A DNA stretch of 47,008 nucleotides, taken from IMG/VR virus record IMGVR_UViG_3300045747_000694, positions 106,165 through 153,172 of that record, one strand, 5' to 3'. Under the pieces are notes generated by a model. It did no database searches. It was not told where the DNA came from and saw only the letters and a list, made by a program, of their open reading frames with translations. This document shows, piece after piece, positions 1-47,008 of the stretch (within the stretch, counting starts at the first letter, position 1; the number at the start of each line of letters is the position of its first letter). Position numbers and translations under genes: made by a program. Origin of the DNA: a virus.

Positions 1-35
1 CCAACCTCTCGCAGACCGCGCCGGGCCGCCTCATC

Positions 36-2306
36 ATGGCTGGCGCGATGACGAGGGGCAAAGACGGCAAGGTGAAGCTCGATGAGGAGATGATCAGGAA
101 GCTGAACCGCGGCGAGATCACCATCGACCAGCTCAAGGCGCGGGCCGGGAACCTCTCGGACAACGACAAGATCAGCTTCGCGGCCAACGCCAAGAACCTC
201 GGTGGCCAGTTCGCAGGACAGGTCGACCTCCCGAAGTTCATGCAGGGCCTCGTTGGCGGGAAGGGGCAGGAAGCAGCAAGCCTTCTCCTCCAGCAGTACT
301 CCGGCGGCCAGATGTCGGAGTCCGACGTCTCGCTGATGACGGCCATGGGGCGGGGCAACCAGGGCGTCGACATGGAGAGCTTCAAGGGCGTCCGCAGCCG
401 CGAGATGCAGATCCGGGAGAGCACCGACCCCGAGATCATGTGGAAGAGGATCAAGACCAAGATGCACAGCGCCACGTTCGGGCACGTCGAGCAGGCGGGT
501 GCGGACGTCTACTCTTCCATCGGCAAGATGTACGACAACTTCATCGACGACCTGGTCGGCCGCCACGTCGTCGCGCTCTCGAAGGAAGGGGCGAAGGCTC
601 TCCAGCAGGGCATGTCCGGCGTCGGCGGCAAGGAGATGCGGGACATGTTCGCCGCAGCTCACGGCCTCAAGCCAGGCTCCGACATCGGGAGCAGCTTCGG
701 GGAGAGCGGCATTGCCAACACGGTGCGGGGTTGGGGCGCTGCCTCCGGCTCTTCCGGCCTCACCTCGTTCGGGCAGAACAAGCAGGCCGCCGGCCTGGCC
801 GGCGCCAGCGGCTCTCTTCTCGACAAGATCAACGACCTCGCGGACTCCGGTCGCCTCGTGACGGCAGCAGGCAGGGCCTCCGCGGGAGACCTCCTCTCGC
901 TGAAGGTCAAGATCAACAAGGACACGGGTGGAGAGTTCAACGCGGCTGACCACGACGTGAGGTCGCAGATGACTCGGGAGGGGATGGCCAAGGTCATCGC
1001 CGCCTCGATGCGTGAGAAGGGTTACGGGACGACCGCTGGTGGAGACGATGGCTTGCCCGACCTCGAGGGCATGCTCATGCGCGGTGACACCAAGGGCATC
1101 GAGAGTCTCACCGGGAAGTCGATGGCAGAGCTCGGTACCGACCTCGGAGACACCTCGGGCGGTCGCTTCATTCGTACCGCGAACTCCCACCGGACGGAGA
1201 AGGGAGGCCTCTACAGCGACTACCTGTCCGGCGGTCTCTACTCCACCGAGCAGAACTCCATGAAGGTCAGTGCCCGAGAGGCTGCCGGCGGAAGCTCCGT
1301 CTCGAAGTACATCAAGACCCGCGACATCGACTCGCTTCGGAAGGATGCAGAATCGGAGCTGGGCAACCTCTCCGGGGACAGCAGAGCCATCATTCGGGGG
1401 AGCTCCAACGTCCGGTCCATCGCTCTCGCCATGCTCCAGAGCGATACGAAGAAGAAGCAGATCGAGGAGATCCTCCACAGCGGCGACAACGCAGAGGACC
1501 GTGCGAAGAAGTTGTCCGACATCGGAGTCCACGTCAGCGCGCAGGAGGCGGACCAGCTCTACCAGCTCACCTTGGATGGCGGGTTCACGAAGGCCCAAAA
1601 GGGCATCGAGATGTTCCACGCTGCTGGTGCCCTTGGCGACAAGTGGATTGGCGAGAACAAGATGGGCGAGATCTCGAAGGGGCTTCGCGAGAGCCTCGGG
1701 GCCCTGCCTGCGGGGGAGAAGGGATCCTCAGAGGCCGGCATGGCCGCGACGCTCTCGGCAGCTGCCAGCGCGATGAGCTCGGACATGAACGCGAAGACGA
1801 CCAAGGGCTGGGGTGCAGCGCTTCGGCAGACCATCGCGAGCTACCAAGGGGCAGATGATGAGGGGAAGAAGCGGTTGCTCAAGGCCCTCGGCCCTGCGGC
1901 CGCTTCGGCCATCCAGAGTGCCGCCGGTGTCGAGAAGGACCTCTCAGGGCTCGAGGGGTCACAGGTCTCGATGGAACAGCTCACCCAGCGAGGTCTGAGC
2001 CCCGGTGAGATCCTCAACGCAGCACCGGGAGCCGCGGAGAACGGAGTCAACCTCACGCCCTCCATGATCTCGAGGCTCGCCAGCTCCCGTGCTGCTTCTG
2101 GCCTTGCTGGCAGCTACGGCGCGAAGGAGGGTGCGGCCGAGACCGGACGTGAGATGGTCAAGACGTTGAAGGAGATCTCGACACTCACCGCGCAGAACAT
2201 GGCCTACGCGCAAGTCACGGCTTCCGCTATCGTCGGCAAGTTCGGGAACGATGAGACGAAGAAGAAGCTGGAACAGATCAAGCCGAATGCCCCGGAGTCC
2301 AAGTGA
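36..2306 (+). CDS. Large Gly/Ser/Ala/Lys-rich hydrophilic protein (756 aa in window); possibly a virion internal or minor structural protein; may be 5'-partial
   Basis: Long ORF with strong GC3 bias. The reading frame is open upstream of the first ATG to window position 1, so the true start may lie outside the window. Low-complexity GxSG/AAS-rich segments. No recognisable catalytic motif. Confidence 0.6.
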   Translation: MAGAMTRGKDGKVKLDEEMIRKLNRGEITIDQLKARAGNLSDNDKISFAANAKNLGGQFAGQVDLPKFMQGLVGGKGQEAASLLLQQYSGGQMSESDVSLMTAMGRGNQGVDMESFKGVRSREMQIRESTDPEIMWKRIKTKMHSATFGHVEQAGADVYSSIGKMYDNFIDDLVGRHVVALSKEGAKALQQGMSGVGGKEMRDMFAAAHGLKPGSDIGSSFGESGIANTVRGWGAASGSSGLTSFGQNKQAAGLAGASGSLLDKINDLADSGRLVTAAGRASAGDLLSLKVKINKDTGGEFNAADHDVRSQMTREGMAKVIAASMREKGYGTTAGGDDGLPDLEGMLMRGDTKGIESLTGKSMAELGTDLGDTSGGRFIRTANSHRTEKGGLYSDYLSGGLYSTEQNSMKVSAREAAGGSSVSKYIKTRDIDSLRKDAESELGNLSGDSRAIIRGSSNVRSIALAMLQSDTKKKQIEEILHSGDNAEDRAKKLSDIGVHVSAQEADQLYQLTLDGGFTKAQKGIEMFHAAGALGDKWIGENKMGEISKGLRESLGALPAGEKGSSEAGMAATLSAAASAMSSDMNAKTTKGWGAALRQTIASYQGADDEGKKRLLKALGPAAASAIQSAAGVEKDLSGLEGSQVSMEQLTQRGLSPGEILNAAPGAAENGVNLTPSMISRLASSRAASGLAGSYGAKEGAAETGREMVKTLKEISTLTAQNMAYAQVTASAIVGKFGNDETKKKLEQIKPNAPESK

Positions 2307-2506
2307 GGGAGATCATCGAGCAAGACATGGTCGTTGATGGGAAGGTCGTGCGGGTGACCCTCATCAACGATCCCAACATCGACGACGTTCTCATCGGCGA
2401 GTCGCAGGACTACGCCTACGGCCTCTCGAGTGGTACGACTGACCCCGAGCGCCGGGTGGTGAGAAGCGTCCGCGAGATCTTCCTGATGTTCGGGGTGCAG
2501 CGATGA
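2303..2506 (+). CDS. Small hypothetical protein (67 aa), translationally coupled
   Basis: GTG start overlaps the upstream TGA stop (GTGA). GC3-rich coding bias. Confidence 0.45.
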   Translation: MREIIEQDMVVDGKVVRVTLINDPNIDDVLIGESQDYAYGLSSGTTDPERRVVRSVREIFLMFGVQR

Positions 2507-2515
2507 GGAGCTCCA

Positions 2516-3970
2516 ATGGCCGCTAGCGCCGCCGCAACGAAGGCCACGGCGAAGGCCAAGCCGTCGACCCCCGTGAAGACCAACGGGCCCGCCCTGATGA
2601 AGGTCGCGGTGCCGCCTGAGCGCTTCGCCGACTCGAACCAGAAGACGTCGGTCGCCGCGCGGGGCAAGAACAACGTCCGGCGCCCCACGAGCGGCATCAC
2701 GCTGCGAGACGAGACCTTCGCCTCGATCCGTCTCGTCTCGGGGGACGGGGTCAACCAGAGGATCATCGACGCGGGCAGCCGGCTCCCGAACCCCGACAAG
2801 AGCGGGGAACCTCTGACCGTCAAGGTCGGAGACAAGACCTACGTGGCCAACGAGGTCTACTCGAACTTCCTCCTTCAGAACATCGCGGAGGAGCGCTCGG
2901 AGAAGGTGCAGGTGCTGGAGACCTTCGGCGAGCCCTACATCTTCCTCTTCGGAGAGCGGCCGCGCGTCCTGAACTGCCAGGGCATCCTGCTCAACACCTG
3001 GGACTTCAACTGGGAAGCGGAGTGGTGGGCCAACTACGACAACTTCCTCCGCGGCACGAAGTGCGTCGAGAACGATGCCCGCGTCTACATGGCCTTCGAC
3101 AACACGCTGGTCGGTGGCTACATCCTCTCTTCGAGCGCCACGAAGGTCGCGCAGGAGAGGCACTTCGTCCAGTTCCAGTTCCAGCTCTTCGTCACCTACT
3201 ACGAGAGCTTCTCGAACCTCGGTGATCCTAGCGTCTCTCCTTTCGGGGATCTCGCCTACTCTGGTAACGACGCGGCGGCTATCACCGCCGTGGGAGGGCC
3301 GAAGTACCCCATCGACGGCATCTTCGAGGGAGGACAGCGTATCTCCGTAGATGCTGCTGGTAACGTCACGGGCACCGACAACTACAAGCAGGCGGTCAAG
3401 GACGCGCAGCCAAGCACCTTGGCGCAGAGTTGGAGGAACATTCAGCAGGCCACTCGCTCCGTGCTCAGCACCGTGTCGCAGGTCTGGGAGGGAGAGGTGA
3501 TCAAGGTCCCGGACGGCTTCTCCGGGATGTTTGCCTTCGATGAGCAGGTGCAGGTGAAGGAGCGCAAGGACCTCACGAGCCAGACCATCAGGTACACCAC
3601 CTTCTCCGAGAACGATTCTGAGTACGTGGGTACCAGCTCCCACTACGGCTCTGCCGACCTGAGGTTCAATGGCCTCGGTGGCGGCTTCGTACAGGACTTC
3701 ACCGAGGCCAACAGGGCCTCGGCGCAAGCAGCCAAGTTCTTCAAGGACAACGGCATCACTCCTGGGCCCAGTGTGGCGGAGAACCTCGGCAAGCTCGTGA
3801 AGCAGGCGCGTGCGGGGCTGGTGGCTGTGAACGCGGCCACCGCCATCGCAGGCTTCGCTCGTCATGGCATCCAGCCCGCCACCCCTGACCTGTCTGGCTC
3901 CGTCTTCAACTGGAGCAACAACTACGGTGGGGCGATGAAGCGCTCTACCAGCAACTCCTACCCGGAGTAG
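2516..3970 (+). CDS. Structural (tail/baseplate-type) protein, 484 aa; ends at an in-frame TAG directly followed by the next ORF in the same frame
   Basis: Good RBS (GAGGAG) 7-9 nt upstream of the ATG. Beta-rich sequence (FDNTLVGGYILSSSATKVAQERHFVQFQFQLFV). The TAG stop at 3968-3970 is in the same frame as ORF 4061..7048. Confidence 0.75.
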   Translation: MAASAAATKATAKAKPSTPVKTNGPALMKVAVPPERFADSNQKTSVAARGKNNVRRPTSGITLRDETFASIRLVSGDGVNQRIIDAGSRLPNPDKSGEPLTVKVGDKTYVANEVYSNFLLQNIAEERSEKVQVLETFGEPYIFLFGERPRVLNCQGILLNTWDFNWEAEWWANYDNFLRGTKCVENDARVYMAFDNTLVGGYILSSSATKVAQERHFVQFQFQLFVTYYESFSNLGDPSVSPFGDLAYSGNDAAAITAVGGPKYPIDGIFEGGQRISVDAAGNVTGTDNYKQAVKDAQPSTLAQSWRNIQQATRSVLSTVSQVWEGEVIKVPDGFSGMFAFDEQVQVKERKDLTSQTIRYTTFSENDSEYVGTSSHYGSADLRFNGLGGGFVQDFTEANRASAQAAKFFKDNGITPGPSVAENLGKLVKQARAGLVAVNAATAIAGFARHGIQPATPDLSGSVFNWSNNYGGAMKRSTSNSYPE

Positions 3971-4060
3971 CCACTGTCTGCCATCGGCAAGCCACTTCGC
4001 CTCCGGCTCTTCCTCGAGGGCGTCGAGATCCCCATCGTCGCGGCTCAGGTCTCGATCGGG

Positions 4061-7048
4061 ATGAACTCGCCGGCGGCGGCATCCCTTCAGGTCGTTCCTA
4101 CGGACGCCGGGCTCTACCTCCGCCCGCGGACCATGGTGCACCTCTTCTACCTCGACGAGAGGGTGACGGAGACGAAGACCGGTCGGTCCGTCAGCCGCTC
4201 GCTGCGGGACTACAAGCTGCTCTTCTGTGGGGAGATCATCGCCCAGTCGATGCAGCAGACGCCACAGAGCCGGGGTCTGGTGCTCCAGTGCGTCGACTTC
4301 TCCTCCTACTGGGACTCGGCGCACCTGACTGCCATCGAGTACGGACCTGGGGGCAACTGGGCCACTCACTCGGCGGCGGTGTCCGGGTCCAACTCCGGCC
4401 TCGTGGACGACATCGTCAACCAGATGCCGGAGAAGCTGGTGCAGTGGCTCCGGCAGACGCCGCGCACTCCCGGACTGGCGACGGTCGACGGTCTGGCCGG
4501 GGGCATCATCCGCATGCTCGAGGCCATCGGCGGAGTGCCGGGGCATGAGCGCGGGGTGAACGACTTCTTCACCGTTGCTGAGCTGCGCTGCAAGCTCCTC
4601 CAGCAGATCACCGCCGAGGAGAACGACAACACGGCCTACAGGCTGCTCAAGGGGAAGGTCTTCGACGAGTGGGTGCGGAACGGGCTCTCGAACATGGGGC
4701 AGCAGGTCACCTTCCGCGACGTGATGAAGCTGCTCTTCCAGTACGTCTACTATGAGATGGTCCCCAACCCTGCCGCGAAGTACTCGCCGGCGATCGGCCA
4801 GGGAGGGTCGAAGACGAACACAGGTACCTCTTCTCTCCTGAAGACTGCGGAAGGCGGAAGCGCCAAGGTCACCATCTCCGGCGTCATCCAGGACCTGGGG
4901 GACTTCGTTGGTAAGACCGAAGCCTCAGGGGACTGGAAGAACTACCTCTCGGCGTTCTCCTCGTTGATCATGGGGGCAAAGAAGACGCTCGCGAAGCTGA
5001 CGAGCGGGGAGATCGGGAAGGAAGCTCGACAGGTGACGAGCTTCTTGGATGCGGCGTCTCAGAAGCTCGATGCCACCATGAAGGGGATCAAGCCGGGCAT
5101 GGTGGTGGCTGGGTTGCCTGAGACGGAGCAGAGCCTGGATGCGGAGATCAATGCGGTGCTGGAGCCGTTGAAGTCCGCCTTGGGCCTCATCACGAAGAGC
5201 CAGGACCATGCGTACTCGGTCACCAGCTCGACGGCGAGGACCGAGAGGCTCAGCACGCAGATCCTCCGCCCCGACTGTTGGTTCGCTCCGCCCCCGGTCT
5301 GCAACGTCATCTTCCCGGAGCAGTACGCGCAGCTCCAGTACGACAGGAACTTCCTCGGAGAGGTGACGAGGACGCTGGTGTGGATGAGCAACACATTGGT
5401 GGGGAACGACAAGCTGCTCGCAGACAAGGTACTCGCGCCGAATCCCACCTCCTTCAAGGACACTGGCTTGATGGGGGTGAAGGGCAGCCTGGGGTACCGG
5501 GAGCTGATGCCGCATGAGTACCACACAGGGATCGTGCCTCGCGAAGAGTGGCTCCCGAACACGGCGGCGACGTCGGCGGAAGGGCAGAGGACCGCGACGG
5601 AAGCGGCGATCAACAGTGATGTACTGTCCTGGGGTCAACGGACGGCGCTGTACCTCTTCTACAAGTACCGATTCGCTCAGCGCAGCGCCACCCTCGGCGG
5701 GCGGTTCAACCCCGGTCTCGTCTGCGGGTTCCCTGCTCTCGTGATTCGAGGACCGTACACGCCCACGGCCATGAACCTCACGGAGGCGCTCGACAACGCG
5801 GACGCCCTCGGCGCTCCTGTGCACCTGCTCGGCATGATCGGAACGCTGAGCCATTCCGTGGGGCAGGATGGGGGGACGTCTTCCTTCACGATGCACCACG
5901 TCAGGCACCACAACGGTTCCGACGACGAGTACCTGAACCTCATTCGAGGTCTCCGCACCGCTTCCCACACCTACGAGGAGGACCTGTCTCTCGCCAAGAT
6001 CAACGCCATGCCGGAGGGGACCGACAAGAAGAAGAGGCTGGAGTTCCTCGTGGGGTGCACCACGCAGGGGACCACGCCACCCCCACCCCCTGTCGCCAAG
6101 GCGGACGCCCAAGACGGCAACCTGGTGGAGATCGAGGAGGCGAACGACCAGATCCCGCCGGATGGCACCACCAAGTCTGGGAGGGTCTACATCCCGACCA
6201 ACTGCCGCATCAAGAGAGGCATGCCCGGCCTCTACGGCAAGGGGAAGGTCACATCCATCGTCGTGGTGAAGACCTCTCGGAGCAAGGTTGAGGGCGGCCT
6301 CGCCTTCGACCAGGTGAGGGTCTCTTGGACACAAGACCAAGACCTGCCAGTGGCGCAGCCCATCGAGCTCATCCTTCGTCCCAGGTCCTGGTTCTCTCCG
6401 AAGTACTCCAACGAGCTTGTGGGTCAGGAGATCTACCAGCCCTTCTTCGGGTGCAACTCCATCATCGACGAGTTCAAGGCAACCGTCGGAGACACCTCTT
6501 CCTCACCGGATGCGCCGGCCGCCATCGAGGAGGAGGGGAAGTACAAGCTCGACTCTTCGACGACCACTGTCGAGAGCGCGGAACTCAACTACGCTGACAA
6601 GATGAAGCACAGCGTGGAGCGTTCGGCCAACGCTCTGGCCTACCTCTACGGCAAGGTGAAGGAGCTGCGCGGAGACGTCGAGGACTTCATCCAGCAGTAC
6701 ACCTACCGCCCCATCGCCACGAAGGAAGAGATCCTCGGGTCGGACGACCTGGAGTTCGACGTCTTCACCAACGGCTCGGTGGAGGCCAAGACGGTGCCGG
6801 CGCCCGGCGGCGTCGGTCCTCCCTACGTCCCGACGGTGGGCTTCCACAGCACGGCGGTCCACCAGCAGATCGTCGAGAGCAAGGTCCCACTGGCGGGGCT
6901 GGTGAAGGACTACGCCACCAAGCTCACCCGCATCAACTCGACAGGACAGCCCACGGAGATCCAGGCGAAGTACGATGTGCGCCGGGACAAGCGGGGCAGG
7001 GTGATGGACTACTACAACTCCCTGAGCAAGAGGGGCCTCAGAGGTTAG
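4061..7048 (+). CDS. Large structural protein (at least 995 aa; the ORF is open and coding-like from 3971)
   Basis: Long GC3-biased ORF. Codons 3971-4060 (PLSAIGKPLRLRLFLEGVEIPIVAAQVSIG) are in frame and look coding, but contain no ATG/GTG/TTG. Coordinates are given from the first ATG. Confidence 0.8.
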   Translation: MNSPAAASLQVVPTDAGLYLRPRTMVHLFYLDERVTETKTGRSVSRSLRDYKLLFCGEIIAQSMQQTPQSRGLVLQCVDFSSYWDSAHLTAIEYGPGGNWATHSAAVSGSNSGLVDDIVNQMPEKLVQWLRQTPRTPGLATVDGLAGGIIRMLEAIGGVPGHERGVNDFFTVAELRCKLLQQITAEENDNTAYRLLKGKVFDEWVRNGLSNMGQQVTFRDVMKLLFQYVYYEMVPNPAAKYSPAIGQGGSKTNTGTSSLLKTAEGGSAKVTISGVIQDLGDFVGKTEASGDWKNYLSAFSSLIMGAKKTLAKLTSGEIGKEARQVTSFLDAASQKLDATMKGIKPGMVVAGLPETEQSLDAEINAVLEPLKSALGLITKSQDHAYSVTSSTARTERLSTQILRPDCWFAPPPVCNVIFPEQYAQLQYDRNFLGEVTRTLVWMSNTLVGNDKLLADKVLAPNPTSFKDTGLMGVKGSLGYRELMPHEYHTGIVPREEWLPNTAATSAEGQRTATEAAINSDVLSWGQRTALYLFYKYRFAQRSATLGGRFNPGLVCGFPALVIRGPYTPTAMNLTEALDNADALGAPVHLLGMIGTLSHSVGQDGGTSSFTMHHVRHHNGSDDEYLNLIRGLRTASHTYEEDLSLAKINAMPEGTDKKKRLEFLVGCTTQGTTPPPPPVAKADAQDGNLVEIEEANDQIPPDGTTKSGRVYIPTNCRIKRGMPGLYGKGKVTSIVVVKTSRSKVEGGLAFDQVRVSWTQDQDLPVAQPIELILRPRSWFSPKYSNELVGQEIYQPFFGCNSIIDEFKATVGDTSSSPDAPAAIEEEGKYKLDSSTTTVESAELNYADKMKHSVERSANALAYLYGKVKELRGDVEDFIQQYTYRPIATKEEILGSDDLEFDVFTNGSVEAKTVPAPGGVGPPYVPTVGFHSTAVHQQIVESKVPLAGLVKDYATKLTRINSTGQPTEIQAKYDVRRDKRGRVMDYYNSLSKRGLRG

Positions 7049-7101
7049 CGTTCCCAACCCACAGGGCCTGGTGTAACGTGCCCAGAAGAGGAGACTTCAC
7101 C

Positions 7102-7446
7102 ATGTCCAGCGACACCAAGTATCTCGCGTTCCGTGACGAGCTCACCAAGATCTCTGGCGAGTCCCGCATCGGTCGCAAGCCCATCGGCATCGAGAAGCTG
7201 CTGGAGAACGAGTCCGAGGTCACGGGCCTTCCCGAAGACTTCACGGCGGCGCCGGAAGTGGTCGAGGTGGCGCAGCAGGCCGCCAAGGCCCTCGTGAAGA
7301 TGTCGGCCTCCGTCAGCATCAAGGGCGGCCACGCCGCGCTCCTCGCCGCCGGCGCGGGCGGGGCGCTGTTCGCGCGCAAGGCCAACGAGGACCGCAAGAT
7401 GGGTCGCGCCATGCGGAAGCAGCAGCAGGCGCAGCAGGCGTACTGA
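7102..7446 (+). CDS. Small protein (114 aa) with a Gly-zipper-like hydrophobic segment and a basic C-terminus; paralog of the next gene
   Basis: RBS GAGGAG upstream of ATG 7102. N-terminal motif KYLAFRDELTKISGES is shared with the 7454 ORF (HTAFLDELQKISEVS). Confidence 0.6.
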   Translation: MSSDTKYLAFRDELTKISGESRIGRKPIGIEKLLENESEVTGLPEDFTAAPEVVEVAQQAAKALVKMSASVSIKGGHAALLAAGAGGALFARKANEDRKMGRAMRKQQQAQQAY

Positions 7447-7453
7447 GGCCAGC

Positions 7454-8065
7454 GTGCTCCGCGACCGAGTGCACACGGCCTTCCTGGACGAACTCCAGAA
7501 GATCAGCGAGGTGAGTCTCGCTGGTCTGTCGCATGAGAGCGTCCAGCGGATGGCGACTCCGGCGCAGCCCATGGAGACCGCGGGTCTCTCGAAGGCCCTC
7601 GCGGTCCTGGCGCGCTACGAAGGGATGCCGAAGATCGCGTTCGTCAACCGCGTCTCGAACCCCGATCTCCCGCAGATGCGGCGCACGACCGGGGTTCGGA
7701 AGAAGTCGGCGGACAAGGGCGCGGTCGAGCAGGGCAAGAACCTGGCCGGCTACACCGCCGGGGGCATGGGCATCGGGCGCATCGGAGGGTACGTGGCGCA
7801 GGGGCCCCACGCCGCGATCTCCGAGGCAGCGAAGAGGTCCGCCCACGGCAAGATGTGGTGGGGCACGGTGGCTGGAGGTGCCCTTGGCGCAGCGGAGTAC
7901 GCACGCAAGCGCATCAAGGCCAAGCAGCAAGAGAAGGTGGCCGCCCTCGTTCCCACCGTCCAGTCCCCTGCGAAGCAGCTGCACTACGGCCAGCAGACGG
8001 GGAAGACCCAGGCTCACGGGCTGAAGTCCGGCCCCTCCATCCACCGTCTCGCCACCAAGGTCTAG
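7454..8065 (+). CDS. Paralogous small protein (203 aa) with a Gly-rich amphipathic segment and a basic tail
   Basis: GTG start. Shares the N-terminal motif and the GGALxAxxYARK-type segment with the 7102 ORF. Confidence 0.55.
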   Translation: MLRDRVHTAFLDELQKISEVSLAGLSHESVQRMATPAQPMETAGLSKALAVLARYEGMPKIAFVNRVSNPDLPQMRRTTGVRKKSADKGAVEQGKNLAGYTAGGMGIGRIGGYVAQGPHAAISEAAKRSAHGKMWWGTVAGGALGAAEYARKRIKAKQQEKVAALVPTVQSPAKQLHYGQQTGKTQAHGLKSGPSIHRLATKV

Positions 8066-8074
8066 GAGACCACC

Positions 8075-8602
8075 ATGAAGCTCCGCCTCAAGAAGACCGC
8101 TGGCCGCTACGACACCGACGCCCCCTACCAGTCGTCGTTCATGCCCAGCGTCCCCGAGAACATGGCCTCTCAGCGGGACCGCGAGGAGCTCGACCGGTTC
8201 CACACAACCCTGGACTCCCGCGTGGACACTCAGGCGACCCTGAAGAAGCTCTTCGACTACGCCACCACCTCTCGCGAGAAGGAGCGCGCCAAGGCGAAGA
8301 AGCTCTTCACGCAGGCAGGCGTGGCCTCCACCAACTCCCCCGGCCTCCAGCCGAACGTGCTGGAGACGCCGGCGCTCGAGCAGGACGCGGGGCTGGCCCC
8401 TGCGGTGAAGACCGCCTCGGCGGAGTTCAGCATCGCCCCGCGCGTCGACGCCTGGTTCGAGAAGAACGCCAGCTCCCTGCTGACCGAGGCGCAGCGTCGC
8501 TACCCCGAGCTGCTGAAGGCCGCGGCCATCCCGTCCCCTTCCCTGAAGCGGGGGAAGAGCACCCCGGTCGTCGCGAGCAGCCTCTCCGGCGGCAGCGCGT
8601 AA
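8075..8602 (+). CDS. Hypothetical protein (175 aa)
   Basis: AGGAG RBS 7 nt upstream. GC3 bias. Confidence 0.65.
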   Translation: MKLRLKKTAGRYDTDAPYQSSFMPSVPENMASQRDREELDRFHTTLDSRVDTQATLKKLFDYATTSREKERAKAKKLFTQAGVASTNSPGLQPNVLETPALEQDAGLAPAVKTASAEFSIAPRVDAWFEKNASSLLTEAQRRYPELLKAAAIPSPSLKRGKSTPVVASSLSGGSA

Positions 8603-8606
8603 CGCC

Positions 8607-9464
8607 ATGATCGAGGTCTCGGACACAAGTCCGGACCTGGACTGGGTCCTGGGGAAGCTCGCGGCCGCCAAGAAGGCGCCTCCAGCTTCCCCTGCGGCTT
8701 CTCCAGAGCAGAAGAAGCTGGATCTCCGGGCGAAGCAGCCGAAGGAGCTCGAGCTCTGGAAGGCGTGGAAGGATGGCGGCCAGAAGCCCCACCTCCTCGA
8801 GCCCCTGCTGAAGTCCTTCGCCCCGCTCATCAACTCGCGCATCAACCTCTACAAGAGGGCGGAGATCCCCACCGCGGCGCTCGAGCAGGAACACCACAAG
8901 TGGTTCCTGAAGGGGCTTCAGACCTTCGACCCCTCCAAGGGCGCGGCGCTCAACACGCACCTCACCACCAACCTGAAGAAGGCCGGGCGGTGGATCGAGG
9001 CCAACAAGAACTTCGCGTACATCCCCGAGAACGTCTCGCGCAACATCGGCGCCTACAAGAACTTCAAGGGCGAGCTGGCGGACCGGCTGGGCTACGAGCC
9101 GGACGACAAGACCATCCTCGACTTCGCCATCAAGGAGAAGCACCCGAAGCTGGGTGTGCTCTCCTTGAAGGACATCAAGCGCATCAACACGGACCAGCGC
9201 AAGGGCCTCATCGAGAAGGGGCACGAAGACGACCTCCTCTCCAACAGCGGGATCGACCCGCGCGAGGTCGAGGTGGCTCACCTCATCATCCCGCAGCTCA
9301 CCCCGCAGGAGCGGCTGGTTCATGAGCACACGCTGGGGCTGAACGGGAAGGCGCAGCTCAAGCCGGGCGACATCGCCAAGAAGCTGAAGATGGACAACTC
9401 CAAGGTGGCGAAGCTGCGCTCCGCGATCTGGAACAAGATGAAGCCGTACCTGGGCGAGTCATGA
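8607..9464 (+). CDS. Sigma-70 family RNA polymerase sigma factor (phage-encoded; regions 2 and 4 recognisable)
   Basis: Region-2-like segment ELELWKAWKDGG...LLEPLLKSFAPLINSRINLYKR. C-terminal region-4 helix-turn-helix LTPQERLVHEHTLGLNGKAQLKPGDIAKKLKMDNSKVAKLRSAIWNKMKPYL. Confidence 0.8.
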   Translation: MIEVSDTSPDLDWVLGKLAAAKKAPPASPAASPEQKKLDLRAKQPKELELWKAWKDGGQKPHLLEPLLKSFAPLINSRINLYKRAEIPTAALEQEHHKWFLKGLQTFDPSKGAALNTHLTTNLKKAGRWIEANKNFAYIPENVSRNIGAYKNFKGELADRLGYEPDDKTILDFAIKEKHPKLGVLSLKDIKRINTDQRKGLIEKGHEDDLLSNSGIDPREVEVAHLIIPQLTPQERLVHEHTLGLNGKAQLKPGDIAKKLKMDNSKVAKLRSAIWNKMKPYLGES

Positions 9465-9721
9465 CGACCTTCCGCGTCGACCCCACGATGCCCTCTCGTG
9501 TCGTGACCATCGCGACGACGAGGGACTCCCGGATGACCAGGTTGCAGCAGGCGACCAATGCCTACGCCGAGGTCGAGTTGAGCCGTATCGACGAAGAGGT
9601 GGCCGCCCTCGAGGCGATCACGAAGGCGCGCCGCGCCGGCCAGGGTGCCGCGGAGGACGCGGTGGGGCCAGCTACAGCCATTGCAGAAGCAGACATCGAC
9701 TCGTATCTGAGGGGAGTGTAA
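9461..9721 (+). CDS. Hypothetical protein (86 aa), ATGA-coupled to the sigma factor gene
   Basis: Start/stop overlap (ATGA). GC3 bias. Confidence 0.5.
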   Translation: MTTFRVDPTMPSRVVTIATTRDSRMTRLQQATNAYAEVELSRIDEEVAALEAITKARRAGQGAAEDAVGPATAIAEADIDSYLRGV

Positions 9722-9723
9722 CC

Positions 9724-10047
9724 GTGGAGGAGCTCTTCCAGCTCATCATCAAGTCCTACGGGCTCCTCGGGCTCGTCATGCTCTCGCCCTTCGTGGCGCT
9801 GAAGTTCATGTGGAGCCACGCCAAGGACCTCCAGAAGGATCTGAAGGCGGCCAACGAGCGCATCAACGAGACGCACTCCCGCCGGGTCGAGGACTCGAAG
9901 GAGATTGCCGACAAGCTCATGGAGATGATCAAGGAGCACGCCGAGCTCTCGAAGGAGACCAACATCGCTCTCGAGCGGGTCGGCGACATGCTCTCTGTGC
10001 TCCAGAACACGGGCGTCAGCCACATGAGGCACAACGGGGGACGTTGA
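9724..10047 (+). CDS. Small membrane protein (107 aa) with an N-terminal TM helix and a C-terminal coiled coil
   Basis: GTG start 2 nt after the upstream TAA. GGGGAG RBS. Hydrophobic segment LLGLVMLSPFVALKFMW followed by charged helical sequence. Confidence 0.5.
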   Translation: MEELFQLIIKSYGLLGLVMLSPFVALKFMWSHAKDLQKDLKAANERINETHSRRVEDSKEIADKLMEMIKEHAELSKETNIALERVGDMLSVLQNTGVSHMRHNGGR

Positions 10048-10056
10048 GGAGAGGTC

Positions 10057-10236
10057 ATGCACTACGGACGAAAGCAGTCATCTGCTTTGCACCTCCAGCC
10101 ACCGGCGCTGGAGTCCGATCCCAAGCTGAAGCTCGCCATGGAGTCCATGGACCAGCTCATCCGAGAGGCCAAGGCCAACCGGACCAAGGTGAAGGAGCTC
10201 GAGGTCCAGCTCGAGCGCTTCACCAGGCAGAGGTAG
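10057..10236 (+). CDS. Small coiled-coil protein (59 aa; below the ORF-track size cut-off)
   Basis: GAGGAG RBS 5 nt upstream of ATG 10057. Ends at TAG 10234-10236. The track ORF covering this region is in another frame and has no RBS. Confidence 0.4.
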   Translation: MHYGRKQSSALHLQPPALESDPKLKLAMESMDQLIREAKANRTKVKELEVQLERFTRQR

Positions 10237-10239
10237 GCG

Positions 10240-10491
10240 ATGTTCCTTCGGTGGTGGAACGAGCGCAAGGCGCGCAAGGAGACGAAGCGGCGACTCAACG
10301 ACGTGGTCATCACCACGGCCGCCATCAAGAGCCTCGACATCCCACTCAAGGAGCCAACCGAGGAGCAGTACTCGGCCACTGCATCCTTCGCCATCGTGAA
10401 GAAGTCGATCGACAACGCCACGGAGGCCAAGCAGGAAGCCAGAGGAGCAGCGCGACGCATCCTGGCCATGTTCGAGAAGCCCAAGAAGTAG
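10240..10491 (+). CDS. Small basic hypothetical protein (83 aa)
   Basis: ATG 3 nt after the upstream TAG. Weak AGAGG RBS. Confidence 0.45.
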   Translation: MFLRWWNERKARKETKRRLNDVVITTAAIKSLDIPLKEPTEEQYSATASFAIVKKSIDNATEAKQEARGAARRILAMFEKPKK

Positions 10492-10567
10492 CCTGGCAAC
10501 TTTGCTCTACGCAGCGGGCTGCTCGCCCCGTAGGATGTAAACGGCCCGTCTCCAGAGGTACGCACCG

Positions 10568-13500
10568 GTGGCTCTCCGCATCCCGAAGTTCATCCAGGAC
10601 CTGCTCAACGTCCCCACCGGGGCGCCGAACCACTACCTGCGATGGGACCCGCTGGCCAAGGAGATCATCAACGACCCTGGCCTCGGGGGCGGCGGCATCG
10701 GACCAGAGGGTCCCGCAGGTGCGACCGGTCCGCAGGGCGTTCCTGGCGTCACCGGTCCTCAAGGCCCGCAGGGACCAACGGGAGCCGTCGGTGCTACCGG
10801 CGCCGGCGTCACCGGCCCTCTCGGCCCGCAGGGTGCGACGGGCGCTCAAGGCGTCATCGGTCCGACGGGGGCACGGGGTCAGACTGGTGCCCAAGGTGAT
10901 GTCGGTCCCATCGGGCCGACTGGCGCTCAGGGTCCTCAAGGGGACCAGGGTGCGACCGGCCCTGTCGGCGCTGACGGCCCGCAGGGAGTGACTGGTGCGA
11001 CCGGTCCCGTTGGTCCTCAAGGCCAGACGGGGGCCGCCATCACGGGAGCTCAGGGTCTGCCCGGCGCGACAGGTCCGACCGGAGCAACGGGGGCGCGCGG
11101 CGCCACCGGCGTGACTGGGTCGGTCGGTCCGCAGGGGCCGACCGGAGCCGCCATCACTGGGGCGCAGGGGCCACAGGGAGTCACCGGTCCGACTGGCCCG
11201 ACCGGTGCCGTGGGCCCGCAAGGGCCGACTGGCGCCGCCATCACCGGGGCGGCCGGGCCGCAAGGGGTGACGGGCGCCACCGGTCCCACGGGGCCGCAGG
11301 GCCCCACCGGCGCGGCCATCACCGGAGCGACTGGCGTCACCGGCGCCCGCGGCGCCACGGGCGTGACCGGAGCCACTGGCCCAGCTGGTGCCACGGGTGC
11401 GACCGGCCCGGCCGGGCCGCAGGGTGTCACTGGCGCCACCGGGCCTACCGGCGCCGTCGGTCCGCAGGGGTCGACTGGCGCGGCCATCACGGGAGCACAA
11501 GGACCGCAGGGAGCCACCGGCGTGCCGGGCGTCACCGGCGCCACCGGGCCGATGGGCCCGGGCAGCCCCTCCGCCGGACCGACGGGAGCGCAGGGCGCCA
11601 CCGGCCCAGCTGGGCCGCAGGGCGTGACGGGTGCCACTGGCCCGACGGGGCCGAAGGGCGACACGGGAGCGGCCATCACCGGGGCAGCTGGCGTGACCGG
11701 CGTCACGGGCCCTGCCGGCCCGCAAGGCGTCACGGGGGCCACGGGCCCCACTGGCGCTCGCGGCGCGACCGGCGTCGACGGCGTCACGGGAGTGACTGGC
11801 CCAACGGGGGCTCGAGGTGCGACCGGCGTCGATGGGGTGACGGGCGCTACCGGGCCGACGGGTGCTCGCGGCGTCACGGGGGCGACCGGCCCAACAGGTG
11901 CTCCAGGCGTCCAGGGCGTCACGGGGGCGACCGGGCCGACCGGGGCGCAGGGAATCCAGGGGGTGACTGGGGCCACCGGTCCTACGGGCTCTCAGGGCCC
12001 TCAGGGGGTCACTGGCTCGACGGGTCCGACCGGGGCACCTGGCCCGCAGGGCGCGACCGGGCCAACTGGCCCGACAGGTGCGGTCGGTCCCCAGGGACCC
12101 ACGGGTGCCGCCATCACCGGAGCTGTGGGTCCGACGGGACCGGCCGGGCCAACCGGGCCGAAGGGTGACACCGGCGCCGCCATCACCGGCGCGCAGGGCG
12201 CCACCGGCGTTCAGGGGGTCCAGGGAGCCACGGGGCCCACCGGGCCCGCCGGCACGCAAGGGGTCACCGGCGCGACCGGGCCCACCGGGCCCGCCGGAGC
12301 TCAGGGTGCTACCGGTGCGACTGGGCCAGTTGGTCCGCAAGGTCCGACGGGTGCCGCGATCACGGGCGCCACCGGGCCGCAGGGGCCGCAAGGCAACCCC
12401 GGCGTCACGGGGCTCACCGGTGCGACAGGGCCGCAGGGATCGCAGGGCCCCACGGGAGCTCTCGGCCCCACCGGTCCTGCCGGTTCACAGGGAGTGACTG
12501 GCGCTACTGGTCCGACCGGAGCGCAGGGTCTTCAGGGCGCCACCGGGGCGACAGGTCCGACTGGGCCAGCGGGAGCGCAGGGGGTCACTGGCGCAACCGG
12601 CCCGACGGGCCCAGCTGGCGCGCAAGGGGTCACTGGTGCTACGGGGCCGACGGGACCGCAGGGCGTGCAGGGACCGACGGGCTCGGCCATCACCGGCGCA
12701 ACGGGGCCGGCTGGCCCGCAGGGACCGACAGGCACGCAGGGCATCACCGGGGCCACGGGACCGACCGGCCCTCAGGGCACGCAAGGCGTGACCGGGGCGA
12801 CCGGCCCGACCGGGCCGGCAGGCGCGCAGGGAGTCACCGGAGCTACTGGCCCGACTGGTCCCGCTGGTACGCAGGGCGTGACTGGGTTCACGGGCCCCGT
12901 CGGTCCTCAGGGTCCGACGGGAGCGGCTATCACTGGCGCTACCGGCCCTGTTGGTCCTCAGGGCCCGACCGGAGCGCAGGGCATCACCGGCGTCACCGGT
13001 GTCACCGGACCCACAGGTGCTCAGGGGCCTGCGGGCCCGACAGGGGCACAGGGGGTCACCGGGCTCACTGGGCCTGTCGGCCCGCAGGGGCCGACAGGTG
13101 CTGCCATCACGGGAGCCACCGGGCCCACCGGAGCGATCGGGCCTCAGGGTGTGACGGGGGCAACCGGGCCAACGGGCCCCGCGGGCGCAACCGGCGCAAC
13201 CGGCGTGACCGGCGCGCGAGGCGCGACAGGCATCACCGGAGCTACCGGACCCACGGGGCCTGCCGGTCCTCAAGGAGTGACCGGAGCCACCGGCCCTACC
13301 GGCCCGGGCGGCCCCACCGGCTCAGTCGGACCGCAGGGCGTCACCGGGGCAACGGGGCCCACCGGTCCGGCTGGTGCCGACGGTGCGACTGGCCCTGCTG
13401 GTGCCGGTCTCGATGGCGCCACTGGACCTATCGGTCCGGCCGGCGCTACTGGGGCGACCGGGCCAGCTGGTCCTCAGGGTGTCACGGGAGCAACGGGACC

Positions 13501-14371
13501 AACCGGGCCCGCCGGAGCAACCGGTGCGACCGGCGTGACGGGAGCTCGAGGCGCGACCGGGGTCACGGGAGCCACTGGCCCGCAGGGCTCTCCTGGCCCA
13601 ACGGGCGCCGCGATCACGGGAGCCATCGGACCGCAAGGCGTGACTGGCTGGACTGGCCCTGTCGGGCCGCAGGGTCCCACCGGAGCAGCCATCACTGGTG
13701 CAACCGGTCCTGCTGGTCCGACAGGTGCGACTGGCGCGATTGGGCCGACCGGTCCTGCCGGCAGCGGCGCAGTGAAGACGCTGAACCAGGCCTACTGGGA
13801 CGGCGGTACCGGCCCCGGCGGCGTGGGCGGAGAGATCGACCTCAACGCCACCATCGGACCGGTACGCCTCATCGGCTCCGGTGCGGCATCCGGCGGCGTC
13901 TACTTCCAGGTGGCAGACGCCGCCGGCGGCCTGCCTCTCTTCGAGGTGCGCGAGGGCGGTGGCCGCGGCGTCATCATGATCCCGCGCATCGAGCTCGGCG
14001 GCACGCCCCTCACCCCGGCCAACTTCTCGCTCTCTCGTTGGGGCTCGGGTGCGTCTTCCCCCGGCAACTACGGCGTGACGGGAGTCTCCTGCTCCGACGC
14101 CGGCGGGTCGTTCACCGTCGTCGCGGGGCAGACGGGGTACTCGCCAGCGCCCCAGATCACCATCAACTTCAAGGATGGTCCTCGAGCGGGCAACCCCTTC
14201 GTCCTCGCTCGCGTGATGAACCCGTGCATCCCTACGAACGCGAGCCTCTGGGGCTACAGCGTCATCAACCCGGTGCTCATCACCCAGAGCCCGACCTTCA
14301 TCACGATGATGATCCCGGGCTCCCCCACGAACCGCTGCTCCATCACCATCCAGTTCGTCTCCTTCGCATAA
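10568..14371 (+). CDS. Collagen-like fibre protein (1267 aa): about 1060 aa of Thr-rich Gly-X-Y repeats plus a roughly 200-aa beta-rich C-terminal globular domain (BclA-like architecture)
   Basis: Continuous G-P/A/V-T/Q triplets ([13 protein letters not shown]...). A recurrent GAAITGA interruption occurs about 14 times. Non-collagenous C-terminus begins around [18 protein letters not shown] start with an AGAGG RBS. Confidence 0.9.
10700..13760 (+). repeat. Triplet (9/18-nt) coding tandem repeats encoding the Gly-X-Y collagen-like region
   Basis: Reiterated GGN-CCN/GCN/GTN-ACN/CAG units. They create spurious long ORFs in all six frames. Confidence 0.85.
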
Positions 14372-14416
14372 CAAGGTGTGGCATCCATCGTCTGTACTTA
14401 GTAGCATGCCGACCTC

Positions 14417-15073
14417 ATGGAGCTCCGCTCGTCATCCTTCCGCGGGAAGGACTTCAAGTTCCAATGCGATCCCGAGGATCACTCCTCGCATTGGACCTTT
14501 GAAGACGAGAGGGGCGTTCGAGACGAGCTCTGGGACGTCCACGAGGGCGACATCATCCTCGACGTAGGAGCTGCTTTCGGTTCCTATGCGCTCTCCGCCC
14601 TGGCCGTCGGCGCTTCCTTCGTGCACTCCTGGAGCATGGAGACGCACCATCAGATCATGATGGAAGAGTCGCTCAAGGCGAACAGGTGGGAGAAGCGGTG
14701 CACCGTCAACCGCTTCGGTCTCTTCCACCGCCCAGGCTGGTACCGCTGGCAGGACCGCAGGTTCTCGGAGACTCCCGAAGAAGGCTTCGTGGTGGTCGAC
14801 TCCATCGACCACATGATGGAGGACCCAGAGCTCTTCCCCTACGGTCCTCGCTACTTCATCAAGATCGACACCGAGGGGGCCGAGCCGGAGATCCTCAAGG
14901 GGGCCGAGAAGTTCCTCGAAGTCCACCGCCCCAACATCTTGGTGGAGAACCACGACTTCCTTCGTCCACACGCCACCTCTTTGGTGCGCGAGTACCTCGC
15001 AGAGCAGGGGTTCGAGCTGAGCGTCGACCGCCCCTCCGCCATGTGTTCCCACTCTCTGTACCTCCCAGACTAA
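14417..15073 (+). CDS. FkbM-family SAM-dependent methyltransferase
   Basis: Motifs ILDVGAAFGSYAL (SAM-binding G-loop) and YFIKIDTEGAEPEILKGAEKFL, typical of the FkbM methyltransferase domain. Confidence 0.75.
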   Translation: MELRSSSFRGKDFKFQCDPEDHSSHWTFEDERGVRDELWDVHEGDIILDVGAAFGSYALSALAVGASFVHSWSMETHHQIMMEESLKANRWEKRCTVNRFGLFHRPGWYRWQDRRFSETPEEGFVVVDSIDHMMEDPELFPYGPRYFIKIDTEGAEPEILKGAEKFLEVHRPNILVENHDFLRPHATSLVREYLAEQGFELSVDRPSAMCSHSLYLPD

Positions 15074-15100
15074 CTGCCCGCACTTGATCGGAAGGGCTAC

Positions 15101-18100
15101 ATGACCGTCTCGCTTTGCATGATCGTGCGCGACGTCGAAGAGCACCTCGACGCCTGCCTGGCCTCGGTGGAGAAGTACGTCGACGAGATCGTCATCGTCG
15201 ATACCGGGTCGGTGGATGGGACGAAGGCTGTGGCGCTGCGGCACGGTGCCAAGATCTTCGACTTCAGCCCGGAGACCAACCCCGAAGCCTTCCTGCTCGA
15301 CGATGAGAAGACGATGGCTCCTCCTCCCTACACGGGGAAGTGGATCCTCGCCGACTTCGCCGGCGCGAGGAACCTCTCGTTCGACAAGGCGACCAGCGAC
15401 TTCGTCTTCTGGATCGACTCCGATGATGTCGTGGTGGGTGCCGAGAACATCCCCTCCATCCTGAAGGAGCTCGAGGGGATGCAGATGGGATGTGCCTGGT
15501 TCCGCTACGACTACGCCTTCTCTCCCGACGGGCAGCCTACCTGCCAGCTCTGGCGAGAGCGGATCATGCGGAAGGGCGCGGGAAGGTGGACGAACCCCAT
15601 CCACGAGGTCTGCATCCCCACGCAGGGGTCCGTCAGCAAGAACTACGACTTCGTCGTCATCAAGCACCAGAGGGACGACAACAAGACGCCCGCGGTGGCA
15701 CACCGCAACTACAAGGTGCTGAAGAGGCAGTACGAGAAGGAGAAGGGCGCCAAGAACTTCGACGCCAGGACGCTCTTCTACCTGGGCAACGAGTCGAAGT
15801 TCATGAACGCCGACGAGGCCATCGGCTACTTCGAGCAGTACCTGCGCCTCTCGGGATGGGACGAGGAGCGCGCTGTGGCGCGGATCCTCATGGGCCAGCT
15901 GTTCGAGGTGAAGGGCGACATCGAGGGGGCCTTCCGCGCCTACTCTTCCGCGACCTACGACTACCCCTTCAACCCCGATCCGTACTTCGCCCTCGCCCGT
16001 CTCGCCTACAAGAAGGACGACTGGAGGAAGTGCATCGACTTCACCGAGCACGGGCTGTCCAAGGGGAACCCGCACTCGGCCATCATGTACAACCCCCTCG
16101 ACCGGAACTACTACCCGCACACCTACTACAACGTCGCCCTCAACAACGTGGGCCGGGTGGCTGATGCGGCGAAGTCCTGCGAGGAAGGCCTCAAGTCCGT
16201 TCCGGAAGACACCAACCTCAAGTTCAACAAGCATCTCTACGACGACTACCTGAAGAGGAACCCGCAGCCGGAGAAGCAGGCGACCGCGCAGTCGATCACC
16301 TTCGACGGCGCCTCCATCGACTCTCCGCCCAACCTGCCTTCCGGTGTCGTCGCGACGCTGGGTCTCCAGATCTGGAAGGAGCTGCTTCGCTACGACGAGG
16401 TGGTGAAGGCGCGGACCTTCCTCGAGTCCCTTCCCTATGTCACCGAGGGGAGCGAGGGACTCGAGAAGGCGAAGAAGCTCACCGACGAGATCCTCGAGTT
16501 CGCCACCTCGCCAACCAAGATGCAGGCGCAGTACAACGACTGGCATCACGTCGACGAGGCCATCCCCTTCACGGCACAGGTGCCGAAGCACTGGTCTCAG
16601 TACCCGCGCTTCAGCTCGGTCATGGCGTTCTTCGAGGGGAAGTCGAAGCTGCGGGTCCTCGACATCGGCTGCCAGGACGGCTGGATCTCGAACCGTGTCG
16701 CGCGTCTCGGCCATTCGGTGGTGGGTCTCGACTTCAGCCAGGCCTACCTCGAGATCGCCAAGAGGAACGCCCGGTGCGAAGGGCTCGATGCCACCTACAT
16801 CCTCGGCTTCATCGAGGAGCTCTCCAAGGCGGTCCCTGAGAAGTACGACGTCGTCATCTGCACGGAGGTCATCGAGCACTCCGCGGACCCGGACAAGCTC
16901 ATCAGGGACATCAAGCGTGTGCTGAAGCCGGGCGGGACGCTTCTGCTCTCGACGCCGAAGGGGCACTGGTTCCAGGGGCAGGCGCATGAGTTCGCTTCGG
17001 CATGGAACGCGCCTCGTCAGCACATCCAGGCCTTCACCGTGAAGTCGCTCTCCAAGGTCCTGGGGAACCATCTCCACGTCACCTCCTGCTACGAGATGCC
17101 GGTCCCCACGCCGGACGTCCCTGGGCAGGGCACTCTCTTCGCCGAGGCGGTCTTCGAGATCACCCTCGAGAAGGGCGGGCAGGACATCGTCTTCTACACG
17201 GGGCCAGCGTGGGAGTGGTGGAACGCCAACAGCCCCTACCGAGAGGGGACGGGAGGCTCCGAGCTGGCCTGTGTGGAGATGGCGAAGTCCTTCGCGAGGA
17301 TGGGGCACAGGGTCAGGGTCTACAGCGACTGCCCGGGGATGGAGGGCATCTACGACGAGGTCGAGTACCTGCACTTCTCCCACGCGCAGCCTGGGACCAT
17401 CACCTGCGACGTCTTCATCAGCTCGAGGCAGCCCACTGTTCTCCCGGCGCTCCAGCTCACCGCCAAGGCGCGGATCCTCTGGGTGCACGACATCCACGTG
17501 GGCGCCCCAGGATCGCAGCTGCATGAGGCCCTGCTCCACTACGACAGGATCTTCTGCCTCTCCAAGTGGCATCGCGACTACTTCCTCAGCGTCTACCCCT
17601 TCCTCGACCCGGAGAAGGTGGTCGTCTCGAGGAACGGCATCCTCATCGAGCGCTTCCCCTGTGCCGAGCACGCCAAGGAGAACAAGCTCATCTACACCTC
17701 CTCTGGCAACCGCGGCCTCGAGCTGCTGCTCGACCTCTTCCCCCGCATCAGGGAGAAGGTCCCTGACGTCGAGCTCGAGGTCTACTACGGCTTCAACGTG
17801 TGGAAGTCGGCGGCCAGGAACAGCCCCGACGAGATGGCTCAGATCGAGCGCATCGAGCAGAAGATGAAGAACACTCCCGGCGTCATCACGATGGGCCGGG
17901 AGAACCAGCAGGGGCTTGCCAAGGCCTGGCTTCAGGCCAAGGTCTGGGCCTACCCGACCTGGTTCACCGAGACCTACTGCATCTCGGCCCTCGAGGCACA
18001 GGCTGCCGGCGCCGTCCCCGTGACCACGAACCTCGCAGCCCTCGGGGAGACCGTGCAGTCCGGCTTCCTCCTCAGTCCTCCTCTCAACGAGGAGTACAAC

Positions 18101-18286
18101 AAGGACTTCGTGGACTCGGTGGTGGAGCTGCTCACGGACGAGGAGGAGCGGCAGAAGCACGTCAAGATCGGAAGAGAGGCGGCCGAGAAGCTCACGTGGA
18201 GCAGCTTGGCCCTCGACTGGCGCAAGCAGTTCGATGAGGTGATCGAGGCGGTGAAGGTGAACCCCATCCACAGGTATATGCCATGA
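15101..18286 (+). CDS. Trifunctional glycosylation enzyme: N-terminal GT2 glycosyltransferase, TPR-like linker, class I SAM methyltransferase, C-terminal GT4 (GT-B) glycosyltransferase
   Basis: GT2 signature: IVRDVEEHLDACLASV...IVIVDTGSVDGT and a DSDD (DxD) motif. Methyltransferase motif I VLDIGCQDGWIS and ...VLKPGGTLLLSTP. GT4-like C-terminus: GGSELACVEMAKSFARMGHRV and EAQAAGAVPVTTN. Confidence 0.85.
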   Translation: MTVSLCMIVRDVEEHLDACLASVEKYVDEIVIVDTGSVDGTKAVALRHGAKIFDFSPETNPEAFLLDDEKTMAPPPYTGKWILADFAGARNLSFDKATSDFVFWIDSDDVVVGAENIPSILKELEGMQMGCAWFRYDYAFSPDGQPTCQLWRERIMRKGAGRWTNPIHEVCIPTQGSVSKNYDFVVIKHQRDDNKTPAVAHRNYKVLKRQYEKEKGAKNFDARTLFYLGNESKFMNADEAIGYFEQYLRLSGWDEERAVARILMGQLFEVKGDIEGAFRAYSSATYDYPFNPDPYFALARLAYKKDDWRKCIDFTEHGLSKGNPHSAIMYNPLDRNYYPHTYYNVALNNVGRVADAAKSCEEGLKSVPEDTNLKFNKHLYDDYLKRNPQPEKQATAQSITFDGASIDSPPNLPSGVVATLGLQIWKELLRYDEVVKARTFLESLPYVTEGSEGLEKAKKLTDEILEFATSPTKMQAQYNDWHHVDEAIPFTAQVPKHWSQYPRFSSVMAFFEGKSKLRVLDIGCQDGWISNRVARLGHSVVGLDFSQAYLEIAKRNARCEGLDATYILGFIEELSKAVPEKYDVVICTEVIEHSADPDKLIRDIKRVLKPGGTLLLSTPKGHWFQGQAHEFASAWNAPRQHIQAFTVKSLSKVLGNHLHVTSCYEMPVPTPDVPGQGTLFAEAVFEITLEKGGQDIVFYTGPAWEWWNANSPYREGTGGSELACVEMAKSFARMGHRVRVYSDCPGMEGIYDEVEYLHFSHAQPGTITCDVFISSRQPTVLPALQLTAKARILWVHDIHVGAPGSQLHEALLHYDRIFCLSKWHRDYFLSVYPFLDPEKVVVSRNGILIERFPCAEHAKENKLIYTSSGNRGLELLLDLFPRIREKVPDVELEVYYGFNVWKSAARNSPDEMAQIERIEQKMKNTPGVITMGRENQQGLAKAWLQAKVWAYPTWFTETYCISALEAQAAGAVPVTTNLAALGETVQSGFLLSPPLNEEYNKDFVDSVVELLTDEEERQKHVKIGREAAEKLTWSSLALDWRKQFDEVIEAVKVNPIHRYMP

Positions 18287-19425
18287 AGTTCGCCCTCATC
18301 TACGGTCGCTTCTGCTCCGCCGCCCGAGGCCCCTACAAGGCCCACGACATCGCCAGCCACGGCCTGACTGGCTCGGAGAGCTTCTACTTCAACACGGTGA
18401 AGGCGCTCTCCGAGGCTGGGCACACCGTCGACGCCTTCGGGTGGTGGGAGAAGGAGCACGTGGACGGCCTCGTCCACTACTACCCCTTCACCAAGAACGG
18501 GGACGACATGCACGTCCCCGATCCCGCGTCCTACGACGTGGCCATCGCATGGAGCGAGCCGGACTACCTTCGCGTCTTCCCCCCGACCGTTCTTCGGATC
18601 TGCGAGCAGCAGCTCAACGACTTCCCCTACGCCGGCGAGGGCTTCGAGAAGAGCGTCGATCTCTTCCTGTTCCCCTCCGACACCCACCGGAAGCACATCC
18701 TCTCCGTCACCCCCTGCATCGACCCGGCGAAGACGGACGTCTGGGGCAACTGCATCAGCAACGAGGACTACTTCACGGGGGAAGAGAAGGCTCGCGGGAA
18801 GAGCATCACCTACTGCTCCTCTCCGGACCGGGGACTGCACTGGCTCTGCGAGCTCTTCCCCCGGGTGAGGGCGAAAGTTCCCGAAGCCACCCTGCACGTG
18901 TACTATCGCTTCATGCCGTGGTACCAGCAGATGGCTGGTGAGTGGAACCCCGGCAACCCGGCCGCGCACCAGCAGGGCATGCGGGCCAGGTACGCGGGGT
19001 CGTTCTTCTACAAGATGGGAGCGATGGGAGAGAGCGGGGTCTTCTTGCACGGGGCAGTCACCAACCAGCAGATGGTCGCTGCCCTGGAGAGCTCTCGAGT
19101 CCTCGCGTATCCCTGTGACCCCGTCGTCTTCACCGAGGGCTTCGGGGTTTCCGTCCTCGATGCCTGCGCTGCTGGCGCCATCCCCATCATCAGCGACGTC
19201 GACGCGTTTGGAGAGGTCTACGGCGGCACGGCCATGGTCATCCCGGGACGGCCTGGCGACCACCGGGACGAGTGGGTCGCTGCGATGGTGAAGGCCCTCA
19301 CCGATGACGACCTCCAGAAGGAAGTCACCACCAGGTGCAGGGCCTTCTCGAAGAAGTTCACGAGGAAGGCCAGGGTGAAGCAGCTGCTCAAGATCATCTC
19401 CTCCCTGAAGAAGGCTGCCGCATGA
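18283..19425 (+). CDS. GT4-family (GT-B fold) glycosyltransferase
   Basis: ATGA overlap with the upstream gene. GT4-like segment VLAYPCDPVVFTEGFGVSVLDACAAGAIPIISDVDAFGEV. Confidence 0.75.
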   Translation: MKFALIYGRFCSAARGPYKAHDIASHGLTGSESFYFNTVKALSEAGHTVDAFGWWEKEHVDGLVHYYPFTKNGDDMHVPDPASYDVAIAWSEPDYLRVFPPTVLRICEQQLNDFPYAGEGFEKSVDLFLFPSDTHRKHILSVTPCIDPAKTDVWGNCISNEDYFTGEEKARGKSITYCSSPDRGLHWLCELFPRVRAKVPEATLHVYYRFMPWYQQMAGEWNPGNPAAHQQGMRARYAGSFFYKMGAMGESGVFLHGAVTNQQMVAALESSRVLAYPCDPVVFTEGFGVSVLDACAAGAIPIISDVDAFGEVYGGTAMVIPGRPGDHRDEWVAAMVKALTDDDLQKEVTTRCRAFSKKFTRKARVKQLLKIISSLKKAAA

Positions 19426-20909
19426 AGGGCGCTCTCGTCATCCCACCCTCCGCCTTCCTGCTCGACGCGAGGGTCTTCGTCAGTCTGGGCATCCTGAAGG
19501 TCGCCGCGGCGCTCGAGGCGAGAGGGGTCATGGTGGACGTCATCGACCTCTCCGGGGTCGCCAACTACAAGGACGCCCTCAGCGACTACCTCCACAACTC
19601 TCGGCCGGAGTGGGTCGGCATCACGGCGACGACTCCGCAGATGCCCTACGTCACGGAGCTCTCCCGGCTGGTCCGCTCTCACGGGGCCAAGGCCATCCTG
19701 GGCGGCCCGCACCCCACCCTCACCAACGCGGCCTACAAGAACGAGAAGAAGCTCCACCGTTCTGGCCGTGGGGGCAAGGCTTGGGAGCAGCTCCTCGAGG
19801 AGTTCGATGTCGTCGTGACCGGGGATGGGGAGAAGGCCATCTTCGAGGCCATCGACAAGAGCTGCGGCCACGTCGATGCCGACGATCCGAGAAGCGAGCT
19901 GTGGGTCTCCGAGAAGGAGATGATGGACCTCCAGCCGGCCCGCCACCTGGTCGACCTCTCCAGCTACCACTACTCCATCGACGGGGAACGGGCGACGAGC
20001 CTCATCGGCCAGCTGGGCTGTCCCTTCCAGTGCGCCTTCTGTGGCGGCCGCGCCTCTCCGATGCTGCGGCGCTCGAGGGTGCGGACGGTGCCGGACATCA
20101 TCGCCGAGGTGGCCCACCTGCATGACCGGCACGGCTACAAGGGCTTCATGTTCTACGACGACGAGCTCAACGTCGCGAAGAGCATGCCAGCCCTCATGGA
20201 CGCCATCCACCTCCTGGCCGTGAGCCGCAAGACGGAGTTCCGCCTGAGGGGCTTCATCAAGGCCGAGCTCTTCACCGACGAGCAGGCAGCCTCCATGGTG
20301 AGGGCCGGGTTCAAGTGGATCCTGGTGGGCTTCGAGTCGGGGTCGCCGAGGATCCTGGAGAACATCCGGAAGCAGGCCACCGTCGAGGACAACACCCGCT
20401 GCCTCGAGATCGCCAGGCGCCACGGGCTGAAGGTGAAGGCCCTGATGTCCATCGGCCACGCTGGCGAGTCGGCCGAGACCATCGCCGAGACGCAGGCCTG
20501 GCTCCTCAAGATGATGGTGGACGACTTCGACGCCACCATCATCACCACCTACCCCGGCACGCCCTACTACGACGAGGCCTACGAGTCGTCGGCAGGCATC
20601 TGGACCTACCAGGCCAAGGGCGGGGACAAGCTGCACGCCTACGCTCTCGACTACTCGAAGGTCTCCGACTACTACAAGGGCGACCCCAACGCCGGCTACA
20701 AGGCGTACGTCTTCACCGACCACCTCTCTTCCGAGGACCTTGTAGGTCTTCGTGGGCAATTGGAGCAGAAGGTAAGGACGGAGCTTTCTATTCCCTTCTA
20801 CCCAGGCGCGCCTGCGGTACAGTACGAACATTCCATGGGGATGGCCGGGCTTCCCGACACCATCCTACGGTCCTCGCACTTCGCGACCGCGCAAGGAGTG
20901 GGGACATGA
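19422..20909 (+). CDS. B12-binding-domain radical SAM enzyme
   Basis: N-terminal Rossmann-like B12-binding region (KGALVIPP...LGILKVAAALEARGVMVDVIDL). Radical SAM CxxxCxxC motif (GCPFQCAFCGG). Start chosen at the ATGA overlap with the upstream stop rather than the longer in-gene track start. Confidence 0.8.
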   Translation: MKGALVIPPSAFLLDARVFVSLGILKVAAALEARGVMVDVIDLSGVANYKDALSDYLHNSRPEWVGITATTPQMPYVTELSRLVRSHGAKAILGGPHPTLTNAAYKNEKKLHRSGRGGKAWEQLLEEFDVVVTGDGEKAIFEAIDKSCGHVDADDPRSELWVSEKEMMDLQPARHLVDLSSYHYSIDGERATSLIGQLGCPFQCAFCGGRASPMLRRSRVRTVPDIIAEVAHLHDRHGYKGFMFYDDELNVAKSMPALMDAIHLLAVSRKTEFRLRGFIKAELFTDEQAASMVRAGFKWILVGFESGSPRILENIRKQATVEDNTRCLEIARRHGLKVKALMSIGHAGESAETIAETQAWLLKMMVDDFDATIITTYPGTPYYDEAYESSAGIWTYQAKGGDKLHAYALDYSKVSDYYKGDPNAGYKAYVFTDHLSSEDLVGLRGQLEQKVRTELSIPFYPGAPAVQYEHSMGMAGLPDTILRSSHFATAQGVGT

Positions 20910-22111
20910 TCGCAACCATCCGAGACGCGAAGGGCCTGGGCAACTTCGCCGTCTACATTCGTTTCCGCAACGACATCACGAACTACTGGAACTTCGTGAC
21001 GCAGGCGTGGGAGGCGCTGGAGACCTCCGACTGCCGGCAGTTCCTCACCGAGTACCCGGACTCCAGCACCGTCGAGTCCCGCTACCAGCTCGAGCTCGCC
21101 AGCAACGTCATCCCGCCCGGCACCTTCATCGTCGAGTACGTTCACAGCTCGGACGAGATGGTCATCGGCGAAGAGACCTTCGCCGGCCCGCCGCCGCCCA
21201 TCTCCGGCACCGGGGCGAACCTCGTCACGGTCACGGTGACCGACGGTTCCGTCCCCATCGCCGGCGCCTTGGTGCAGGCCTGGCAGGCGGGGGTGCTCCT
21301 CGCCGCGGTGCTGTCCGACACCCAGGGAGTCGCGGCACTCGGTCTGCCTGCCGGCACCATCAACCTCGTCGTCACGAAGACGAGCTGGGGCTCCTTCCCG
21401 CAGCACACGATGACGGTGGTGGCTGGCCCGCAGGCAGTGGCCATCCAGGGGACGGCGACGCCGCCTGGCGCCCTTCCCCCGAGCGGCTTCGGGATCCTCA
21501 TCGCGGTGGGCGACGCGGACGCCAAGCTCCAGATGGGCTACTCCGTCATCGAGGTGCAGTCCTCGGACGATGAGGGCAACTCGTGGCAGGCCCTCACCGC
21601 GCCAGTCGCTGCCCCGCCGATTCAGGTCCACATCCCCCTGATGCCGGCGACCTACGCCTACTCCTTCCTCGACCCCCAGGGGACCTCGAAGCGTCGCTAC
21701 CGCTGGCGCTTCTCGGCCAACGGCGTGGCCCCGATCTCCCCCTTCGTGAAGTGGGTCTTCGGCACGCAGCGCGTCTCCACCGTCCCCATCTCCGTGGGGA
21801 CGATGCGTTTCGTTGGGCTGGACGGCATCATTCGTCCAGGCACCCTGCTGGCGGCCGCGCTGGATGCCTCTTCCGGCGGCTCGGTGTTCGTCGGAGTCAT
21901 GCTCGCCTACAACACCGACGAGTCCGGCTTCCTCGCCATCCCTCTCGTGCAGGGGTCGAAGGTGAGAGTTGCCATCGAGGGCACCAGCATCGTGAGGGAC
22001 ATCACCGTCCCCACCACCGAGACCTTCGACATCATGCAAGCCATCACCGCCGCGCCTGACATGTTCACGGTCCAGACGGTGCCTCCGATGCTCACGAAGA
22101 GGGCTCTCTAA
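20906..22111 (+). CDS. Structural protein (401 aa) with a carboxypeptidase-regulatory-like (transthyretin-like beta-sandwich) domain
   Basis: AAGGAG RBS. ATGA overlap with the rSAM gene. Segment GANLVTVTVTDGSVPIAGALVQAWQAGVLLAAVLSDTQGVAALGLPAGTINLVV. The track's longer 20315 start lies inside the upstream gene. Confidence 0.7.
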   Translation: MIATIRDAKGLGNFAVYIRFRNDITNYWNFVTQAWEALETSDCRQFLTEYPDSSTVESRYQLELASNVIPPGTFIVEYVHSSDEMVIGEETFAGPPPPISGTGANLVTVTVTDGSVPIAGALVQAWQAGVLLAAVLSDTQGVAALGLPAGTINLVVTKTSWGSFPQHTMTVVAGPQAVAIQGTATPPGALPPSGFGILIAVGDADAKLQMGYSVIEVQSSDDEGNSWQALTAPVAAPPIQVHIPLMPATYAYSFLDPQGTSKRRYRWRFSANGVAPISPFVKWVFGTQRVSTVPISVGTMRFVGLDGIIRPGTLLAAALDASSGGSVFVGVMLAYNTDESGFLAIPLVQGSKVRVAIEGTSIVRDITVPTTETFDIMQAITAAPDMFTVQTVPPMLTKRAL

Positions 22112-23016
22112 TGTCGACAGTGAACATCCTGGTGACGTCGGACGGGACCACTCCCTCACCCATCGCTGGTGCCGTCGTCTCCATCGTGGACCCCGCCACG
22201 AACCTGGCGCTCGTGGCCCGCGCGACCACCAACTCCTCGGGCATCGCTGGCTTCGACATCCCGGATGGCGTCTACGAGCTCCGTCTCTACAAGCGGAACG
22301 TCGTCTTCGGCGGGCCCGTGGCCATCACCGTCCTCGGCAACGGGGCGTACACGGTGACCGGCACGCTGATGCTCCTGCCGGTGGCGACCGACCCCCTGCT
22401 CTGCCGCTGCACGGGCCGCTTCGTCGGCTTCTCGGGACAGCCCCTCGCCAACGTCACGCTCGTCTTCACGCAGCGGGGTGACACCGAGAACATCGTCCCT
22501 CGGGTGTTCGACTCGCAGCTCGTGGGGCAGTCCGACCTCATCGCGCACACCAACACGGAGGGCTTCATCACCCTCGACCTCATCCGCACCGGAGAGTTCA
22601 AGCTCTCCATCTCCGGTGAGGAGCTGGTCTGGGACTTCAGGGTCCCCGACCGTTCTTCCGCAAACCTCATCGACCTTCTGCATCCTCAGCCGGTGTCTCT
22701 GACGTGGGATCCCACCTTGGCACCGGCGAATGCCATCACGGTGCAGGTGGGGCAGACCATCACGGTCCCGGTGTCCCTCGTACTGTCGAACTACGAGGTC
22801 CTCAACAACGGAGCTACCGAGCTATGGCTGGCGTATCTGAACTCAGACTCGATCATCGCCCCCGCGGCAATCGGGGACGCCGGAATGGAAGTGACGGGCG
22901 GGGCCGTCGGAACGGCGCAGATCTCCGCGTCTGCACGCCAGGGGTTCTACCCGCGAAGGGTGCCCGACCCGCCGGTGCTGGTCACGACCCCGCTGACCAT
23001 CAACGTTACACCCTGA
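22111..23016 (+). CDS. Structural protein (301 aa) with an N-terminal CarboxypepD_reg-like domain
   Basis: TAATG overlap. ILVTSDGTTPSPIAGAVVSIVDPATNLALVARATTNSSGIAGFDIPDGVYELRLYKRN. Confidence 0.7.
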   Translation: MSTVNILVTSDGTTPSPIAGAVVSIVDPATNLALVARATTNSSGIAGFDIPDGVYELRLYKRNVVFGGPVAITVLGNGAYTVTGTLMLLPVATDPLLCRCTGRFVGFSGQPLANVTLVFTQRGDTENIVPRVFDSQLVGQSDLIAHTNTEGFITLDLIRTGEFKLSISGEELVWDFRVPDRSSANLIDLLHPQPVSLTWDPTLAPANAITVQVGQTITVPVSLVLSNYEVLNNGATELWLAYLNSDSIIAPAAIGDAGMEVTGGAVGTAQISASARQGFYPRRVPDPPVLVTTPLTINVTP

Positions 23017-23156
23017 CCAACTTCGTCTTCGGGCTCATCGAGAGGGGGAAGCTCTACCCCTCGACGGAGCGCCACGCCGGCATCAGGACCCTCTGGGTGA
23101 AGGTCGTCATCCGGGCGGTCTTCGATTGGGTCTCCTATCGGGACTCGACGAAGCTC

Positions 23157-23402
23157 ATGCAGCTCAAGCTGGCGGAGAGTGCTCACGCCTGGCTCTTCAA
23201 GGAGAGCGAGGTCTTCAACAGCTTCGAGAACGTGTGCTTCTACCTCGACATGTCTCCGTCGAACATCCGCAACTGGGCCAAGGCCCTCTCCCGCGACCAG
23301 GTGCTGAAGATCGAACTGGCCGACCGCGCCCCTTCCCCGAAGCAGGTGTACGAGGCGCTCAACTTGAAGTACCTCGTTAACGAGGAAGACCTCGAGACCT
23401 GA
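23157..23402 (+). CDS. Small hypothetical protein; start uncertain (frame 0 is open and coding-like from about 23004; alternative GTG at 23097)
   Basis: Non-repetitive sequence FKESEVFNSFENVCFYLDMSPSNIRNWAKALSRDQVLKIELADRAPSPKQVYEALNLKYLVNEEDLET. Ends in a TGATG overlap with the next gene. No convincing RBS. Confidence 0.3.
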   Translation: MQLKLAESAHAWLFKESEVFNSFENVCFYLDMSPSNIRNWAKALSRDQVLKIELADRAPSPKQVYEALNLKYLVNEEDLET

Positions 23403-25549
23403 TGGCCCTGTTGACGGTACAGGAGCAGATCTCCACCCTCCTCCAACGGAACCTCGTTGAGGACAAGACCAAGGGCACGCCCTCGGTCCAGGTGGAAGCT
23501 GCTGCCGTCATGGACTCGGTGGCTCTGAACTTCGTCTTCAACCCTCGCATCACTCTCTACTTCGCCCATCTCGCCAGGAACGCCCTGCTGAAGCTCGCCA
23601 CCGACGAGTGCAACGCGGCGCTGGCGCTGATGGAGACCATCAGAGATCTCGGCAACCAGAGCTACGCCCTCCACGACCTGAAGGCGCTCGAGCGCGCCAA
23701 GAGCTCCCTGCTCCAGATCGAGACGCAGGGGCAGATCCTCTCGACAGAGGGCGCCTTCAAGGGCTTCGACTCCGCCGCGAAGGAGTTCCTGGACAAGCAG
23801 CTCTCGAAGAACGTTCGTCGACAGGGGACTCAGGGTCTCGTGCGGCCGAGCATCGAGGCGGCCGCGGCACTCCCAGGGGACTACGCGACCCTGAAGAGCC
23901 TCCACGCCCAGGTCGACTCGCGGCTGGGCTACCTGACGAACGGCGTGCGAGCCTTCTCGACCTCGAGCATCGCCGGAACCCTGGGCCTCAACGCGGCCTT
24001 CAGGGTCAGGAAGGACATCGAGAGCATCATCTCCGACCTCGAGACGGATCCCACTGCCGCAGGCTCAAGAGAGTACGCCATCCGCATCAGCGCGGCTCGA
24101 ACGGCTCTTCGGCTTCTCGGTACGCCGCCGGGAGTCTTCGACCCGAAGGTCAGCACGCAGGACTCTCTTCCGTACGGCTACTCCCTCCACGGAGTCTCCG
24201 CGGTAGAGCCCCTCACGCTGACCTCCTCTCTTGGCCCCTGGCCGGTCAGCTACCTCACCCCTTTCGTCGTGACGAAGTACCCGGTGGCGGGGGCGCCTCA
24301 GGTCACTTCCAAGTCCTTCGCCCTGACCTCCTCGGCCCTCATGATCGGGACCATCAGCTCGACCTGGACCATCCCACCGCAAGGCGGACTCTTCTTCTCC
24401 TTCAGCGGTGTGCCGGTGCGTGTCGTTCTGAACTCCTCTACCTCGTCTGCGCTCAAGACGGCTGCCGACGTTGCAGCTGCCATCAACGCCCAGGCTGGTG
24501 GGTACGTCCAGGCGGAAGAGATCTGGGAGACGGGCGGCAGTAGGGTCGGGATCTGGTCGCACAGTGGGCTGGAGTTCAGCCTGACTGACCTGATCTCGGA
24601 GGACCACTCGGGCTCCACGAGCGGTAGCCCCACGCTCTGGACGAACTCGATGAGAGAGCTCCTCGGGCTCCCCAACGAGTCCACCGACCACCACGGCACC
24701 CTGAGCGCAGTGCAGATGAAGGACTGTCTCGACAGCCTTCTCGGCACGTCCGGTGCGATCTTCGACGTCGATGGCGACTACCTCGTGATGAGCGTCCCTC
24801 TTCTTCCTGGGGAGACCTTCAAGACCTCCATCCCTTGTGCGCTCCCCGCGCCCATCTTCGACAGCCCGGCAGTCCCGGCCGTCAGCTCTTCCGTCGTGCT
24901 GGTGGGGACGTACCTCGGCAAGGCCGTGACTCCCTCCGCCTATGGCTTGGTGGCCGCGGGCGACACCCTCTCCTCCCCCACCGGGAAGTCGGCCATCGCC
25001 TCCGTGGCGGACACCCTCACGCTCACGGACAGCCTTCCCATCTTCGACGGCCCCATCACCATCACGAGTGGCCTCGTCTTGATGTGGCAGCCTCTTCAGC
25101 TCGCACTTGATGCCTTCGAGAGCGTGTGGGCCAAGGACGGGAGCATCGCTCGATTGGACACCGTCATTGCTCCGCTCTACGGCTCTCCGACGCTGGCGCG
25201 GCGGAACGACGCCATGAAGGTCCTACAAGTTCTTGTAGATACTCTCCAGTCCTTGCAGACTGTCCTCTCCAGCTATCCCGTCTCCTCCGATGTCTCGGTG
25301 GAGAAGGCCATCGCAGAGGGGATCATGAGCACGTTGACGGAGAGGAAGTTCGACAGGGCTCAGTCCTTCCTCCTCCAGGGGCAGTTCGTGGAGGTCTTCT
25401 CTCTCGACTGGCAGACTGCCTCCTTCTCCGGTGAGCTCTTGGCGGCCGCTACCGACGTCGCCCAGAACGACCTCAACTGGCCGCGCGTCAACAACGACGA
25501 GCAGGTGGGCGTGCCGTACGCCACCGACGACTCCCTCGAGGTCCAGTGA
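23402..25549 (+). CDS. Large structural protein (715 aa), baseplate/tail-associated, function unknown
   Basis: Long GC3-biased ORF. Helical N-terminal half and beta-rich C-terminal half. Sits immediately upstream of the gp25-like and J-like genes. Confidence 0.75.
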   Translation: MALLTVQEQISTLLQRNLVEDKTKGTPSVQVEAAAVMDSVALNFVFNPRITLYFAHLARNALLKLATDECNAALALMETIRDLGNQSYALHDLKALERAKSSLLQIETQGQILSTEGAFKGFDSAAKEFLDKQLSKNVRRQGTQGLVRPSIEAAAALPGDYATLKSLHAQVDSRLGYLTNGVRAFSTSSIAGTLGLNAAFRVRKDIESIISDLETDPTAAGSREYAIRISAARTALRLLGTPPGVFDPKVSTQDSLPYGYSLHGVSAVEPLTLTSSLGPWPVSYLTPFVVTKYPVAGAPQVTSKSFALTSSALMIGTISSTWTIPPQGGLFFSFSGVPVRVVLNSSTSSALKTAADVAAAINAQAGGYVQAEEIWETGGSRVGIWSHSGLEFSLTDLISEDHSGSTSGSPTLWTNSMRELLGLPNESTDHHGTLSAVQMKDCLDSLLGTSGAIFDVDGDYLVMSVPLLPGETFKTSIPCALPAPIFDSPAVPAVSSSVVLVGTYLGKAVTPSAYGLVAAGDTLSSPTGKSAIASVADTLTLTDSLPIFDGPITITSGLVLMWQPLQLALDAFESVWAKDGSIARLDTVIAPLYGSPTLARRNDAMKVLQVLVDTLQSLQTVLSSYPVSSDVSVEKAIAEGIMSTLTERKFDRAQSFLLQGQFVEVFSLDWQTASFSGELLAAATDVAQNDLNWPRVNNDEQVGVPYATDDSLEVQ

Positions 25550-25830
25550 GCAACGCGCCCGACAGAGACACCAGGGAGATCCTCCACTCGGCGTTTGCCT
25601 TCGTGCGCTCCGTGGAGGCCAATCGGGCATCTGCCGCGATCACGATTGACCACGTCATCCAGCAGCAGGTGAAGTTCCTGAAGGCCGGAGAGATCCGCCC
25701 CATCGTCGATGCCTCTGGCTCCTCAACGGGAAGCCGCACCTCTCGGTACGACGAGATCAAGCAGCTCCAGGATCAGGTCAACAAGCTCGTCACGGTGGCC
25801 AGGGAGTACTTCGGATCGGTGACCTCATGA
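25546..25830 (+). CDS. Hypothetical protein (94 aa)
   Basis: GTGA-coupled to the upstream gene. Its own stop overlaps the next start (ATGA). Confidence 0.5.
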   Translation: MSNAPDRDTREILHSAFAFVRSVEANRASAAITIDHVIQQQVKFLKAGEIRPIVDASGSSTGSRTSRYDEIKQLQDQVNKLVTVAREYFGSVTS

Positions 25831-26474
25831 AGGACCTCCGCGTCGTCACAGCCAAGGTGATGCTCTCCATCCAGTCCATCTCCCCGGTGAGAGGGTTCTA
25901 CCCGCCCTCCATCATGGTGCAGGGCAAGGACCTCTTCCAGACCACCGAGGTCGAGATCAACGGGATCTTGGCGAAGGAGTTCATCATCCAGTCGCCGACC
26001 GTCCTCGTCGTCCGCATCCCTGATGGACAGGTGGGCCAGGTGCTGACCTCGGTCAAGGCCTACGCCCCGATCTCTCCCTCCTACGACAAGGCCGCCCTGA
26101 ACCTCGGCGTGGCTCGGCCCATCAAGTACATCACCGGCATCGACAGGCTGGTGCAGGCGTGGCTGCTCCTCTTCTTCACCTCTCCTGGCACCGACATCTT
26201 CTCGGTCAACAGCGGTGGAGGTGCGCGCAGCCTCATCGGGAAGACGACTGACGCCGGGCACCAGAGTGTGGCGGCCGACTTGGCCCTCTGCATCGACCGC
26301 ACGAAGATGGAGCTGATGAGGCTCCAGGCCAATGCTCCCTACTTGCCGATGGAAGAGAGGCTCATGAGCAGCAGCCTCGTCGGCGTCAACTTCAACAGGG
26401 AGTCCTCGACTCTCTTCGCGGACGTCTCGCTCATCAGCATGGCCGGAACGGCCGCACAGCTCTCCTTGGGGTAA
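25827..26474 (+). CDS. Baseplate wedge protein, gp25/GPW-like domain with an N-terminal extension
   Basis: LVQAWLLLFFTSPGTDIFSVNSGGGARSLIG and ALCIDRTKMELMRLQANAPYLP resemble the conserved GPW/gp25 core (L..L.T..G.R...P.fGs.l...EPR). Recognition is from memory, not from a search. Confidence 0.55.
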   Translation: MKDLRVVTAKVMLSIQSISPVRGFYPPSIMVQGKDLFQTTEVEINGILAKEFIIQSPTVLVVRIPDGQVGQVLTSVKAYAPISPSYDKAALNLGVARPIKYITGIDRLVQAWLLLFFTSPGTDIFSVNSGGGARSLIGKTTDAGHQSVAADLALCIDRTKMELMRLQANAPYLPMEERLMSSSLVGVNFNRESSTLFADVSLISMAGTAAQLSLG

Positions 26475-26477
26475 CGC

Positions 26478-29400
26478 ATGGCACAGGCCGAACTGAAGAC
26501 CTTCGTAGAGGACCGCCTTCAGGCGCTGGTCCCAGGCATCGACGTCTCGGCCGGGTCTCCCGCGCAGACGACCTTCGTCGATCCGCTGATGCAGTACCTC
26601 GGGACCGACCCCTTCGAGACGGACATCGACAAGTTCCTCTCGGACCGCTTCCGCCAGGAGTACCCCGACATCTACGCCGGCGACCCGAGCGCCATCCGCG
26701 ACCTCTTCGTGAAGCCGCTCATCACCTTCCTCGAGCCCATCAAGCGGGAGATCCTGACCGTCCGCAGGAACCAGTCGTTGCAGGACCCGGCGCTCCTCTC
26801 GGACGACGATGCCGATGCGCTGGTGGCCAACTTCTACGACCAGCGTGCGCAGGGCGCCCTCGCCGGCGGCACGGTCCGGGCCTACTACTCCAACCCCGCC
26901 AACGTCCCCATCGAGACCACGGTCCGCTTCTCCACGGCCGGCGGTCTCGCGTTCTTCCCTACGGCCCCCACCTCCATCACGGCGGAGGAGATGGTCTTCA
27001 ATCGGGACGGGACGCTCTACTACGCCGACATCCCGGTGAAGGCGGAGAAGGAGGGGGCCGCCTACAACGTTGGGGTCGGGACCATCGTCAACGTCGATGG
27101 CCTCTTCGGCATCGTGAAGGTCTCGAACCTCCAGGTCTTCCAGAGCGGGGCCGACAAGATCTCCACCGATGCCTTCGTCTCCCAGTCGCGCGAGGCACTG
27201 AACGAGCGGTCGCTGCTCAACCGCCGCGGCGCCGTGCCCCGGCTGCGGGATGCCTTCCCGGGCCAGCTGCGCGCCGTGCAGGTCATCGGGGCTCAGGACA
27301 AGGAGATGGAGCGCGACATCCTGGTGGGCCACACCAAGGGCCACACCTGGCTCACTGGCCGCGTCACCCTCTACGAGAGCATGGCCCTCGTGCAGGCTCG
27401 CACGGTCGATGATGGCGCCGAGTCGGCCCCCGTCGCCGGGGACACGCTCTACGTCTACCTCGACAAGACGACCTGGCCGTCCGGGATCTTGCAGAAGGAC
27501 AGGTTCGTGGAGCTCACCGTGGAGGAGACGATCCTCGACGGCATCGGCGGATCTGGGGCCTTCCAGTGCAGCTTCCTGGTGAGGTGGTCTGGCTCCCTCC
27601 CGACGGGCATCCTCGCTCCCCTGTCGGTGGAGGGGGGCTGCACGAGGAAGGGGACGATCTCCATCACCTCGATCCCAGGCATCGGAGCCCTCACGGCCGA
27701 TGTCCCGGACCAGTCGGTGCACATCTACGGGCACACCGACATCTACGTTCGCCCCACGGCCGACGTGGTGTCGAAGTCGGTGCTGTCTCCCGTCGTCGAC
27801 GCCTCCCCGGTCATGGAGTACACGACGCTCTCCACGGCGGCCACGGTGCCCACCAACTCGGTGCTGGACTCGGTGGGCCGAGACTTCGCGGTGGCCGGCG
27901 TCCTCCCCGGGGACGTCCTCTACATCGAGTCGAGTGACGCCGCGGGCACCTACACCATCGCCGACGTCACGGGGTCGGGTTCCGGATCGCGGCTCCTCCT
28001 CGCCACCAACATCGAGAGAGCGGCGACGAACGCCAGGTACCGGATCTCCCGTACCGTGAAGGTCGACCTCTTCAGCCCCAAGATCCCCAAGCTCCCCTTC
28101 TCCAACCTGCCGGCGGACGACCTCACCACGCAGATCGGGTCGCTGCTCTTCTCCTTCTCCACGAACACCGTCGACTACGGCGTCCGCATCGGGGACACGG
28201 TCCGCGTCACCTCGGGTCCGGACGTCGGGGACTTCACGATCACCGGCTTCGACGGCGTCCTCGGGGGCCGTGGGGTTCTCGTGGACCGTCGGGCCACGGC
28301 ATCCGTGGCCGGGGTCAAGTACGAGATCTTCACGCTCCTGGAGCCGGTGCAGAAGCCCCTCATCCGCCTCAAGGAGGTCATGCTCCTCGACTCCTCCAAG
28401 AAGGCCACGGGGGTCACGGTGCCTCCGGCGCTTCCGGTAGCGGTGCGGTCCCTGAGCGACTTCACCTCGGCCAGCGCCAAGGGGCGCAGCTACCAGAACG
28501 GCGGCATCGTCCTCCCGAAGCTCGACACGCTCTTCACCACGACGAACGTGCCCGCCATCAACGGGGACATGCGCTACTCGACGGGGAGTGAGCCGGCCGA
28601 CGGGGGCTCCTACAAGGCGTTCGAGCTCAACTACTCCGGGCATGTGGAGGGAGAGATCCTCGTCCCCTCCTCGGCCTACTCGGAGTGCTCCTGGTTCCTC
28701 GCCCTGGTGGAGGACGTCGATGCCGTCAGCGGGAAGCCGCCGGTGGTCTTCGAGGTTGGCGGAGTGCTCAACCTCTTGAGCGGGCCGAACAAGGGCGGCT
28801 ACCTCATCCGCGAGGTGAAGAAGGTCAGGTACTACCCGATCGCCACGCCGACCGTCCCCTACTGGCTCACCTTCGTCCGGATCCATGGGACGTTCCCGGT
28901 CGACACCTTCCGCTCGGTGATCGACTTCATCGCAGCCAACCCTGTGCCCATCACCGGCTTCCCCGGCATCCCGACACTGCGTGCCGAGATCGACGGGACT
29001 CCCGTGCTCGAGACGTGGTTCGGCGACTTCTGGGCCAACCTCCCGACCTGGGTGAACGGCTCCATCGGCCTGCTTGGCGGGTCCCCTCCCAGCACGACAG
29101 TGGCAGCCATCGACACGCTCCTGGCGACGGACTACGAGGTGGGCACTCCTGCGCGGGGCATCCTCCGCTCCTACTTCCAGCAGCCTACCCTCTTCACGCA
29201 GAACACCGCCGGGTCCCCGACCCCCACCGTCTACGACTTCAAGGCCGTCACGGGGGACATCCTCTCCTTCCGCCCGGACCCCTTCCGCTACGAGGAGCAG
29301 AACATCCTCCCGGCGCGCGAGGTCTCGGACGTCGACGTGTTCAGCTCCCCTCGAGACGTGCTGCCGTCGGTTCCGACGGCAGCCTCTGGGACGTCGGCCG

Positions 29401-30941
29401 TCTTCTCTCTCACGGACAAGCCGAGCATCTTCTCCATCGGGGTTCGTCCTGGCGACGTGCTCGAGCTGTACGAGGAGAAGCCCTTCTTCGACCCCAACGA
29501 CTACGCCTACCTGGTGGGGGTCAGCACGGAGGCCGACAGCCCTCGGGTGACGCGTCCTGCGTCAGCTCCCGCGTTCACCTCCATGCTGGGCGGGCTCCTC
29601 TTCTCCATCGTGGACGGCCCGGATGCCGGGCTCTACCGCATCGTCGACGTGCCGGACTCGTACACGCTGGTGCTCGACCGCCCCCTGACCACGTCGACTC
29701 AGGAGGTCCTCGCCCACGCTTCCAGCGTCTCCTATGGCTACGTCGGGACGGAGGACCGCATCGGCGCGCCTGGGATCGACTTCTCCCAGCACATCGACAG
29801 GTACGTCTCCCTCTACTGCGTGCAGGCGAGCACGTACCGCATCTACCTCGCTGGGACGTACCGCATCATGAGCGTCGTCTCGGGCGACGTCCACATTGCC
29901 GTGGTGGACCGCCCCACGCTCTTCGTCGGGGCGTACCAGGCGGATGCCAGGGCCTGCGTCGTCATCACGGATGCCCCTCCCTCCGCCCCTGAGGCCCGCG
30001 CCGGTGCACAGAGCGGGACCGGCACAGAGGTCGTCGGGGTTCGCCTGGCGCGCTTCTACCAGGACCTGCCCACTCTCCGGACCATCGTGTCGGTGGGGAC
30101 CAACATCACCACCTCCACGGTCACCGTCGACACTGCCTTCGGGGCTGGCATCAACAACCCCTACCGCATCTACCGGAAGGACATCCGGAGAGTGGGGGCG
30201 ATGGAGATGCTGGAGAACAAGGAGAACTCGCTCTACTACTTCGACACCGAGGTGCTCTCCCTCTCGTCGAGCCCGGCGGCGAACATCCCCGTCAACTCCT
30301 ACCTCGTGCCGAGGGAGGGGACCTTCGCCTCCAACGGGTACAAGCACATCGTCGATGACCGGACCCTGACCTTCTCGACCAAGGAGGAGGGGAAGCTCGA
30401 GCTCCCTCTTCGCATCATCCCCTCCTTCAGCGCCGACCGGCTGGACAACTCCCTCTCCATCCCAGGGGCCTCGCTCCAGATCACCTACGACATGTCGACG
30501 GTCGTGGACAGCGTCCAGACCTTCATCGGCTCTGTCGAAGACCGGGTCACCGCGGCGAACATGCTCGCCAGGCACTTCCTTCCCTCTTACGCCTCCTACG
30601 ACGCGACCTACATCGGGGGGTCCACCCCGGACATCGTCGCGAAGGACATCATCTCCTACATCGAGAGCCTCGCGGTGGAGACGCCTCTCGATGTCTCGGT
30701 GGTGCAGGACCTCATCGCCAAGCGGGGAGGGAACCTCCTCACGCCGTCGGCAGTCGTCACCATCATGCACGACTGGAGTCGGAGGATGTGGATGGAGATG
30801 TCGGCCAACCAGCTGGGCGGGACGGGCTCAGCGGTCCCCTACGACGGGTCCTCCCGGGTCACCTTCTTCATCCCAGGAGCGGACATCTCCCTGAAGACGT
30901 CCGAGCCCTACGGGGAGCGCATCAAGCTGGTCCGGAAGTGA
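26478..30941 (+). CDS. Very large baseplate J/gp6-like wedge protein (1487 aa)
   Basis: Position directly after the gp25-like gene. N-terminal region (FVDPLMQYLGTDPFETDIDKFL...LVANFYDQRAQGALAGGTVRAYYSNPANV...) is loosely reminiscent of Baseplate_J. Long beta-rich C-terminal extension. Confidence 0.6.
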   Translation: MAQAELKTFVEDRLQALVPGIDVSAGSPAQTTFVDPLMQYLGTDPFETDIDKFLSDRFRQEYPDIYAGDPSAIRDLFVKPLITFLEPIKREILTVRRNQSLQDPALLSDDDADALVANFYDQRAQGALAGGTVRAYYSNPANVPIETTVRFSTAGGLAFFPTAPTSITAEEMVFNRDGTLYYADIPVKAEKEGAAYNVGVGTIVNVDGLFGIVKVSNLQVFQSGADKISTDAFVSQSREALNERSLLNRRGAVPRLRDAFPGQLRAVQVIGAQDKEMERDILVGHTKGHTWLTGRVTLYESMALVQARTVDDGAESAPVAGDTLYVYLDKTTWPSGILQKDRFVELTVEETILDGIGGSGAFQCSFLVRWSGSLPTGILAPLSVEGGCTRKGTISITSIPGIGALTADVPDQSVHIYGHTDIYVRPTADVVSKSVLSPVVDASPVMEYTTLSTAATVPTNSVLDSVGRDFAVAGVLPGDVLYIESSDAAGTYTIADVTGSGSGSRLLLATNIERAATNARYRISRTVKVDLFSPKIPKLPFSNLPADDLTTQIGSLLFSFSTNTVDYGVRIGDTVRVTSGPDVGDFTITGFDGVLGGRGVLVDRRATASVAGVKYEIFTLLEPVQKPLIRLKEVMLLDSSKKATGVTVPPALPVAVRSLSDFTSASAKGRSYQNGGIVLPKLDTLFTTTNVPAINGDMRYSTGSEPADGGSYKAFELNYSGHVEGEILVPSSAYSECSWFLALVEDVDAVSGKPPVVFEVGGVLNLLSGPNKGGYLIREVKKVRYYPIATPTVPYWLTFVRIHGTFPVDTFRSVIDFIAANPVPITGFPGIPTLRAEIDGTPVLETWFGDFWANLPTWVNGSIGLLGGSPPSTTVAAIDTLLATDYEVGTPARGILRSYFQQPTLFTQNTAGSPTPTVYDFKAVTGDILSFRPDPFRYEEQNILPAREVSDVDVFSSPRDVLPSVPTAASGTSAVFSLTDKPSIFSIGVRPGDVLELYEEKPFFDPNDYAYLVGVSTEADSPRVTRPASAPAFTSMLGGLLFSIVDGPDAGLYRIVDVPDSYTLVLDRPLTTSTQEVLAHASSVSYGYVGTEDRIGAPGIDFSQHIDRYVSLYCVQASTYRIYLAGTYRIMSVVSGDVHIAVVDRPTLFVGAYQADARACVVITDAPPSAPEARAGAQSGTGTEVVGVRLARFYQDLPTLRTIVSVGTNITTSTVTVDTAFGAGINNPYRIYRKDIRRVGAMEMLENKENSLYYFDTEVLSLSSSPAANIPVNSYLVPREGTFASNGYKHIVDDRTLTFSTKEEGKLELPLRIIPSFSADRLDNSLSIPGASLQITYDMSTVVDSVQTFIGSVEDRVTAANMLARHFLPSYASYDATYIGGSTPDIVAKDIISYIESLAVETPLDVSVVQDLIAKRGGNLLTPSAVVTIMHDWSRRMWMEMSANQLGGTGSAVPYDGSSRVTFFIPGADISLKTSEPYGERIKLVRK

Positions 30942-31221
30942 CCCGGGTAGCCATCCCGGTGTAGGCGTCGTACTCCGTCTTGCACTCGACGCAGCGCAGA
31001 AGACGGTGGGGAAGGGCAGAGCCGGCAACGAAGGGACGAGAAGGGTCGACGAAGGCCTCGTAGGCGGGGCCCCTACAGTTCGGGCAGGAGGCACGCTGGA
31101 AGACCGCCTCCTCTCGCGCGATGAGAGGAGTGAGGATGTCCTGGTGGATCTTGGCGCCTGACGCGTCCGTCTCATCGAGGATCGCCCGGATCTGCGCTGG
31201 GTCCATCGGCTTGAAGTTCAT
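30922..31221 (-). CDS. Small zinc-ribbon protein (99 aa; CPNC...CVEC). The only minus-strand gene inside the structural operon.
   Basis: Minus-strand ORF with a strong GGAAGGA RBS 5 nt upstream of its ATG. Four Cys arranged as two CxxC pairs. Converges on and overlaps the 3' end of the J-like gene by 20 nt. Confidence 0.55.
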   Translation of the reverse strand: MNFKPMDPAQIRAILDETDASGAKIHQDILTPLIAREEAVFQRASCPNCRGPAYEAFVDPSRPFVAGSALPHRLLRCVECKTEYDAYTGMATRVTSGPA

Positions 31222-31284
31222 GTTCCTTCCCCCGGTGTGCCCTGAAGTCTATACTCGTTCCACCTTGAACTTCATGGACTTCTA

Positions 31285-33558
31285 GTGCCTCTCCGACTCG
31301 TGAACACCGTGCCAGGGAAGAGCCAGGAGGCCATGTGGCCCGGTGGCCCCTACCGCTTCGGCCTTCGCTCCGTGCCCCCGTCTGCTCGAGTGGCGCTCGG
31401 AGGTACGCTTCTGCACGTCGGCACCTCCGATGTCCGACGGCACCCTACCAACCTTCCCGAGACGGATGAAGTCCTCATCGCGTACGGCTCGGAGGTCTCC
31501 TTCCGCTCCATGGAGCACCTCTCTCCTGAGGTCTCCGGGGTGTGCACCGTGGCGGAGAGCTCGAGCTCCCTGTCCCTGACGAGAGTCGGCGGCAACCCCT
31601 ACGGGAAGAGCGTCTACGAGGTCAAGCAGCCCCTCCCGGTGAGCGCCAACGTCATGGGGCACGTGAGGCTTCGCAAGGAGGCATGGCCTCTCTCGCAGCC
31701 CGACTGGTTCTACAAGGCCAACACCGCCAGCCCCTACGTCGGGCTCCGCCACAACCAGTACACCTCGGGGGTCGATGTCTTCTTCCAAGGCGGCGGGTCG
31801 CCAGGCCTCTGGATCGTGGGGCCCCTTCAGGCCTTCCAGCAGGTCCGGTACTACGAGCACTTCGTCGCCTTCGACTGGGTGAGCCTGCCGAACGGGACCC
31901 CCATCGACATCTGGATCGTGGTCGCGGCCGACGGCTTCATCCCCCCGGCATCCCCGGCGTACGCGCCCACGGCGGAGGTGTGGGCCGGGGCCGGCTCCTA
32001 CATCCCCGCCAGCCGCCTCGTTCGCCTGCCCATCGGCAACTTCGGACTGGTGCCGGGCGGTGTCGCCGAGGACTCCGTCTCGCTGCTCTTCGGGAACGGC
32101 TCGGCCGTCGCCAGCACGATCAACATCGAGGACTGGGGCATCTACCCGGACTTCCGGGTGGCCATCGACAACGGAGACCCCCGCACCCAGCATGAGGTTG
32201 TCTTCTCGGCGGCGAGTCCTACGACGTACAGGGCCGCCACCAAGAAGGAGCCGGAAGGCTGGGACTTCGTGGCATCCGGGGCCGCTACCTCGAGGACGTT
32301 CGGGTACCAGCCTGGCAACCGGGCTGCCTCCCAGGCTCTCAGGGTGACGAAGACGGGGACGGGGTACGCGCGCTACGAGAGGGACGAGCCCATCCTCGCA
32401 ACCGCAACAGAGGCCTCTCTCGAGGTCTTCTGTGCAGGCCTTCCTACCACCTACGACGGCAACGTCTTCGGGGCGGGCATCGAGCTCGACGATGGGACTC
32501 ACGTCTTCCGGGTGATGATGCTGAGGGAGGGCACCGGGAGCTACAGTCTCGGCCTCGCTCTCGACGGGGCACCGAACGCCGACGCGTCGTACTTCAGTCG
32601 GTACGTCATCGACTTCCAGTCTCTTCGCATCATCCGCCTCACGGTGGACAAGGTGAGGGACGAGGTTCGTCTGTACGTCGACGGCAACCTGGTGCTCAGC
32701 GTCCCCCTCAGCACGACGGCATGGCCCGCCACCGTGGGGACTCCTGCGGCGAGGATGGGGCACCTCATCAACGTCAACTCCACCGGAAGGTTCGACCTCG
32801 TCCTCTCGAACCTCTACACGACGGCGTCCTCCTTCGAGACCGCGCCAGACGGCGGGCTCCCGCCGGCACCCTTCGTCCTCGCCGCCACCACCGGCAACAC
32901 GGCGACAGCGGGGCTCGTCCTCCACAAGACGGACTTCGGTGTCCCCTTCAGTGGGGCGGTCTACTCCGCTCCCATCGACATGGACCCGTACTGCGGTGCC
33001 TGGACCGAGTTCTCGGTGAAGGTCGTGCACTACTCCGACAGCCACGGCACGGACCTGGCCACGGTGTCCTCCACCGGCGTCGGCGTGAAGCTGAACTTCG
33101 GGCAGAGCCTCCTGACCCTCGTCTTCGTCGACAGCGGCTCCGCTGGGCGCTACGTCGGCATCGTCCCGGGGAGCGGCTCAATCGACGACCTCGTGAACCA
33201 GACGCAGTTGGGGAGGAAGTTCTCGACCCCATTCGACTGGACGGAGAAGCAGACCTACCGCCTCCACTACAAGCCCTACGAGTCGATCGAGGTCTGGGTG
33301 GGGAGCGTGGTCTCGTCTCCCCAGATCGTGATCCCTTGGAGCGATGGCTTCGACATCCCGGCCATCACCCTCGGGACTTCGGGGATCACCTTCGGCCACA
33401 TCTCTTCGGACGAGTCTGGGCAGAGCGAGTGGGACTTCTTCCGCTTCGGCGGCCCGACCGGCTACGACATCAACGTCGAGCAGCTCTTCTCGGCGGACCC
33501 CGCCCCGTACCACTACGGCGGCCAGTCCGCCTACCTCTTGCAGTTCCTCGACGGGTAA
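31285..33558 (+). CDS. Large baseplate/tail protein (757 aa) with a probable concanavalin-A-like (LamG-type) lectin domain
   Basis: Segment FQSLRIIRLTVDKVRDEVRLYVDGNLVLSVPL is typical of LamG/ConA-like folds. Start ambiguous (GTG 31285/31300/31309, or ATG 31333 preceded by AGGAGG with a short spacer). Confidence 0.7.
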   Translation: MPLRLVNTVPGKSQEAMWPGGPYRFGLRSVPPSARVALGGTLLHVGTSDVRRHPTNLPETDEVLIAYGSEVSFRSMEHLSPEVSGVCTVAESSSSLSLTRVGGNPYGKSVYEVKQPLPVSANVMGHVRLRKEAWPLSQPDWFYKANTASPYVGLRHNQYTSGVDVFFQGGGSPGLWIVGPLQAFQQVRYYEHFVAFDWVSLPNGTPIDIWIVVAADGFIPPASPAYAPTAEVWAGAGSYIPASRLVRLPIGNFGLVPGGVAEDSVSLLFGNGSAVASTINIEDWGIYPDFRVAIDNGDPRTQHEVVFSAASPTTYRAATKKEPEGWDFVASGAATSRTFGYQPGNRAASQALRVTKTGTGYARYERDEPILATATEASLEVFCAGLPTTYDGNVFGAGIELDDGTHVFRVMMLREGTGSYSLGLALDGAPNADASYFSRYVIDFQSLRIIRLTVDKVRDEVRLYVDGNLVLSVPLSTTAWPATVGTPAARMGHLINVNSTGRFDLVLSNLYTTASSFETAPDGGLPPAPFVLAATTGNTATAGLVLHKTDFGVPFSGAVYSAPIDMDPYCGAWTEFSVKVVHYSDSHGTDLATVSSTGVGVKLNFGQSLLTLVFVDSGSAGRYVGIVPGSGSIDDLVNQTQLGRKFSTPFDWTEKQTYRLHYKPYESIEVWVGSVVSSPQIVIPWSDGFDIPAITLGTSGITFGHISSDESGQSEWDFFRFGGPTGYDINVEQLFSADPAPYHYGGQSAYLLQFLDG

Positions 33559-33561
33559 CCG

Positions 33562-36500
33562 ATGGCGACCTTCAACTCAGGAGGATTCGGAACCGTCTCG
33601 TCCCTGGTGGAGAGGCCGACAGCCGTAGTCGTTGGCCTGCCCTCGGTGGCTGTTCTTGGGGCAACGGTTCGGCTCGACGGGTCGGGGAGCGTCAACCCCA
33701 CCACCACCGAGCTCGTCTACACGTGGGCCATCACCGCGGCGCCCATCGGGTCGAAGACCCCCTACGAGCCCTTCAAGCAGATCACCGAGGACTGGTCCTC
33801 TGTCTGGTTCTCCCCGGACCTCGTGGGCGAGTACATCATCGAGCTCACCGTCTCCTCCGGCAACTTCGAGAGCAAGGCGCAGACGAGGATCTCGGTCCGC
33901 GCCATCCTCATCCCGGACGGCCGCGCCATCGTCCCGGACGGCAAGTTCATCTGGAGCTACCTGCGCGACGTGTGGCAGCAGGTGGAGGACAGGCAGATCT
34001 TCGAGACCCTCTGGTCGGCTCTCATCCAGATCTGCGGTGCCGAGCTGCTGAAGCTCTACCAGTTCGACTTCAACAAGAGCATCAGGGACATCCAGGAGAA
34101 GATGCAGCGCCGGTGGCTGGCCTACGAGCCGCGGCTCGAGCTCGACCCCGCCGGCATGACCGCCTTCCTTGGGAACGAGGAGGCCGGGCAGGGAGGCTCC
34201 ACGCAGGCGCTGGGCAGGGAGGCGAAGGCCGTCATCTTCGCCTCCAACGAGCTCATCGTGGTCGAAGGGTCCGTCATCGCCGACGTCCCCCCTTACCTCG
34301 ACATCCTCTACAGCCGCTCCTCTTCGAACGTCGGAGAGTACCGGACCATGGGGACGAACGCCGGAGCCACTGGCTACCGGATCAACGGGAGCATCCCCTC
34401 CACAACGGCCGACCGCGTCCCCGGGCCGACCTCGGTGTTCACCCCGCAGTTCCCCTTCCAGTCGCGGACGTGGGCTCTCCAGGCCCCGCCGGCTCCTCAG
34501 TACGCGCTGAAGATGTCGATGTACCCGCCAACGGTGGACGAGCTCTCCGACATCTACAGTGTGGCGGGGTCCATCGGGGATGTCCGGGTCGGGGACGTGG
34601 CGTACATCGCGACGGGCGTCAACGTCGGCTTCTACCGCATCACCGCGTCCACGGGCATCTTCATCGAGGTGGACCGCGCCCCGCCGAGCTCTTCCCAGCC
34701 CTCGGACCAGGTGATCATCTTCCGCCCGGTGGGCATCAAGTTCGCTCCCCTCCCGGGGGCCGTCTCGACGAGCTTCACCGTTCCGCAGGCCACCCCCGCT
34801 TCCGCCATCGCCAACCTCGCCAAGGGTCGGCTCATCACCATCGGCGGCAGGGCCTACCCTGTCCTGCGCTCGACGCTCGACATCCGCCAGCCGGTCCCGA
34901 CCTTCATCATCACGACGGACGACTCGGAGGTCGTGACTGGCCGGTCGAACCTGAACTGGCGAGTGCCCAACACTCTCGTGTCCCCGACCGTGGACTTCGA
35001 GGCGAAGGGCGTAACCTCCGGAGACCTGCTCCTCTTCGACGTCAGGATGGAGGGCGGGAGCGGTGTCGCTCAGGTGGCGGCACAGGTCATCGGGGTGCAC
35101 GGCTACAGGCTTGCCTTCGTGGTGACGACCGCGGTGCTCTCCCCCGGAGAGGGCTACACCGTCTCGGACTCGACCATCGCCGAGGCCTTCGGTGCTCTCG
35201 GCATTCGCTCGGTCACCATCTCTCCGACTGGGGAAGTGTCCTTCTCGGGCGACGCGGCGGTGCTCTACACCTTCATCAAGAGCGGCCTCTTCGCACAGCA
35301 GTTCTGGAACACGGAGATCGACCTGTCGACCGGCTTCGTCACGCCGGTGGGCCGCTTCTTCGTCACCCCTCGTGCTGTCATCCGGAACAGCAAGATCCCG
35401 GTGGACGACACGGTCTTGTCCGTGCCCGTGCTCCAAGAGTGGGTGGCGCAGCCAACGCTCGTCGAGAAGGACGGGAAGGTCTACCAGAAGAAGGGTGATG
35501 TCGAGTACGAGCTCCCACGGCGGCCCGTGATGCTGGTGGAGGGGAACGACTACCTCACCGACGGCACCACTGCCTTCGATGACACCGTCCCGTTCCTCAC
35601 TGGGACCGCCACGCTCGAGGTGGAGGGGGCCGGCTTCCTCTCCCGGCAGGTGGCTCCTGGGGACAAGGTGTCCATCCCCACCGCCGTCAGCCTGAACCTG
35701 CCCTACATCGTCGTGGAGGTGCTGTCTGAGGACAAGCTCCTGCTCTCGACGATGATCCCGGCGCTGCTCGTGCCCGTGACCACGGAGAGGGTCGTCGTCA
35801 CGCGCAGGGCGGGCGGCAAGTACCTCAGGCTCCTTCCCGGCGGGTTCACCGCGGCGAAGCCTGCCCCGGATCGGTTCTGGGCCGAGGTCAGCTACTTCGA
35901 CAACTCGGACGCCATCGAGGCGAACTTCGGCATCATGGTGGGCCTCAAGAGAGAGGACCTCGACAAGATCACCACGCGGGTCTCCTACCGCCAGGCGGTG
36001 GCAGGGCTGATGTTCGCCTACACCCGCGGCTCGACCATCGAGAAGGTGCGCCTCGGCGCTCAGATCCTGCTCGGCCTCCCCTTCGCAGAGCACCGCGGCA
36101 TCATCAGGTCGATGGAGAGCAACTACCGCACCGACGCTTCTGGCGTCCCCATCCTCGGGCGGCTTCTCATCGAGGACGTCGATGACGTCGGAGTCCCGGC
36201 AGGCATCCAGCGCGTCTACACCTACCCCATCGACAACCAGTCCTCGGACCTCTCCGGCGTGGAGGTCAACCCAGCCACCGGGGCCATCTACGCGGTCGAC
36301 GACATCGTGGAGGCCTTCGCTCCTCTGGCGAAGGGGGTCGGGGTCAGCGACTACCTGACGGACCCGCTCAACAGCCAGTCCTCCGGCATCTCGCAGCTCC
36401 AGAAGTTCCACTCCTTCAGGCTGCGGGCCAACGACAACCTCTTCAACATCGAGGAGATCACTCTCGTCTCTTCGTTCCTCCGTCGCATCACCCCGTCCTA

Positions 36501-37851
36501 CGTGGCCTTCATCATCTCGGAGGTGATGCAGTTCGGGGATGATGTCTCCGTCCTGGACTCCGTCGCGATGGTGCTCAGCCGTGGCGGGAGGTGGGGCGGG
36601 CTCGCCGGCCTCAACGACAACGTGGGGACCGGCCTCGGCACTCCCTTCATGTTCGACCAGATGGACTTCTCGGGCCACCACCTGATCCGCTGGGACGATG
36701 GCGTCTTCAAGCTGCGCCGGTCAGGGAAGGACGCCGTCGTTGCAGACGTCGACCACGTGACCGGCACGGTCAGCTTCTCGGGAGACATCGTCTCCACGGT
36801 CATGCCGGGCGCACTCATCAAGGTCGGCGACTACGTCATCTTCGGAAGCGGCCCGAACGCGGGGATCTACCCCATCACGGTGGTGACGGAGGGCGTGGGG
36901 GTGACCGTCGATACGACGGGGAAGTCGCTCACGTCGGGCATCGACCAGCTCTTCCTTGTCGCCAGGAAGATCAGCGAGGTCATCCGCTCTGGTCTCTGCA
37001 ACCGCATCCAGATCGTGGACGCCAGCGGGGTCATGGGGACAACGCGGTACGGGACCAACACCACGGACCCCTACGGCTTCGTCATCGACGCGGGGGACGT
37101 CATCGCCGACATCCCCAGCTCTGCTACGCGAACCGCACGATTCACGGTGACAGGGAACGTCTTGGACGGGGTCATGCCGGGAGACTGGCTCCTCACCTGC
37201 GGAGGTCGGCTCCTCATCACGGATGTGCAGGCCATGATCGTGACGGTCATCGGAGAGACAGACTTCACGCCGGAGGGGAACGCCCCTTACGTCATTGTCC
37301 GCCCCAGCCTGCTCTCTTCCCCATCGGAGAGCTCGTGGTCCATCGTCTCGGACGGCTCTTCGTACTCTTGCGACGATGACCTTCGGCTGATGGCCGACCC
37401 GGGCGACTACCTCGAGGTCGTGTCCCCTACCGGCTTCGCCGAGGTCTATGTCGTCGATGCGAAGTGGAACAACTACCTCCCCGTCCTCCCGGCGGACACC
37501 TACACCGTCCGGCTGAAGAAGAAGAACCGGCCGCAGGGGCCCCTCGGCTTCGACTTCATCCTGAGCGGCGACATCAACGACCAGGTGGACATCTACCTCC
37601 GGTCCCCGAACACCATCATCTCCGACGCCACGGGGACGATCACCATCCCGGCGCATGAGGCGCTCGACATGGGCGCGCAGATCGGGGACTTCATCCGCCT
37701 CTACGACATCACCCAGATCGACAACGGCTACGGCCCTGGGGTCTACCCAATCGCCTCCATCGCTGCCAGCGGAGGAGATGACGTTGTTGTACTCTCCGGC
37801 GGCATGGTTGACGGTGGGACGACCGCCTGGTCCCTTCTCAGGAGACGATGA
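33562..37851 (+). CDS. Giant structural protein (1429 aa) with an N-terminal PKD-like Ig domain; baseplate/fibre-associated
   Basis: PKD-type motif VRLDGSGSVNPTTTELVYTWAITAAP. Long beta-rich body. Operon position between baseplate and fibre genes. Confidence 0.8.
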   Translation: MATFNSGGFGTVSSLVERPTAVVVGLPSVAVLGATVRLDGSGSVNPTTTELVYTWAITAAPIGSKTPYEPFKQITEDWSSVWFSPDLVGEYIIELTVSSGNFESKAQTRISVRAILIPDGRAIVPDGKFIWSYLRDVWQQVEDRQIFETLWSALIQICGAELLKLYQFDFNKSIRDIQEKMQRRWLAYEPRLELDPAGMTAFLGNEEAGQGGSTQALGREAKAVIFASNELIVVEGSVIADVPPYLDILYSRSSSNVGEYRTMGTNAGATGYRINGSIPSTTADRVPGPTSVFTPQFPFQSRTWALQAPPAPQYALKMSMYPPTVDELSDIYSVAGSIGDVRVGDVAYIATGVNVGFYRITASTGIFIEVDRAPPSSSQPSDQVIIFRPVGIKFAPLPGAVSTSFTVPQATPASAIANLAKGRLITIGGRAYPVLRSTLDIRQPVPTFIITTDDSEVVTGRSNLNWRVPNTLVSPTVDFEAKGVTSGDLLLFDVRMEGGSGVAQVAAQVIGVHGYRLAFVVTTAVLSPGEGYTVSDSTIAEAFGALGIRSVTISPTGEVSFSGDAAVLYTFIKSGLFAQQFWNTEIDLSTGFVTPVGRFFVTPRAVIRNSKIPVDDTVLSVPVLQEWVAQPTLVEKDGKVYQKKGDVEYELPRRPVMLVEGNDYLTDGTTAFDDTVPFLTGTATLEVEGAGFLSRQVAPGDKVSIPTAVSLNLPYIVVEVLSEDKLLLSTMIPALLVPVTTERVVVTRRAGGKYLRLLPGGFTAAKPAPDRFWAEVSYFDNSDAIEANFGIMVGLKREDLDKITTRVSYRQAVAGLMFAYTRGSTIEKVRLGAQILLGLPFAEHRGIIRSMESNYRTDASGVPILGRLLIEDVDDVGVPAGIQRVYTYPIDNQSSDLSGVEVNPATGAIYAVDDIVEAFAPLAKGVGVSDYLTDPLNSQSSGISQLQKFHSFRLRANDNLFNIEEITLVSSFLRRITPSYVAFIISEVMQFGDDVSVLDSVAMVLSRGGRWGGLAGLNDNVGTGLGTPFMFDQMDFSGHHLIRWDDGVFKLRRSGKDAVVADVDHVTGTVSFSGDIVSTVMPGALIKVGDYVIFGSGPNAGIYPITVVTEGVGVTVDTTGKSLTSGIDQLFLVARKISEVIRSGLCNRIQIVDASGVMGTTRYGTNTTDPYGFVIDAGDVIADIPSSATRTARFTVTGNVLDGVMPGDWLLTCGGRLLITDVQAMIVTVIGETDFTPEGNAPYVIVRPSLLSSPSESSWSIVSDGSSYSCDDDLRLMADPGDYLEVVSPTGFAEVYVVDAKWNNYLPVLPADTYTVRLKKKNRPQGPLGFDFILSGDINDQVDIYLRSPNTIISDATGTITIPAHEALDMGAQIGDFIRLYDITQIDNGYGPGVYPIASIAASGGDDVVVLSGGMVDGGTTAWSLLRRR

Positions 37852-38489
37852 GCATGAACATCAGCGATGCAGTTCGAGTCAGCGACGCCGGCCTTGTCCG
37901 GGCCGGCACCACTGAGCGCAGCTGGGGCTCCGAGAGGAGCGTCGTCGAGGTGAAGGGCTGGGTGAAGCTGGTCCTGCGAGAGCGGGGCAAGAAGGTCACC
38001 GAGCGCGAGGGGCACAACGTCTGGACCAACACCGGGCGCGAGTTCCTGACCCAGCGCATCAGCCTCGACCTCGCCTCTCCCTCGAGCACCCTTCGGACGG
38101 ACGCGGTCGCCTTCGTCGGAGCCGGCATCGGGGCGAGCACGGAGGAGCCGGGGGTCCTGGCCTTGCAGGACCCGGTGGCCTACGACACCTCGCTCTTCCT
38201 CGCCGAGATCACGGGGGTGTCCTTCCCGGCCTACCCGGTCCGCACCACGGTCGAGTACCAGCGGACCTTCGCCGAGTCCGAGATCACCATCATCCCCGGC
38301 ACCGTCCTCATCTCGGAGCTCGGGCTCTTCACGAACGGCGACCCTGCCGGCACGCCCGCCAACGGCTTCGGCACCAGGAGCCGGGCCCTCAGCAGCTTCA
38401 CGGCGGCCCCCGTGGCGTACAAGAGCTTCGAGCCCGTGGCCAAGACCGAGAACATGCAGCTCGAAGTCTTCTGGCAGATCCGCTTCTAG
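37848..38489 (+). CDS. Tail-associated protein (213 aa); alternative start ATG 37854
   Basis: ATGA overlap with the upstream stop. The AGGAGA RBS is better spaced for ATG 37854. Confidence 0.6.
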   Translation: MSMNISDAVRVSDAGLVRAGTTERSWGSERSVVEVKGWVKLVLRERGKKVTEREGHNVWTNTGREFLTQRISLDLASPSSTLRTDAVAFVGAGIGASTEEPGVLALQDPVAYDTSLFLAEITGVSFPAYPVRTTVEYQRTFAESEITIIPGTVLISELGLFTNGDPAGTPANGFGTRSRALSSFTAAPVAYKSFEPVAKTENMQLEVFWQIRF

Positions 38490-38498
38490 GAGTGAACC

Positions 38499-41400
38499 AT
38501 GTCGATGGACTTCTACAGGCGGCCGCAGCTCGCTGGGACCGCACTCCGCTTCCCCGACTACCCTGTGCTGCGGGGGTCGGTGCACCGGCATGACCCCGAC
38601 GGCGTGTCGTCCGCCCCGTACTTCCCCCTCGCGGCGGGAGGGGACTTCAACCTCCTGGTGGACGACACCCCCTTCACCGTCACGCTGACGGCGAACCCTT
38701 CGGTGCAGACGGTCATCACGTCCGTCAACACGGTGATCTCCAGCAAGGGCTACGCCTACGACGAGGGCGGGGTCCTGCACATCCGCACCTTGTCGAAGAC
38801 CGGCAGCGTCGAGGTGACGGGGACCGCCTCCGTCGCTCTCGCCCTCGGCTTCGACCTGAGGCTCGGCATGCTGCGCACGTACGCCGGCGACGTGGCCAGC
38901 TCCGGGGAGGGTCGGATCAACAACCCCTTCGGCGCCACCATGCCCGTGCCTGGGGAGGGGCTCAACTCGGAGAGCTTCGTTCGGGCCCTGGCCCGCCTCT
39001 CTGCGAACCTGGACGTCCTGCTGTCGGACGGGAACAGGACGACTCCGCAGTTCGTGGAGTGGGGGACCGTCACCGCCATCGACGACACCTCGGGCAACTA
39101 CTCGCTCGTCACCATCACCCCGAGCGCTCCCTACGTCGGGCTTGGGGTCTCCAACGGCCTGGGCTCGCTGCACTCCGGCGTCACACTCGCCAAGGCCGCG
39201 ATCACCCCGTTCTTCTACCTGACCGCCGCTCTCGGCTACTACCCGTCCCCCCACCAGGCGGTGGGGGTGGTGAAGGCGACCGTCCTGGCAGACCTCACCG
39301 GGGCCGCGCCGTACGCCAACGCGGCCACCGCGGCCGGGCCGGGCAACGTCTTCGGCATCAACCTGGTCAAGGCTGGCCCCTATACCGTCGAGGAGGTTCT
39401 CGGCGGCCGGGTCGTCTACCGTGCTGGCGGCTTCGGTGCAGCTCGAGTGGGCGACTACGTCGAGATCCGCCCCGACGCCAACACCACGAAGATCCCGTGG
39501 GCCAACGACGGCATCCGCTGGAAGGTGGAGGACATCATCGGGGACGGACTGAGCCTGGCCCCTCTGTCGAGGGCAGAGCTCACCGACGCCGGGCTCTCGG
39601 GAGCCGGCGAGCGTCAGCCGGTCGTCAGCCTCAACGACAAGCGCGGCAACACCGAGAACTTCGGGTACCTCTACCTCTGGACCGGTCCCGTCATCGACAG
39701 CCCGAAGCTCGTGGTCTCTCCCCCCATGCCTGCCAGCGGCGTCGGCACGGTGGTGTGGGCGGCGATCCCGTCTTCCCCGCGCACGCGCGGGCACGGCGAG
39801 GGGATGAGCAACCCTGCCTTGAACATCCTCACGCAGGGGTTCCCGCACAACGATGTCATCATCTCCAAGGGGTCGATGGACCTCACGGTGGGCACGCTCA
39901 CCGTCTCCGGGATGGTGATCCGCAAGAACGGTCTCCACACCGACGTGAGCTCGACGCTCACGGGGCTGGGCAGCTACACCGGCTACATCGTCCTCACGAC
40001 CAGCGGCACGCCTACCCTCTCCCAGTGCAGCCCGCCGCTGCTTCCTGGCGGTGGCATCCCGCTCGCCAGGGTGGTCAGCGGGGCCATCACTCACGACCTT
40101 CGCATCGTGGGAGAGGTGGGCAGCTACGTCTCCTCGGGGATGACCTACGGGCAGCTCCCCAACCTCGATACGGCCATCCAGTACTGCTACCTGTGCCAGG
40201 TCTCGGTCAAGGAGATCGTTTCTCTCTACGGTGAGACGAGCCCCGCCGGCGGTTGGTTCGTGGAGAACAGCTCGCTCACCATCCGAGGGGCGTCTCCCTC
40301 CATCGTTCTCACGCGGAACGCGACCGACCCGCTCTTCACCACGACGACCTCGGCCAAGGTGATCCTCAAGAACTTGACCCTGCCGACCAGCGGCGAGCCC
40401 GCTCTGACGGCGCTCTTCACTGCCAACGCGGACACCATCTGGGCCGTCGACTGCTTCGATGCGTCTGGCCGGTTCATCTCTCTCGCCAACTTCTCCACCA
40501 CCAACACGTCGTACAGGGTGGGGATCTACGGCGGCAGCGGGGACTTCAACATCCGGGCGACGAACAACGTCCGCATCGGCGAGGGCGCGTCTTCCCTGTT
40601 GCTCGGGTCAACCGCCGCGAGCGTCTGGCTCGGCGCCAACGCAACCACCCTCGCCATCGGCGGAGCCAGCTCCCTCCTCACGTCCTACTGCATCACGCGG
40701 CTCCAGAAGGACACGAGCATCGGCCTGCTGACGGATGGCGTTACCTACTCCCTTACCGCCGCGGCCGTGACCCACACCACGAAGCAGGGCTCCATCGTCT
40801 TCCGCAAGGACGGCGGCTTCTCGGTCGAGCTCTACTACGACCGGGTGGCGACGCTGGTCGGTGGCGGCCTCGACGCGTCGGCGCTGCACTACCACACGGC
40901 CGCCAACATCGTGCCCACCACCGGGGCCTTCAACAAGATCCTGACGGCCACCGAGAACACGGTGCAGAAGGCCCTCGACAAGCTCGATGACCACACGCAC
41001 ACCACCTCGGACATCACCAACTGGGTCGCTCCGATGTTGCTTACGACGGATCAGACCGCCGCAGGCATCAAGACCTTCAGCTCGACGCCGAGGTCCTCCG
41101 CCGGAGCCCCGACGTTGGACTCGGAGCTCACGCGCAAGAGCTACGTCGATGACGCGGCTTTCATCGTGCAGAAGATCGCGCCCAACACCTTCGTCACCCC
41201 CTACTCCATCGGTGGTGACGGGTACACCATGAGCGCGGTTCACGACTCTGGGACGATCACCATCCCCGTTCTCTCTCTCCCTCACGATGTCTACGGGAAC
41301 AGGGCCACCCTGCGGCTCAAGTTCCAGGACAGCGGGGACGACAATGACTACGTTCTCCGGTTCACCCTCAACGGGGTGATCCACGCTGCCAGCTCGCTGA

Positions 41401-41756
41401 ACGGCGTCGTGATGGCGTACGGCGGAGAGACCAACTACGCCGGTGGGCCCATCAACGTCGGCACGTACAACGCCTACAAGCCCCTGCTCGGCTACAGCGG
41501 CGCCAACCCCGAGCTTCAGTTCCTCGCCGTCGACTCCTACGGCGGTGGTGGTGGTTGGCGGAAGTGGTACATCGACCTCGATGCCACGGTCGTGAACACC
41601 TTCCGCCTGGAGCTGCACCCGTTCCACTCCGGCTACGGGCCTTCTTCCTGGCACAACTCGCTCGTCTGCGAGTTGCAGGTCCTCCTCGGTAGCACCACCT
41701 TCCCGTGGCCGTGCGACGTGTGGTCGGCGGACATGTCAACCTCGCAGCTCCCCTAG
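38499..41756 (+). CDS. Tail fibre protein (1085 aa)
   Basis: AGGAGTG RBS. Near the C-terminus, GIKTFSSTPRSSAGAPTLDSELTRKSYVDD matches the widespread phage tail-fibre motif (G.KTF...P....P....ELvTK.YVD). Gly-rich beta-repeat body. Confidence 0.8.
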   Translation: MSMDFYRRPQLAGTALRFPDYPVLRGSVHRHDPDGVSSAPYFPLAAGGDFNLLVDDTPFTVTLTANPSVQTVITSVNTVISSKGYAYDEGGVLHIRTLSKTGSVEVTGTASVALALGFDLRLGMLRTYAGDVASSGEGRINNPFGATMPVPGEGLNSESFVRALARLSANLDVLLSDGNRTTPQFVEWGTVTAIDDTSGNYSLVTITPSAPYVGLGVSNGLGSLHSGVTLAKAAITPFFYLTAALGYYPSPHQAVGVVKATVLADLTGAAPYANAATAAGPGNVFGINLVKAGPYTVEEVLGGRVVYRAGGFGAARVGDYVEIRPDANTTKIPWANDGIRWKVEDIIGDGLSLAPLSRAELTDAGLSGAGERQPVVSLNDKRGNTENFGYLYLWTGPVIDSPKLVVSPPMPASGVGTVVWAAIPSSPRTRGHGEGMSNPALNILTQGFPHNDVIISKGSMDLTVGTLTVSGMVIRKNGLHTDVSSTLTGLGSYTGYIVLTTSGTPTLSQCSPPLLPGGGIPLARVVSGAITHDLRIVGEVGSYVSSGMTYGQLPNLDTAIQYCYLCQVSVKEIVSLYGETSPAGGWFVENSSLTIRGASPSIVLTRNATDPLFTTTTSAKVILKNLTLPTSGEPALTALFTANADTIWAVDCFDASGRFISLANFSTTNTSYRVGIYGGSGDFNIRATNNVRIGEGASSLLLGSTAASVWLGANATTLAIGGASSLLTSYCITRLQKDTSIGLLTDGVTYSLTAAAVTHTTKQGSIVFRKDGGFSVELYYDRVATLVGGGLDASALHYHTAANIVPTTGAFNKILTATENTVQKALDKLDDHTHTTSDITNWVAPMLLTTDQTAAGIKTFSSTPRSSAGAPTLDSELTRKSYVDDAAFIVQKIAPNTFVTPYSIGGDGYTMSAVHDSGTITIPVLSLPHDVYGNRATLRLKFQDSGDDNDYVLRFTLNGVIHAASSLNGVVMAYGGETNYAGGPINVGTYNAYKPLLGYSGANPELQFLAVDSYGGGGGWRKWYIDLDATVVNTFRLELHPFHSGYGPSSWHNSLVCELQVLLGSTTFPWPCDVWSADMSTSQLP

Positions 41757-41768
41757 TAAGGAGGCCGC

Positions 41769-42113
41769 ATGAAGAAGCTCAGCGCGATGTACAAGCAGTT
41801 CCAGGAGTTCATCAAGCCCTACAAGCAGACGATCCGCGGCTTCATCGGCTGGACCGCCGGCATGCTCCTCCAGGTCGTTCCCCAGGGCGGCTACGACGTG
41901 GCCATCACCTGGCCCTGGAAGAAGTGGGCCTTCACCCTCGGCATCGCCGCGCTGCCCGGCATCATGGGCTTCATGCGCGGCGGGGACCCGAACCCCACCA
42001 ACGACGAGCTCCTGGTCAAGGTCCACGAGGCGAAGCTGGCGCGAGTCGAGGCCGGCATCGAGACCACCGGGGCCCACCCCCTCTCGTCCGCCCCTGTCCT
42101 GCCCAACCCCTGA
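41769..42113 (+). CDS. Holin-like small membrane protein (114 aa, 2 predicted TM helices)
   Basis: Strong AAGGAGG RBS. TM1 IRGFIGWTAGMLLQVV. TM2 WAFTLGIAALPGIMGFM. Charged C-terminus. Immediately downstream of the tail fibre gene. Confidence 0.6.
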   Translation: MKKLSAMYKQFQEFIKPYKQTIRGFIGWTAGMLLQVVPQGGYDVAITWPWKKWAFTLGIAALPGIMGFMRGGDPNPTNDELLVKVHEAKLARVEAGIETTGAHPLSSAPVLPNP

Positions 42114-42114
42114 C

Positions 42115-42477
42115 ATGGCGGACCTGCCTCGCATCATCTGGGGCATGACCTACACCCAGGCGACCTGGGTGTTCTTGGGCATCGGCTTGCTCGTCGTCGA
42201 GGTCATCGCCCTCATCCGCGGCGACCCTCCCCTCACCGACGCCATGAGGATGGGGGCGCATCGGTGGACGCTCTGGCCGGCGCTCTTCGGCACGCTCTCC
42301 GGTCACTTCTTCGGGAGCAGTGGCGGCCCGACGTGGGGTCCCTGGCTCCTCGTTGGCCTCGGGCTCTTCGTGCTGTACCACGACTTCTTCATGCGGTCTG
42401 ACGTCTTGCACTACTCCCAGCTCGAGATCTGCATCATCTTCCTCGGACTGGGGGCCTGGCTTTGGGGGAGCAGATGA
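42115..42477 (+). CDS. Small 4-TM membrane protein (120 aa); second holin/antiholin candidate
   Basis: Four hydrophobic segments (ATWVFLGIGLLVVEVIALI; WTLWPALFGTLSGHFF; WGPWLLVGLGLFVLY; LEICIIFLGLGAWLW). Confidence 0.55.
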   Translation: MADLPRIIWGMTYTQATWVFLGIGLLVVEVIALIRGDPPLTDAMRMGAHRWTLWPALFGTLSGHFFGSSGGPTWGPWLLVGLGLFVLYHDFFMRSDVLHYSQLEICIIFLGLGAWLWGSR

Positions 42478-43232
42478 GTGACTGGATCAAGAGCTACGGG
42501 GCCTGGGTCGTTCGCGCCTTGGTGGTCATCGTCCTCGCCGCCTTGGTCTGGGCGCTGAACTCCGAGCGCACTGCCAAGGCAGATCTCTCCAAGGAGCTCG
42601 AGCGGGAGAAGCTGGAGAAGGCCAAGCTCAACGTCGAGGTGGAGGCGAAGAAGAAGGACCTGAACGCTGCCGAGAAGCTCATCGCCAGCAAGGACGCCGA
42701 CTTCACCGCAGAGCGGGAGAAGCTCTGGAAGGCGCTGGGGGAGAAGCCCAAGGTCATCACGGTGGTGGAGTGGCGAACCGTCCCAAGCCCCACTCTCCCC
42801 GCTGCGCCGGGGACGGCCGCGAGAGACTGCCCGGTGGCGGGCCCCGACGGCAAGAAGCCCGACATCCTGGTGGTCGAGGGAGACACCGGCCACATCGAGG
42901 TCTCCGAGGTCACCTACGAGACCAAGAACAACAACCACGTCTTCGTCGCCACGGGCTCTTGCTGGCGTGACACCCCGACCGGCCGAAAGCTCTGGGCAAA
43001 TGCTGTGCAGGGGCAGGCCCCTGTGGCATTGAGAGAGGTGGAGCCCACACCGTTCCGCTGGGGAGTCGGCGGCACCGTGGTGGCCACCTCAGACAAGCTA
43101 GGAGCAGGACCGGCACTGCTGTTCCCCCACTTCGAGACGTGGGGGCTTCAGTGGGATGGGTCAGCTGGGGCGGCCTTCAGCGCCAAGGGATTCGTTGCCG
43201 CACAAGGGCAGCTCGGAGTGCGGTGGAGATAG
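42474..43232 (+). CDS. Spanin-like protein: N-terminal signal-anchor TM, coiled coil, Cys-containing beta C-terminal domain (253 aa)
   Basis: ATGA-coupled. TM AWVVRALVVIVLAALVWAL. Coiled coil ERTAKADLSKELEREKLEKAKLNVEVEAKKKDLNAAEKL. An alternative TTG start at 42462 is listed in the track. Confidence 0.5.
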   Translation: MSDWIKSYGAWVVRALVVIVLAALVWALNSERTAKADLSKELEREKLEKAKLNVEVEAKKKDLNAAEKLIASKDADFTAEREKLWKALGEKPKVITVVEWRTVPSPTLPAAPGTAARDCPVAGPDGKKPDILVVEGDTGHIEVSEVTYETKNNNHVFVATGSCWRDTPTGRKLWANAVQGQAPVALREVEPTPFRWGVGGTVVATSDKLGAGPALLFPHFETWGLQWDGSAGAAFSAKGFVAAQGQLGVRWR

Positions 43233-43238
43233 CGGCCT

Positions 43239-43259
43239 CCCGCAGGATTGGCCTGCGGG
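43239..43259 (+). promoter_or_regulatory. Perfect 8-bp stem / 5-nt loop hairpin (CCCGCAGG attgg CCTGCGGG) between the spanin-like gene and the next gene. No U-tract follows.
   Basis: Inverted repeat read directly from the sequence. Function (attenuator, processing site or weak terminator) not determined. Confidence 0.4.
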
Positions 43260-43277
43260 GTAACAAGGAGGTCGCAG

Positions 43278-43541
43278 ATGGACAGGAAGCTCGAGGTTGG
43301 CAGCAGCATCATCTTCGTGGATGCGAAGGCGGTTCGTCACAACGCGCTGGTCACCATCGTGTGGGGTCAGGTCGAGTCCTACAAGGCGGAGAACGGCGAG
43401 CCCGGTTGCAACCTGGTCTTCATCAGCGGGGACCCGGATCGCAACGACTCGTGCGGTCGGCAGATGGAGCGCTCGACCAGCGTGGTGCACAAGACGAAGC
43501 AGCCCGCCCACGGGATGTACTGGTGCTGGCCGGATGAGTAG
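43278..43541 (+). CDS. Hypothetical protein (87 aa)
   Basis: AAGGAGG RBS 6 nt upstream of ATG 43278. The longer track start at 43248 lacks an RBS. Confidence 0.5.
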   Translation: MDRKLEVGSSIIFVDAKAVRHNALVTIVWGQVESYKAENGEPGCNLVFISGDPDRNDSCGRQMERSTSVVHKTKQPAHGMYWCWPDE

Positions 43542-43606
43542 CCACTAGGGGCGAACGGGAACCTTCCAATGGGACCTGGGACCTCCACTATCTGCGACCA
43601 CCCATC

Positions 43607-44083
43607 ATGCTGAAGCTCGCCAAGGTCAGACCGCACCAGCAAGAGACGCAGCGGACCTGCTCTGCGGCCTGCCTTCGTGCTGTGCTGTTGCACCATGGCA
43701 AGGACGTACCCGAGAGCCTGCTGTCGAAGGCCATCGGGGTAGGGCACTACGGGGCCGAGCTCTACCAGATCGTGGGAGCGGCAAGGGCGTTGGGGTTCAC
43801 AGCGAAGCAAGTCGAGTTCAAGAGCTTGTCAGACGCCTTCGAGCTCCTCGAGAAGGACGTCCCGCTCATCTGCGATGTGCAGAGCTGGACGAAGAAGGGT
43901 AGTGGGCACTACGTCGTTCTCGTGAACGAGAGCGGTGGCCGGGTCAACATCATGGACCCGAACGTCTCAGGCAACTGGCGCACGATGTCCTCGAAGGACT
44001 TCGACAAGCGCTGGTGGGACGGAGACAACGTCTACAGGGGTCGCGTACTTCGTCGACCTTCTGTCATCGTTCGACCGAGGTAG
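43607..44083 (+). CDS. Peptidase C39-like (papain-fold) cysteine peptidase; candidate endolysin/peptidoglycan peptidase
   Basis: Catalytic-type motifs Q-x5-C (QQETQRTCSAACLRAVLLHHG), GHYVVL (His) and DPN...W, as in the C39-like peptidase family. Adjacent to holin/spanin-like genes. Confidence 0.65.
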   Translation: MLKLAKVRPHQQETQRTCSAACLRAVLLHHGKDVPESLLSKAIGVGHYGAELYQIVGAARALGFTAKQVEFKSLSDAFELLEKDVPLICDVQSWTKKGSGHYVVLVNESGGRVNIMDPNVSGNWRTMSSKDFDKRWWDGDNVYRGRVLRRPSVIVRPR

Positions 44084-44086
44084 CAC

Positions 44087-44263
44087 ATGGCAGGGACCGA
44101 CAAGCGCAAGCAGTCACTCTACTTCCCCGAGGACATGCTGGACGAGATGCAGGCGGAGGCCACGAGGCAGGACCGCTCGCTCTCCTGGATCGTGCAGCAG
44201 GCCTGGAAGGTGGCGAAGGAGCAGCTCGCCAAGTACCCAGGCATCAACGACCTGAGTCCGTGA
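44087..44263 (+). CDS. Ribbon-helix-helix (CopG/Arc-type) DNA-binding protein, 58 aa
   Basis: GAGGT RBS. KRKQSLYFPEDMLDEMQAEATRQDRSLSWIVQQAWKVAKEQL matches the RHH beta-strand / helix / helix pattern. Below the ORF-track size threshold. Confidence 0.5.
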   Translation: MAGTDKRKQSLYFPEDMLDEMQAEATRQDRSLSWIVQQAWKVAKEQLAKYPGINDLSP

Positions 44264-44270
44264 GGGCTAA

Positions 44271-44313
44271 AGAAGAAGGGGCGCCCCAGCTGCACGGAGC
44301 GCCCCTCTTCTCT
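44271..44313. terminator. Bidirectional rho-independent terminator between the + strand late operon and the - strand tRNA array
   Basis: agaagaa-GGGGCGC-(14-nt loop)-GCGCCCC-tcttctc. GC-rich stem flanked by T-rich runs on both strands. Confidence 0.6.
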
Positions 44314-44332
44314 CCCTGAACAGCAGTGACAG

Positions 44333-44406
44333 TGCCCCCGGCAGGACTCGAACCTGCGGCCGTGCGCTTAGAAGGCGCCTGCTCTCGTCCTCTGAGCTAC
44401 GGGGGC
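44333..44406 (-). tRNA. tRNA-Arg (anticodon TCT)
   Basis: Manual cloverleaf: acceptor GCCCCCG/CGGGGGC; T-arm GCAGG-TTCGAGT-CCTGC; anticodon loop CTTCTAA; no encoded CCA. Confidence 0.75.
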
Positions 44407-44409
44407 ATG

Positions 44410-44500
44410 TGGCGGAGAGAGAGGGATTCGAACCCTCGCTTTGATGTGATCGCAGACTGGTTTAGCAAACCAGCGGCATGAGCCACTCGCCCATCTCTCC
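44410..44500 (-). tRNA. tRNA-Ser (GCT), class II with long variable arm, CCA encoded
   Basis: Acceptor GGAGAGA; anticodon arm CTGGT-TTGCTAA-ACCAG; T-loop TTCGAAT; discriminator G. Confidence 0.8.
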
Positions 44501-44503
44501 ATG

Positions 44504-44591
44504 TGGCGGAAACGGTGGGATTCGAACCCACGGAGACTTGCGCCTCGCCAGCTTTCCAAGCTGGTGCCTTGAGCCACTCGGCCACGTTTCC
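44504..44591 (-). tRNA. tRNA-Ser (GGA), class II, CCA encoded
   Basis: Anticodon arm CCAGC-TTGGAAA-GCTGG; long variable arm; T-arm GTGGG-TTCGAAT-CCCAC. Confidence 0.8.
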
Positions 44592-44595
44592 ATGA

Positions 44596-44683
44596 TGGCG
44601 GAAGAGGAAGGATTCGAACCTTCGAGGACTTGCGCCCTGCCCGCTTTCGAGACGGGTACCTTGAGCCACTCGGTCACTCTTCC
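44596..44683 (-). tRNA. tRNA-Ser (CGA), class II, CCA encoded
   Basis: Anticodon loop CTCGAAA; long variable arm; T-arm GAAGG-TTCGAAT-CCTTC. Confidence 0.75.
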
Positions 44684-44691
44684 AGAAGGAT

Positions 44692-44711
44692 GCCTCAGAG
44701 AAGGCTGAGGC
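44692..44711. promoter_or_regulatory. 7-bp hairpin (GCCTCAG agaagg CTGAGGC) in the only long (36-nt) spacer of the tRNA array
   Basis: Perfect inverted repeat between tRNA-Ser(CGA) and tRNA-Ser(TGA). Possible processing site or remnant. Confidence 0.35.
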
Positions 44712-44719
44712 GCCCTGTG

Positions 44720-44809
44720 TGGCGGAAGAGGAGAGATTCGAACTCTCGGGAAGCTTGCGCCTCCTGCGGGTTTCAAAGCCGCTGGTTTGAGCCACTCACC
44801 CACTCTTCC
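44720..44809 (-). tRNA. tRNA-Ser (TGA), class II, CCA encoded
   Basis: Anticodon loop TTTGAAA (one mismatch at the stem closure); long variable arm; T-arm GAGAG-TTCGAAT-CTCTC. Confidence 0.7.
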
Positions 44810-44810
44810 C

Positions 44811-45359
44811 TTACTCGTCGTGCTCGAGCTCTCCCTGCCAGTAGCCGTAGTCCGTGAGGAGCTGCTTCCAGGACTGGGGCACCTTCTTGTCCAGGAGGAA
44901 GGTGAGCTTCATCGTGGTCTGGAGGTGTTCCGGCTTCGCTGGGGTCGAGAGGATGTGCATCCTCGCCTGCGCCGGCGTGCAGTCCCTCTTCTTCTGGTTG
45001 CAAGGGGTGCAGCAGACGACGACGTTGGTCCAGTTGGTCTGGCCGCCTTGCGCCCGCGGCGTGACGTGGTCGTAGGTGAAGTCCGACCTCGGAACCTTGT
45101 TGCCGCAGTACTGGCAGCGGCCCTTGTCCCTGGCGTAGACGTTCTCTCGGCTGAACTTCACCGCCGGCTTCCTGCGCCGGATGGTGGAGAGGAACCGGAT
45201 GACCGAGGGCATCTTGAACTCCAAGGTCACCGACCTCACCGTCTTGCTCTCGTACTCCTGCACGACTTCGACCTTGCCCTCCCAGAGCAGGGTCACCGCG
45301 CGTTGCCAGGGAACCCGAGCCACGGGTTCATAGGCATTCGTCAGCACCAGCGTGTCCAT
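44811..45359 (-). CDS. HNH endonuclease (homing-endonuclease-like) embedded in the tRNA array
   Basis: HNH/zinc-finger motif CQYCGNKVPRSDFTYDHVTPRAQGGQTNWTNVVVCCTPCNQKK. Start at MDTLV with an AAAGGAGAG RBS. The longer track ORF would overlap tRNA genes. Confidence 0.8.
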   Translation of the reverse strand: MDTLVLTNAYEPVARVPWQRAVTLLWEGKVEVVQEYESKTVRSVTLEFKMPSVIRFLSTIRRRKPAVKFSRENVYARDKGRCQYCGNKVPRSDFTYDHVTPRAQGGQTNWTNVVVCCTPCNQKKRDCTPAQARMHILSTPAKPEHLQTTMKLTFLLDKKVPQSWKQLLTDYGYWQGELEHDE

Positions 45360-45388
45360 CGGGCTCTCCTTTCTTGGTGTCGTGCTGC

Positions 45389-45465
45389 GTGGTACCCCAG
45401 GAGGGACTCGAACCCTCATCGACGCGGAGTTTGAGTCCGCCGCATGTACCATTCTGCTACTGGGG
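45389..45465 (-). tRNA. Atypical tRNA: anticodon CAA (Leu by anticodon) but class-I structure with a short variable loop; CCA encoded
   Basis: Acceptor GCCCCAG/CTGGGGT; discriminator A; anticodon arm GCGGA-CTCAAAC-TCCGC; T-arm GAGGG-TTCGAGT-CCCTC; no long variable arm. Confidence 0.55.
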
Positions 45466-45468
45466 CGT

Positions 45469-45554
45469 GTGGTGGCCAAGGAGAGAGTCGAACTCTCACG
45501 GTGTTACCCGCACGCTTCTGAGGCGTGTGCGTCTACCAGTTCCGCCACTCGGCC
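45469..45554 (-). tRNA. tRNA-Leu (CAG), class II, CCA encoded
   Basis: Anticodon arm CACGC-CTCAGAA-GCGTG; 13-nt variable arm; T-arm GAGAG-TTCGACT-CTCTC. Confidence 0.8.
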
Positions 45555-45558
45555 ATGA

Positions 45559-45643
45559 TGGTACTCAGGAGGGGAGTCGAACCCCTACGGTGTTACCCGC
45601 CGGCACCTCAAGCCGGTGCGTCTACCAGTTCCGCCACCTGAGC
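45559..45643 (-). tRNA. tRNA-Leu (GAG), class II, CCA encoded
   Basis: Anticodon arm CCGGC-TTGAGGT-GCCGG; long variable arm; T-arm AGGGG-TTCGACT-CCCCT. Confidence 0.8.
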
Positions 45644-45652
45644 GTGAAGAAG

Positions 45653-45725
45653 TACAGGGCCTGGGAATCGAACCCAGCAACTCCGGAGTGTGGAACCGGG
45701 GGAGTCACCAGCTTCCTCGCCCTGC
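45653..45725 (-). tRNA. Atypical tRNA, probably tRNA-Val (CAC). The loop TCCACAC has C at position 33, and there is a T:T mismatch closing the stem.
   Basis: Acceptor GCAGGGC/GCCCTGT; T-arm CTGGG-TTCGATT-CCCAG; anticodon arm CCGG(T)-TCCACAC-(T)CCGG. Isotype uncertain; CCA/Trp is an alternative reading. Confidence 0.45.
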
Positions 45726-45731
45726 ATGAAG

Positions 45732-45803
45732 TTGCGAGCCAGGGATTCGAACCCTGATGTCCGTGGTTATGGGCCACGTGCCTTGCCAGTCGGCCAGCTC
45801 GCA
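45732..45803 (-). tRNA. tRNA with anticodon CAT (elongator Met or Ile2-lysidine type); loop CCCATAA has C33
   Basis: Acceptor TGCGAGC/GCTCGCA; anticodon arm CGTGG-CCCATAA-CCACG; T-arm CAGGG-TTCGAAT-CCCTG. Confidence 0.65.
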
Positions 45804-45808
45804 GTGAG

Positions 45809-45886
45809 TGGTTGCGGGCACGAGGAATCGAACCTCGCTGTTCTCGGGTTATGAGCCCGATGTGTAAGCCGTTTCACTCGCCCGCA
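45809..45886 (-). tRNA. Initiator-like tRNA-fMet (CAT), CCA encoded
   Basis: Anticodon arm TCGGG-CTCATAA-CCCGA (three G:C pairs) and 3' end ...CCCGCAACCA, identical to bacterial initiator tRNA. One extra nucleotide in the acceptor/T-stem junction makes the 5' boundary uncertain by about 1 nt. Confidence 0.65.
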
Positions 45887-45889
45887 GCT

Positions 45890-45966
45890 TGGTGCTCCTG
45901 GAGGGACTCGAACCCCCGGCCCGTTCTTTAGGAAAGAACTGCTCTTGTCCACTGAGCTACAGGAGC
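45890..45966 (-). tRNA. tRNA-Arg (CCT), CCA encoded
   Basis: Anticodon arm GTTCT-TTCCTAA-AGAAC; T-arm GGGGG-TTCGAGT-CCCTC. Confidence 0.8.
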
Positions 45967-45971
45967 GAAGA

Positions 45972-46049
45972 TGGTGCGCCCGGCCAGACTCGAACTGGCG
46001 GCCTCTGGTTTCGGAAACCAGCGCTCTCGTCCATCTGAGCTACGGGCGC
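45972..46049 (-). tRNA. tRNA-Arg (CCG), CCA encoded
   Basis: Anticodon arm CTGGT-TTCCGAA-ACCAG; T-arm GCCAG-TTCGAGT-CTGGC. Confidence 0.8.
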
Positions 46050-46056
46050 GAAGAAG

Positions 46057-46131
46057 TCTCCTCGGAGGGAGTCGAACCCCCGGCCTCATGGTTCGTAGCC
46101 ATGCGCTCTGGTCCAGCTGAGCTACGAGGAG
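46057..46131 (-). tRNA. tRNA-Arg (ACG), no encoded CCA
   Basis: Anticodon arm CATGG-CTACGAA-CCATG; T-arm GGGGG-TTCGACT-CCCTC. Confidence 0.75.
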
Positions 46132-46135
46132 ATGA

Positions 46136-46209
46136 TGGTGCTCCTAGAGAGAATCGAACTCTCGCCTCACCCTTACCAAGGGCGTGCTCTGCCTTAGAGC
46201 TACAGGAGC
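46136..46209 (-). tRNA. tRNA-Thr (GGT), CCA encoded
   Basis: Anticodon arm CGCCC-TTGGTAA-GGGTG; T-arm GAGAG-TTCGATT-CTCTC. Confidence 0.75.
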
Positions 46210-46213
46210 AAGA

Positions 46214-46288
46214 TGGTGGATGTGATCGGGGTCGAACCGACAACCTTCGGCTTGCAAAGCCGCTGCGCTCCCATTGCGCTACACACCC
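46214..46288 (-). tRNA. tRNA-Ala (TGC) with the G3:U70 identity pair, CCA encoded
   Basis: Acceptor GGGTGTG/CACATCC gives a G3-T70 wobble; anticodon loop TTTGCAA. Confidence 0.8.
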
Positions 46289-46294
46289 ATGAAG

Positions 46295-46366
46295 TGGACC
46301 CCCAGGGAGTTGAACCCTGACCTCTGCCTTGCCGAGGCAGCGTCCAGACCGCTAGACGAGGAGCCC
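46295..46366 (-). tRNA. tRNA-Ala (GGC) with G3:U70; loop TCGGCAA has C33; no encoded CCA
   Basis: Acceptor GGGCTCC/GGGGTCC (G3-T70); anticodon arm CTGCC-TCGGCAA-GGCAG; T-arm CAGGG-TTCAACT-CCCTG. Confidence 0.6.
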
Positions 46367-46372
46367 ATGAAG

Positions 46373-46445
46373 TACGCGTGGAGGGAATCGAACCCCCGAT
46401 CTCTGCCATGTCAAGGCAGCACTCTGGCCGCTGAGCTACACGCGC
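46373..46445 (-). tRNA. tRNA-Val (GAC), no encoded CCA
   Basis: Anticodon arm CTGCC-TTGACAT-GGCAG; T-arm GGGGG-TTCGATT-CCCTC. Confidence 0.75.
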
Positions 46446-46449
46446 ATGC

Positions 46450-46525
46450 TGGTGGACCCGAGGGGAGTTGAACCCCTTGCCTCTCGGATGCGAACCGAGC
46501 GCTCTACCAGGTGAGCTACGGGCCC
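46450..46525 (-). tRNA. tRNA-Ala (CGC) with G3:U70, CCA encoded
   Basis: Acceptor GGGCCCG/CGGGTCC; anticodon arm CTCGG-TTCGCAT-CCGAG. Confidence 0.8.
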
Positions 46526-46531
46526 ATGAAG

Positions 46532-46607
46532 TGGTGCGCCCTCTCGGAGTCGAACCGAGATGTCTCGCTCTTCAGGCGAGTGCTTGAACCGTCACAGCCA
46601 AAGGCGC
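46532..46607 (-). tRNA. tRNA-Phe (GAA), CCA encoded
   Basis: Anticodon arm CTCGC-CTGAAGA-GCGAG; T-arm CTCGG-TTCGACT-CCGAG. Confidence 0.75.
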
Positions 46608-46614
46608 AAAGGAA

Positions 46615-46689
46615 TGGCGGGGCCACGGGGAGTTGAACCCCGCTCTCCGGCGTGACAGGCCGGTGTCCTGACCGATGAACGATGACCCC
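46615..46689 (-). tRNA. tRNA-Asp (GTC), discriminator G, CCA encoded
   Basis: Anticodon arm CCGGC-CTGTCAC-GCCGG; T-arm CGGGG-TTCAACT-CCCCG. Confidence 0.8.
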
Positions 46690-46694
46690 TCTGC

Positions 46695-46768
46695 TGGGGT
46701 GAGGTACGGGAGTTGAACCCGCGTTGCGAGAGCCACAATCTCGTGTCCTACCGTTGGACGAACCTCAC
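46695..46768 (-). tRNA. tRNA-His (GTG), discriminator C73, CCA encoded; no encoded G-1
   Basis: Anticodon arm CGAGA-TTGTGGC-TCTCG; acceptor GTGAGGT/ACCTCAC; the base preceding G1 is T. Confidence 0.75.
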
Positions 46769-46771
46769 ACT

Positions 46772-46845
46772 TGGTCCCCCAGCCAGGGGTCGAACCTGGA
46801 CCTGTCGCTTATCAGGCGACTGCTCTACCTCTGAGCTACCGGGGG
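46772..46845 (-). tRNA. tRNA-Ile (GAT), CCA encoded
   Basis: Anticodon arm GTCGC-CTGATAA-GCGAC; T-arm CCAGG-TTCGACC-CCTGG. Confidence 0.8.
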
Positions 46846-46849
46846 AAGA

Positions 46850-46926
46850 TGGTCAAGGTGAGAGGAATCGAACCTCCGGCCTCCTGGTCCCGAACCAGGC
46901 GCTCTGCCAGTCTGAGCTACACCTTG
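46850..46926 (-). tRNA. tRNA-Pro (CGG), CCA encoded
   Basis: Anticodon arm CCTGG-TTCGGGA-CCAGG; T-arm GGAGG-TTCGATT-CCTCT. Confidence 0.8.
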
Positions 46927-46933
46927 ATGAAGA

Positions 46934-47008
46934 TGGTCAGCGTGAGAGGATTCGGACCTCCGGCCTCCTGCACCCCAAGCAGGCGCTCTACCAGGCTGAG
47001 CTACACGC
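46934..47008 (-). tRNA. tRNA-Pro (GGG), 5'-truncated by the window edge; unusual T-loop TCCGAAT
   Basis: Anticodon arm CCTGC-TTGGGGT-GCAGG; CCA encoded; the last 2 nt of the 5' acceptor strand lie outside the window. Confidence 0.65.

What the first reader, a model, noticed from the sequence alone, without database searches (positions are those of the whole stretch)
2516..7048. Two large structural ORFs in the same frame separated only by one TAG; coding-like sequence continues without a start codon
ORF 2516..3970 ends at TAG 3968-3970. The next 90 nt (3971-4060) are in the same frame, have coding-type GC3 bias and encode a plausible beta-strand N-terminus (PLSAIGKPLRLRLFLEGVEIPIVAAQVSIG). 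They contain no ATG, GTG or TTG. Possible explanations are programmed amber readthrough giving a fusion of about 1510 aa, initiation at a non-canonical codon (CTG 3974), a recent nonsense mutation, or a sequencing error. TAG is used as a normal stop in at least eight other genes here, so readthrough would have to be partial, as with Qbeta A1. No tRNA with a CTA anticodon is present in the part of the tRNA array inside the window.
Basis: seen in the sequence. Interest (0 to 1): 0.6.

Follow-up and report, generated by a model that had tools for sequence, protein, structure and literature searches.

The report
CTG start codon on phage baseplate hub
The "startless" beginning of a large phage tail gene is most likely a rare CTG start codon three bases after the previous gene's stop, kept in three related phage lineages. 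It is a modest curiosity that gene callers get wrong, not a readthrough fusion protein.

Summary
ORF1 (2516..3970) ends at TAG 3968-3970. The next 90 nt are in frame, coding-like, and contain no ATG, GTG or TTG.

The CTG sits 6 nt after GGAG, which is the usual ribosome-binding spacing in this window. The same junction, GGAG-TAG-CCN-CTG, occurs in two other lineages with 93% and 57% protein identity. The 29 startless codons are under purifying selection.

Across relatives, the ORF1 stop (TAA, TGA or TAG) and the ORF2 start are always tightly juxtaposed, often as stop-NNN-start, and are often out of frame. So the shared frame is a by-product of a 3-nt spacer. No ORF1-ORF2 fusion occurs among the 120 listed homologues.

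One complication: an odd tRNA with a CUA anticodon lies just beyond the window end in a near-identical contig and also in the 57% lineage. It is absent at the syntenic site in the 93% lineage, which keeps the CTG junction.

Best reading: ORF2 runs 3974..7048 (1024 aa), starting at CUG and coupled to ORF1 termination (confidence about 0.7). Amber readthrough remains a minor rival.

The parts
2516..3970 (+). ORF1, 484 aa, a conserved virion-module protein of unknown fold. It is the homologue of Salmonella phage Arash gp6, annotated 'structural protein'. Ends at TAG.
   Evidence: No Pfam, PHROG or PDB sequence match. The single-sequence AF2 model is unusable, with pLDDT 31.
3964..3967 (+). GGAG Shine-Dalgarno-like motif inside the last codons of ORF1, 6 nt upstream of CTG 3974.
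   Evidence: GGAG or AGGAG at 5-7 nt is the usual arrangement for SD-led genes in this window (starts 2303, 2516, 8075, 9724, 38499). Conserved in L001 and L004.
3968..3970 (+). TAG stop of ORF1.
   Evidence: Conserved as TAG in L001, L004, L007 and L033, but it is TGA or TAA in other relatives with the same 3-nt spacer.
3971..3973 (+). 3-nt spacer (CCA) between the stop and the start.
   Evidence: It is CCC in L001. The same stop-NNN-start design occurs in L007, L016, L025, L030, L031, L033, L034 and L057, and in this window at 26472-26480 and 33556-33564.
3974..3976 (+). CTG, the proposed non-canonical initiation codon of ORF2.
   Evidence: It aligns with the first codon of homologues, for example P0003 MSAIGKPLNLRLFLEG against window LSAIGKPLRLRLFLEG. 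The same junction design with a TTG start is seen in L007, one base different from CTG.
3974..4060 (+). 29 codons of conserved N-terminal coding sequence with no canonical start.
   Evidence: Synonymous-dominated divergence. Residues 10-29 form three confident beta-strands of the N-terminal domain in the model, with pLDDT 81-89.
3974..7048 (+). ORF2 as re-annotated: 1024 aa, baseplate central hub-like protein.
4061..4063 (+). First canonical ATG. It is an internal Met codon, not the start.
   Evidence: It is ATC in L004. It has only a weak AGGT 10 nt upstream. Starting here would remove three conserved beta-strands.
44332..47008 (-). tRNA array, given as context. There are 25 tRNAs inside the window and none has a CTA anticodon. 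The array runs off the window end.
   Evidence: A near-identical contig continues the array (141-nt overlap, 1 mismatch). About 1.25 kb past the last array tRNA it carries a tRNA with anticodon CTA.

Best explanation
ORF1 and ORF2 are two separate genes joined by a tight translational-coupling junction: GGAG, TAG, 3 nt, start. In this small clade the ORF2 start codon is the near-cognate CTG (3974) instead of ATG, GTG or TTG.

The proposed mechanism is as follows. Ribosomes finishing ORF1, or 30S subunits recruited by the GGAG 6 nt upstream, initiate with initiator tRNA on CUG. They make a 1024-aa baseplate hub protein at a low rate. This would suit a protein needed in only a few copies per virion.

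The shared reading frame is a by-product of the 3-nt spacer. What is shown: positional homology of the CTG with canonical starts, the ribosome-binding site, conservation, and purifying selection. What is inferred: initiation at CUG itself, the coupling, and the low-expression rationale.
For: 1. Homologues begin exactly at the CTG position with ATG, GTG or TTG. This holds for 118 of the 120 listed proteins once late gene calls are corrected and for about 35 loci.
2. Relatives with the same junction design use a canonical start: TAG-aac-TTG (L007, one base from CTG) and TAG-tac-GTG (L033).
3. The junction GGAG-TAG-CCN-CTG is conserved in three lineages: the window, L001-L003/L010 at 93% amino-acid identity, and L004 at 57%.
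4. L004 lacks the ATG at the 4061 position, so the next canonical start would delete 53 conserved residues.
5. Codons 3974-4060 show 4 synonymous/0 non-synonymous changes against L001 and 6/2 against L004. They encode confident beta-strands of the hub N-terminal domain.
6. GGAG at 6 nt matches the spacing used by other genes in this window.
7. Stop-NNN-ATG in-frame junctions with TAA occur twice more in the window. Relatives use TAA, TGA or TAG, and many are out of frame, as overlaps or spacers of 2, 8 or 10 nt.
8. The L001-type genome keeps the CTG junction but lacks the tRNA(CUA) module at the syntenic site, between two conserved flanking genes.
9. CUG initiates at about 1-2% of AUG in E. 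coli reporters (bioRxiv 10.1101/063800), so it is a workable weak start.
Against: There is no direct evidence of initiation, such as an N-terminal peptide or ribosome profiling. CUG is a poor start in E. coli, and the host here is unknown.

A conserved tRNA with a CUA anticodon exists in two of the three CTG lineages, so some in-frame readthrough of the TAG could occur as well. All three CTG genomes have TAG as the ORF1 stop and an in-frame downstream ORF, which is also what a readthrough model needs.

Absence of the tRNA from the whole L001-type genome was tested only at the syntenic site and by exact-pattern scans.
Confidence: 0.7

Rival explanations
1. Amber readthrough by the phage's own tRNA(CUA). 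The TAG at 3968 is partly decoded, giving an ORF1-hub fusion of about 1510 aa. This would occur either instead of, or in addition to, CUG initiation.
For: ORF2 is in frame with no intervening stop. A tRNA with anticodon CTA lies just past the window end in a near-identical contig (L035 3018-3092). It is also the only tRNA in 24 kb of the L004-type genome (L046 18666-18740).

The two copies differ by six compensatory pair changes spread over all four stems, while the anticodon loop is invariant. This indicates a functional RNA. Arrays of canonical-start relatives L036-L039 have no CTA tRNA.
Against: - L001-type keeps the same junction but lacks the tRNA module at the syntenic site.
- Relatives with the same 3-nt design use TAA or TGA, and many are out of frame.
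- No fused homologue occurs among the 120 listed.
- There is no stimulatory RNA structure: the folding z-score is +0.5.
- TAG is a common terminator here, ending 8 of 30 genes, most without tandem back-up stops. Efficient suppression would therefore be costly.
- The tRNA's loop is aberrant (G32, A33, C37), unique among the 43 array tRNAs.
- Large standard-code phages are known to carry CUA tRNAs with no identified target (XacN1, PMC5852040).
- Readthrough alone would leave no free hub protein, unlike every relative.
Confidence: 0.17
2. The true start is the first canonical codon, ATG 4061, giving a 995-aa hub. On this view the 90 nt upstream are untranslated or a decaying remnant.
For: ATG 4061 is the mechanical ORF start. 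Gene callers picked even later ATGs in the relatives (P0001 and P0002 start at MVHLF).
Against: The ATG is not conserved; it is ATC in L004. The upstream 29 codons evolve almost only synonymously. They align with the N-termini of more than 100 homologues and form confident strands of the hub domain. There is no good ribosome-binding site before 4061.
Confidence: 0.04
3. Sequencing or assembly error, or a very recent ATG/TTG-to-CTG or sense-to-TAG mutation in this one genome.
For: None beyond the general prior.
Against: The same junction is found in five further independent assemblies (L001-L004, L010) across two other lineages, alongside many synonymous differences.
Confidence: 0.01

Closest known systems
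Near-cognate (non-AUG/GUG/UUG) initiation in bacteria, such as CUG, AUU and AUC starts allowed in translation table 11. The E. coli infC AUU start is cited from my own knowledge.
   Same: A codon one base from a canonical start, preceded by a normal Shine-Dalgarno motif and occupying the position of the start in orthologues. CUG gave about 1-2% of AUG activity in E. coli reporters (10.1101/063800).
   Different: Here the weak codon is stably kept across lineages that have diverged to 57% protein identity, in a phage structural gene. It sits 3 nt after the upstream stop. No autoregulatory logic such as infC/IF3 is evident.
Translational coupling, or termination-reinitiation, at closely spaced stop and start codons in operons (own knowledge).
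   Same: The ORF1 stop and the ORF2 start lie within -4 to +12 nt of each other in nearly all relatives. The ribosome-binding site is embedded in the end of the upstream gene.
   Different: Coupling itself was not measured. The restart codon is CUG.
   Same: An in-frame ORF follows a single TAG. A CUA-anticodon tRNA is encoded by close relatives.
   Different: The stop type and frame are not conserved in the family. No fused homologues occur. TAG is a normal, frequent terminator, and no in-frame TAG was seen inside conserved genes of the window. One CTG lineage lacks the tRNA at the syntenic site.
Baseplate central hub proteins of contractile tails: T4 gp27, Mu gp44, the XkdQ class, and the VgrG N-terminal part.
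   Different: ORF2 is about three times longer than Mu gp44 and has large helical insertions. There is no detectable sequence similarity to any family (Pfam and PHROGs empty).
Salmonella phage Arash (OQ632216) and Vibrio phages D69, D181 and D148. These are the nearest isolates, at roughly 180-187 kb.
   Same: The ORF1 homologue is Arash gp6 'structural protein' (29% identity over 23% of ORF1). The local gene order is similar: a large structural protein, a roughly 69-aa ORF, then the ORF1 homologue.
   Different: The relationship is very distant. ORF2 has no tblastn match in the phage collection. The window phage is about 65% GC and is known only from metagenomes.

Membership tests
Gene with a non-canonical CUG initiation codon | The codon occupies the position of the canonical start codon in orthologues. 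| tested here: met
   ATG, GTG or TTG sits at the aligned codon in about 35 loci and 118 of 120 proteins.
Gene with a non-canonical CUG initiation codon | Shine-Dalgarno motif at functional spacing upstream. | tested here: met
   GGAG lies 6 nt upstream, the same spacing class as other genes in the window.
Gene with a non-canonical CUG initiation codon | Sequence immediately downstream is translated (purifying selection), and no canonical start is available. | tested here: met
   One search gives 4 synonymous/0 non-synonymous and 6/2 changes. Searches show no ATG, GTG or TTG, and L004 also lacks the downstream ATG.
Gene with a non-canonical CUG initiation codon | The protein N-terminus or an initiating ribosome is mapped to the codon. 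| not testable with these tools
   Needs N-terminal proteomics or initiation-site ribosome profiling.
Programmed stop-codon readthrough fusion (Q-beta A1-like or suppressor-tRNA dependent) | In-frame downstream ORF with no further stop. | tested here: met
Programmed stop-codon readthrough fusion (Q-beta A1-like or suppressor-tRNA dependent) | Stop identity and frame relation conserved among homologues, or fused versions exist. | tested here: not met
   Stops are TAA, TGA or TAG, and many relatives are out of frame. No fused protein occurs among the 120 hits. The relation is conserved only within the three-lineage CTG clade.
Programmed stop-codon readthrough fusion (Q-beta A1-like or suppressor-tRNA dependent) | Stimulatory RNA structure or context 3' of the stop. 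| tested here: not met
   Folding of 3940-4060 gives z = +0.51 against shuffles.
Programmed stop-codon readthrough fusion (Q-beta A1-like or suppressor-tRNA dependent) | A cognate suppressor tRNA is available in every genome that has the junction. | tested here: inconclusive
   Present in the window-type contig L035 and in L004-type L046/L050. Absent at the syntenic site in L001-type L042. The rest of that 198-kb contig was not read, apart from exact-pattern scans.
TAG-reassigned (code 15-like) phage | In-frame TAG codons inside conserved genes, and TAG depleted as a terminator. | tested here: not met
   All large ORFs of the window are intact under the standard code, and TAG ends 8 of 30 genes. 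The one in-frame TAG upstream of the PTH2-like ORF is not rescued by TAG decoding in L046, where a TGA lies 4 codons upstream.
Baseplate central hub (gp27 / Mu gp44 / XkdQ) | Hub fold with N-terminal beta-barrel domains. | tested here: met
Baseplate central hub (gp27 / Mu gp44 / XkdQ) | Sequence-family membership (Pfam or PHROG). | tested here: not met
   No Pfam or PHROG hit for ORF2 or for 21 homologues.

The most novel reading that the evidence does not exclude
The clade-specific tRNA is a dedicated natural recoding tRNA. Its anticodon loop G-A-C-U-A-C-A is invariant and aberrant, while its stems co-vary. It may act as an amber reader or as a GUAG quadruplet reader.

Two observations fit this. 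First, the loop is complementary over 6 nt to an invariant GUAGUC motif in the leader of the adjacent PTH2-like gene. That gene has no canonical start, and its frame is reached from a conserved 7-8-codon ATG-uORF by a +1 shift exactly at GUA-G. Second, the ORF1/ORF2 junction also reads GAG-UAG-CC.

If true, the same tRNA could produce some ORF1-hub fusion. That would make this a phage-encoded system of programmed recoding rather than a simple weak start codon.
Probability: 0.08. Interest if true: 0.8.

Novelty: new member of a known kind. Interest (0 to 1): 0.35.

Why it matters
First, it corrects the annotation. The hub gene starts at 3974, not 4061. Public gene calls for the two related lineages are truncated by 53 residues, which removes part of the conserved N-terminal domain.

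Second, it is a clean comparative example of a near-cognate CUG start being kept for a long evolutionary time in a phage structural gene, embedded in a stop-NNN-start coupling junction. This is a plausible way to fix a low hub-to-ORF1 synthesis ratio.

It sits next to a structured RNA and a startless PTH2-like gene. That module is arguably more interesting than the original finding and is directly testable.

Tried and rejected
- **Nucleotide and protein searches of the phage collection.** megablast found no match. tblastn with ORF2 found nothing. ORF1 gave only weak hits to Arash and Vibrio phages.
- **Family and structure searches for ORF1 and ORF2.** Pfam, PHROGs and a PDB profile search returned nothing.
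- **ORF1 single-sequence AF2 model.** pLDDT was 31, so it is unusable.
- **Other late-called homologues.** I suspected that P0010, P0077, P0086, P0109, P0110 and P0114 also had non-canonical starts. All have ATG, GTG or TTG at the conserved position, so those are gene-caller errors.
- **A chain of TAG-separated in-frame genes at 42462-44083.** I rejected this on checking frames. Only 42462/43248 share a frame, and the longer C39 homologues P0133 and P0134 do not align to the upstream ORF.
- **Locating a CTA tRNA in the L001-type 198-kb contig.** Only the window-type and L004-type copies matched.
- **Exact look-up of P0135**, a 100% identical protein on a 153-kb contig, failed.
- **Rfam search of the tRNA-to-PTH2 leader** returned only the tRNA.
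- **GTA-G avoidance in window genes**, as a test of the quadruplet idea. Nine of 24 GTA codons are followed by G, so there is no depletion and no support.
- **The genome-contig scan** gave only six distant MAG-binned phage contigs, all with canonical starts and no host clue.


Full report
**Observation.** The window is a roughly 65% GC phage segment with a long + strand structural module and a tRNA array at its 3' end. ORF1 (2516..3970, 484 aa) ends at TAG 3968-3970. The next 30 codons are in the same frame, read PLSAIGKPLRLRLFLEGVEIPIVAAQVSIG, and contain no ATG, GTG or TTG. The first canonical start is ATG 4061, and the frame stays open to TAG 7046-7048. GC3 of the 90 nt is 0.83, like the gene body. 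Among about 30 genes called crudely by GC3, this is the only one with a long coding-like startless 5' region. The description is correct.

ORF1 is a conserved partner gene that always lies immediately upstream. Its only named relative is Arash gp6, 'structural protein'. Its fold could not be determined.

**Where homologues start.** Of the 120 listed homologues, 111 begin with M, V or L four to six residues before the conserved KPLHLRLFLEG motif. P0003, for example, starts MSAIGKPLNLRLFLEG, so its Met aligns with the window's Leu codon CTG 3974-3976. Seven more were called late but have ATG, GTG or TTG at the conserved position in their DNA. The remaining two, P0001 (93% identical) and P0002 (57%), were called from an internal MVHLF. 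Their DNA shows the same junction as the window: ccGGAG TAG CC(C/A) CTG TC(C/T) GCC ATC GGC AA(A/G). P0002's genome (L004) has ATC where the window has ATG 4061. There, no canonical start exists for 53 conserved codons.

**Junction architecture across the family.** I tabulated the ORF1-stop to ORF2-start junction in about 35 further loci. The two genes are always tightly juxtaposed, from -4 to +12 nt.
- The start is ATG, GTG or TTG everywhere except in the three-lineage clade.
- The stop is TAA, TGA or TAG.
- The frame relation varies. There are ATGA and TAATG overlaps and spacers of 2, 8 and 10 nt (out of frame), and spacers of 0, 3, 9 and 12 nt (in frame).

The exact design stop-NNN-start recurs as TAG aac TTG (L007), TAG tac GTG (L033), TGA cct GTG (L034), TAA cca TTG (L030), TGA tcc ATG (L031) and TGA ccc ATG (L057). 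L007 differs from the window design only by T versus C in the first base of the start codon. The window itself has two more such junctions with TAA and ATG, at 26472-26480 and 33556-33564. The shared frame of ORF1 and ORF2 is therefore a consequence of a 3-nt spacer in a coupling junction, not a signature of readthrough. None of the 120 listed homologues is an ORF1-ORF2 fusion; their lengths run from 888 to 1218 aa.

**The startless stretch is translated.**
- From CTG to the codon before ATG 4061, the window differs from L001 at 4 codons, all synonymous.
- It differs from L004 at 8 codons: 6 synonymous and 2 conservative.
- In the model these residues form strands 10-14, 17-19 and 21-29 of the N-terminal hub domain, at pLDDT 81-89.
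- GGAG lies 6 nt upstream of CTG. GGAG or AGGAG at 5-7 nt is what other SD-led genes in the window use, whereas ATG 4061 has only AGGT at 10 nt.
- No unusual RNA structure surrounds the junction (z = +0.5).

**The suppressor-tRNA question.** The window's 26 predicted tRNAs include none with a CTA anticodon, but the array runs off the end. Contig IMGVR_UViG_3300045747_000648 overlaps the window's last 141 nt with one mismatch and continues the array. About 1.25 kb beyond the last array tRNA, ARAGORN and Rfam (51 bits) find a 74-75-nt tRNA with anticodon CTA.

The L004-type genome has no array downstream of the tail-fibre region, but it has exactly one tRNA in 24 kb, and it is the same one (L046 18666-18740). 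A metagenome scan found another copy in L050. The two versions differ by six compensatory pair changes across all four stems, while the nine bases CGACUACAG are invariant. It is thus a selected RNA. Its loop is aberrant, however: G32, A33 and C37, unique among the 43 tRNAs of the array.

Arrays of four canonical-start relatives lack it. In the L001-type genome, synteny is clean and the roughly 1-kb module is precisely absent. The flanking 293-aa and 60-aa gene homologues are 96 nt apart there. That genome nevertheless keeps GGAG-TAG-CCC-CTG. ORF2 expression in that lineage therefore does not depend on this tRNA, unless a copy sits elsewhere on the contig. Exact-pattern scans did not find one.

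TAG is also a frequent ordinary terminator here. It ends 8 of 30 genes, and only two of those have an immediate back-up stop. No conserved gene in the window is interrupted by TAG. Large standard-code phages with CUA tRNAs and no identifiable target are already on record (XacN1, PMC5852040).

**Conclusion on mechanism.** The best-supported reading is a separate hub gene, 3974..7048, that initiates at a near-cognate CUG positioned by GGAG and probably coupled to termination of ORF1. CUG gives about 1-2% of AUG initiation in E. coli reporters (10.1101/063800). A weak start would suit a hub present in few copies per virion; that link is inference. I put this reading at about 0.7. Readthrough of the TAG by the clade's tRNA(CUA), as an additional or alternative route to a 1510-aa fusion, is about 0.17. 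A start at ATG 4061 and artefact or recent mutation are essentially excluded.

**Side finding.** Directly 3' of the tRNA(CUA) lies a roughly 110-nt element. It is conserved between the two divergent genomes, has three compensatory pairs in the RNAalifold consensus and no Rfam match.

After it comes a PTH2-like ORF (Pfam PF01981, 23.2 bits against a cutoff of 23). Its conserved N-terminal HYVVIR precedes any ATG, GTG or TTG in L035, L046 and the more distant L039. A conserved ATG opens a 7-8-codon uORF in the -1 frame.

The invariant mRNA motif GUAGUC is complementary to tRNA loop bases GACUAC. Reading GUA-G as a quadruplet with CUAC would shift the uORF frame into the PTH2 frame. GTAGTC is rare on the coding strand: 2 occurrences against 7.7 expected in the window. 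This is only a hypothesis. It rests on two independent sequences, L039 lacks the tRNA, and GTA-G is not avoided in window genes.

**Novelty and score.** A conserved CUG start in a phage baseplate hub gene is a new example of a known phenomenon, namely near-cognate initiation at a coupling junction. It matters mainly for annotation and as a natural case of long-term retention of a weak start. I score interest at 0.35. The tRNA/PTH2 module raises the ceiling if the recoding idea proves true.

Noticed in passing
L035 3018-3092 (-) = L040 6744-6818 (+); L046 18666-18740 (-); L050 2603-2677 (-): A tRNA with anticodon CUA and an aberrant, invariant anticodon loop (G32, A33, C37; either a 6-bp anticodon stem or a 9-nt loop CGACUACAG). 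Six compensatory pair changes separate the two lineages. It lies just beyond the window's 3' end in a near-identical contig. It is absent at the syntenic site of the L001-type genome.
   Followed up: yes
L035 about 2905-3017 (-); L046 about 18555-18665 (-): A roughly 110-nt conserved structured RNA lies immediately 3' of the tRNA(CUA). The RNAalifold consensus has 3 compensatory pairs. There is no Rfam family match.
   Followed up: partly
L035 about 2540-2870 (-); L046 about 18179-18500 (-); L039 1446-1703 (-): A PTH2-like peptidyl-tRNA hydrolase ORF whose conserved N-terminus (HYVVIR) has no upstream canonical start. A conserved 7-8-codon ATG uORF lies in the -1 frame. An invariant GUAGUC motif is complementary to the tRNA loop GACUAC. 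A +1 shift at GUA-G would join the uORF to PTH2.
   Followed up: partly
window 26472-26480 and 33556-33564: Two more in-frame stop-NNN-start junctions (TAA cgc ATG and TAA ccg ATG) lie between large structural genes. This is the same coupling design as the ORF1/ORF2 junction.
   Followed up: yes
L029-L034 (proteins P0109, P0110, P0086, P0077, P0010, P0114, and P0106 by similarity): Public gene calls truncate seven further hub homologues even though a canonical ATG, GTG or TTG sits at the conserved position right after the upstream stop. This looks like systematic miscalling at tight stop-start junctions.
   Followed up: yes
window 3965-3975 and 43536-43546 (+); L042 16196: The 11-mer GAGTAGCCACT, which includes a TAG stop, occurs twice on the coding strand: at the end of ORF1 and at the end of the 97-aa ORF 43248..43541. 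The second site is conserved in the L001-type genome. Its meaning is unknown and it may be chance.
   Followed up: partly
window 44332-47008 (-) compared with L042 and L046: tRNA content differs sharply between close relatives. The window type has at least 43 tRNAs, the L004 type has a single tRNA(CUA) in the same region, and the L001 type has none within 22 kb. The window-type array lacks the tRNA-Tyr(GTA) that relative L036 has between Gly(GCC) and Lys(TTT); the corresponding gap is at L035 1298-1535.
   Followed up: partly
window 45809-45886 (-): One of the two tRNA-Met(CAT) genes has three G:C pairs next to the anticodon loop, an initiator-like feature, and an encoded CCA end. The phage may supply its own initiator tRNA.
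   Followed up: no
window 44811-45479 (-) and 43607-44083 (+): An HNH-like gene (CQYCGNKV...CNQKKRDC) sits inside the tRNA array, with relatives in the arrays of other phages. A peptidase C39-like gene lies just upstream of the array.
   Followed up: partly
window 37797-37893 (+): ARAGORN calls a 97-nt 'tRNA-Arg(CCT)' inside the 3' end of the 1429-aa gene 33562..37851. Its loop is tcCCTtc. It is probably a false positive.
   Followed up: no
window 10568-14371 (+): A 1267-aa ORF in a stretch of 72-75% GC, well above the window mean. Its L002 counterpart hits Pfam Collagen, so it is probably a collagen-like fibre gene.
   Followed up: no

Follow-up and report, generated by a model that had tools for sequence, protein, structure and literature searches.

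In this study, we identified a block of five genes in a 47,008-nt stretch of viral DNA (IMGVR_UViG_3300045747_000694:106165-153172, hereafter the window) that probably constitutes a phage-encoded, self-contained O-glycosylation module for a collagen-like virion fibre, a reading to which we assign a probability of roughly two in three. The five ORFs, coding for the fibre and four enzymes, lie exactly where the first-pass annotation had placed them, and Pfam and NCBIfam searches bore out the domains it had predicted for all five proteins. The case for putative glycosylation of the fibre comes from comparative genomics. The phage origin proposed for the window was also confirmed, by a sigma factor PHROG, a baseplate J/wedge homologue, an array of 25 tRNA genes and close relatives among the 196-198 kb contigs of IMG/VR and ENA. 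All features described below are on the + strand.

The fibre gene (10568..14371) is an uninterrupted ORF encoding 1267 aa, and Collagen (E=2.4e-122) was the sole Pfam family matched by the whole protein. A conserved N-terminal segment (residues 1-41; 10568-10690), which belongs to no Pfam family and is 98% identical to that of a phage relative (L011/L004), is followed by a Gly-X-Thr/Gln collagen-like region (residues 42-1067; 10691-13768) with 14 two-residue interruptions of the 'GAA-IT-G' type and by a non-collagen C-terminal domain (residues 1068-1267; 13769-14368). The collagen-like ORF with a beta-rich C-terminal domain described previously is thus recovered, the last ~200 residues being predicted all-beta. 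The collagen-like region comprises 337 Gly-X-Y triplets, the most frequent being GAT (63), GPT (55), GVT (40) and GPQ (37). Thr occupies Y in 172 of them (51%) and Gln, the second commonest residue there, in 68, but X is mostly Pro (133), Ala (118) or Val (51); the dominance of Thr that had been claimed for both positions is therefore limited to Y.

Sequence and profile searches of the C-terminal domain against PDB chains gave no match. A model of moderate confidence resembles tailspike C-terminal domains, lectins and pyocin fibre tips, and not a C1q/TNF fold. From the position of the gene and this moderate-confidence fold match, we infer that the collagen-like protein is a virion fibre. Its architecture had been likened to that of the exosporium protein BclA. 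The likeness holds for the central, Thr-rich collagen-like region with its GPT-type triplets. It fails at both ends: the C-terminal domain shows no sequence relationship to that of BclA and its model lacks the C1q/TNF-like jelly-roll, and there is no exosporium-targeting N-terminus. Moreover, the fibre is approximately 3-4 times longer than typical BclA proteins and is encoded in a phage structural operon rather than on the chromosome of a spore-former. It may be called BclA-like by analogy only, and not as a demonstrable homologue.

In the window, the genes for the fibre and for a four-domain enzyme of 1061 aa (15101..18286) are parted only by a 657-bp methyltransferase gene. The four-domain enzyme consists of a GT2/GT-A domain (about 15101-15700; Pfam PF00535, 6.5e-13), a TPR domain (about 15758-16150), a class I SAM methyltransferase domain (16619-17065; Pfam, 3e-22) and a GT4/GT-B domain (17252-18238; Glyco_transf_4, 2.5e-7; Glycos_transf_1, 8.6e-11). 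The catalytic motifs are intact, namely DSDD in GT2 (residues 106-109), VLDIGCQDG in the methyltransferase and EX7E in GT4, and an alignment of 30 sequences showed that D34, D39, D106, D108 and D109 of the GT2 domain are invariant. The TPR, which directly follows the catalytic domain, gave weak Pfam matches (TPR_14 and TPR_2, 0.002) and matches to designed TPR proteins in the PDB (to 5.9e-8, residues 224-349), and homologues of the fused enzyme give strong TPR matches in Pfam. Among solved structures, the GT2-TPR part is closest to GmaR (2e-14) and SunS (1.3e-3), both of which are protein or peptide glycosyltransferases. A fusion of the same four domains recurs in two distant phages (L016 and L026), and GT2-TPR-GT4 fusions are common among the homologues. 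The existence of GT2-TPR-FkbM proteins (P0136 and P0140) and of GT2-methyltransferase fusions links methylation to the GT2-TPR pathway.

The gene between fibre and fused enzyme (14417..15073) encodes an FkbM-family SAM methyltransferase of 218 aa (Pfam PF05050, 1.8e-11; TIGR01444). As an accessory gene, it occurs in the window and the relative L007, is missing from L003/L004 through an indel, and has homologues in 14 of 80 GT2-TPR viral loci. L007 also has a 943-aa non-collagen protein between its fibre and its cassette, an arrangement that counts against a glycosylation module. Downstream of the fused enzyme, and overlapping its stop codon (ATGA), starts the gene for a stand-alone GT1/GT4-type (GT-B) glycosyltransferase of 380 aa (18283..19425; Glyco_trans_1_4, Pfam PF13692, 6.8e-11). 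Homologues of this enzyme were found in 57 of the 80 viral loci, mostly right downstream of the fused enzyme. The gene order fused glycosyltransferase, 380-aa-type glycosyltransferase, (FkbM), radical SAM enzyme recurs at ~30% identity.

The linkage between fibre and enzymes goes far beyond chance. Among the best 79 loci of more than 535 viral GT2-TPR relatives, 31 had a collagen-like ORF within 10 kb of the GT2-TPR homologue, against none in 120 randomly chosen viral loci (Fisher p=4.6e-15). Almost all of these 31 ORFs are on the same strand as the enzyme gene, 15 end less than 1.5 kb upstream of it, and their Y positions are rich in Thr and Gln. The fraction was 17 of 22 in the closest viral loci. 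In Bacillota, GT2-TPR homologues of ~360-375 aa, with 25-36% identity to the window module, adjoin collagen-like ORFs in 54 of 80 loci, with Thr making up 50-95% of Y. The 80 viral and 80 bacterial loci with GT2-TPR homologues that were examined showed no flagellin-like ORF nearby. The link that the first-pass annotation drew from the adjacency of fibre and enzymes is thus strongly backed by conserved synteny in distant phages and, beside collagen genes of the spore coat, in Bacillota, as well as by the likeness of the first glycosyltransferase to SgtA and GmaR.

SgtA of C. difficile, a GT-A plus TPR protein of 358 aa whose gene lies beside bclA3, uses UDP-GlcNAc in vitro to add beta-O-GlcNAc to Thr in peptides of the collagen repeat (PMC7157674). 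As in the window, the GT-A domain precedes the TPR and the gene neighbours a collagen-like gene with Thr repeats; the likeness, as compared here, is one of architecture, synteny and homology to SgtA-sized Bacillota proteins. Unlike SgtA, the window enzyme is phage-borne and fused to a methyltransferase and a GT-B domain, and the window adds to the SgtA-BclA3 arrangement a second GT-B enzyme, FkbM and a B12-radical SAM enzyme. A search of the 80 bacterial loci for these added cassette functions revealed no homologues, save a methyltransferase domain in two of them. GmaR of Listeria is a bifunctional flagellin O-GlcNAc transferase with the same GT-then-TPR order (PMC9638930). It resembles the fused enzyme, whose N-terminal glycosyltransferase has it as the best solved match, in this order and, on the reading proposed here, in the cytoplasmic O-glycosylation of protein Ser/Thr, but it targets flagellin and bears an anti-repressor domain.

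A possible, albeit unlikely, alternative is that capsid, tail or baseplate proteins of the virion are glycosylated by the cassette instead of or besides the fibre, the adjacency being a matter of late-operon placement. No collagen-like ORF was present within 10 kb at 48 of the 79 viral loci, and at several of these the enzyme comes after a series of terminase-, portal-, scaffold- and capsid-looking genes; the GT2-TPR family can therefore have other protein targets. The major capsid gene is immediately followed by a GT2-TPR-GT4 gene, and collagen-like ORFs are absent from the vicinity, in the Manatee Spring phage (MW202524) and many podovirus-like contigs. Mycobacteriophages provide an established precedent for glycan-bearing tailed phages, as their capsid and tail-tube subunits are glycosylated by phage enzymes; the targets given are the C-termini of these subunits and not collagen repeats (Freeman 2023, as cited in PMC12619734). 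In addition, translational coupling connects the cassette with two Ig-like proteins encoded downstream. Set against these points are the collagen-like ORFs at most of the closest viral loci and of the bacterial loci, and the fact that SgtA, the sole biochemically characterised enzyme of such architecture and neighbourhood, acts on collagen-repeat Thr. Furthermore, the largest number of candidate sites, by a wide margin, is found in the fibre with its ~170 Thr at Y.

Parallels to the proposed methylating, fibre-directed cassette exist in the autonomous glycosylation of giant viruses of eukaryotes; no sequence relationship to the window cassette was detected for A064R, A061L or L230. Chlorovirus PBCV-1 encodes the GT-GT-methyltransferase A064R and a separate methyltransferase, A061L (PMC9614988). 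A064R is likewise a viral multidomain enzyme with two GT domains and a sugar O-methyltransferase that yields a methylated glycan on a virion protein, although it acts on the N-glycan of the capsid protein. Mimivirus L230 glycosylates viral collagen-like proteins (PMC9614988), but it does so by hydroxylating Lys and glucosylating hydroxylysine, a chemistry other than Thr O-glycosylation.

The last enzyme of the cassette is a B12-binding radical SAM enzyme (19422..20909; PF02310, 1.4e-13; PF04055, 8.5e-23). Its start is likely the ATG at 19422 and not the GTG at 19335. With this start the protein has 495 aa and the gene overlaps its predecessor by ATGA; a further ATGA overlap is found at its end. 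An N-terminal B12-binding domain followed by a radical SAM core is the layout of class B (cobalamin-dependent) radical SAM methyltransferases, and the CX3CX2C motif is present as CPFQCAFC (residues 200-207). The characterised class B subfamilies (PhpK, BchE, HpnJ/R, QCMT, AprD4, TsrM and others) were rejected, since their NCBIfam scores were far under the cut-offs; the best was PhpK (94 bits against 600), and TIGR04014 reached 70 bits against 360. The nearest PDB chains, QCMT (9CCB, 6e-16) and AprD4 (4.5e-13), are distant. With 4659 matches at E<=1e-10, many of them at 57-61% identity, the enzyme belongs to a separate family that is very conserved and uncharacterised. A homologue was found in 7 of 80 GT2-TPR loci, and the enzyme is an optional accessory of the fibre module, outside its core. 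Its chemistry would most likely be C-methylation, although an AprD4-like non-methylating reaction may be involved instead.

We consider it rather improbable that the substrate of this enzyme is not a sugar but the fibre polypeptide, in which it might, for instance, C-methylate Gln or some other residue of the repeats. QCMT, its best PDB match, methylates a protein glutamine (of methyl-coenzyme M reductase) and not a sugar, and Gln is second at Y in the fibre; however, this match is distant, both by E value and by its TIGR04014 score. Members of the radical SAM family occur in sugar-nucleotide and glycan clusters of bacteria and phages that lack a collagen-like ORF (present at 0 of 5 cellular-type and 3 of 79 viral loci), and one member (P0087) is fused to an NTP-transferase, a sugar-phosphate nucleotidyltransferase-type domain. 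These observations argue for a sugar as its substrate.

The fibre gene and the five genes downstream of it form a single tight, partly overlapping late block, which continues into baseplate genes. Upstream, as context, lies the gene for a phage sigma-factor-like protein (8607..9464; PHROG 351 RNA polymerase sigma factor, 2.6e-8). Inspection of the junctions revealed that ATGA overlaps tie the cassette to the downstream structural genes. The first of these encodes a 401-aa protein (20906..22111) that has a weak prealbumin/CarboxypepD_reg-like domain, is conserved in relatives and is probably a structural protein whose translation is coupled to that of the radical SAM gene. The next encodes a 301-aa protein (22111..23016) with weak CarboxypepD_reg/Ig-like domains and 89% identity in relatives, which is probably structural as well. 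A 1487-aa protein (26478..30941) has a baseplate J/wedge domain (Pfam PF04865, 4e-5; PHROG 6 baseplate wedge subunit, 3.6e-14), and the fibre and its cassette thus stand at the head of the baseplate and tail module. Within the block, no promoter- or terminator-like site above chance and no compositional break was found.

This setting bears on a further reading, in which the cassette remodels a glycan of the host envelope (O-antigen, capsule or wall polymer) in infection, for example to block superinfection. This is the usual published reading of glycosyltransferases in fibre regions (PMC7029224, PMC10202952), and members of the radical SAM family, like GT1/GT4 enzymes, are typically found in bacterial polysaccharide clusters. 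We nevertheless regard it as having only a slim chance of being correct. None of the cassette enzymes has a predicted membrane segment, and the block holds no flippase, polymerase, polyprenyl-phosphate transferase or GtrA/B-like protein. The first glycosyltransferase has a TPR protein-binding domain and protein glycosyltransferases as relatives; the conserved partner is a collagen-like gene in phages and bacteria alike; and the block belongs to a late structural operon instead of occupying an early or moron site. Hypermodification of the phage DNA (glycosylated hydroxymethyl-pyrimidines) against restriction is highly improbable: DNA-decorating phage glycosyltransferases are well known and diverse according to 10.1101/2023.12.21.572611, and a 5hmC or 5hmU pathway could lie elsewhere in a genome of roughly 150-200 kb of which the window covers 47 kb, but none of the five proteins matched a DNA-modification family and no cassette enzyme a nucleotide-modification family, no hydroxymethylase, kinase or TET-like gene is adjacent, and the TPR domain, collagen synteny and structural-operon position favour a protein substrate.

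If the fibre is indeed the substrate of the module, the TPR domain would hold the 1061-aa enzyme on it in the host cytoplasm, where the GT-A domain would use a host UDP-sugar to place a first sugar, perhaps HexNAc as the analogy to SgtA and GmaR suggests, on the Thr hydroxyl at Y of Gly-X-Thr. Further sugars could then be added by the GT-B domain of the same enzyme and by the separate 380-aa GT-B enzyme, and the glycan would be O-methylated by FkbM and by the class I methyltransferase domain within the fused enzyme. The B12-radical SAM enzyme may alter a sugar by radical chemistry, most likely C-methylation, either on the nucleotide sugar or on the glycan. The fibre would trimerise, joining the virion through its conserved 41-residue N-terminus and displaying the lectin-like C-terminal tip. 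Likely benefits would be a more stable triple helix in a protein that has no hydroxyproline, resistance to proteases, and either masking or adhesion.

In a broader context, there is about an even chance that Gly-X-Thr/Gln fibres with SgtA-like GT2-TPR enzymes represent a widespread unrecognised class in hundreds of uncultured phage lineages. This class would share ancestry with BclA glycosylation in Bacillota and would have expanded into an autonomous pathway by gaining extra GT-B enzymes, methyltransferases of two kinds and, in some cases, a B12-radical SAM enzyme from a large, so far uncharacterised family whose product is an unusual, probably C-methylated, sugar. If so, tailed phages would commonly make glycoprotein fibres with their own cytoplasmic O-glycosylation machinery, and glycosyltransferases near tail-fibre genes, usually assigned to DNA or host O-antigen, would need to be re-read. 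Such a finding would point to a common origin of phage fibres and spore-surface glycoproteins and would offer an explanation for the stability of hydroxyproline-free collagen triple helices of more than 1000 residues. Glycan coats on fibres would affect host range, receptor binding and the immune recognition of therapeutic phages. The cassette would also represent a compact, soluble, multi-step protein glycosylation system and open a genomic route to a B12-radical SAM family that is highly conserved and uncharacterised.

The fibre and its cassette are kept in all three members of the clade. In addition, positions 11044-23987 of the window are 100% identical to a contig from an SRA run, in which the fibre ORF is unbroken as well.

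The five ORFs that the first-pass annotation had read as a collagen-like phage fibre with its own glycosylation cassette are all present where it placed them, and Pfam recovered collagen, FkbM, GT2-TPR-methyltransferase-GT4, second glycosyltransferase (GT) and B12-radical SAM domains in them. The fibre gene (10568-14371, + strand) encodes a collagen-like protein of 1267 aa with no internal stop (Pfam Collagen, 2.4e-122). It is followed on the + strand by genes for an FkbM methyltransferase (14417-15073; Pfam/NCBIfam), a 1061-aa enzyme whose domains are, from the N-terminus, GT2, TPR, class I SAM-methyltransferase and GT4/GT1 (15101-18286; Pfam), a 380-aa GT1/GT4-type enzyme (18283-19425; Pfam) and a 495-aa B12-binding radical SAM enzyme (19422-20909; Pfam), for which the ATG at 19422 is the most plausible start. 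The cassette enzymes carry intact catalytic motifs (DSDD, VLDIGCQDG, EX7E and CX3CX2C) and are soluble; none of the five proteins has a hydrophobic segment of membrane-spanning length. Over window positions 11044-23987, a contig assembled from another SRA run matches the sequence with 100% identity, and its fibre ORF is likewise unbroken.

The window has a G+C content of about 62-69%, and its large ORFs lie in series, nearly all on the + strand. A sigma-factor PHROG (8607-9464) is located upstream of the fibre gene, and a gene for a baseplate-J/wedge-domain protein of 1487 aa lies downstream of the cassette. The cassette is coupled to the structural genes as in an operon: ATGA overlaps join the fused enzyme gene to the 380-aa GT gene, the latter to the radical SAM gene, and this in turn to a 401-aa gene, which abuts a 301-aa gene; the products of these last two genes have weak prealbumin/Ig-like matches. 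No promoter- or terminator-like site above chance was detected inside the block, and its composition is even except for a G+C peak at the fibre gene, driven by Gly, Pro and Ala. Taking the ATGA coupling, the absence of internal signals and the even composition together, the enzymes are predicted to be expressed with the late structural proteins. The cassette does not resemble an island gained recently, and a moron-like insertion was rejected because it has no signals of its own above chance and its G+C content equals that of its flanks.

By direct count, fibre residues 42-1067 comprise 337 Gly-X-Y triplets, the most frequent being GAT (63), GPT (55), GVT (40) and GPQ (37). Thr occupies the Y position in 172 of them, followed by Gln (68) and Ala (40), and the X position is led by Pro (133), Ala (118) and Val (51), so that the richness in Thr initially ascribed to both positions holds for Y but not for X. 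The helix is interrupted 14 times by one two-residue insertion of the G-A-A-I-T-G type, and this recurrent motif may provide kinks or recognition sites. The insertion motif, 11 residues as written out, occurs within fibre residues 155-1044 and is also present in the two close relatives (L004 and L007).

The strongest support for a link between fibre and cassette comes from synteny. A scan of IMG/VR with 30 aligned GT2-TPR sequences detected relatives of the GT2-TPR part in more than 535 viral stretches, and the best 80 loci were analysed together with their 10-kb flanks; in all sets, an ORF counted as collagen-like if it contained 12 or more Gly-X-Y triplets arranged in runs of six or longer. 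With the close relative of the window excluded, 31 of 79 viral loci contained a collagen-like ORF (51 ORFs in 1.32 Mb), compared with none of 120 random viral loci picked by an arbitrary 14-mer (no ORF in 0.98 Mb), and the bacterial GT2-TPR loci gave 54 of 80 (78 ORFs in 1.33 Mb). The difference from the random viral control has a Fisher p of 4.6e-15 for viral loci and of 2.6e-29 for bacterial loci. Among the 22 viral loci nearest to the enzyme of the window, 17 had a collagen-like ORF. Nearly all viral collagen-like ORFs in the best 80 loci lie on the same strand as the glycosyltransferase gene; they are upstream of it in 25 loci, ending less than 1.5 kb before it in 15, and several others begin about 1 kb or less downstream. 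Their Y position is mainly Thr (24-71%) and Gln. The best 80 bacterial loci are nearly all from Bacillota (Paenibacillus, Bacillus, Brevibacillus, Cohnella and many Clostridia); here the homologues have the size of SgtA, a Clostridioides difficile glycosyltransferase (median ORF 374 aa), and the collagen-like ORFs, in which Thr typically fills 50-95% of the Y positions, are mostly direct neighbours. Taken together, the viral and bacterial counts identify the GT2-TPR family and Gly-X-Thr collagen-like proteins as conserved genomic partners in phages and spore-forming bacteria.

The enzyme is akin to protein glycosyltransferases. Its N-terminal GT domain finds its best solved-structure match in Listeria GmaR (E 2e-14), residues 224-349 of the fused enzyme match TPR proteins in the PDB, and the peptide S-glycosyltransferase SunS matches the GT2-TPR part weakly in the PDB and appears among the NCBIfam matches. 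GmaR, in which a GT domain precedes TPRs, adds O-GlcNAc to flagellin in the cytoplasm (PMC9638930). Flagellin, suggested by this match, was rejected as the conserved substrate since blastp with an approximate sequence of Bacillus subtilis Hag detected no flagellin-like ORF in the neighbourhood of the 80 bacterial and 80 viral homologues. SgtA has a GT-A domain (aa 1-260) and four TPRs (aa 262-358), is encoded immediately upstream of bclA3, the gene for an exosporium collagen-like glycoprotein, and transfers beta-O-GlcNAc in vitro onto Thr of BclA3 collagen-repeat peptides (PMC7157674). The N-terminal part of the window enzyme shares this GT-A plus TPR build, a likeness of architecture.

By analogy with SgtA and BclA3, the system of the window may work alike. 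The GT-A domain, docked via the TPRs, would start an O-linked glycan on Y-position Thr from a host UDP-sugar, the first sugar being a HexNAc if SgtA and GmaR are a guide; the two GT-B modules would extend the glycan, the two methyltransferases would O-methylate it, and the radical SAM enzyme would alter one of its sugars. Glycosylated Y-position Thr stabilizes collagen helices that lack hydroxyproline, according to reports on Riftia cuticle collagen and on model peptides, and methylated sugars are present in BclA glycans. A stabilizing and masking role of the glycan is consistent with this background. A fibre with its own putative glycosylation system is well supported by the genomic evidence. 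Distant analogues are the chlorovirus A064R/A061L pair, in which one protein has two GT domains and a methyltransferase and is followed by a second methyltransferase, and mimivirus L230, which acts on viral collagen-like proteins (PMC9614988). Virion glycosylation is established in mycobacteriophages, according to work cited in a passage of PMC12619734, and in genome papers, glycosyltransferases encoded close to fibre genes have been interpreted as modifying DNA or O-antigen. No description of a phage collagen-like fibre paired with a GT2-TPR enzyme was found in the literature searched, which included few subscription journals.

Actinomycetia phage DSL-LC01 (OQ999401; locus L292, 1-10077), a deposited 129-kb genome, has a GT2-TPR homologue with collagen genes less than 5 kb away. 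Its same-strand block comprises a giant Gly-rich protein, two annotated collagen genes, a 'tryptophan halogenase' and the homologue, and elsewhere the fetched region encodes UDP-galactopyranose mutase and more GTs and methyltransferases. This phage is a possible experimental model.

Across the 80 viral GT2-TPR loci, a GT4 domain is present in 67, usually with GT2-TPR in one protein of 750-830 aa, and a second GT of the 380-aa type in 57. FkbM (14 loci), class I methyltransferase (10) and radical SAM enzyme (7, six of them 53-58% identical to the window's protein) are accessory. The four-domain fusion with the internal methyltransferase recurs in two fetched loci (L016 and L026), GT2-TPR-FkbM and GT2-methyltransferase fusions were also found, and distant phages repeat the order fused GT, second GT, (FkbM), radical SAM. 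The 80 bacterial loci had no homologues of the extra cassette enzymes save a methyltransferase domain in two, which suggests that the elaborated form of the cassette is particular to phages. In many collagen-free viral loci the GT2-TPR enzyme follows genes sized like terminase, portal, scaffold and capsid genes, and in Manatee Spring phage (MW202524) the GT2-TPR-GT4 gene comes directly after the annotated major capsid gene. In other phages the family thus probably acts on different virion targets, with hints that the capsid is glycosylated by the same enzyme family in podovirus-like contigs. Contigs of this type, about 40 kb in size and with no collagen-like ORF found nearby, are L001 (MW202524), L019, L032, L034, L035 and L039.

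The radical SAM enzyme belongs to a very large, strikingly conserved and uncharacterised family, with 4659 matches at E<=1e-10, many of them 57-61% identical to it, and a mean column identity of 65% across phyla in an alignment of 25 sequences. It fell below every NCBIfam subfamily cut-off, and its nearest solved chains, all distant, are the protein glutamine C-methylase QCMT (9CCB), AprD4 and TsrM. In large bacterial-type contigs its neighbours are GT1/GT2 enzymes, methyltransferases, NDP-sugar epimerases/dehydratases, an aminotransferase, an ABC transporter and YfhO/PMT-like proteins; one member (P0087) is fused to an NTP-transferase domain, and some (P0038) contain inteins. The enzyme occurs in at least 144 IMG/VR contigs. 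Among 79 viral loci from IMG/VR, GT2-TPR was found in only four and a collagen-like ORF in only three, and the commonest neighbours encode an NDP-sugar epimerase/dehydratase, a cytidylyltransferase-like protein, a cupin, a PLOD-type GT, a PfkB sugar kinase, Methyltransf_24 and GT1, GT9 and GT10 enzymes; the PfkB, cytidylyltransferase, cupin and epimerase genes suggest a nucleotide-sugar pathway. With collagen-like ORFs at 3/79 viral and 0/5 cellular-type loci, a role of the family as a collagen partner was rejected. Given such neighbours and so few collagen loci, the family is tied to sugar/glycan pathways generally, and it joins the fibre module in some phages only. Our best guess for its reaction is a radical change of a sugar, most simply C-methylation; the literature searched yielded nothing relevant on C-methylation of sugars or polysaccharides by B12-radical SAM enzymes. 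The PLOD-type GT domain (PF25342, procollagen lysyl hydroxylase GT family) is encoded at 7426-8433 of locus L332 and in eight other radical SAM loci.

The 153-kb source contig has two close relatives, a 198-kb IMG/VR viral contig (L004) and a 196-kb ENA contig (L007). Blastn of 14400-21000 against INPHARED phages gave no match, no sequenced isolate being similar in DNA, and tblastn with the baseplate protein gave none either. In each of the three genomes the fibre is collagen-like, has Gly-X-Thr repeats and shares the C-terminal domain of about 200 aa, and its gene is followed by those for the fused enzyme, the 380-aa GT and the radical SAM enzyme. The N-terminal 41 residues are common to the window and the 198-kb relative, the N-terminus of the third fibre lying outside the fetched locus. 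In the 198-kb relative the fibre measures 1533 aa, including a globular insert of about 580 aa, and the FkbM gene is missing; in the 196-kb relative the insert is smaller, and a 943-aa non-collagen protein is additionally encoded between fibre and FkbM. The variation in FkbM, the 943-aa insertion and the fibre inserts suggest that the fibre and its glycan tailoring diversify rapidly; constant ends, a variable middle and optional tailoring genes are expected for a receptor-facing fibre and its decoration. The FkbM indel corresponds to 14411-15076 of the window and 9962-9976 of L004, and the 943-aa protein (L007, 2124-4955) is rich in Ser, Thr and Ala.

The C-terminal 200 residues of the fibre are non-collagen and predicted to be all-beta. 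A word-indexed search of 5.8 billion proteins returned only five homologues, and a profile search of 1.84 billion representatives 52 proteins, in every one of which the domain is C-terminal, with Gly-X-Thr repeats preceding it in the best matches. This fits a receptor-binding fibre tip. The domain matched no PDB chain by sequence or profile, and homology to BclA is not supported, a reading limited by the quality of the model.

The 3' end of the window carries an array of 25 tRNA genes for many amino acids (44332-47010, - strand), typical of large or jumbo phages; a further ARAGORN call of 97 nt at an ORF junction (37797-37893, + strand) is probably spurious. Just 5' of the array is a gene for a 158-aa peptidase C39-family protein (43607-44083, + strand; PF03412, 2.1e-18), a domain that is usually part of bacteriocin-processing ABC transporters and is unusual as a stand-alone phage gene.

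What the first reader, a model, noticed from the sequence alone, without database searches (positions are those of the whole stretch)
10700..13760. Regularly spaced GAAITGA breaks in the collagen triple-helix repeat
The Gly-X-Y periodicity is interrupted about 14 times by the same heptad (…[10 protein letters not shown]…). Each break shifts the Gly register by two residues. Interruptions that are this regular suggest either tandem duplication of a 30-90-residue super-repeat, or designed kinks or register shifts in the fibre. The same unit recurs at the DNA level.
Basis: seen in the sequence. Interest (0 to 1): 0.5.

Follow-up and report, generated by a model that had tools for sequence, protein, structure and literature searches.

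The report
Conserved GAAITG breaks in phage collagen fibre
A roughly 290-nm collagen-like fibre protein of an uncultured ~200-kb phage carries 14 copies of one stereotyped two-residue "stutter" (Gly-Ala-Ala-Ile-Thr-Gly) that selection keeps at the protein level, is irregularly spaced, and is a known class of collagen interruption in an unusually uniform form.

Summary
The core observation is real. ORF 10568..14371 (+), 1267 aa, has a 1022-residue Gly-X-Y domain broken 14 times by G-[A/S]-A-I-T-G (13 GAAITG, 1 GSAITG). Each break adds two residues. "Regularly spaced" is wrong: gaps run from 23 to 169 residues and cannot be told apart from random placement (P=0.13).

The breaks are neither recent tandem duplications nor assembly artefacts. 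Their codons are synonymously scrambled, flanking DNA is only 56-77% identical, and the orthologue ORF differs by 1 nt in 3666 between two separately deposited contigs.

The motif is conserved in two orthologues (12-14 copies, 9-10 at aligned positions) and in other collagen-like fibre ORFs on related contigs. Two unrelated metagenomic contigs carry it as a strict 14-residue repeat.

In 150 other long microbial collagen-like proteins, four-residue breaks follow the same grammar: G-x-[S/A]-[I/V/F]-[T/S]-G.

Best reading: these are selected G4G-type interruptions in a homotrimeric, probably glycosylated, phage fibre stalk. They would be compact local perturbations, braced in this family by a Pro-rich N-terminal flank, that give bending points and penalise chain slippage. 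The structural and functional parts of this reading are inferred, not shown.

This is a new variant of a known kind and of moderate interest.

The parts
10568..14371 (+). Collagen-like fibre gene, 1267 aa (GTG start)
   Evidence: ORF list. Pfam Collagen E=2.4e-122. Orthologous ORFs at L001 7355..11020 and L003 5948..10549.
10568..10699 (+). N-terminal non-collagen segment (aa 1-44), probable virion-attachment end
   Evidence: Nearly identical in L003 and similar in L001. aa 10-36 weakly match (59% identity, E=3e-4) a repeated motif inside the virion-associated tail protein gp317 of Caulobacter phage phiCbK. No PHROG hit.
10700..13765 (+). Gly-X-Y domain, aa 45-1066 (1022 aa, about 292 nm if fully triple-helical)
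   Evidence: Composition: Gly 32.6%, Thr 18.5%, Ala 15.6%, Pro 13.7%, and only 20 charged residues.
11030..11047 (+). G4G break 1, GAAITG (aa 155-160)
11144..11161 (+). G4G break 2, GAAITG (aa 193-198)
11231..11248 (+). G4G break 3, GAAITG (aa 222-227)
11309..11326 (+). G4G break 4, GAAITG (aa 248-253)
11477..11494 (+). G4G break 5, GAAITG (aa 304-309)
11666..11683 (+). G4G break 6, GAAITG (aa 367-372), preceded by GPKGDT
12104..12121 (+). G4G break 7, GAAITG (aa 513-518)
12173..12190 (+). G4G break 8, GAAITG (aa 536-541), preceded by GPKGDT
12350..12367 (+). G4G break 9, GAAITG (aa 595-600)
12680..12697 (+). G4G break 10, GSAITG (aa 705-710)
12920..12937 (+). G4G break 11, GAAITG (aa 785-790)
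13097..13114 (+). G4G break 12, GAAITG (aa 844-849)
13604..13621 (+). G4G break 13, GAAITG (aa 1013-1018)
13682..13699 (+). G4G break 14, GAAITG (aa 1039-1044)
10799..10816 (+). Variant break GAGVTG (aa 78-83). Formally G1G, but the same pattern with the second Ala changed to Gly.
   Evidence: GAGITG and GAGVTG are also seen in L001 and L003.
13400..13417 (+). Variant break GAGLDG (aa 945-950)
11555..11578 (+). Second conserved composite break GPGSPSAG (aa 330-337, within [12 protein letters not shown])
   Evidence: The same string occurs in L001, in L003 (twice), in L074 and in L118.
13301..13312 (+). Minor break GPGG (aa 912-915)
13766..14371 (+). C-terminal globular domain (aa 1067-1267), predicted all-beta; candidate trimerisation and receptor-binding end
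   Evidence: Five homologues only, at 52-100% identity. Alignment A1. The AF2 model has only beta strands but pLDDT 44.7. No PDB sequence match, no Pfam or PHROG hit.

Best explanation
Gene 10568..14371 encodes a long fibre protein of an uncultured phage with a genome of about 200 kb. It has a short N-terminal attachment segment, a 1022-residue collagen-like stalk, and a C-terminal beta-rich head. The stalk is Thr-rich and nearly uncharged, and is probably O-glycosylated by the adjacent enzymes.

The 14 GAAITG elements are G4G-type interruptions, meaning four non-Gly residues between two Gly. In a homotrimer they fall at the same sequence position in all three chains (commensurate), so the triple helix can resume with the normal one-residue stagger on the far side.

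The proposed mechanism is inferred. Each break is a compact, defined local perturbation rather than a floppy linker. The small residue at break position 2 (Ala) and the beta-branched hydrophobic residue at position 3 (Ile, where a Gly would normally sit) pack near the helix axis. In this phage family the local loss of stability is offset by three Pro-containing triplets on the N-terminal side (G-P-x-G-P-Q-G-P-T), and in two cases by a KGD triplet.

The proposed benefits are twofold. First, the breaks give discrete points of bending or azimuthal phase shift, on average every ~20 nm, along a ~290-nm rod. Second, they punctuate a low-complexity Gly-x-Thr sequence. Any out-of-register annealing of the three chains then puts Gly out of phase between every pair of displaced breaks, so it is penalised in proportion to the number of breaks.

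Shown: presence of the breaks, their invariance, selection at the protein level, conservation in relatives, and the general sequence grammar. Inferred: trimer formation, the local structure, and the flexibility and register functions.
For: 1. The motif is real and non-random: 14 copies, with 13 DNA-pattern matches against 0.02 expected.

2. Selection acts on the protein. All four Gly codons, three to four Thr codons and up to four Ala codons are used among copies, while T-G-A-A-I-T-G-A stays invariant apart from one Ala-to-Ser. Flanking DNA identity is 50-77%.

3. The motif is conserved across relatives. The orthologues carry 14 (L001) and 12 (L003) such breaks. 9-10 of 16 breaks align with breaks in pairwise global alignments, although overall identity is only 70-74%. 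Further collagen-like fibre ORFs with other terminal domains carry the same break: L074 and L017 on L003's 198-kb contig, and L118/L142 on a separate 20.5-kb contig.

4. An extended context is conserved in 60 unique instances. Pro at the X position of the three upstream triplets is 73-82% against a 36% background (p = 4e-9 to 5e-13). Ala right after the break is 95% (p = 5e-22).

5. The only two Lys in the 1022-residue stalk lie in KGD triplets directly before a break. Malcor et al. 2025 (PMC11923368) report that KGD and KGE triplets cluster next to interruptions, most strongly in viruses.

6. The motif recurs independently. Contigs L119 and L140 (GC 0.54-0.56) carry [14 protein letters not shown] as a 42-nt repeat, 21-24 copies at 72-77% DNA match. 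Single GAAITG breaks occur in other collagen-like ORFs, including a Babeliales MAG.

7. There is a general grammar. In 77 unique G4G breaks from 150 long collagen-like proteins, position 2 is S/A in 79% (background 18%, p = 6e-32). Position 3 is I/V/F in 75% (background 14%, p = 4e-34). Position 4 is T/S in 77% (background 51%).

8. Literature supports accommodation of such breaks. A four-residue natural interruption from collagen IV alpha5, placed in bacterial collagen Scl2, gave only a small perturbation and stayed trypsin-resistant, meaning the helix was still tightly packed. Natural interruptions are linked to flexibility (review PMC10765305, summarising Hwang & Brodsky 2012).

9. The context fits a virion fibre. 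A Baseplate_J / wedge-like protein lies at 26478-30941. The N-terminus weakly matches the phiCbK tail protein. The N-terminal part of L074 hits PHROG tail-spike and virion-structural families.
Against: - There is no structural or biophysical evidence. Trimerisation, continuity of the helix through the break, and bending are all untested.
- Many collagen-like proteins longer than 2000 aa in the sample have no breaks at all. Breaks are therefore not needed for length as such.
- Break number and spacing vary among orthologues, so exact position along the fibre is not critical. That weakens any precise 'barcode' idea.
- The Pro-rich flank is specific to this phage family and not general.
- The C-terminal domain could not be modelled (pLDDT 44.7). 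Its role as a trimerisation nucleus, and hence the folding direction, is assumed.
- Invariance of all four break residues is stronger than a simple hinge would seem to need, which leaves room for a recognition function.
Confidence: 0.55

Rival explanations
1. The breaks are neutral relics. An ancestral Gly-X-Y module that happened to contain GAAIT was duplicated many times. The copies persist because the break is tolerated, not because it is useful.
For: - Module lengths recur: 26 aa (twice), 29 aa, and 56-59 aa (three times).
- TRF finds one 87-nt two-copy repeat spanning two breaks, plus many old 45-, 54- and 90-nt repeats.
- Collagen-like genes are known to evolve by repeat expansion.
Against: - Copies are saturated with synonymous differences, yet the five residues plus the flanking T and G-A are 95-100% invariant in 60 unique instances. 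Ordinary X and Y positions top out at 36-53%.
- The motif is retained in orthologues only 70-74% identical overall.
- The same motif or grammar occurs in unrelated lineages with different GC content.
- A 6-nt deletion would restore perfect Gly-X-Y, yet the breaks are not lost.
Confidence: 0.12
2. The breaks are recognition or modification sites. They could be docking or sequon-like marks for the adjacent glycosyltransferase and methyltransferase enzymes, or binding sites for another virion or host component. Any structural perturbation would be secondary.
For: - The gene is followed directly by an FkbM-type methyltransferase, a 1061-aa GT2-TPR-methyltransferase-GT4/GT1 protein, a GT1, and a B12-binding radical-SAM enzyme. 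The GT2-TPR-methyltransferase-GT4/GT1 protein, the GT1 and the radical-SAM enzyme keep this order in the orthologous loci (L001-L003); the FkbM gene is in L001/L002 but was not called in L003.
- All four break residues are invariant, which is more than a hinge needs.
- A locally opened helix would expose the backbone and the Thr side chain.
Against: - Thr occupies about half of all Y positions, so acceptor sites are plentiful without breaks.
- The same G-x-[S/A]-[I/V/F]-[T/S]-G grammar appears in 24 diverse proteins. Whether they have similar enzymes nearby was not examined.
- Nothing links these enzymes to this substrate except adjacency.
Confidence: 0.15
3. The breaks are a sequencing or assembly artefact in a repetitive GC-rich region, such as collapsed repeats or indel errors.
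For: The region is 75-79% GC and repetitive. Public gene callers fragmented or mis-framed the gene.
Against: - The reading frame is open for 1267 codons through all 14 breaks.
- Each break is an in-frame 6-nt difference with varied codons.
- No repeats exceed about 82% identity, so there is little to collapse.
- Separately deposited contigs L001 and L002 agree at 3665 of 3666 nt.
- Related contigs from other samples and records carry the same motif.
Confidence: 0.02
4. Break-rich stretches do not form a collagen triple helix at all. They adopt another fibrous fold, such as a polyproline-II bundle or a beta-structure, and GAAITG is a turn or core element of that fold.
For: - In L119 and L140 the break recurs every 14 residues, with only three triplets between breaks. 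That is short for independent triple-helical segments.
- L001 contains one 14-residue spacing, and so do the L074 and L017 ORFs.
Against: - In the window, inter-break segments have 6 to 54 perfect triplets and match Pfam Collagen very strongly.
- The composition (Pro at X 40%, Thr at Y 52%) is typical of bacterial and viral triple helices (PMC11923368).
Confidence: 0.08

Closest known systems
G4G-type natural interruptions of animal non-fibrillar collagens, for example the four-residue break of the collagen IV alpha5 chain. GnG nomenclature is from Bella 2014, as used in PMC11923368. The model studies by Mohs et al. 2006, Thiagarajan et al. 2008 and Hwang & Brodsky 2012 are cited in PMC10765305 and PMC11923368.
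   Same: Four non-Gly residues lie between two Gly, inside otherwise regular Gly-X-Y. The break is commensurate if the molecule is a homotrimer. From my memory, not verifiable here, the studied alpha5(IV) break is G-A-A-V-M-G. That is the same small-small-beta-branched-hydrophobic pattern as G-A-A-I-T-G. Such breaks are reported to be accommodated with a small local perturbation (PMC10765305).
   Different: Animal collagens carry many different interruption sequences. Here one sequence is reused 14 times in one chain. The host protein is a viral, Hyp-free, Thr-rich and almost uncharged collagen-like stalk. Conserved (GPx)3 flanks are present in this family.
Collagen-like tail-fibre proteins of E. 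coli O157 prophages, EPclA-D (Ghosh et al. 2012, PMC3368898)
   Same: A phage-encoded trimeric fibre design with a collagen stalk between globular N- and C-terminal domains, the C-terminal one serving as a trimerisation module. They have a conserved, stereotyped interruption, and their domains are shuffled in a modular way.
   Different: EPcl collagen domains are short (the longest is 322 aa) and have at most a single break, of a different type (G-x-P-G-G-P-x-G). They carry PfN, PfC and Pf2 domains, none of which was detected here. The window protein has a 1022-aa stalk with 14 to 16 G4G breaks.
Thr-rich glycosylated bacterial collagen-like proteins of the BclA type (Bacillus exosporium), and giant-virus collagen-like fibrils. 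Named from general knowledge. Thr glycosylation of bacterial collagen-like proteins is noted in PMC11923368.
   Same: Gly-x-Thr-rich repeats, no hydroxyproline, a C-terminal beta-rich globular domain, and neighbouring glycosyltransferase and methyltransferase genes.
   Different: No sequence or fold relationship of the C-terminal domain could be established. Glycosylation is not shown. I know of no description of a repeated GAAITG-type break in those proteins, and a literature search for the string found nothing.
Stutters and stammers in alpha-helical coiled coils. [quoted passage not shown]
   Same: Short insertions or deletions in a periodic fibrous repeat shift the core-residue register and locally change supercoiling without ending the fibre.
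   Different: The fold is different (polyproline-II triple helix rather than alpha-helices). The structural effect of a G4G break on supercoil is not established.

Membership tests
Collagen triple-helix repeat protein (Pfam PF01391) | Gly at every third residue over long runs | tested here: met
   326 triplets lie in perfect runs of at least 4 triplets. Pfam Collagen E=2.4e-122, 399 bits against a cut-off of 27.2.
Collagen triple-helix repeat protein (Pfam PF01391) | Composition compatible with a stable triple helix (imino acid at X; stabilising Y residues) | tested here: met
   Pro occupies 40% of X positions; Thr 52% and Gln 21% of Y positions. TGP and TGA triplets are reported as typical of bacterial and viral collagen-like proteins (PMC11923368).
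Collagen triple-helix repeat protein (Pfam PF01391) | Three chains actually form a triple helix | not testable with these tools
   Needs CD, DSC, protease resistance or EM. The structure tool predicts single chains only.
G4G-type collagen interruption (GnG nomenclature) | Exactly four non-Gly residues between two Gly, flanked on both sides by regular Gly-X-Y triplets | tested here: met
   14 instances, each with at least 6 perfect triplets on either side apart from neighbouring breaks.
G4G-type collagen interruption (GnG nomenclature) | Commensurate: the same interruption at the same position in all three chains | not testable with these tools
   This follows if the fibre is a homotrimer of this one gene product. 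No second collagen-like ORF exists in the window, but the whole genome is not in hand, and a relative has at least three collagen-like fibre genes.
G4G-type collagen interruption (GnG nomenclature) | Helix continues through the break with a localised perturbation | not testable with these tools
   Only literature analogy is available (PMC10765305).
   Spacings are 23-169 aa, CV 0.69, not different from random placement (P=0.13).
   90-nt contexts are 50-77% identical with scrambled synonymous codons. The best break-spanning TRF array is 2 copies at 75%.
E. coli prophage EPcl collagen-like tail fibres | PfN (PF08400), PfC (PF06820) or Pf2 (PF03406) domains flanking the collagen domain | tested here: not met
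   Pfam scan of the full protein returns Collagen only. PHROG scans of the N- and C-terminal parts return nothing.
Phage tail or virion fibre (functional class) | Encoded in a virion-structural module and related to known fibre proteins | tested here: inconclusive
   A Baseplate_J / wedge-like gene lies 12 kb downstream. The N-terminus matches the phiCbK tail protein weakly (E=3e-4). The L074 ORF on L003's contig hits tail-spike PHROGs. The protein itself has no direct family hit.
BclA-like glycosylated collagen-like protein | C-terminal C1q/TNF-like jelly-roll trimerisation domain | tested here: inconclusive
   The AF2 model is all-beta but has pLDDT 44.7, so no fold search was attempted. No PDB sequence match at E<=1.
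BclA-like glycosylated collagen-like protein | O-glycosylated Thr in the repeats | not testable with these tools
   Only adjacency of glycosyltransferase and methyltransferase genes is available.

The most novel reading that the evidence does not exclude
G-x-[S/A]-[I/V/F]-[T/S]-G, with GAAITG as its commonest form, may be a discrete, self-contained structural module of microbial and viral collagen-like proteins. It would be a 'collagen stutter' with a defined packed geometry. Evolution would deploy it sparsely, as in this phage fibre, to set flexibility and chain register. It would also deploy it at a strict 14-residue period, as in L119 and L140, to build a triple-stranded fibre whose supercoil differs from canonical collagen. 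That would parallel the way regular stutters turn heptad coiled coils into hendecad ones.
Probability: 0.25. Interest if true: 0.6.

Novelty: new variant of a known kind. Interest (0 to 1): 0.4.

Why it matters
Interruptions in collagen are usually studied as heterogeneous, one-off features of animal non-fibrillar collagens or as disease mutations. Their structural consequences remain poorly defined, and no crystal structure of a G4G break is cited in the papers read here.

This phage family offers a natural system in which one break sequence recurs 12 to 16 times per chain. The break sits in a conserved context, in a Hyp-free collagen that should be expressible in bacteria. The same break also exists as a perfectly periodic 14-residue array elsewhere.

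That makes three questions directly testable with simple recombinant fragments:
- What does a G4G break look like?
- Does it bend the rod?
- Does it guard against chain slippage?

It also suggests a design element for engineered bacterial collagens.

For phage biology it flags a ~290-nm, probably glycosylated, collagen-like fibre that public gene calls have missed or mis-framed.

Tried and rejected
- Megablast and tblastn against 50,697 GenBank phages, using the downstream region, the C-terminal domain and the baseplate protein, found no match. The phage has no close cultured relative. Only a 27-residue N-terminal motif hit phiCbK-like phages.
- A word-indexed homologue search with a three-break segment was swamped by short generic collagen-like proteins. 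None carried GAAITG. I replaced it with degenerate DNA pattern scans and a full HMMER scan.
- The first viral-contig pattern (TGAAITGA without collagen context) returned mostly non-collagen chance hits. I then added flanking Gly codons to the pattern.
- AF2 on the C-terminal domain with 5 sequences gave pLDDT 44.7. I therefore ran no fold search. A PDB profile search found nothing.
- Pfam and PHROG scans of the inserted domains of L003 and L001 and of the extra 943-aa gene in L001 found nothing.
- Literature. The strings 'GAAVM' and 'GAAITG' are not retrievable in a collagen context. The primary papers PMC2738926 and PMC3281714 are not held. Supplementary interruption lists of PMC11923368 are not held. 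The GAAVM comparison therefore rests on memory.
- I considered and rejected DNA-level roles for the repeated GCCGCCATCAC string, such as a protein binding site or recombination signal, because the codons are degenerate among copies.
- I considered and rejected programmed frameshifting or an alternative frame, because the frame is open throughout and the other-frame ORFs are Arg/Ser/Trp-rich shadows.
- Triple-helix structure prediction was not possible, because the tool predicts single chains and only accepts window-derived sequences.

Full report
**1. What is at the coordinates**

The flagged interval 10700-13760 lies inside a single ORF, 10568..14371 on the + strand (GTG start, 1267 aa). Pfam assigns it to Collagen (PF01391) with E=2.4e-122 and finds nothing else.

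The Gly-X-Y domain runs from aa 45 to aa 1066 (nt 10700-13765). A 44-residue N-terminal segment precedes it and a ~200-residue Gly-poor C-terminal domain follows it.

The stalk is 32.6% Gly, 18.5% Thr, 15.6% Ala and 13.7% Pro. Pro sits in 40% of X positions and Thr in 52% of Y positions. Only 20 of the 1022 residues are charged. At 0.286 nm per residue, the textbook collagen rise, a continuous helix would be about 292 nm long.

The long ORFs in other frames and on the opposite strand are Arg/Ser/Trp-rich shadows of the GC-rich repeat.

**2. Checking the observation**

A residue-by-residue walk over Gly-to-Gly distances finds exactly 14 places where the distance is 5 instead of 3. The sequence is G-A-A-I-T-G in 13 cases and G-S-A-I-T-G in one. 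The positions are aa 155, 193, 222, 248, 304, 367, 513, 536, 595, 705, 785, 844, 1013 and 1039.

The back-translated pattern GGNGCNGCNATHACNGG matches 13 times in 47 kb, all in this gene. Dinucleotide shuffles predict 0.02 matches.

Other breaks exist. GAGVTG (aa 78) and GAGLDG (aa 945) look like variants of the same motif with the second Ala replaced by Gly. There is a composite break GPGSPSAG at aa 330 and a GPGG at aa 912.

**3. 'Regularly spaced' does not hold**

The spacings are 38, 29, 26, 56, 63, 146, 23, 59, 110, 80, 59, 169 and 26 residues. The mean is 68, the SD 47 and the CV 0.69. Random placement of the same number of breaks gives a mean CV of 0.91, and 13% of random placements are at least as even.

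Some module lengths recur: seven triplets after the break, and 17 to 18 triplets. That points to old duplications of break-containing modules, but there is no period.

**4. Not a recent duplication and not an assembly artefact**

In the 14 copies the Gly codons use all four synonyms, Thr uses three or four, and Ala uses up to four. Only Ile is always ATC, which I take to be the favoured Ile codon in so GC-rich a genome (not checked). The 90-nt contexts are 50-77% identical, about what shared Gly-Pro-Thr coding alone would impose.

TRF and the repeat finder report only arrays of 60-82% identity, with periods of 45, 54, 87 or 90 nt. A single two-copy 87-nt array (11129-11304, 75% identity) spans two breaks. 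Nothing in the gene is similar enough to collapse in assembly.

The orthologous ORF matches at 3665 of 3666 nt between two separately deposited contigs, an ENA contig (L001) and a JGI contig (L002).

**5. Relatives**

The C-terminal domain has only five homologues among 5.8 billion proteins. Three of them sit on contigs of 153, 196 and 198 kb, which indicates a phage with a genome near 200 kb. GenBank phages contain nothing close.

Public gene calls cover only the C-terminal 182-339 residues, or call a wrong-frame ORF across the repeat. Re-reading the DNA gives full orthologues:
- L001 7355..11020 encodes 1221 aa.
- L003 5948..10549 encodes 1533 aa.

The orthologues carry 14 (L001) and 12 (L003) breaks of the form G-[A/S]-A-[I/V/L]-T-G. 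They also carry GAG[IV]TG variants and the same GPGSPSAG break.

Global alignments are 70-74% identical overall. They place 9-10 of 16 breaks opposite breaks, while whole Gly-X-Y blocks have been gained or lost between them.

The stalk is modular. L003 has a 594-residue globular insert and L001 a 126-residue insert.

Scans for the back-translated motif found further collagen-like fibre genes with other terminal domains but the same GAAITG and [12 protein letters not shown] breaks. L074 and L017 lie on L003's 198-kb contig; L118 and L142 lie on a separate 20.5-kb contig. The N-terminal part of L074 matches PHROG tail-spike and virion-structural families at about 1e-10.

**6. The conserved context**

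I pooled 60 unique break contexts from these proteins. The break residues are 95-100% invariant: A 95%, A 100%, I 97%, T 100%. The residue after the closing Gly is Ala in 95% of cases (p = 5e-22).

The three upstream triplets have Pro at X in 82%, 73% and 82% of cases, against a 36% background (p = 5e-13, 4e-9 and 5e-13). The consensus is G-P-x-G-P-Q-G-P-T | G-A-A-I-T | G-A-x-G-P.

The only two Lys in the stalk lie in G-P-K-G-D-T immediately before a break. Malcor et al. (PMC11923368) report that KGD and KGE triplets, which form inter-chain salt bridges, are concentrated next to interruptions, most strongly in viral collagen-like proteins. This protein otherwise almost lacks that 'code'.

**7. 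The same break elsewhere, and a general grammar**

Pattern scans of metagenome and genome collections found GAAITG in collagen context in unrelated sequences.

Two contigs (L119 and L140, GC 0.54-0.56) encode [14 protein letters not shown] as a strict 42-nt repeat. There are 21-24 copies at only 72-77% DNA match, so selection is again acting on the protein. Single copies occur in other Thr-rich collagen-like ORFs, including one from a Babeliales MAG.

For a sample not selected on the motif, I used the 150 best hits of a full HMMER scan of 1.84 billion representatives. This sample holds 27,878 triplets, 551 short breaks and 81 G4G breaks (77 unique, from 24 proteins). Within these G4G breaks:

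| Break position | Residues | Observed | Background | p |
|---|---|---|---|---|
| 2 | Ser/Ala | 79% | 18% | 6e-32 |
| 3 | Ile/Val/Phe | 75% | 14% | 4e-34 |
| 4 | Thr/Ser | 77% | 51% | 4e-6 |

GAAITG is one of the two commonest individual sequences, at 5 of 81. No protein in that sample has five or more copies, and several proteins longer than 2000 aa have no break at all. G4G density in the window protein is about one per 23 triplets, against about one per 344 in the sample.

The upstream Pro clamp is not general.

**8. What it most likely is and does**

The breaks belong to a known class. In the GnG nomenclature (Bella 2014, as used in PMC11923368) they are G4G interruptions. They are commensurate if the fibre is a homotrimer.

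The review PMC10765305 summarises work in which a four-residue natural interruption of collagen IV alpha5 was inserted into the bacterial collagen Scl2. It caused only a small perturbation and stayed trypsin-resistant. The same review links natural interruptions to molecular flexibility and to folding delay.

From memory only, the alpha5(IV) break is G-A-A-V-M-G. That has the same small, small, beta-branched hydrophobic pattern. I could not retrieve the primary papers.

The grammar can be read as two triplets with the middle Gly deleted (G-X-Y-X'-Y'). Position 1 then behaves like an X residue (Pro or Ala) and position 4 like a Y residue (Thr). The two central residues must be small and hydrophobic, presumably because they sit near the axis where Gly is missing.

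The strong sequence specificity argues for a defined packed geometry rather than a floppy linker. The family-specific Pro-rich N-terminal flank and the two KGD triplets look like compensation for local instability. If folding zips from the C-terminal domain, as in animal collagens, the flank could also serve as a re-nucleation site.

I propose two benefits, both inferred:
- Discrete bending or phase-shift points along a very long thin rod.
- Punctuation of a low-complexity Gly-x-Thr sequence. A slip of s residues between chains would put Gly out of phase over s residues at every one of the 14-16 breaks, instead of costing only the ends.

**9. Rivals**

- **Neutral duplication relics.** These are disfavoured by the synonymous scrambling, the orthologue conservation and the independent recurrence.
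- **Recognition or modification sites.** This stays open. The gene is followed by an FkbM methyltransferase (14417-15073), a 1061-aa GT2-TPR-methyltransferase-GT4/GT1 protein (15101-18286), a GT1 (18283-19425) and a B12-binding radical-SAM enzyme. The GT2-TPR-methyltransferase-GT4/GT1 protein, the GT1 and the radical-SAM enzyme keep this order in the orthologous loci; the FkbM gene is called in L001/L002 but not in L003. However, Thr acceptors are everywhere in the stalk.
- **Assembly artefact.** This is very unlikely, as section 4 shows.
- **A non-collagen fold.** This is unlikely in the window, where inter-break segments have 6 to 54 triplets. It is a real question for the 14-residue arrays in L119 and L140.

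**10. Identity of the protein**

The protein is best described as a collagen-like virion fibre. A Baseplate_J / wedge-like gene lies at 26478-30941. The N-terminal aa 10-36 weakly match a motif repeated inside the virion-associated tail protein gp317 of Caulobacter phage phiCbK, a ~215-kb phage. Collagen-like ORFs on related contigs (e.g. L074) carry tail-spike-like domains.

It is not a member of the E. coli prophage EPcl family, because no PfN, PfC or Pf2 domains were found (PMC3368898). Those proteins have collagen domains of 322 aa or less, with at most one break of a different type.

The C-terminal domain could not be classified: AF2 gave pLDDT 44.7 and there is no PDB or Pfam hit.

**11. 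Verdict**

The 14 identical register-shifting breaks are real. Regular spacing and a DNA-level unit are not.

The super-repeat idea is rejected. A selected structural feature is supported by sequence evidence, but its mechanism is unproven.

The class of feature is known. The stereotyped, high-density use of one G4G sequence in a conserved context within a phage fibre family appears not to be described. The same applies to the apparent general grammar and to the 14-residue periodic form. A search for the string GAAITG found no paper, but the Bella 2014 census could not be read.

Interest is moderate, at 0.4.

Noticed in passing
window 14417-20909; also L001 13905-20397 and L003 10624-16432: Directly downstream of the collagen-like gene lie an FkbM-type methyltransferase, a 1061-aa fusion of GT2, TPR, class I methyltransferase and GT4/GT1 domains, a second GT1, and a B12-binding radical-SAM enzyme. 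All but the FkbM gene (not called in L003) keep this order in the orthologous loci. With Thr at about half of the Y positions, this suggests the fibre is O-glycosylated with a modified (methylated) sugar, as in BclA-type proteins. This is not shown.
   Followed up: partly
window 11555-11578 (aa 330-337); L001, L003 (twice), L074, L118: A second stereotyped composite break, [12 protein letters not shown] (a G1G followed by a G4G), is conserved almost letter for letter in both orthologues and in the related collagen-like ORFs L074 and L118. Its role is unknown.
   Followed up: partly
window 11654-11665 and 12161-12172 (aa 363-366 and 532-535): The only two Lys residues in the 1022-aa stalk are both in K-G-D triplets that immediately precede a GAAITG break. 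This fits the reported clustering of salt-bridge triplets next to collagen interruptions (PMC11923368).
   Followed up: partly
L119 983-1911 and L140 1752-2781 (metagenome contigs Ga0105239_10129315 and Ga0105239_10131350): An unrelated collagen-like protein family carries GAAITG at a strict 14-residue period ([14 protein letters not shown]), 21-24 copies at only 72-77% DNA match. L119 has an N-terminal hydrophobic segment and a C-terminal beta-like domain. With only three triplets between breaks, it may not be a canonical triple helix.
   Followed up: partly
proteins P0126-P0275: In 150 long microbial collagen-like proteins, four-residue breaks follow the grammar G-[P/A]-[S/A]-[I/V/F]-[T/S]-G. 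G1G breaks are the commonest class (286 of 551). Six-residue breaks such as G-A-A-S-T-V-T-G also recur in the pattern-selected loci. Several proteins longer than 2000 aa have no breaks at all.
   Followed up: partly
L001 7351-9063 and 10001-11020; L003 10001-10549; P0001 (the window's own source): Public gene calls for this gene family are wrong or fragmentary. Only the last 182-339 residues are called, and in L001 a 570-aa wrong-frame Arg/Ser/Trp-rich shadow ORF is called across the repeat. The collagen-like stalk is therefore largely absent from protein databases, which explains why protein-level searches found so few relatives.
   Followed up: yes
L003 6191-7969 (594-aa insert); L001 about aa 884-1009 (126-aa insert); L001 11030-13861 (extra 943-aa gene): Orthologues differ by large globular domains inserted into the collagen stalk and by an extra gene after it. 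None matches Pfam or PHROGs. This looks like modular exchange of receptor-binding or enzymatic modules on a common collagen scaffold.
   Followed up: partly
L074 and L017 (contig IMGVR_UViG_3300045971_000895, 198,259 bp); L118/L142 (contig Ga0315289_10004580, 20,566 bp): The related 198-kb contig encodes at least three different collagen-like fibre proteins that share the same break motifs but have different terminal domains. L074 and L017 share a motif (…AGAKLLS[IV]RNN.VEKFYVDKDGN…) just before the collagen part; in L074 that stretch (aa 269-311) hits a PHROG hyaluronidase family. A fourth such gene lies on a separate 20.5-kb contig (L118/L142).
   Followed up: partly
window 10595-10675 (aa 10-36) versus phiCbK NC_019405.1 73971-74051: The N-terminal segment resembles one copy of a motif (F.DL.[DN]VP…K.LR[VW]N….L..) that is repeated many times inside the 1412-aa virion-associated tail protein gp317 of Caulobacter phage phiCbK. 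This is the only link found to any cultured phage.
   Followed up: partly
window 8607-9464: A 285-aa protein upstream matches a PHROG RNA polymerase sigma factor family (E=2.6e-8). It has only a sub-threshold Pfam hit (Rubrerythrin, 20.2 bits against a cut-off of 22.8).
   Followed up: no
window 11001-14000: GC content rises to 75-79% across the collagen-like domain, against about 62-67% in the rest of the window. This is as expected from Gly (GGN), Pro (CCN) and Ala (GCN) codon content and is not a sign of foreign origin.
   Followed up: yes

Follow-up and report, generated by a model that had tools for sequence, protein, structure and literature searches.

The window analysed here is a 47,008-nucleotide stretch of viral DNA, positions 106,165 to 153,172 of the IMG/VR record IMGVR_UViG_3300045747_000694. 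On its + strand, to which all coordinates refer unless stated otherwise, positions 15101..18286 (stop codon included) encode a 1061-aa fusion protein that starts with ATG. The protein combines, in order, a glycosyltransferase (GT) domain of family GT2 with a GT-A fold, a TPR-like repeat, a small helical bundle, a class I SAM-dependent methyltransferase (MT), and a GT4-type glycosyltransferase with a GT-B fold, so that two GT domains and one MT domain reside in a single polypeptide. A Shine-Dalgarno-like GGAAGGG (15090..15096), read off the sequence, lies 4 nt 5' of the ATG, and the N-terminus, MTVSLCMIV, lines up with the starts of homologs and of the Clostridioides difficile enzyme SgtA. At the other end, the stop codon overlaps the ATG of a downstream GT-B gene as ATGA.

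This region is a real, single, intact gene. GC3 stays at 0.86–0.96 in one frame in every 100-codon window of the ORF, linkers included, two independent assemblies, a JGI 153-kb contig and a Logan SRR35489129 contig, contain the identical protein, and full-length homologs of 1060–1170 aa cover 98–100% of the query at 28–86% identity. The uninterrupted ORF without internal stops described in the first-pass annotation, also present in the ORF list, thus stands, and no frameshift or sequencing error was found to split it. That the ORF is an artefact, either separate genes joined by a frameshift or mis-assembly or a chance product of GC-rich DNA, is hardly credible. High-GC DNA does give long spurious ORFs, and a 1279-aa antisense ORF (14432..18271) spans the same region, but every domain match falls in one frame of the + strand product, none falls on the antisense ORF, which has no family match in Pfam, and the same five-module architecture recurs in 56 of 91 loci at 26–86% identity. 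The antisense ORF was rejected as a gene and is read as a shadow ORF; DNA of 64% GC typically yields long shadow ORFs.

An AlphaFold (AF2) model of the fusion, with a pLDDT of 89.4, resolves five discrete modules. Its pTM is 0.62, so the relative placement of the domains, and hence the channelling that had been suggested for this protein, is not established. The fusion protein contains no transmembrane segment (maximum Kyte-Doolittle score 0.97). Pfam, homolog alignment and the AF2 model agree on the GT2, TPR, class I methyltransferase and GT4-type domains named in the first-pass annotation, and the signature residues of all three catalytic modules are retained across 21 homologs of 28–86% identity, over which motif invariance was scored. 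That annotation had passed over a fifth module (the helical bundle, aa 414–481), the protein-glycosyltransferase nature of the GT2-TPR part, and the gene for a Thr-rich collagen-like fibre.

Module 1a (aa 1–195; 15101..15685) is defined by Pfam, invariant columns, and profile and SgtA alignments. It matches Glycos_transf_2 (PF00535) at 6.5e-13 at the N-terminus of the fusion, the AF2 model shows a GT-A fold, and the sequence has a metal-binding DxD motif. Residues D106, D108 and D109 (in W-I-D106-S-D108-D109), R152-E153-R154, and H168-E169 are invariant. Module 1b (aa 202–386; 15704..16258) is a TPR-like alpha-helical repeat and the presumed binding domain for a protein acceptor. The Pfam TPR_14/TPR_2 matches reach only 0.002, below the curated cut-off, but the assignment is upheld by the AF2 helical repeat, by profile matches of this segment to consensus TPR proteins and to the TPRs of OGT, and by an alignment to SgtA that runs end to end. 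A poorly conserved linker follows (aa 390–412; 16268..16336), with pLDDT below 50 at aa 390–405 and a length that varies in the homolog alignment; its GC3 is maintained at about 0.86, which indicates that it is coding.

Module 2a (aa 414–481; 16340..16543) is a conserved helical bundle, seen in the homolog alignment and the AF2 model, that carries a WKE..HDE motif with invariant E433 and P445. In three loci (L060, L068 and L087) the bundle and the methyltransferase form one stand-alone neighbouring gene, so the bundle travels with the methyltransferase. Module 2b (aa 500–685; 16598..17155), supported by Pfam, PDB profiles and a Rossmann fold in the model, is the class I SAM-dependent methyltransferase. 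Five class I models (Methyltransf_31/23/11/25/12) match aa 507–655 at up to 3e-22, motif I is VLDIGCQDG at 519–527, and G523, E592 and H593 are invariant. In NCBIfam the module is UbiG-like, with UbiG and BioC as the best named matches, all far below equivalog cut-offs, and its PDB profile matches are UbiG and the methyltransferase domain of WbdD. Its context and the analogous enzymes A064R, WsaE and WbdD suggest that it may O-methylate sugars.

Module 3 (aa 695–1055; 17183..18265) is a GT-B fold glycosyltransferase identified by Pfam, invariant columns and Foldseek; the label GT4 denotes GT4-type by Pfam and motif. Pfam matches comprise Glyco_transf_4 (PF13439; aa 718–850, 2.5e-7), Glycos_transf_1 (PF00534; aa 859–1026, 8.6e-11) and PF13692 (1.2e-9). 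The signatures are G716-x-GGSE721, H796-D797, S867-S868 and E957-x7-E965, the last with an invariant E957 and an E965 conserved in at least 90% of homologs. Foldseek matches include PimA, GlgM and the methylmannose-polysaccharide mannosyltransferase, 7qsg among them, with TM scores of about 0.66–0.71 on target.

The fusion gene lies in a cluster placed between a fibre gene and Baseplate_J/gp6-like genes, that is, in a baseplate/fibre module; as in known phage virion glycosylation systems, GT and MT genes are found amid virion structural genes. The fibre gene (10568..14371) encodes a 1267-aa collagen-like protein (Pfam Collagen, 2.4e-122; PHROG tail-fibre families), the proposed acceptor, with 334 G-X-Y triplets, of which 171 (51%) have Thr at Y. 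The PHROG tail-fibre matches of this ORF stem from its low-complexity repeats and are no proof of a virion component. Its 177-aa non-collagen C-terminal domain has no match in PDB or Pfam. The collagen-like gene ends 730 nt upstream of the fusion, and the only gene in between encodes an FkbM-family methyltransferase of 218 aa (14417..15073; PF05050 at 1.8e-11, TIGR01444 above cut-off), homologs of which occur near members of the fusion family in 22 of 91 loci. Downstream, the gene that overlaps the fusion stop encodes a second, 380-aa GT-B glycosyltransferase (18283..19425; GT1/GT4-like), whose homologs adjoin the fusion family in 51 of the 91 loci. It is overlapped in turn by the start of a gene (19422..20909, as called in L001) for a 495-aa class B methylase-like B12-binding radical-SAM enzyme with Pfam B12-binding and Radical_SAM domains; its NCBIfam matches are all below cut-off, and homologs are present in 20 of 91 loci. 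Two downstream proteins of 401 and 301 aa contain Ig-like domains of the CarboxypepD_reg type.

The GT2-TPR module is closely related to enzymes that modify proteins. Residues 1–383 of the fusion align with the complete SgtA of C. difficile (358 aa) by BLASTP at E=2e-40, with 26% identity over 391 columns, and hhalign gives a probability of 100% (E=3e-54) over 351 columns across the GT-A and TPR parts. In vitro, SgtA transfers beta-O-GlcNAc to Thr residues of the GPT collagen repeats in BclA3, a collagen-like exosporium protein; its gene adjoins bclA3, the gene of its substrate, and the enzymes that extend the SgtA glycan were never found (PMC7157674). Both proteins place GT-A before TPR, share the motifs SLCMIV, DTGS, DF-ARN, DxDD, RER and PIHEV, and are encoded beside the gene for a Thr-rich collagen-like protein with G-X-T repeats. 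Unlike SgtA, which is bacterial and stand-alone, the module in the fusion is phage-encoded, joined to a methyltransferase and a GT4, and has an insertion of about 25 residues (aa 59–84) in its GT2 domain. The closest solved structures by profile are GmaR (2.7e-37), the Listeria flagellin O-GlcNAc transferase, and the glycocin S/O-glycosyltransferases SunS (3.8e-26) and ThuS (4e-15), with Foldseek TM scores of 0.53–0.63 on SunS/ThuS. All three likewise couple a GT-A domain to a helical repeat and have proteins or peptides as substrates. They differ from the fusion in having no MT or GT4 modules, and also in that GmaR runs on into an anti-repressor domain and SunS and ThuS modify Cys of small peptides. 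On these grounds the GT2-TPR part is predicted to be of the protein-glycosyltransferase type.

The first-pass annotation had considered such a fusion uncommon and not expected in a phage, a view that the survey of viral genomes overturns. Confirmed relatives number at least 564 in IMG/VR viral contigs, the identical five-module architecture is found in 48 of the 80 best viral loci, and E<=1e-30 is reached by 1,917 representatives at 50% identity. Libraries of viral structures, too, often contain multi-domain GT and GT+MT proteins, and stand-alone SgtA-like and GT4 versions exist (P0195, P0198). Relatives of the fusion occur on contigs of 196–198 kb, and a syntenic 198-kb contig is listed as viral by IMG/VR. 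Distant relatives adjoin nucleotide-sugar enzymes.

Two kinds of neighbourhood recur. In a survey of genes within 10 kb at 79 non-redundant loci, 24 of the 49 loci without an adjacent capsid gene have a collagen-like gene upstream in the same orientation and 2 have one downstream, and across the surveyed loci the collagen-like genes carry Thr/Ser at Y in 46% of 7,962 triplets. The upstream collagen-like protein of one locus (L020) has almost no Thr/Ser at Y. Within this distance, only about half of the loci without an adjacent capsid gene have a detectable collagen-like gene. The five-module enzyme lies directly 3' of the major head protein gene in at least 26 further phage loci, spanning four PHROG capsid families, and in the complete phage genome MW202524 a GT2-TPR-GT4 relative that has no methyltransferase module directly follows the major head protein gene. 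The capsid proteins adjoining the enzyme in these smaller phages have no Ser/Thr-rich tail, which suggests either that acceptors vary among lineages or that the upstream gene product is not simply the acceptor. The fusion is a member of a large, so far uncharacterised phage family whose most likely role is to coat phage fibres or capsids with short methylated sugars.

With a probability of roughly 0.6, the fusion is a trifunctional enzyme, soluble and cytoplasmic, with which a jumbo-phage-like virus adds short, methylated O-linked glycans to its virion proteins. The reading builds on computation, namely gene integrity, folds, conserved catalytic residues, homology to SgtA, GmaR and SunS, a conserved neighbourhood, and the existence of split and fused variants. 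We infer which acceptor and donor sugars are used, in what order the reactions run, what is methylated, and what the biological role is, which could be shielding, stability or host recognition. In the proposed scheme, the GT2-TPR module would use its TPR repeats to grip the acceptor protein and place a first sugar on Thr/Ser; here the likely acceptor is the collagen-like fibre of the nearby upstream gene, with its Thr-rich G-X-T repeats. A further sugar would then come from the GT4-type GT-B module at the C-terminus, and the helical-bundle and methyltransferase module would O-methylate the glycan, perhaps capping it as in WsaE, A064R and WbdD. Further elaboration of the glycan may fall to the products of the co-transcribed genes, namely the FkbM methyltransferase, the second GT4 and the B12 radical-SAM enzyme. 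The odds are about even on the broader proposal that one polypeptide starts, extends and methyl-caps O-glycans of virion surface proteins in a widespread, unrecognised phage system, with Thr-rich collagen-like fibres as acceptors in jumbo phages and capsids in phages of ~60 kb.

The same chemistry could instead serve another acceptor. Major capsid, tail or decoration proteins might be modified in place of, or besides, the collagen-like fibre, whose adjacency would then be incidental; this is unlikely at the present locus. The loci with the enzyme directly after a major head protein gene rather than a collagen gene favour it, as does mycobacteriophage glycosylation, which according to the citation in PMC11600133 falls on capsid and tail tube, and the 401- and 301-aa Ig-like proteins downstream could also be acceptors. 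Against it, the full-length homolog of module 1 acts on Thr of collagen repeats, the neighbouring protein is an extreme G-X-T protein, collagen-like genes are strongly biased upstream (24 to 2) in the sub-lineage with no adjacent capsid gene, and no capsid gene was recognised within the 47-kb window.

Less probable still is that the cluster builds or modifies a host envelope glycan (O-antigen, capsule, S-layer glycan or teichoic acid) on lipid-linked intermediates, in an auxiliary or superinfection-exclusion role. Such roles are usually assumed for phage GTs in the literature, the GT4 and MT modules resemble polysaccharide enzymes (WbdD MT at 2e-11, PimA, the methylmannose-polysaccharide mannosyltransferase), the top Foldseek match is a TPR-containing capsule polymerase (8qoy), and nucleotide-sugar enzymes adjoin the distant relatives. 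The lack of membrane segments in the fusion speaks against such a role, but solubility alone leaves a polysaccharide acceptor possible, as the soluble GT4 and MT enzymes WbdA/WbdD and WsaE use lipid-linked glycans. What weighs against an envelope glycan is the homology of module 1, over its whole length, to protein and peptide glycosyltransferases, together with the position of the gene, always within virion structural modules beside capsid or fibre genes; moreover, neither the window nor the related loci inspected contain a polyprenyl-phosphate transferase, flippase, ABC transporter or ligase. Hypermodification of phage DNA to evade restriction, by glycosylation of hydroxymethyl-pyrimidines, is very improbable. 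Phage GTs classically glucosylate DNA, and diverse DNA-glycan clusters with methyltransferases and GTs are known (bioRxiv 10.1101/2023.12.21.572611), but the cluster and the window ORFs scanned contain no gene for a DNA cytosine methyltransferase, a TET/JBP-like dioxygenase or hmC/hmU synthesis, and likewise show none of the hydroxymethyl-pyrimidine or DNA methyltransferase/TET association of T4 AGT/BGT-like and hmC-glycan glycosyltransferases. The methyltransferases here are UbiG-like and FkbM-type small-molecule/sugar enzymes, the TPR and the SgtA homology suggest a protein acceptor, and the gene sits in a structural module rather than a replication or nucleotide module.

To our knowledge, only a few mycobacteriophages have so far been shown to glycosylate their virions with enzymes of their own, which reportedly lowers recognition by neutralising antibodies. 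The fusion family suggests that the process is widespread in uncultured phages, jumbo phages included, and offers a compact, experimentally tractable single-chain machine. If virion decoration is the function, glycan-coated virions would be common among environmental phages, phage fibres would be linked to the biology of BclA-type glycosylated collagen-like filaments, and an SgtA-like module together with the long-sought extending enzymes would provide a ready-made model for building BclA-like collagen glycoproteins. Specific predictions follow: the acceptor would be the G-X-T collagen repeat, the first sugar would be added by the SgtA-like module, and methylation would come afterwards. The modular enzyme could also serve glyco-engineering of collagen-like peptides, and the proposed function would correct a common annotation habit in which phage glycosyltransferases are read as modifying DNA or the host envelope.

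The idea that such a protein assembles a short methylated glycan, raised in the first-pass annotation, is reasonable by analogy with two experimentally proven precedents, A064R of the chlorovirus PBCV-1 and WsaE of Geobacillus stearothermophilus. Here the likeness is one of function and not of membership, and domain orders are compared from published descriptions. A064R (638 aa, GT-GT-MT) is, like the fusion, a virus-encoded single polypeptide with two GT domains and one methyltransferase domain, and it both lengthens the glycan carried by a virion protein and 2-O-methylates it. Unlike the fusion, it lacks a TPR, acts on N-glycans of a eukaryotic virus capsid and does not initiate on protein, and its order and folds differ from the GT-TPR-MT-GT order and GT4 GT-B fold of the fusion. 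WsaE (MT-GT-GT) likewise joins a methyltransferase and two glycosyltransferase domains in one soluble trifunctional enzyme, and its methylation caps the glycan chain; it differs in that the S-layer glycan it serves is lipid-linked and undergoes export and en bloc transfer, and in having no TPR or protein-GT module. Within the WbdA/WbdD system of Escherichia coli O9a, the MT domain of WbdD is a detectable sequence relative of the fusion MT module. Mycobacteriophage systems (Che8, Corndog, cluster O), as far as they are described in Freeman 2023, cited in PMC11600133, also use a phage-encoded O-methyltransferase and several GTs, three of them in the reported case, for virion proteins, but as separate genes of actinobacteriophages with capsid and tail tube as acceptors. 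Mimivirus L230, a bifunctional collagen lysyl hydroxylase/glucosyltransferase, adds Glc to hydroxylysine with GT25-like and 2-OG oxygenase domains in a eukaryotic virus; like the enzyme proposed here, it is encoded by a virus and glycosylates viral collagen-like proteins.

The fusion is encoded by one uninterrupted 1061-aa open reading frame that starts with ATG and occupies 15101..18286 (+), exactly where the first-pass annotation placed it. A Shine-Dalgarno-like GGAAGGG, read from the sequence, lies 4 nt 5' of the ATG on the plus strand, and the TGA stop shares bases with the ATG of the next gene in an ATGA overlap. ORF length by itself is no proof of a gene here, since the opposite strand holds an even longer ORF of 1279 aa (14432..18271, −) that spans the whole fusion gene. 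This antisense ORF has zero Pfam or family matches, with all Pfam matches falling on the plus-strand product, and it is rejected as a shadow ORF that arises from GC3-rich codon usage. Comparable shadow ORFs lie beside most large genes of the window, whose GC content is ~64%. Along the fusion, GC3 stays at 0.86–0.96 in one frame in every 100-codon window, inter-domain linkers included. Two independent assemblies carry the identical protein, and homologs of 1060–1170 aa align at 98–100% query coverage with 28–86% identity. Together, the GC3 periodicity, the independent assemblies, and the conserved architecture rule out the frameshift, sequencing error, or mis-assembly that might have joined separate genes, leaving an artefactual ORF with a negligible probability.

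The proposed combination of GT2, TPR, class I methyltransferase, and GT4 domains in one chain is supported by Pfam, AlphaFold2, and alignment with SgtA, the Clostridioides difficile O-GlcNAc transferase of BclA3. Pfam places Glycos_transf_2 at the N-terminus, five class I methyltransferase models at aa 507–655 (best 3e-22), and Glyco_transf_4 and Glycos_transf_1 at aa 718–1026. Pfam TPR matches are sub-threshold, so the TPR assignment is based on the predicted structure and on the alignment with SgtA. In the AlphaFold2 model, computed from 21 full-length homologs (mean pLDDT 89.4), five modules are resolved: a GT-A domain (aa 1–195), a helical TPR-like repeat (aa 202–386), a conserved helical bundle that the initial reading missed (aa 414–481, preceded by a disordered linker at aa 390–412), a Rossmann methyltransferase (aa 500–685), and a GT-B domain (aa 695–1055). 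At a pTM of 0.62, the model does not fix how the modules are placed relative to one another, so channelling between the active sites is hypothetical. The protein contains no hydrophobic segment.

Loss of the catalytic motifs, which would have argued against the first-pass reading, is not seen in the alignment, where the signature residues are invariant in 21 of 21 sequences. These are D106-x-D108-D109, R152-E153-R154, and H168-E169 in GT2; G523 of motif I (VLDIGCQDG) and E592-H593 in the methyltransferase; and G716-x-G718-G719-S720-E721, H796-D797, S867-S868, and E957 of E-x7-E in GT4. This invariance indicates that all three catalytic modules are under purifying selection. The GT2 domain also carries a ~25-residue insertion, PEAFLLDDEKTMAPPPYTGKWILA (aa 59–84, window 15275–15352), conserved only in the closest relatives (P0002–P0009) and missing in SgtA, GmaR, and more distant family members.

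By sequence profile, the solved relatives closest to the GT2 module are GmaR (2.7e-37), SunS (3.8e-26), and ThuS (4e-15), all protein or peptide glycosyltransferases with helical repeats; GmaR is the Listeria flagellin O-GlcNAc transferase. Foldseek searches with the fusion model recover SunS and ThuS at TM 0.53–0.63 on target, and the TPR-plus-GT architecture matches OGT and SPINDLY. SgtA is a 358-aa GT-A and TPR enzyme encoded beside bclA3 that adds beta-O-GlcNAc in vitro to Thr of GPT collagen repeats (PMC7157674). Its sequence was taken from a genome collection via the published cloning primer. By BLASTP, the entire SgtA aligns with fusion aa 1–383 (E=2e-40, 26% identity), and the family profile matches it over 351 columns (probability 100%, E=3e-54). 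This whole-length alignment identifies the GT2 and TPR part, by homology, as a full-length counterpart of a proven collagen-repeat Thr O-glycosyltransferase.

A candidate acceptor is encoded nearby in the window, a single long co-directional gene array. Upstream of the fusion, a 1267-aa collagen-like protein (10568–14371, +; Pfam Collagen 2.4e-122) contains 334 G-X-Y triplets with Thr at Y in 171 of them; its PHROG 'tail fiber' matches are repeat-driven. The gene is a compositional outlier (GC 74–79% vs ~64% elsewhere), and the triple-helix region has 13 breaks, all G-A-A-I-T-G, which interrupt the G-X-Y register regularly. Neither PDB nor Pfam offers a match for its C-terminal domain of 177 aa. 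Among the small genes upstream of this fibre gene is one for a 285-aa protein (8607–9464, +) that weakly matches sigma factors of phage RNA polymerase in PHROG (2.6e-8) and Rubrerythrin below threshold.

An FkbM methyltransferase gene (14417–15073, +) lies between the collagen-like gene and the fusion. The ATGA overlap leads into a second GT-B enzyme of 380 aa (18283–19425, +), and a B12-binding (class B) radical-SAM enzyme (19422–20909, +) is translationally coupled to the glycosyltransferase cluster; its candidate substrates are a sugar (C-methylation) or the fibre protein itself. NCBIfam matches of the radical-SAM enzyme (PhpK, BchE, HpnJ, C-methylases) and of the fusion methyltransferase (UbiG, BioC, others) all fall far below curated cut-offs and are not taken as functional assignments. 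Directly 3' of the enzyme cluster are two conserved Ig-like-domain proteins of 401 and 301 aa (20906–22111 and 22111–23016, +), with weak CarboxypepD_reg/prealbumin-like Ig-fold matches, which are possible fibre or decoration proteins and could accept the glycan instead.

Beyond them lie giant structural proteins, including ORFs of 1487, 1429, and 1085 aa (26478–30941, 33562–37851, and 38499–41756, all +). The N-terminal ~250 aa of the 1487-aa ORF form a Baseplate_J/gp6-like domain; the other two ORFs match nothing in PHROG or Pfam, a sign of a very divergent virion. Since PHROG and Pfam return nothing for most large neighbours of the fusion, the window offers no clue to the capsid, the terminase, or the host. 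At the end of the structural array lies a stand-alone Peptidase_C39-like cysteine protease (43607–44083, +; 2.1e-18), and an HNH endonuclease gene (44811–45479, −; 6.2e-16) is the sole clear minus-strand gene.

Relatives on 196–198 kb contigs, one listed as viral by IMG/VR, keep this gene order around the fusion. The collagen-gene survey covered 79 non-redundant loci, 49 of them non-capsid-adjacent. In 24 of these 49, a collagen-like gene lies upstream on the same strand, and in only 2 downstream; none is detectable within 10 kb in half of them. Thr or Ser occupies 46% of Y positions in the collagen-like genes of the surveyed loci, and the upstream collagen protein of one locus (L020) is not Thr-rich. 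Companions of the family include homologs of the 380-aa glycosyltransferase (51/91 loci), FkbM (22/91), and radical-SAM enzymes (20/91).

In a second population, on 5–62 kb contigs (several of 56–62 kb), the five-module enzyme is encoded directly 3' of the gene for the major head protein. This arrangement occurs in at least 26 loci (capsid-adjacent loci are L021–L046, L050–L057, L062, L065, and L080; in L037, 8763–9905 is followed by 9995–13123). The capsids belong to at least four PHROG families (4523/133, 1328, 1005, 1357), which points to repeated or maintained coupling to the capsid gene and not to synteny that was merely inherited. In the complete phage genome MW202524, too, the major capsid gene is followed, after a single short ORF, by a gene for a GT2-TPR-GT4 relative that has no methyltransferase module. 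Judged by gene order, these fibre- and capsid-adjacent loci place the enzyme consistently within virion structural modules, beside a major surface protein. In the smaller phages, the capsid proteins encoded beside the enzyme do not end in a Ser/Thr-rich tail, which leaves a simple Che8-like 'glycosylated tail' model unsupported for them.

A distant full-length relative (P0070; L006–L008) occurs in NCBI metagenome assemblies on contigs of up to 439 kb. On its 3' side are a NAD-dependent sugar epimerase/dehydratase, two GT4 genes, and a UDP-glucose dehydrogenase, and on its 5' side a >3,100-aa protein with 571 G-X-Y triplets and a Laminin_G_3 protein. By gene content, this is a self-contained nucleotide-sugar and glycosylation module in a huge phage-like element.

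The first-pass annotation is confirmed in what it observed and supported in part in what it concluded: the architecture is real and catalytically intact, but fusions of this kind are not the rarity among phages that it took them to be. An IMG/VR scan confirms at least 564 relatives. With domain HMMs derived from the fusion-family alignment, the complete GT2-TPR-bundle-methyltransferase-GT4 set is found in a single ORF in 56 of 91 loci (48 of the 80 IMG/VR loci) and GT2-TPR-GT4 in 29. A word-indexed search returns ~20 clusters that have every one of these domains, along with many GT2-TPR-GT4 proteins from which the methyltransferase is absent. In an exhaustive search of 1.84 billion representatives, 1,917 proteins reach E<=1e-30, and the top 150 all lie <1e-99; a stand-alone SgtA-like protein (P0195) and a stand-alone GT4 (P0198) are among them. 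At three loci (L060, L068, L087), the helical bundle and methyltransferase form their own gene in the same operon as a methyltransferase-less GT2-TPR-GT4 protein, and the occurrence of the same parts fused at some loci and split at others argues that they are functionally linked. Many further multi-domain GT and GT-plus-FkbM proteins are present in viral structure libraries. The phage GenBank collection contains no full-length relative (best match 68% query coverage, 34% identity). By these counts, the fusion is a member of a common, conserved phage family, not an oddity.

Direct computation thus gives one intact, soluble protein whose three catalytic modules are conserved, the first homologous to protein O-glycosyltransferases, in a conserved neighbourhood of virion-protein genes and further glycan-tailoring enzymes. 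The predicted function is O-glycosylation of virion proteins, in this phage chiefly of the collagen-like fibre (probability roughly 0.6). The TPR domain would recruit the G-X-T fibre, the GT2 domain would place the first sugar on Thr, and the GT4 domain would extend the glycan. The methyltransferase would then O-methylate it, perhaps as a cap, with the adjoining GT, FkbM, and radical-SAM enzymes elaborating it. The same chemistry on other virion acceptors is a less probable alternative, supported by the capsid-adjacent lineages. Synthesis of host-envelope glycans on lipid carriers would fit the resemblance of the GT4 and methyltransferase modules to polysaccharide enzymes and the best Foldseek match, a TPR-containing capsule polymerase; it is unlikely, as no carrier, flippase, or transporter genes are seen in the window or the related loci inspected and module 1, the GT2 and TPR part, is protein-directed. 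DNA hypermodification is more improbable still, the cluster being without hydroxymethyl-pyrimidine or DNA-methyltransferase genes.

A literature search for jumbo phage collagen glycosyltransferases gave mammalian collagen papers only. By analogy, precedents for the logic of the proposal exist in several systems: PBCV-1 chlorovirus A064R combines two rhamnosyltransferases with a 2-O-methyltransferase acting on the capsid glycan, and Geobacillus WsaE combines a methyltransferase with two rhamnosyltransferases for methyl capping. [quoted passage not shown] Mimivirus L230 illustrates glycosylation of viral collagen-like proteins by a chemistry unlike that proposed here. After the SgtA/BclA, A064R, and mycobacteriophage work, the fusion should not greatly surprise a glycobiologist; the family is widespread and open to direct testing. 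It is best filed among the multi-domain enzymes by which viruses glycosylate their virions; what sets it apart is a predicted SgtA-like protein O-glycosyltransferase joined to a methyltransferase and a GT4 domain.

Follow-up and report, generated by a model that had tools for sequence, protein, structure and literature searches.

We analysed a window of 47,008 nucleotides, a stretch of the IMG/VR virus record IMGVR_UViG_3300045747_000694, and found in it a gene for a radical SAM (rSAM) enzyme of class-B architecture that was flanked by glycosyltransferase (GT) and putative tail genes (Table 1). Genes were called with a codon model; at 65% GC, antisense shadow ORFs mislead longest-ORF calling. 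The rSAM reading frame comprised 495 codons and a stop codon on the plus strand, its start at 19422 was the exact pick of the codon-usage caller trained on the window, and the N-terminus of the protein could be aligned with those of 35 homologues. A Shine-Dalgarno-like site, GAAGAAGG, was located at 19407-19414, 7 nt upstream of the start, and AAGGAG at 20893-20898 preceded the ATG of the next ORF. The two ATGA overlaps, from which a sequence-only reading of this DNA had proposed translational coupling to both flanking genes, were present, and its observation of a coupled rSAM ORF with a B12 domain was confirmed. The coupling to a GT4 gene stood as described, whereas the downstream partner, a 401-aa ORF, was "structural" only by its position and by a sub-threshold Ig-like match (CarboxypepD_reg, E 2.7e-4); this ORF and the 301-aa ORF behind it were conserved solely in a sister contig. 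Comparison with the sister contig gave a dN/dS of 0.31 for the rSAM gene, indicating purifying selection, and this value was higher than those of the neighbouring genes within the same lineage (0.09-0.17).

The window belongs to a tailed phage, as evident from its Baseplate wedge/J protein and from its viral relatives, the sister contig being a 198 kb IMG/VR UViG. No capsid or terminase gene was found within the window, and the Baseplate_J protein and a 995-aa protein of the window had no match among deposited phages. The window also carries a 25-tRNA array with an HNH endonuclease. The rSAM gene and its neighbours formed a cassette with a collagen-like fibre gene on one side and tail genes of the Baseplate_J type on the other, in agreement with the earlier placement of the enzyme inside a phage structural and glycosylation block. 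The fibre protein contained 329 GXY triplets, with threonine at the Y position in 170 of them, and in IMG/VR its C-terminal domain was confined to the three contigs with the rSAM cassette.

Table 1. Features at the rSAM locus (window coordinates).
Feature	Position	Strand	Details
Collagen-like fibre protein, proposed glycan acceptor	10568..14371	+	1267 aa; globular C-terminal domain
FkbM-family methyltransferase, cassette member	14417..15073	+	218 aa
Multidomain enzyme: GT2, TPR, class-I SAM methyltransferase, GT4	15101..18286	+	1061 aa
GT1/GT4-type glycosyltransferase, cassette member	18283..19425	+	380 aa; Pfam Glyco_trans_1_4
ATGA overlap: rSAM ATG on TGA of GT gene 18283..19425	19422..19425	+	sequence
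Radical SAM enzyme, class-B (B12-domain) architecture	19422..20909	+	495 aa; Pfam, alignment, AF2 model
B12-binding-like domain, N-terminal, Rossmann-type	19482..19733	+	residues 21-104 by Pfam
Radical SAM TIM-barrel core	20010..20501	+	residues 197-360; GFESGS (GGE-like) and IGHAGE motifs
CX3CX2C [4Fe-4S] cluster motif, CPFQCAFC	20019..20042	+	C200, C204, C207
Family-specific C-terminal extension	20574..20906	+	about residues 385-495; invariant YYKGDP and YEHSMG
ATGA overlap: ATG of 401-aa ORF 20906..22111 on rSAM TGA	20906..20909	+	sequence
Two downstream ORFs, presumed fibre or tail components	20906..23016	+	401 aa and 301 aa; weak Ig-like/CarboxypepD_reg-like matches
Baseplate J/wedge-like protein, tail-module marker	26478..30941	+	1487 aa; phrog_6; PF04865 Baseplate_J on orthologue

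The rSAM protein matched the Pfam B12-binding domain at residues 21-104 (E 1.2e-13; 51.4 bits against a gathering threshold of 32.1) and Radical_SAM (PF04055) at residues 197-360 (E 7.5e-23; 81.9 bits against 29.5); judged by these profile scores, the predicted assignments are far above chance. With both above their gathering thresholds, the class-B architecture originally read from the CX3CX2C motif and the N-terminal B12-like domain was upheld. The elements that define the superfamily, a CX3CX2C motif in a partial TIM-barrel core together with GGE-like motifs, were all found, and a Rossmann-type cobalamin-binding domain preceded the core, as is characteristic of class B. The invariant TTPQ (70-73), GGPH (94-97) and GDGE (134-137) motifs extended the N-terminal domain to approximately residue 160, and GFESGS and IGHAGE were conserved among the homologues in the family alignment. 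As C200, C204 and C207 were the sole invariant cysteines, no auxiliary cluster is expected. The AF2 model of the protein showed a pLDDT of 86 and a pTM of 0.87, with values above 90 pLDDT in the barrel. The C-terminal extension contained no known Pfam domain and had no NCBIfam match.

We found the enzyme to be part of a tight, unnamed orthologous family, in which the median pairwise identity over 163 loci was 58% (minimum 47%) with a single copy per locus. At least 138 IMG/VR contigs carried a member of the family, as did at least 388 species genomes, among them that of the cultured Nitrospira moscoviensis (NZ_CP011801, within 3306763-3328241). Its members were approximately 490-520 aa long and, in an alignment of 36 homologues, shared about 130 invariant columns with the motifs PPSxFLLDxRVF, TTPQ, GGPH, GDGE, PARHLVD, CPFxCxFCGG, KVKALMSxGH, YPGTPYYD, YYKGDP and YEHSMG. 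The window protein agreed with the family in length, motifs and copy number, contained every invariant column and shared 57-61% identity with members from outside its clade. No member was found among deposited GenBank phages, where the sole match, from Streptomyces phage SF3 (25% identity), belonged to a different family, or among PLSDB plasmids. Tandem rSAM paralogues that appeared upon loose single-linkage clustering were an artefact of multidomain fusions and were gone at 70% coverage. Literature searches found no description of this family or of an rSAM enzyme in virion glycosylation.

In class B enzymes, cobalamin is bound base-off about 11 Å from the cluster, and the class B methyltransferases transfer the methyl group of methylcobalamin to an unactivated carbon or phosphorus atom, consuming two SAM molecules. 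To our knowledge, no sequence marker tells these methylases apart from OxsB- or AprD4-type enzymes. By structure and by profile, the window protein matched AprD4 (PDB 6FD2) best, with an identity of 18-22%. AprD4 has a class-B-like architecture with a Rossmann-like N-terminal domain, yet binds no cobalamin (PMC12931638). Because the closest structure is that of a cobalamin-independent enzyme, cobalamin use by the window enzyme is putative. When compared by profile on its own, the N-terminal domain matched the B12 domains of PhpK, BchE, TsrM and HpnR and not AprD4, and the modelled domain superposed on corrinoid-binding domains. The closest cobalamin-dependent structure by sequence was the protein glutamine C-methyltransferase QCMT/MgmA (E 6e-16).

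Among the NCBIfam models, the PhpK-type P-methyltransferases gave the best match (TIGR04479, 94.5 bits against a cut-off of 600), followed by BchE (TIGR02026, 89.6 against 481), HpnJ (TIGR03471, 78.8 against 577.6), QCMT (TIGR04014, 70.3 against 360), AprD4 (NF033070, 65.5 against 500, aligning the core only at residues 169-384), HpnR (TIGR04367, 59.0 against 650) and TIGR04295 (25.0 against 400). Kinship to TsrM, one of the families named in the sequence-only reading, was not borne out (TIGR04428, 36.4 bits against 500; PDB 6WTE, E 3.8e-5). Membership of all eight of these families was rejected, every score lying far below its curated cut-off, and a PHROGs search returned nothing beyond a weak match to one unnamed phrog. 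The oxygen sensitivity proposed earlier holds as a property of the enzyme class but not as a statement about habitat, since close homologues occur in Nitrospira, which are aerobic nitrite oxidisers.

The genomic surroundings of the family consistently contained glycan genes. GT genes were densest at the position directly adjoining the rSAM gene, where they made up 15% of the neighbours in viral loci and 33% in genomic loci, and dropped to 2-5% and about 10%, respectively, farther away; a glycan gene lay within five genes of the rSAM gene in 58 of the 81 viral and 68 of the 81 genomic loci. The commonest neighbour was an SDR epimerase/dehydratase-family gene (36/163 loci, often at position -1), and an AglJ/ArnC-like GT2 occupied position -1 in Nitrospira loci. 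In one Rosetta-stone fusion (P0087), the rSAM protein was joined to a glucose-1-phosphate cytidylyltransferase-like domain and was encoded next to Bac_transf. Family contexts that had been annotated independently were large glycan loci, in which GT4, GT2 and SAM methyltransferase genes occurred alongside an ABC transporter, Capsule_synth, YfhO and an epimerase. A cassette homologous to that of the window, composed of a large multidomain GT, a GT4, an FkbM methyltransferase and the rSAM enzyme, recurred in unrelated phage contigs, in which the GTs were 27-39% and the rSAM proteins 56-59% identical. FkbM homologues were found at position -1 in L043, L046, L071 and L011/L013, multidomain GT homologues within the cassettes of L011/L013 and L060, and GT4 homologues (29-39% identity) beside the rSAM gene in L011/L013, L025, L043, L046, L060 and L071. 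With orthologues adjoining GTs or nucleotide-sugar genes in phages and bacteria alike, the glycan link is much stronger than could have been known from the sequence alone.

A collagen-like gene was missing from most other phage loci and from all bacterial loci, so the family is not fibre-specific. In L046 and L071, the cassette itself encoded a collagen-repeat protein, and the C-terminal domain of this protein was a homologue of the one in the window fibre. A virion component is a putative target of the cassette, on the evidence of synteny in two lineages. The many threonines at the Y position of the window fibre match the GPT repeats of BclA3, in which a GT encoded next to the gene O-glycosylates threonine (PMC7157674).

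Since its highly conserved family is found in gene clusters for the sugar coats of many phages and bacteria, the window enzyme probably makes an unusual sugar for the coat of the fibre. We infer glycan tailoring as the function of the family, with the substrate class deduced from its gene neighbours; the chemistry, the use of cobalamin and the fibre as acceptor are weaker inferences. On balance, we slightly favour the view that the enzyme tailors glycans for the fibre cassette. Cobalamin-dependent C-methylation as its specific chemistry is credible but falls somewhat short of an even chance. The original interpretation of its role was partly supported.

In this uncultured, jumbo-type phage, the enzyme is the last of a four-gene cassette (FkbM methyltransferase, GT2-TPR-methyltransferase-GT4, GT4 and rSAM), which is translationally coupled and, according to our model, expressed together with the tail and fibre genes. 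The cassette GTs would place O-glycans on the Thr-rich GXT repeats of the neighbouring collagen-like fibre. At its [4Fe-4S] cluster, the rSAM enzyme would reductively cleave SAM to a 5'-deoxyadenosyl radical, which would take a hydrogen off a carbon of a nucleotide-linked or lipid-linked sugar or of the nascent glycan; most likely, the methyl group of methylcobalamin would then be transferred to this carbon, giving a C-methylated sugar, and O-methyltransferases may further decorate the glycan.

The same architecture could instead serve a non-methylating reaction, with the enzyme acting as a cobalamin-independent sugar 1,2-diol dehydratase like AprD4, or catalysing another rearrangement such as deoxygenation, epimerisation or ring contraction, and with an SDR partner converting a keto product into a deoxy sugar for the glycan. 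Ring contractions are possible with this architecture, as HpnJ and OxsB indicate, and the most frequent neighbour of the family is of the SDR type. AprD4 itself, with its cobalamin-free Rossmann-like domain (PMC12931638), acts on a sugar in partnership with the NADPH-dependent reductase AprD3 (PMC5461906). However, the cassette in the window has no SDR partner, the NF033070 alignment is restricted to the core at a score far below the cut-off, and the N-terminal domain matches B12 domains from enzymes known or presumed to use cobalamin and does not match AprD4; we regard this reading as improbable, though it is the foremost of the alternatives. Only a little less probable is that the chemistry is as proposed but the cassette is an auxiliary ("moron") module that remodels host envelope glycans (LPS, capsule or S-layer), for example in superinfection exclusion, and leaves the virion undecorated. 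Bacterial homologues indeed lie in cell-surface glycan loci with AglJ/ArnC-like polyprenyl-phosphate GT2, YfhO, ABC transporter and Capsule_synth genes, in most other phage loci nucleotide-sugar genes and GTs occur with no structural gene evident nearby, and PHROG labels related GTs as moron/AMG. Against it, the window cassette lies between the fibre gene and the baseplate genes, all on the same strand and with stop codons that overlap start codons, contains no flippase, polymerase or initiating phosphotransferase, and has counterparts in L046 and L071 with the collagen-like gene inside.

Two further possibilities place the modification on another kind of molecule. The enzyme might alter protein, by C-methylation or another change of residues in the collagen-like fibre, much as QCMT and Mmp10 modify methyl-coenzyme M reductase; the fibre gene is 5 kb upstream, and QCMT/MgmA is the nearest cobalamin-dependent structure by sequence (PMC12931638). 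This is very unlikely, as the family is 58% conserved over hundreds of loci without a collagen-like gene or a common protein partner, GTs and nucleotide-sugar enzymes constantly accompany it, one member carries a fused sugar-1-phosphate nucleotidylyltransferase, and TIGR04014 scored 70 bits against a cut-off of 360. A role in glycosyl hypermodification of phage DNA has the least to commend it and would be surprising. Phage GTs are known to hypermodify DNA, as stated in a preprint (bioRxiv 10.1101/2023.12.21.572611), and a dCMP deaminase is found two genes from the rSAM gene in one viral sub-clade (L078-L084), but this deaminase is encoded on the other strand, genes for nucleotide metabolism or DNA modification are missing from the window cassette, and the bacterial homologues reside in envelope glycan loci.

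Returning to glycan tailoring of the fibre, the family is large and unusually conserved, with about 58% identity across phages and several bacterial phyla, and its association with glycan genes is consistent; this points to one defined, probably novel sugar modification of ecological breadth. In its most specific form, this proposal, which we put forward only tentatively and with some doubt, is that a C-modified sugar as yet unknown, made by a cobalamin-dependent rSAM enzyme, occurs in the O-glycans of Thr-rich collagen-like fibres of jumbo phages and also in surface glycans of Nitrospira, Elusimicrobia, CPR bacteria and hundreds of uncultured phages. This would suggest that virion fibres can bear elaborately tailored, methylated glycans, whose synthesis would need host iron-sulfur assembly and possibly a cobalamin supply, tying infection success to the cofactor status of the host. 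If true, it would be the first radical-SAM-dependent tailoring of a virion glycan and a widespread new family of sugar-modifying enzymes exchanged between phages and hosts, and the cultured carrier N. moscoviensis opens its chemistry to testing.

Most known class-B rSAM enzymes come from the pathways of antibiotics, cofactors and methanogenesis, and we found none described from the glycosylation of proteins or cell surfaces or from a structural module of a phage. Likewise, we know of no solved class I cobalamin-dependent rSAM enzyme from a glycoprotein or cell-surface glycan pathway or from a phage. AprD4, a radical SAM 1,2-diol dehydratase of apramycin biosynthesis, is encoded in an antibiotic cluster, whereas the window enzyme is encoded in a glycan and phage locus and has the YYKGDP/YEHSMG C-terminal extension that is unique to its family. 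QCMT/MgmA (9CCB), TsrM (6WTE), CysS (9N1B), TokK (7KDX) and OxsB (5UL4) were 12-22% identical to the window protein, and their substrates are proteins, amino acids, carbapenems or nucleotides. GenK and GenD1 are cobalamin-dependent rSAM C-methylases of aminoglycoside sugars and provide a precedent for C-methylation of unactivated sugar carbons; they belong to secondary-metabolite pathways of actinomycetes and are likened to the window enzyme by description only. In HpnI/HpnJ, which function in hopanoid cyclitol ether synthesis, a GT2 adjoins a B12-domain rSAM enzyme that rearranges a lipid-linked amino sugar. The AglJ/ArnC-like GT2 at position -1 in the Nitrospira loci is a similar arrangement, although there are no hopanoid genes nearby and the HpnJ model was far from its cut-off.

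On the fibre side, Mimivirus, like the window phage, encodes both collagen-like proteins and its own glycosylation enzymes, with L230 acting on L71; L230 is an O2-dependent lysyl hydroxylase and glucosyltransferase of a eukaryotic virus, and the review that covers this system mentions no radical SAM enzyme (PMC9614988). BclA and BclA3 of Bacillus and Clostridioides spores, with the adjacent GT SgtA, are spore proteins without a radical SAM enzyme, whereas the window fibre is that of a phage; the two systems share collagen-like repeats rich in G-x-Thr and a GT gene beside the fibre gene.

In the window, which has a G+C content of 65.4% and genes almost all on the + strand according to a codon-model gene caller, the radical SAM enzyme (rSAM) is encoded within the gene series tabulated below. 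Its start at 19422 was accepted because it was chosen by the gene caller, is preceded by a GAAGAAGG site 7 nt 5' of it, and gives an N-terminus that could be aligned with 35 homologues. Pfam assigned residues 21-104 to B12-binding (E 1.2e-13) and residues 197-360 to Radical_SAM (E 7.5e-23), both over the gathering scores, and the cluster motif is C200-PFQ-C204-AF-C207; the CX3CX2C motif and N-terminal B12-like domain described in the sequence-only reading were thus borne out. The translational coupling that it had described, to the GT4 glycosyltransferase (GT) and the next ORF, is evident as ATGA overlaps at 19422-19425 and 20906-20909.

Features of the window, with the rSAM gene as reference for relative position
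Feature	Position	Strand	Length	Remarks
Sigma-factor-like ORF	8607..9464	+		phrog_351, E 2.6e-8; weak rubrerythrin match too
Collagen-like protein	10568..14371	+	1267 aa	upstream
FkbM methyltransferase	14417..15073	+		upstream
GT2-TPR-SAM methyltransferase-GT4 protein	15101..18286	+	1061 aa	upstream
GT1/GT4 glycosyltransferase	18283..19425	+		directly upstream
rSAM	19422..20909	+	495 aa	
Two ORFs				downstream; weak Ig-like matches
Baseplate_J/wedge protein	26478..30941	+		downstream, beyond the two Ig-like ORFs
Peptidase_C39-like ORF	43682..44083	+		E 2e-12
25-tRNA gene array	44332..47010	-		up to window end
HNH endonuclease ORF	44811..45359	-		HNH_5, E 4e-16; splits tRNA array

The rSAM scored below the cut-off of every NCBIfam model, namely PhpK (94.5 bits, cut-off 600), BchE (89.6, 481), HpnJ (78.8, 578), QCMT (70.3, 360), AprD4 (65.5, 500) and TsrM (36.4, 500), the last of which speaks against the TsrM-like membership suggested earlier. 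As judged from sequence, it is a member of a very tight orthologous family. In the protein database, the rSAMs of sister contigs were 85-88% identical to it, and the remaining matches among the 120 best listed shared about 57-67% identity with it along their entire length; pairwise identity across 163 loci had a median of 58% and a minimum of 47%, and the nearest neighbour was mostly of its own kind, viral with viral and bacterial with bacterial. An alignment of 36 members revealed approximately 130 invariant columns, with motifs including TTPQ, GGPH, GDGE, PARHLVD, KVKALMS and YPGTPYYD. C200, C204 and C207 were the sole invariant cysteines, and an auxiliary cluster is therefore not expected. 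The family-specific C-terminal extension, which bears YYKGDP and YEHSMG, matched no known domain. Additionally, two independent inteins interrupt the homologues P0038 and P0031, one within CX3CX2C (CPFA/C...HN/CGFCGG) and the other at the YDDELNV motif, which fits a highly conserved, phage-trafficked gene.

A two-pattern scan placed the family on at least 138 IMG/VR contigs and in at least 388 GTDB species genomes, including Nitrospira (with N. moscoviensis as a cultured example), Elusimicrobia, Saccharibacteria and other CPR, Planctomycetota, Acidobacteriota and Omnitrophota. Neither the PLSDB plasmids nor the 50,697 phage records searched contained a family member; among these deposited phages, the sole match was a Streptomyces phage SF3 protein 25% identical to the rSAM. 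Two members lie on 29- and 19.6-kb contigs assigned to Akkermansia muciniphila MAGs (L098 and L109); since the neighbouring genes are mostly without annotation, these contigs may be phage or prophage DNA and not chromosome.

AlphaFold2, run on the family alignment, gave a confident model (pLDDT 86.2, pTM 0.87). Foldseek ranked AprD4 highest (E 3e-18), followed by TsrM, MgmA/QCMT, and then MiaB, OxsB, CysS and TokK. In a profile search of PDB sequences, AprD4 (3e-20) was slightly ahead of QCMT (8e-18), and a shared PLPARxLVD motif was evident; 9CCB is a cobalamin-dependent glutamine C-methyltransferase, and AprD4 has a Rossmann-like domain yet does not bind cobalamin (2026 review, PMC12931638). 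A B12-domain match is therefore no proof of cobalamin use: of the cobalamin dependence claimed from sequence, the domain stood and the use is unproven. The isolated N-domain matched solely the B12 domains of PhpK, BchE, TsrM and HpnR, not AprD4, and its model superposed on corrinoid-binding proteins (AerR, 1y80) with an rmsd of approximately 2 Å. Together with the Pfam score, these predictions favour a genuine corrinoid domain. In a weak alignment to TsrM, the invariant T70 falls at the position of the lower-axial R69, and the proposed equivalence is only a lead.

Methyl transfer from methylcobalamin is the majority chemistry of the B12-domain rSAM architecture. Most likely, the enzyme would activate a C-H bond on a sugar via a radical, and the methyl group would then pass from methylcobalamin to the activated carbon. 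In the main rival reading, the enzyme would, like AprD4, dehydrate a diol without cobalamin or catalyse another rearrangement; this reading is supported by AprD4 being the nearest structure and by the short-chain dehydrogenase (SDR) gene that often neighbours the rSAM, reminiscent of the AprD4/AprD3 pair (PMC5461906). Methylation of a protein and a role in DNA hypermodification are less likely, as is remodelling of the host envelope by the cassette instead of decoration of the virion.

By its genomic neighbours, the family belongs in sugar or glycan metabolism. For every locus retrieved, genes were called by a codon model trained on that locus, five neighbours on either side of the rSAM were clustered, and the cluster representatives were annotated; each locus held one rSAM copy. 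The commonest neighbours included a protein of the SDR epimerase/dehydratase family (in 36 loci, of which 20 are viral), GT4 at +1 (26 genomes) and two kinds of GT2. One GT2, of 247 aa and at -1 in 24 genomes, was nearest to polyprenyl-phosphate sugar synthases of the AglJ, Dol-P-hexose, ArnC and PpgS type; the second was present in 21 loci. DegT aminotransferase, cupin and methyltransferases of the TylF and FkbM families were also among them. The GT share of genes peaked directly beside the rSAM (15% in viral and 33% in genomic loci) and was 2-5% and about 10%, respectively, past four genes. On contigs with precomputed Pfam annotation, the rSAM lay within large glycan loci holding GT4, GT2, SAM methyltransferases, ABC transporter, Capsule_synth, YfhO and epimerase, and in P0087 it is fused to a domain resembling glucose-1-phosphate cytidylyltransferase (TIGR02623, 187 bits).

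The P0087 gene (L002 3474..5825, an Acidobacteria MAG) adjoins a Bac_transf initiating transferase and a second NTP_transferase; other over-long rSAM ORFs occur in L153 (836 aa), L155 (773 aa) and L144 (626 aa). In the glycan locus of a 183-kb contig, the family member is followed, two genes downstream, by a SPASM-type radical SAM gene (L169 12432..13487), and UDP-glucose 6-dehydrogenase directly follows the rSAM in two jumbo-phage contigs (L013 11514..12977, L025 11485..12954). Seven Nitrospira loci (L101, L111, L112, L121, L125, L133 and L138), surrounded by housekeeping genes (MetRS, FolD), share the order 285-aa unknown, AglJ/ArnC-like GT2 (247 aa) and rSAM, followed in most by a ~655-672-aa membrane protein with a weak LIC_10190-family match. 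This synteny suggests that a sugar is passed via polyprenyl phosphate to an acceptor in the periplasm.

In the sister contig, a 198-kb IMG/VR UViG, the gene order was retained from collagen through the 1061-aa GT, GT4, the rSAM and the ORFs of 402 and 301 aa as far as Baseplate_J. Relative to this contig, dN/dS was highest for the rSAM (0.31), followed by the 301-aa ORF (0.17), the large GT (0.16) and GT4 (0.09); all four are under purifying selection, and within this lineage the rSAM is the least constrained of them. Homologues of the large GT, GT4 and FkbM also flank the rSAM on viral L011 (111 kb), L013 (240 kb), L025 (393 kb), L043, L046, L060 and L071, where the transferases were just 27-39% identical to those of the window and the rSAM 56-59%. 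The structural genes downstream differ between the window and these contigs, which argues that the cassette moves as one block.

In L046 and L071, the cassette contains a collagen-repeat protein (1075 or 1152 aa) that shares a homologous C-terminal domain with the window fibre, and in IMG/VR this domain was found solely on three contigs, all with the rSAM cassette. Of the 329 GXY triplets in the window fibre, 170 have Thr at Y, and the three most frequent triplets are GAT, GPT and GVT. In Clostridioides BclA3, Thr of GPT repeats is O-glycosylated by a GT encoded beside the gene (PMC7157674), and both proteins share GPT triplets and nearby GT genes. From these observations and synteny in two lineages, we propose the fibre as the target of glycosylation by the cassette. 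Most rSAM-bearing loci lack a collagen-like gene, so the rSAM itself is not fibre-specific. The proposed biology is plausible and can be put to the test, and the family has a broad spread.

Elsewhere in the window, most large ORFs of 36..10500 and 31285..41756 (756, 484, 995, 757, 1429 and 1085 aa) had no Pfam or PHROG match, and tblastn of the Baseplate_J and 995-aa proteins gave no match among 50,697 deposited phage genomes; the phage lineage is without cultured relatives. tRNA arrays like that at the window end are typical of large phages. A probable false positive is the 97-nt tRNA-Arg(CCT) that ARAGORN called at 37797..37893 (+), across the point where ORF 33562..37851 meets ORF 37848..38489.

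Our literature search found no description of this rSAM family, nor of any radical SAM enzyme taking part in the glycosylation of virions; a giant-virus glycan review covers collagen-like proteins and their GT and does not mention radical SAM. The fold and cofactor logic of the rSAM are those of known class-B rSAM enzymes, and the novelty lies in the orthologous family, in the glycan setting where it occurs and in its inclusion in a phage fibre cassette.
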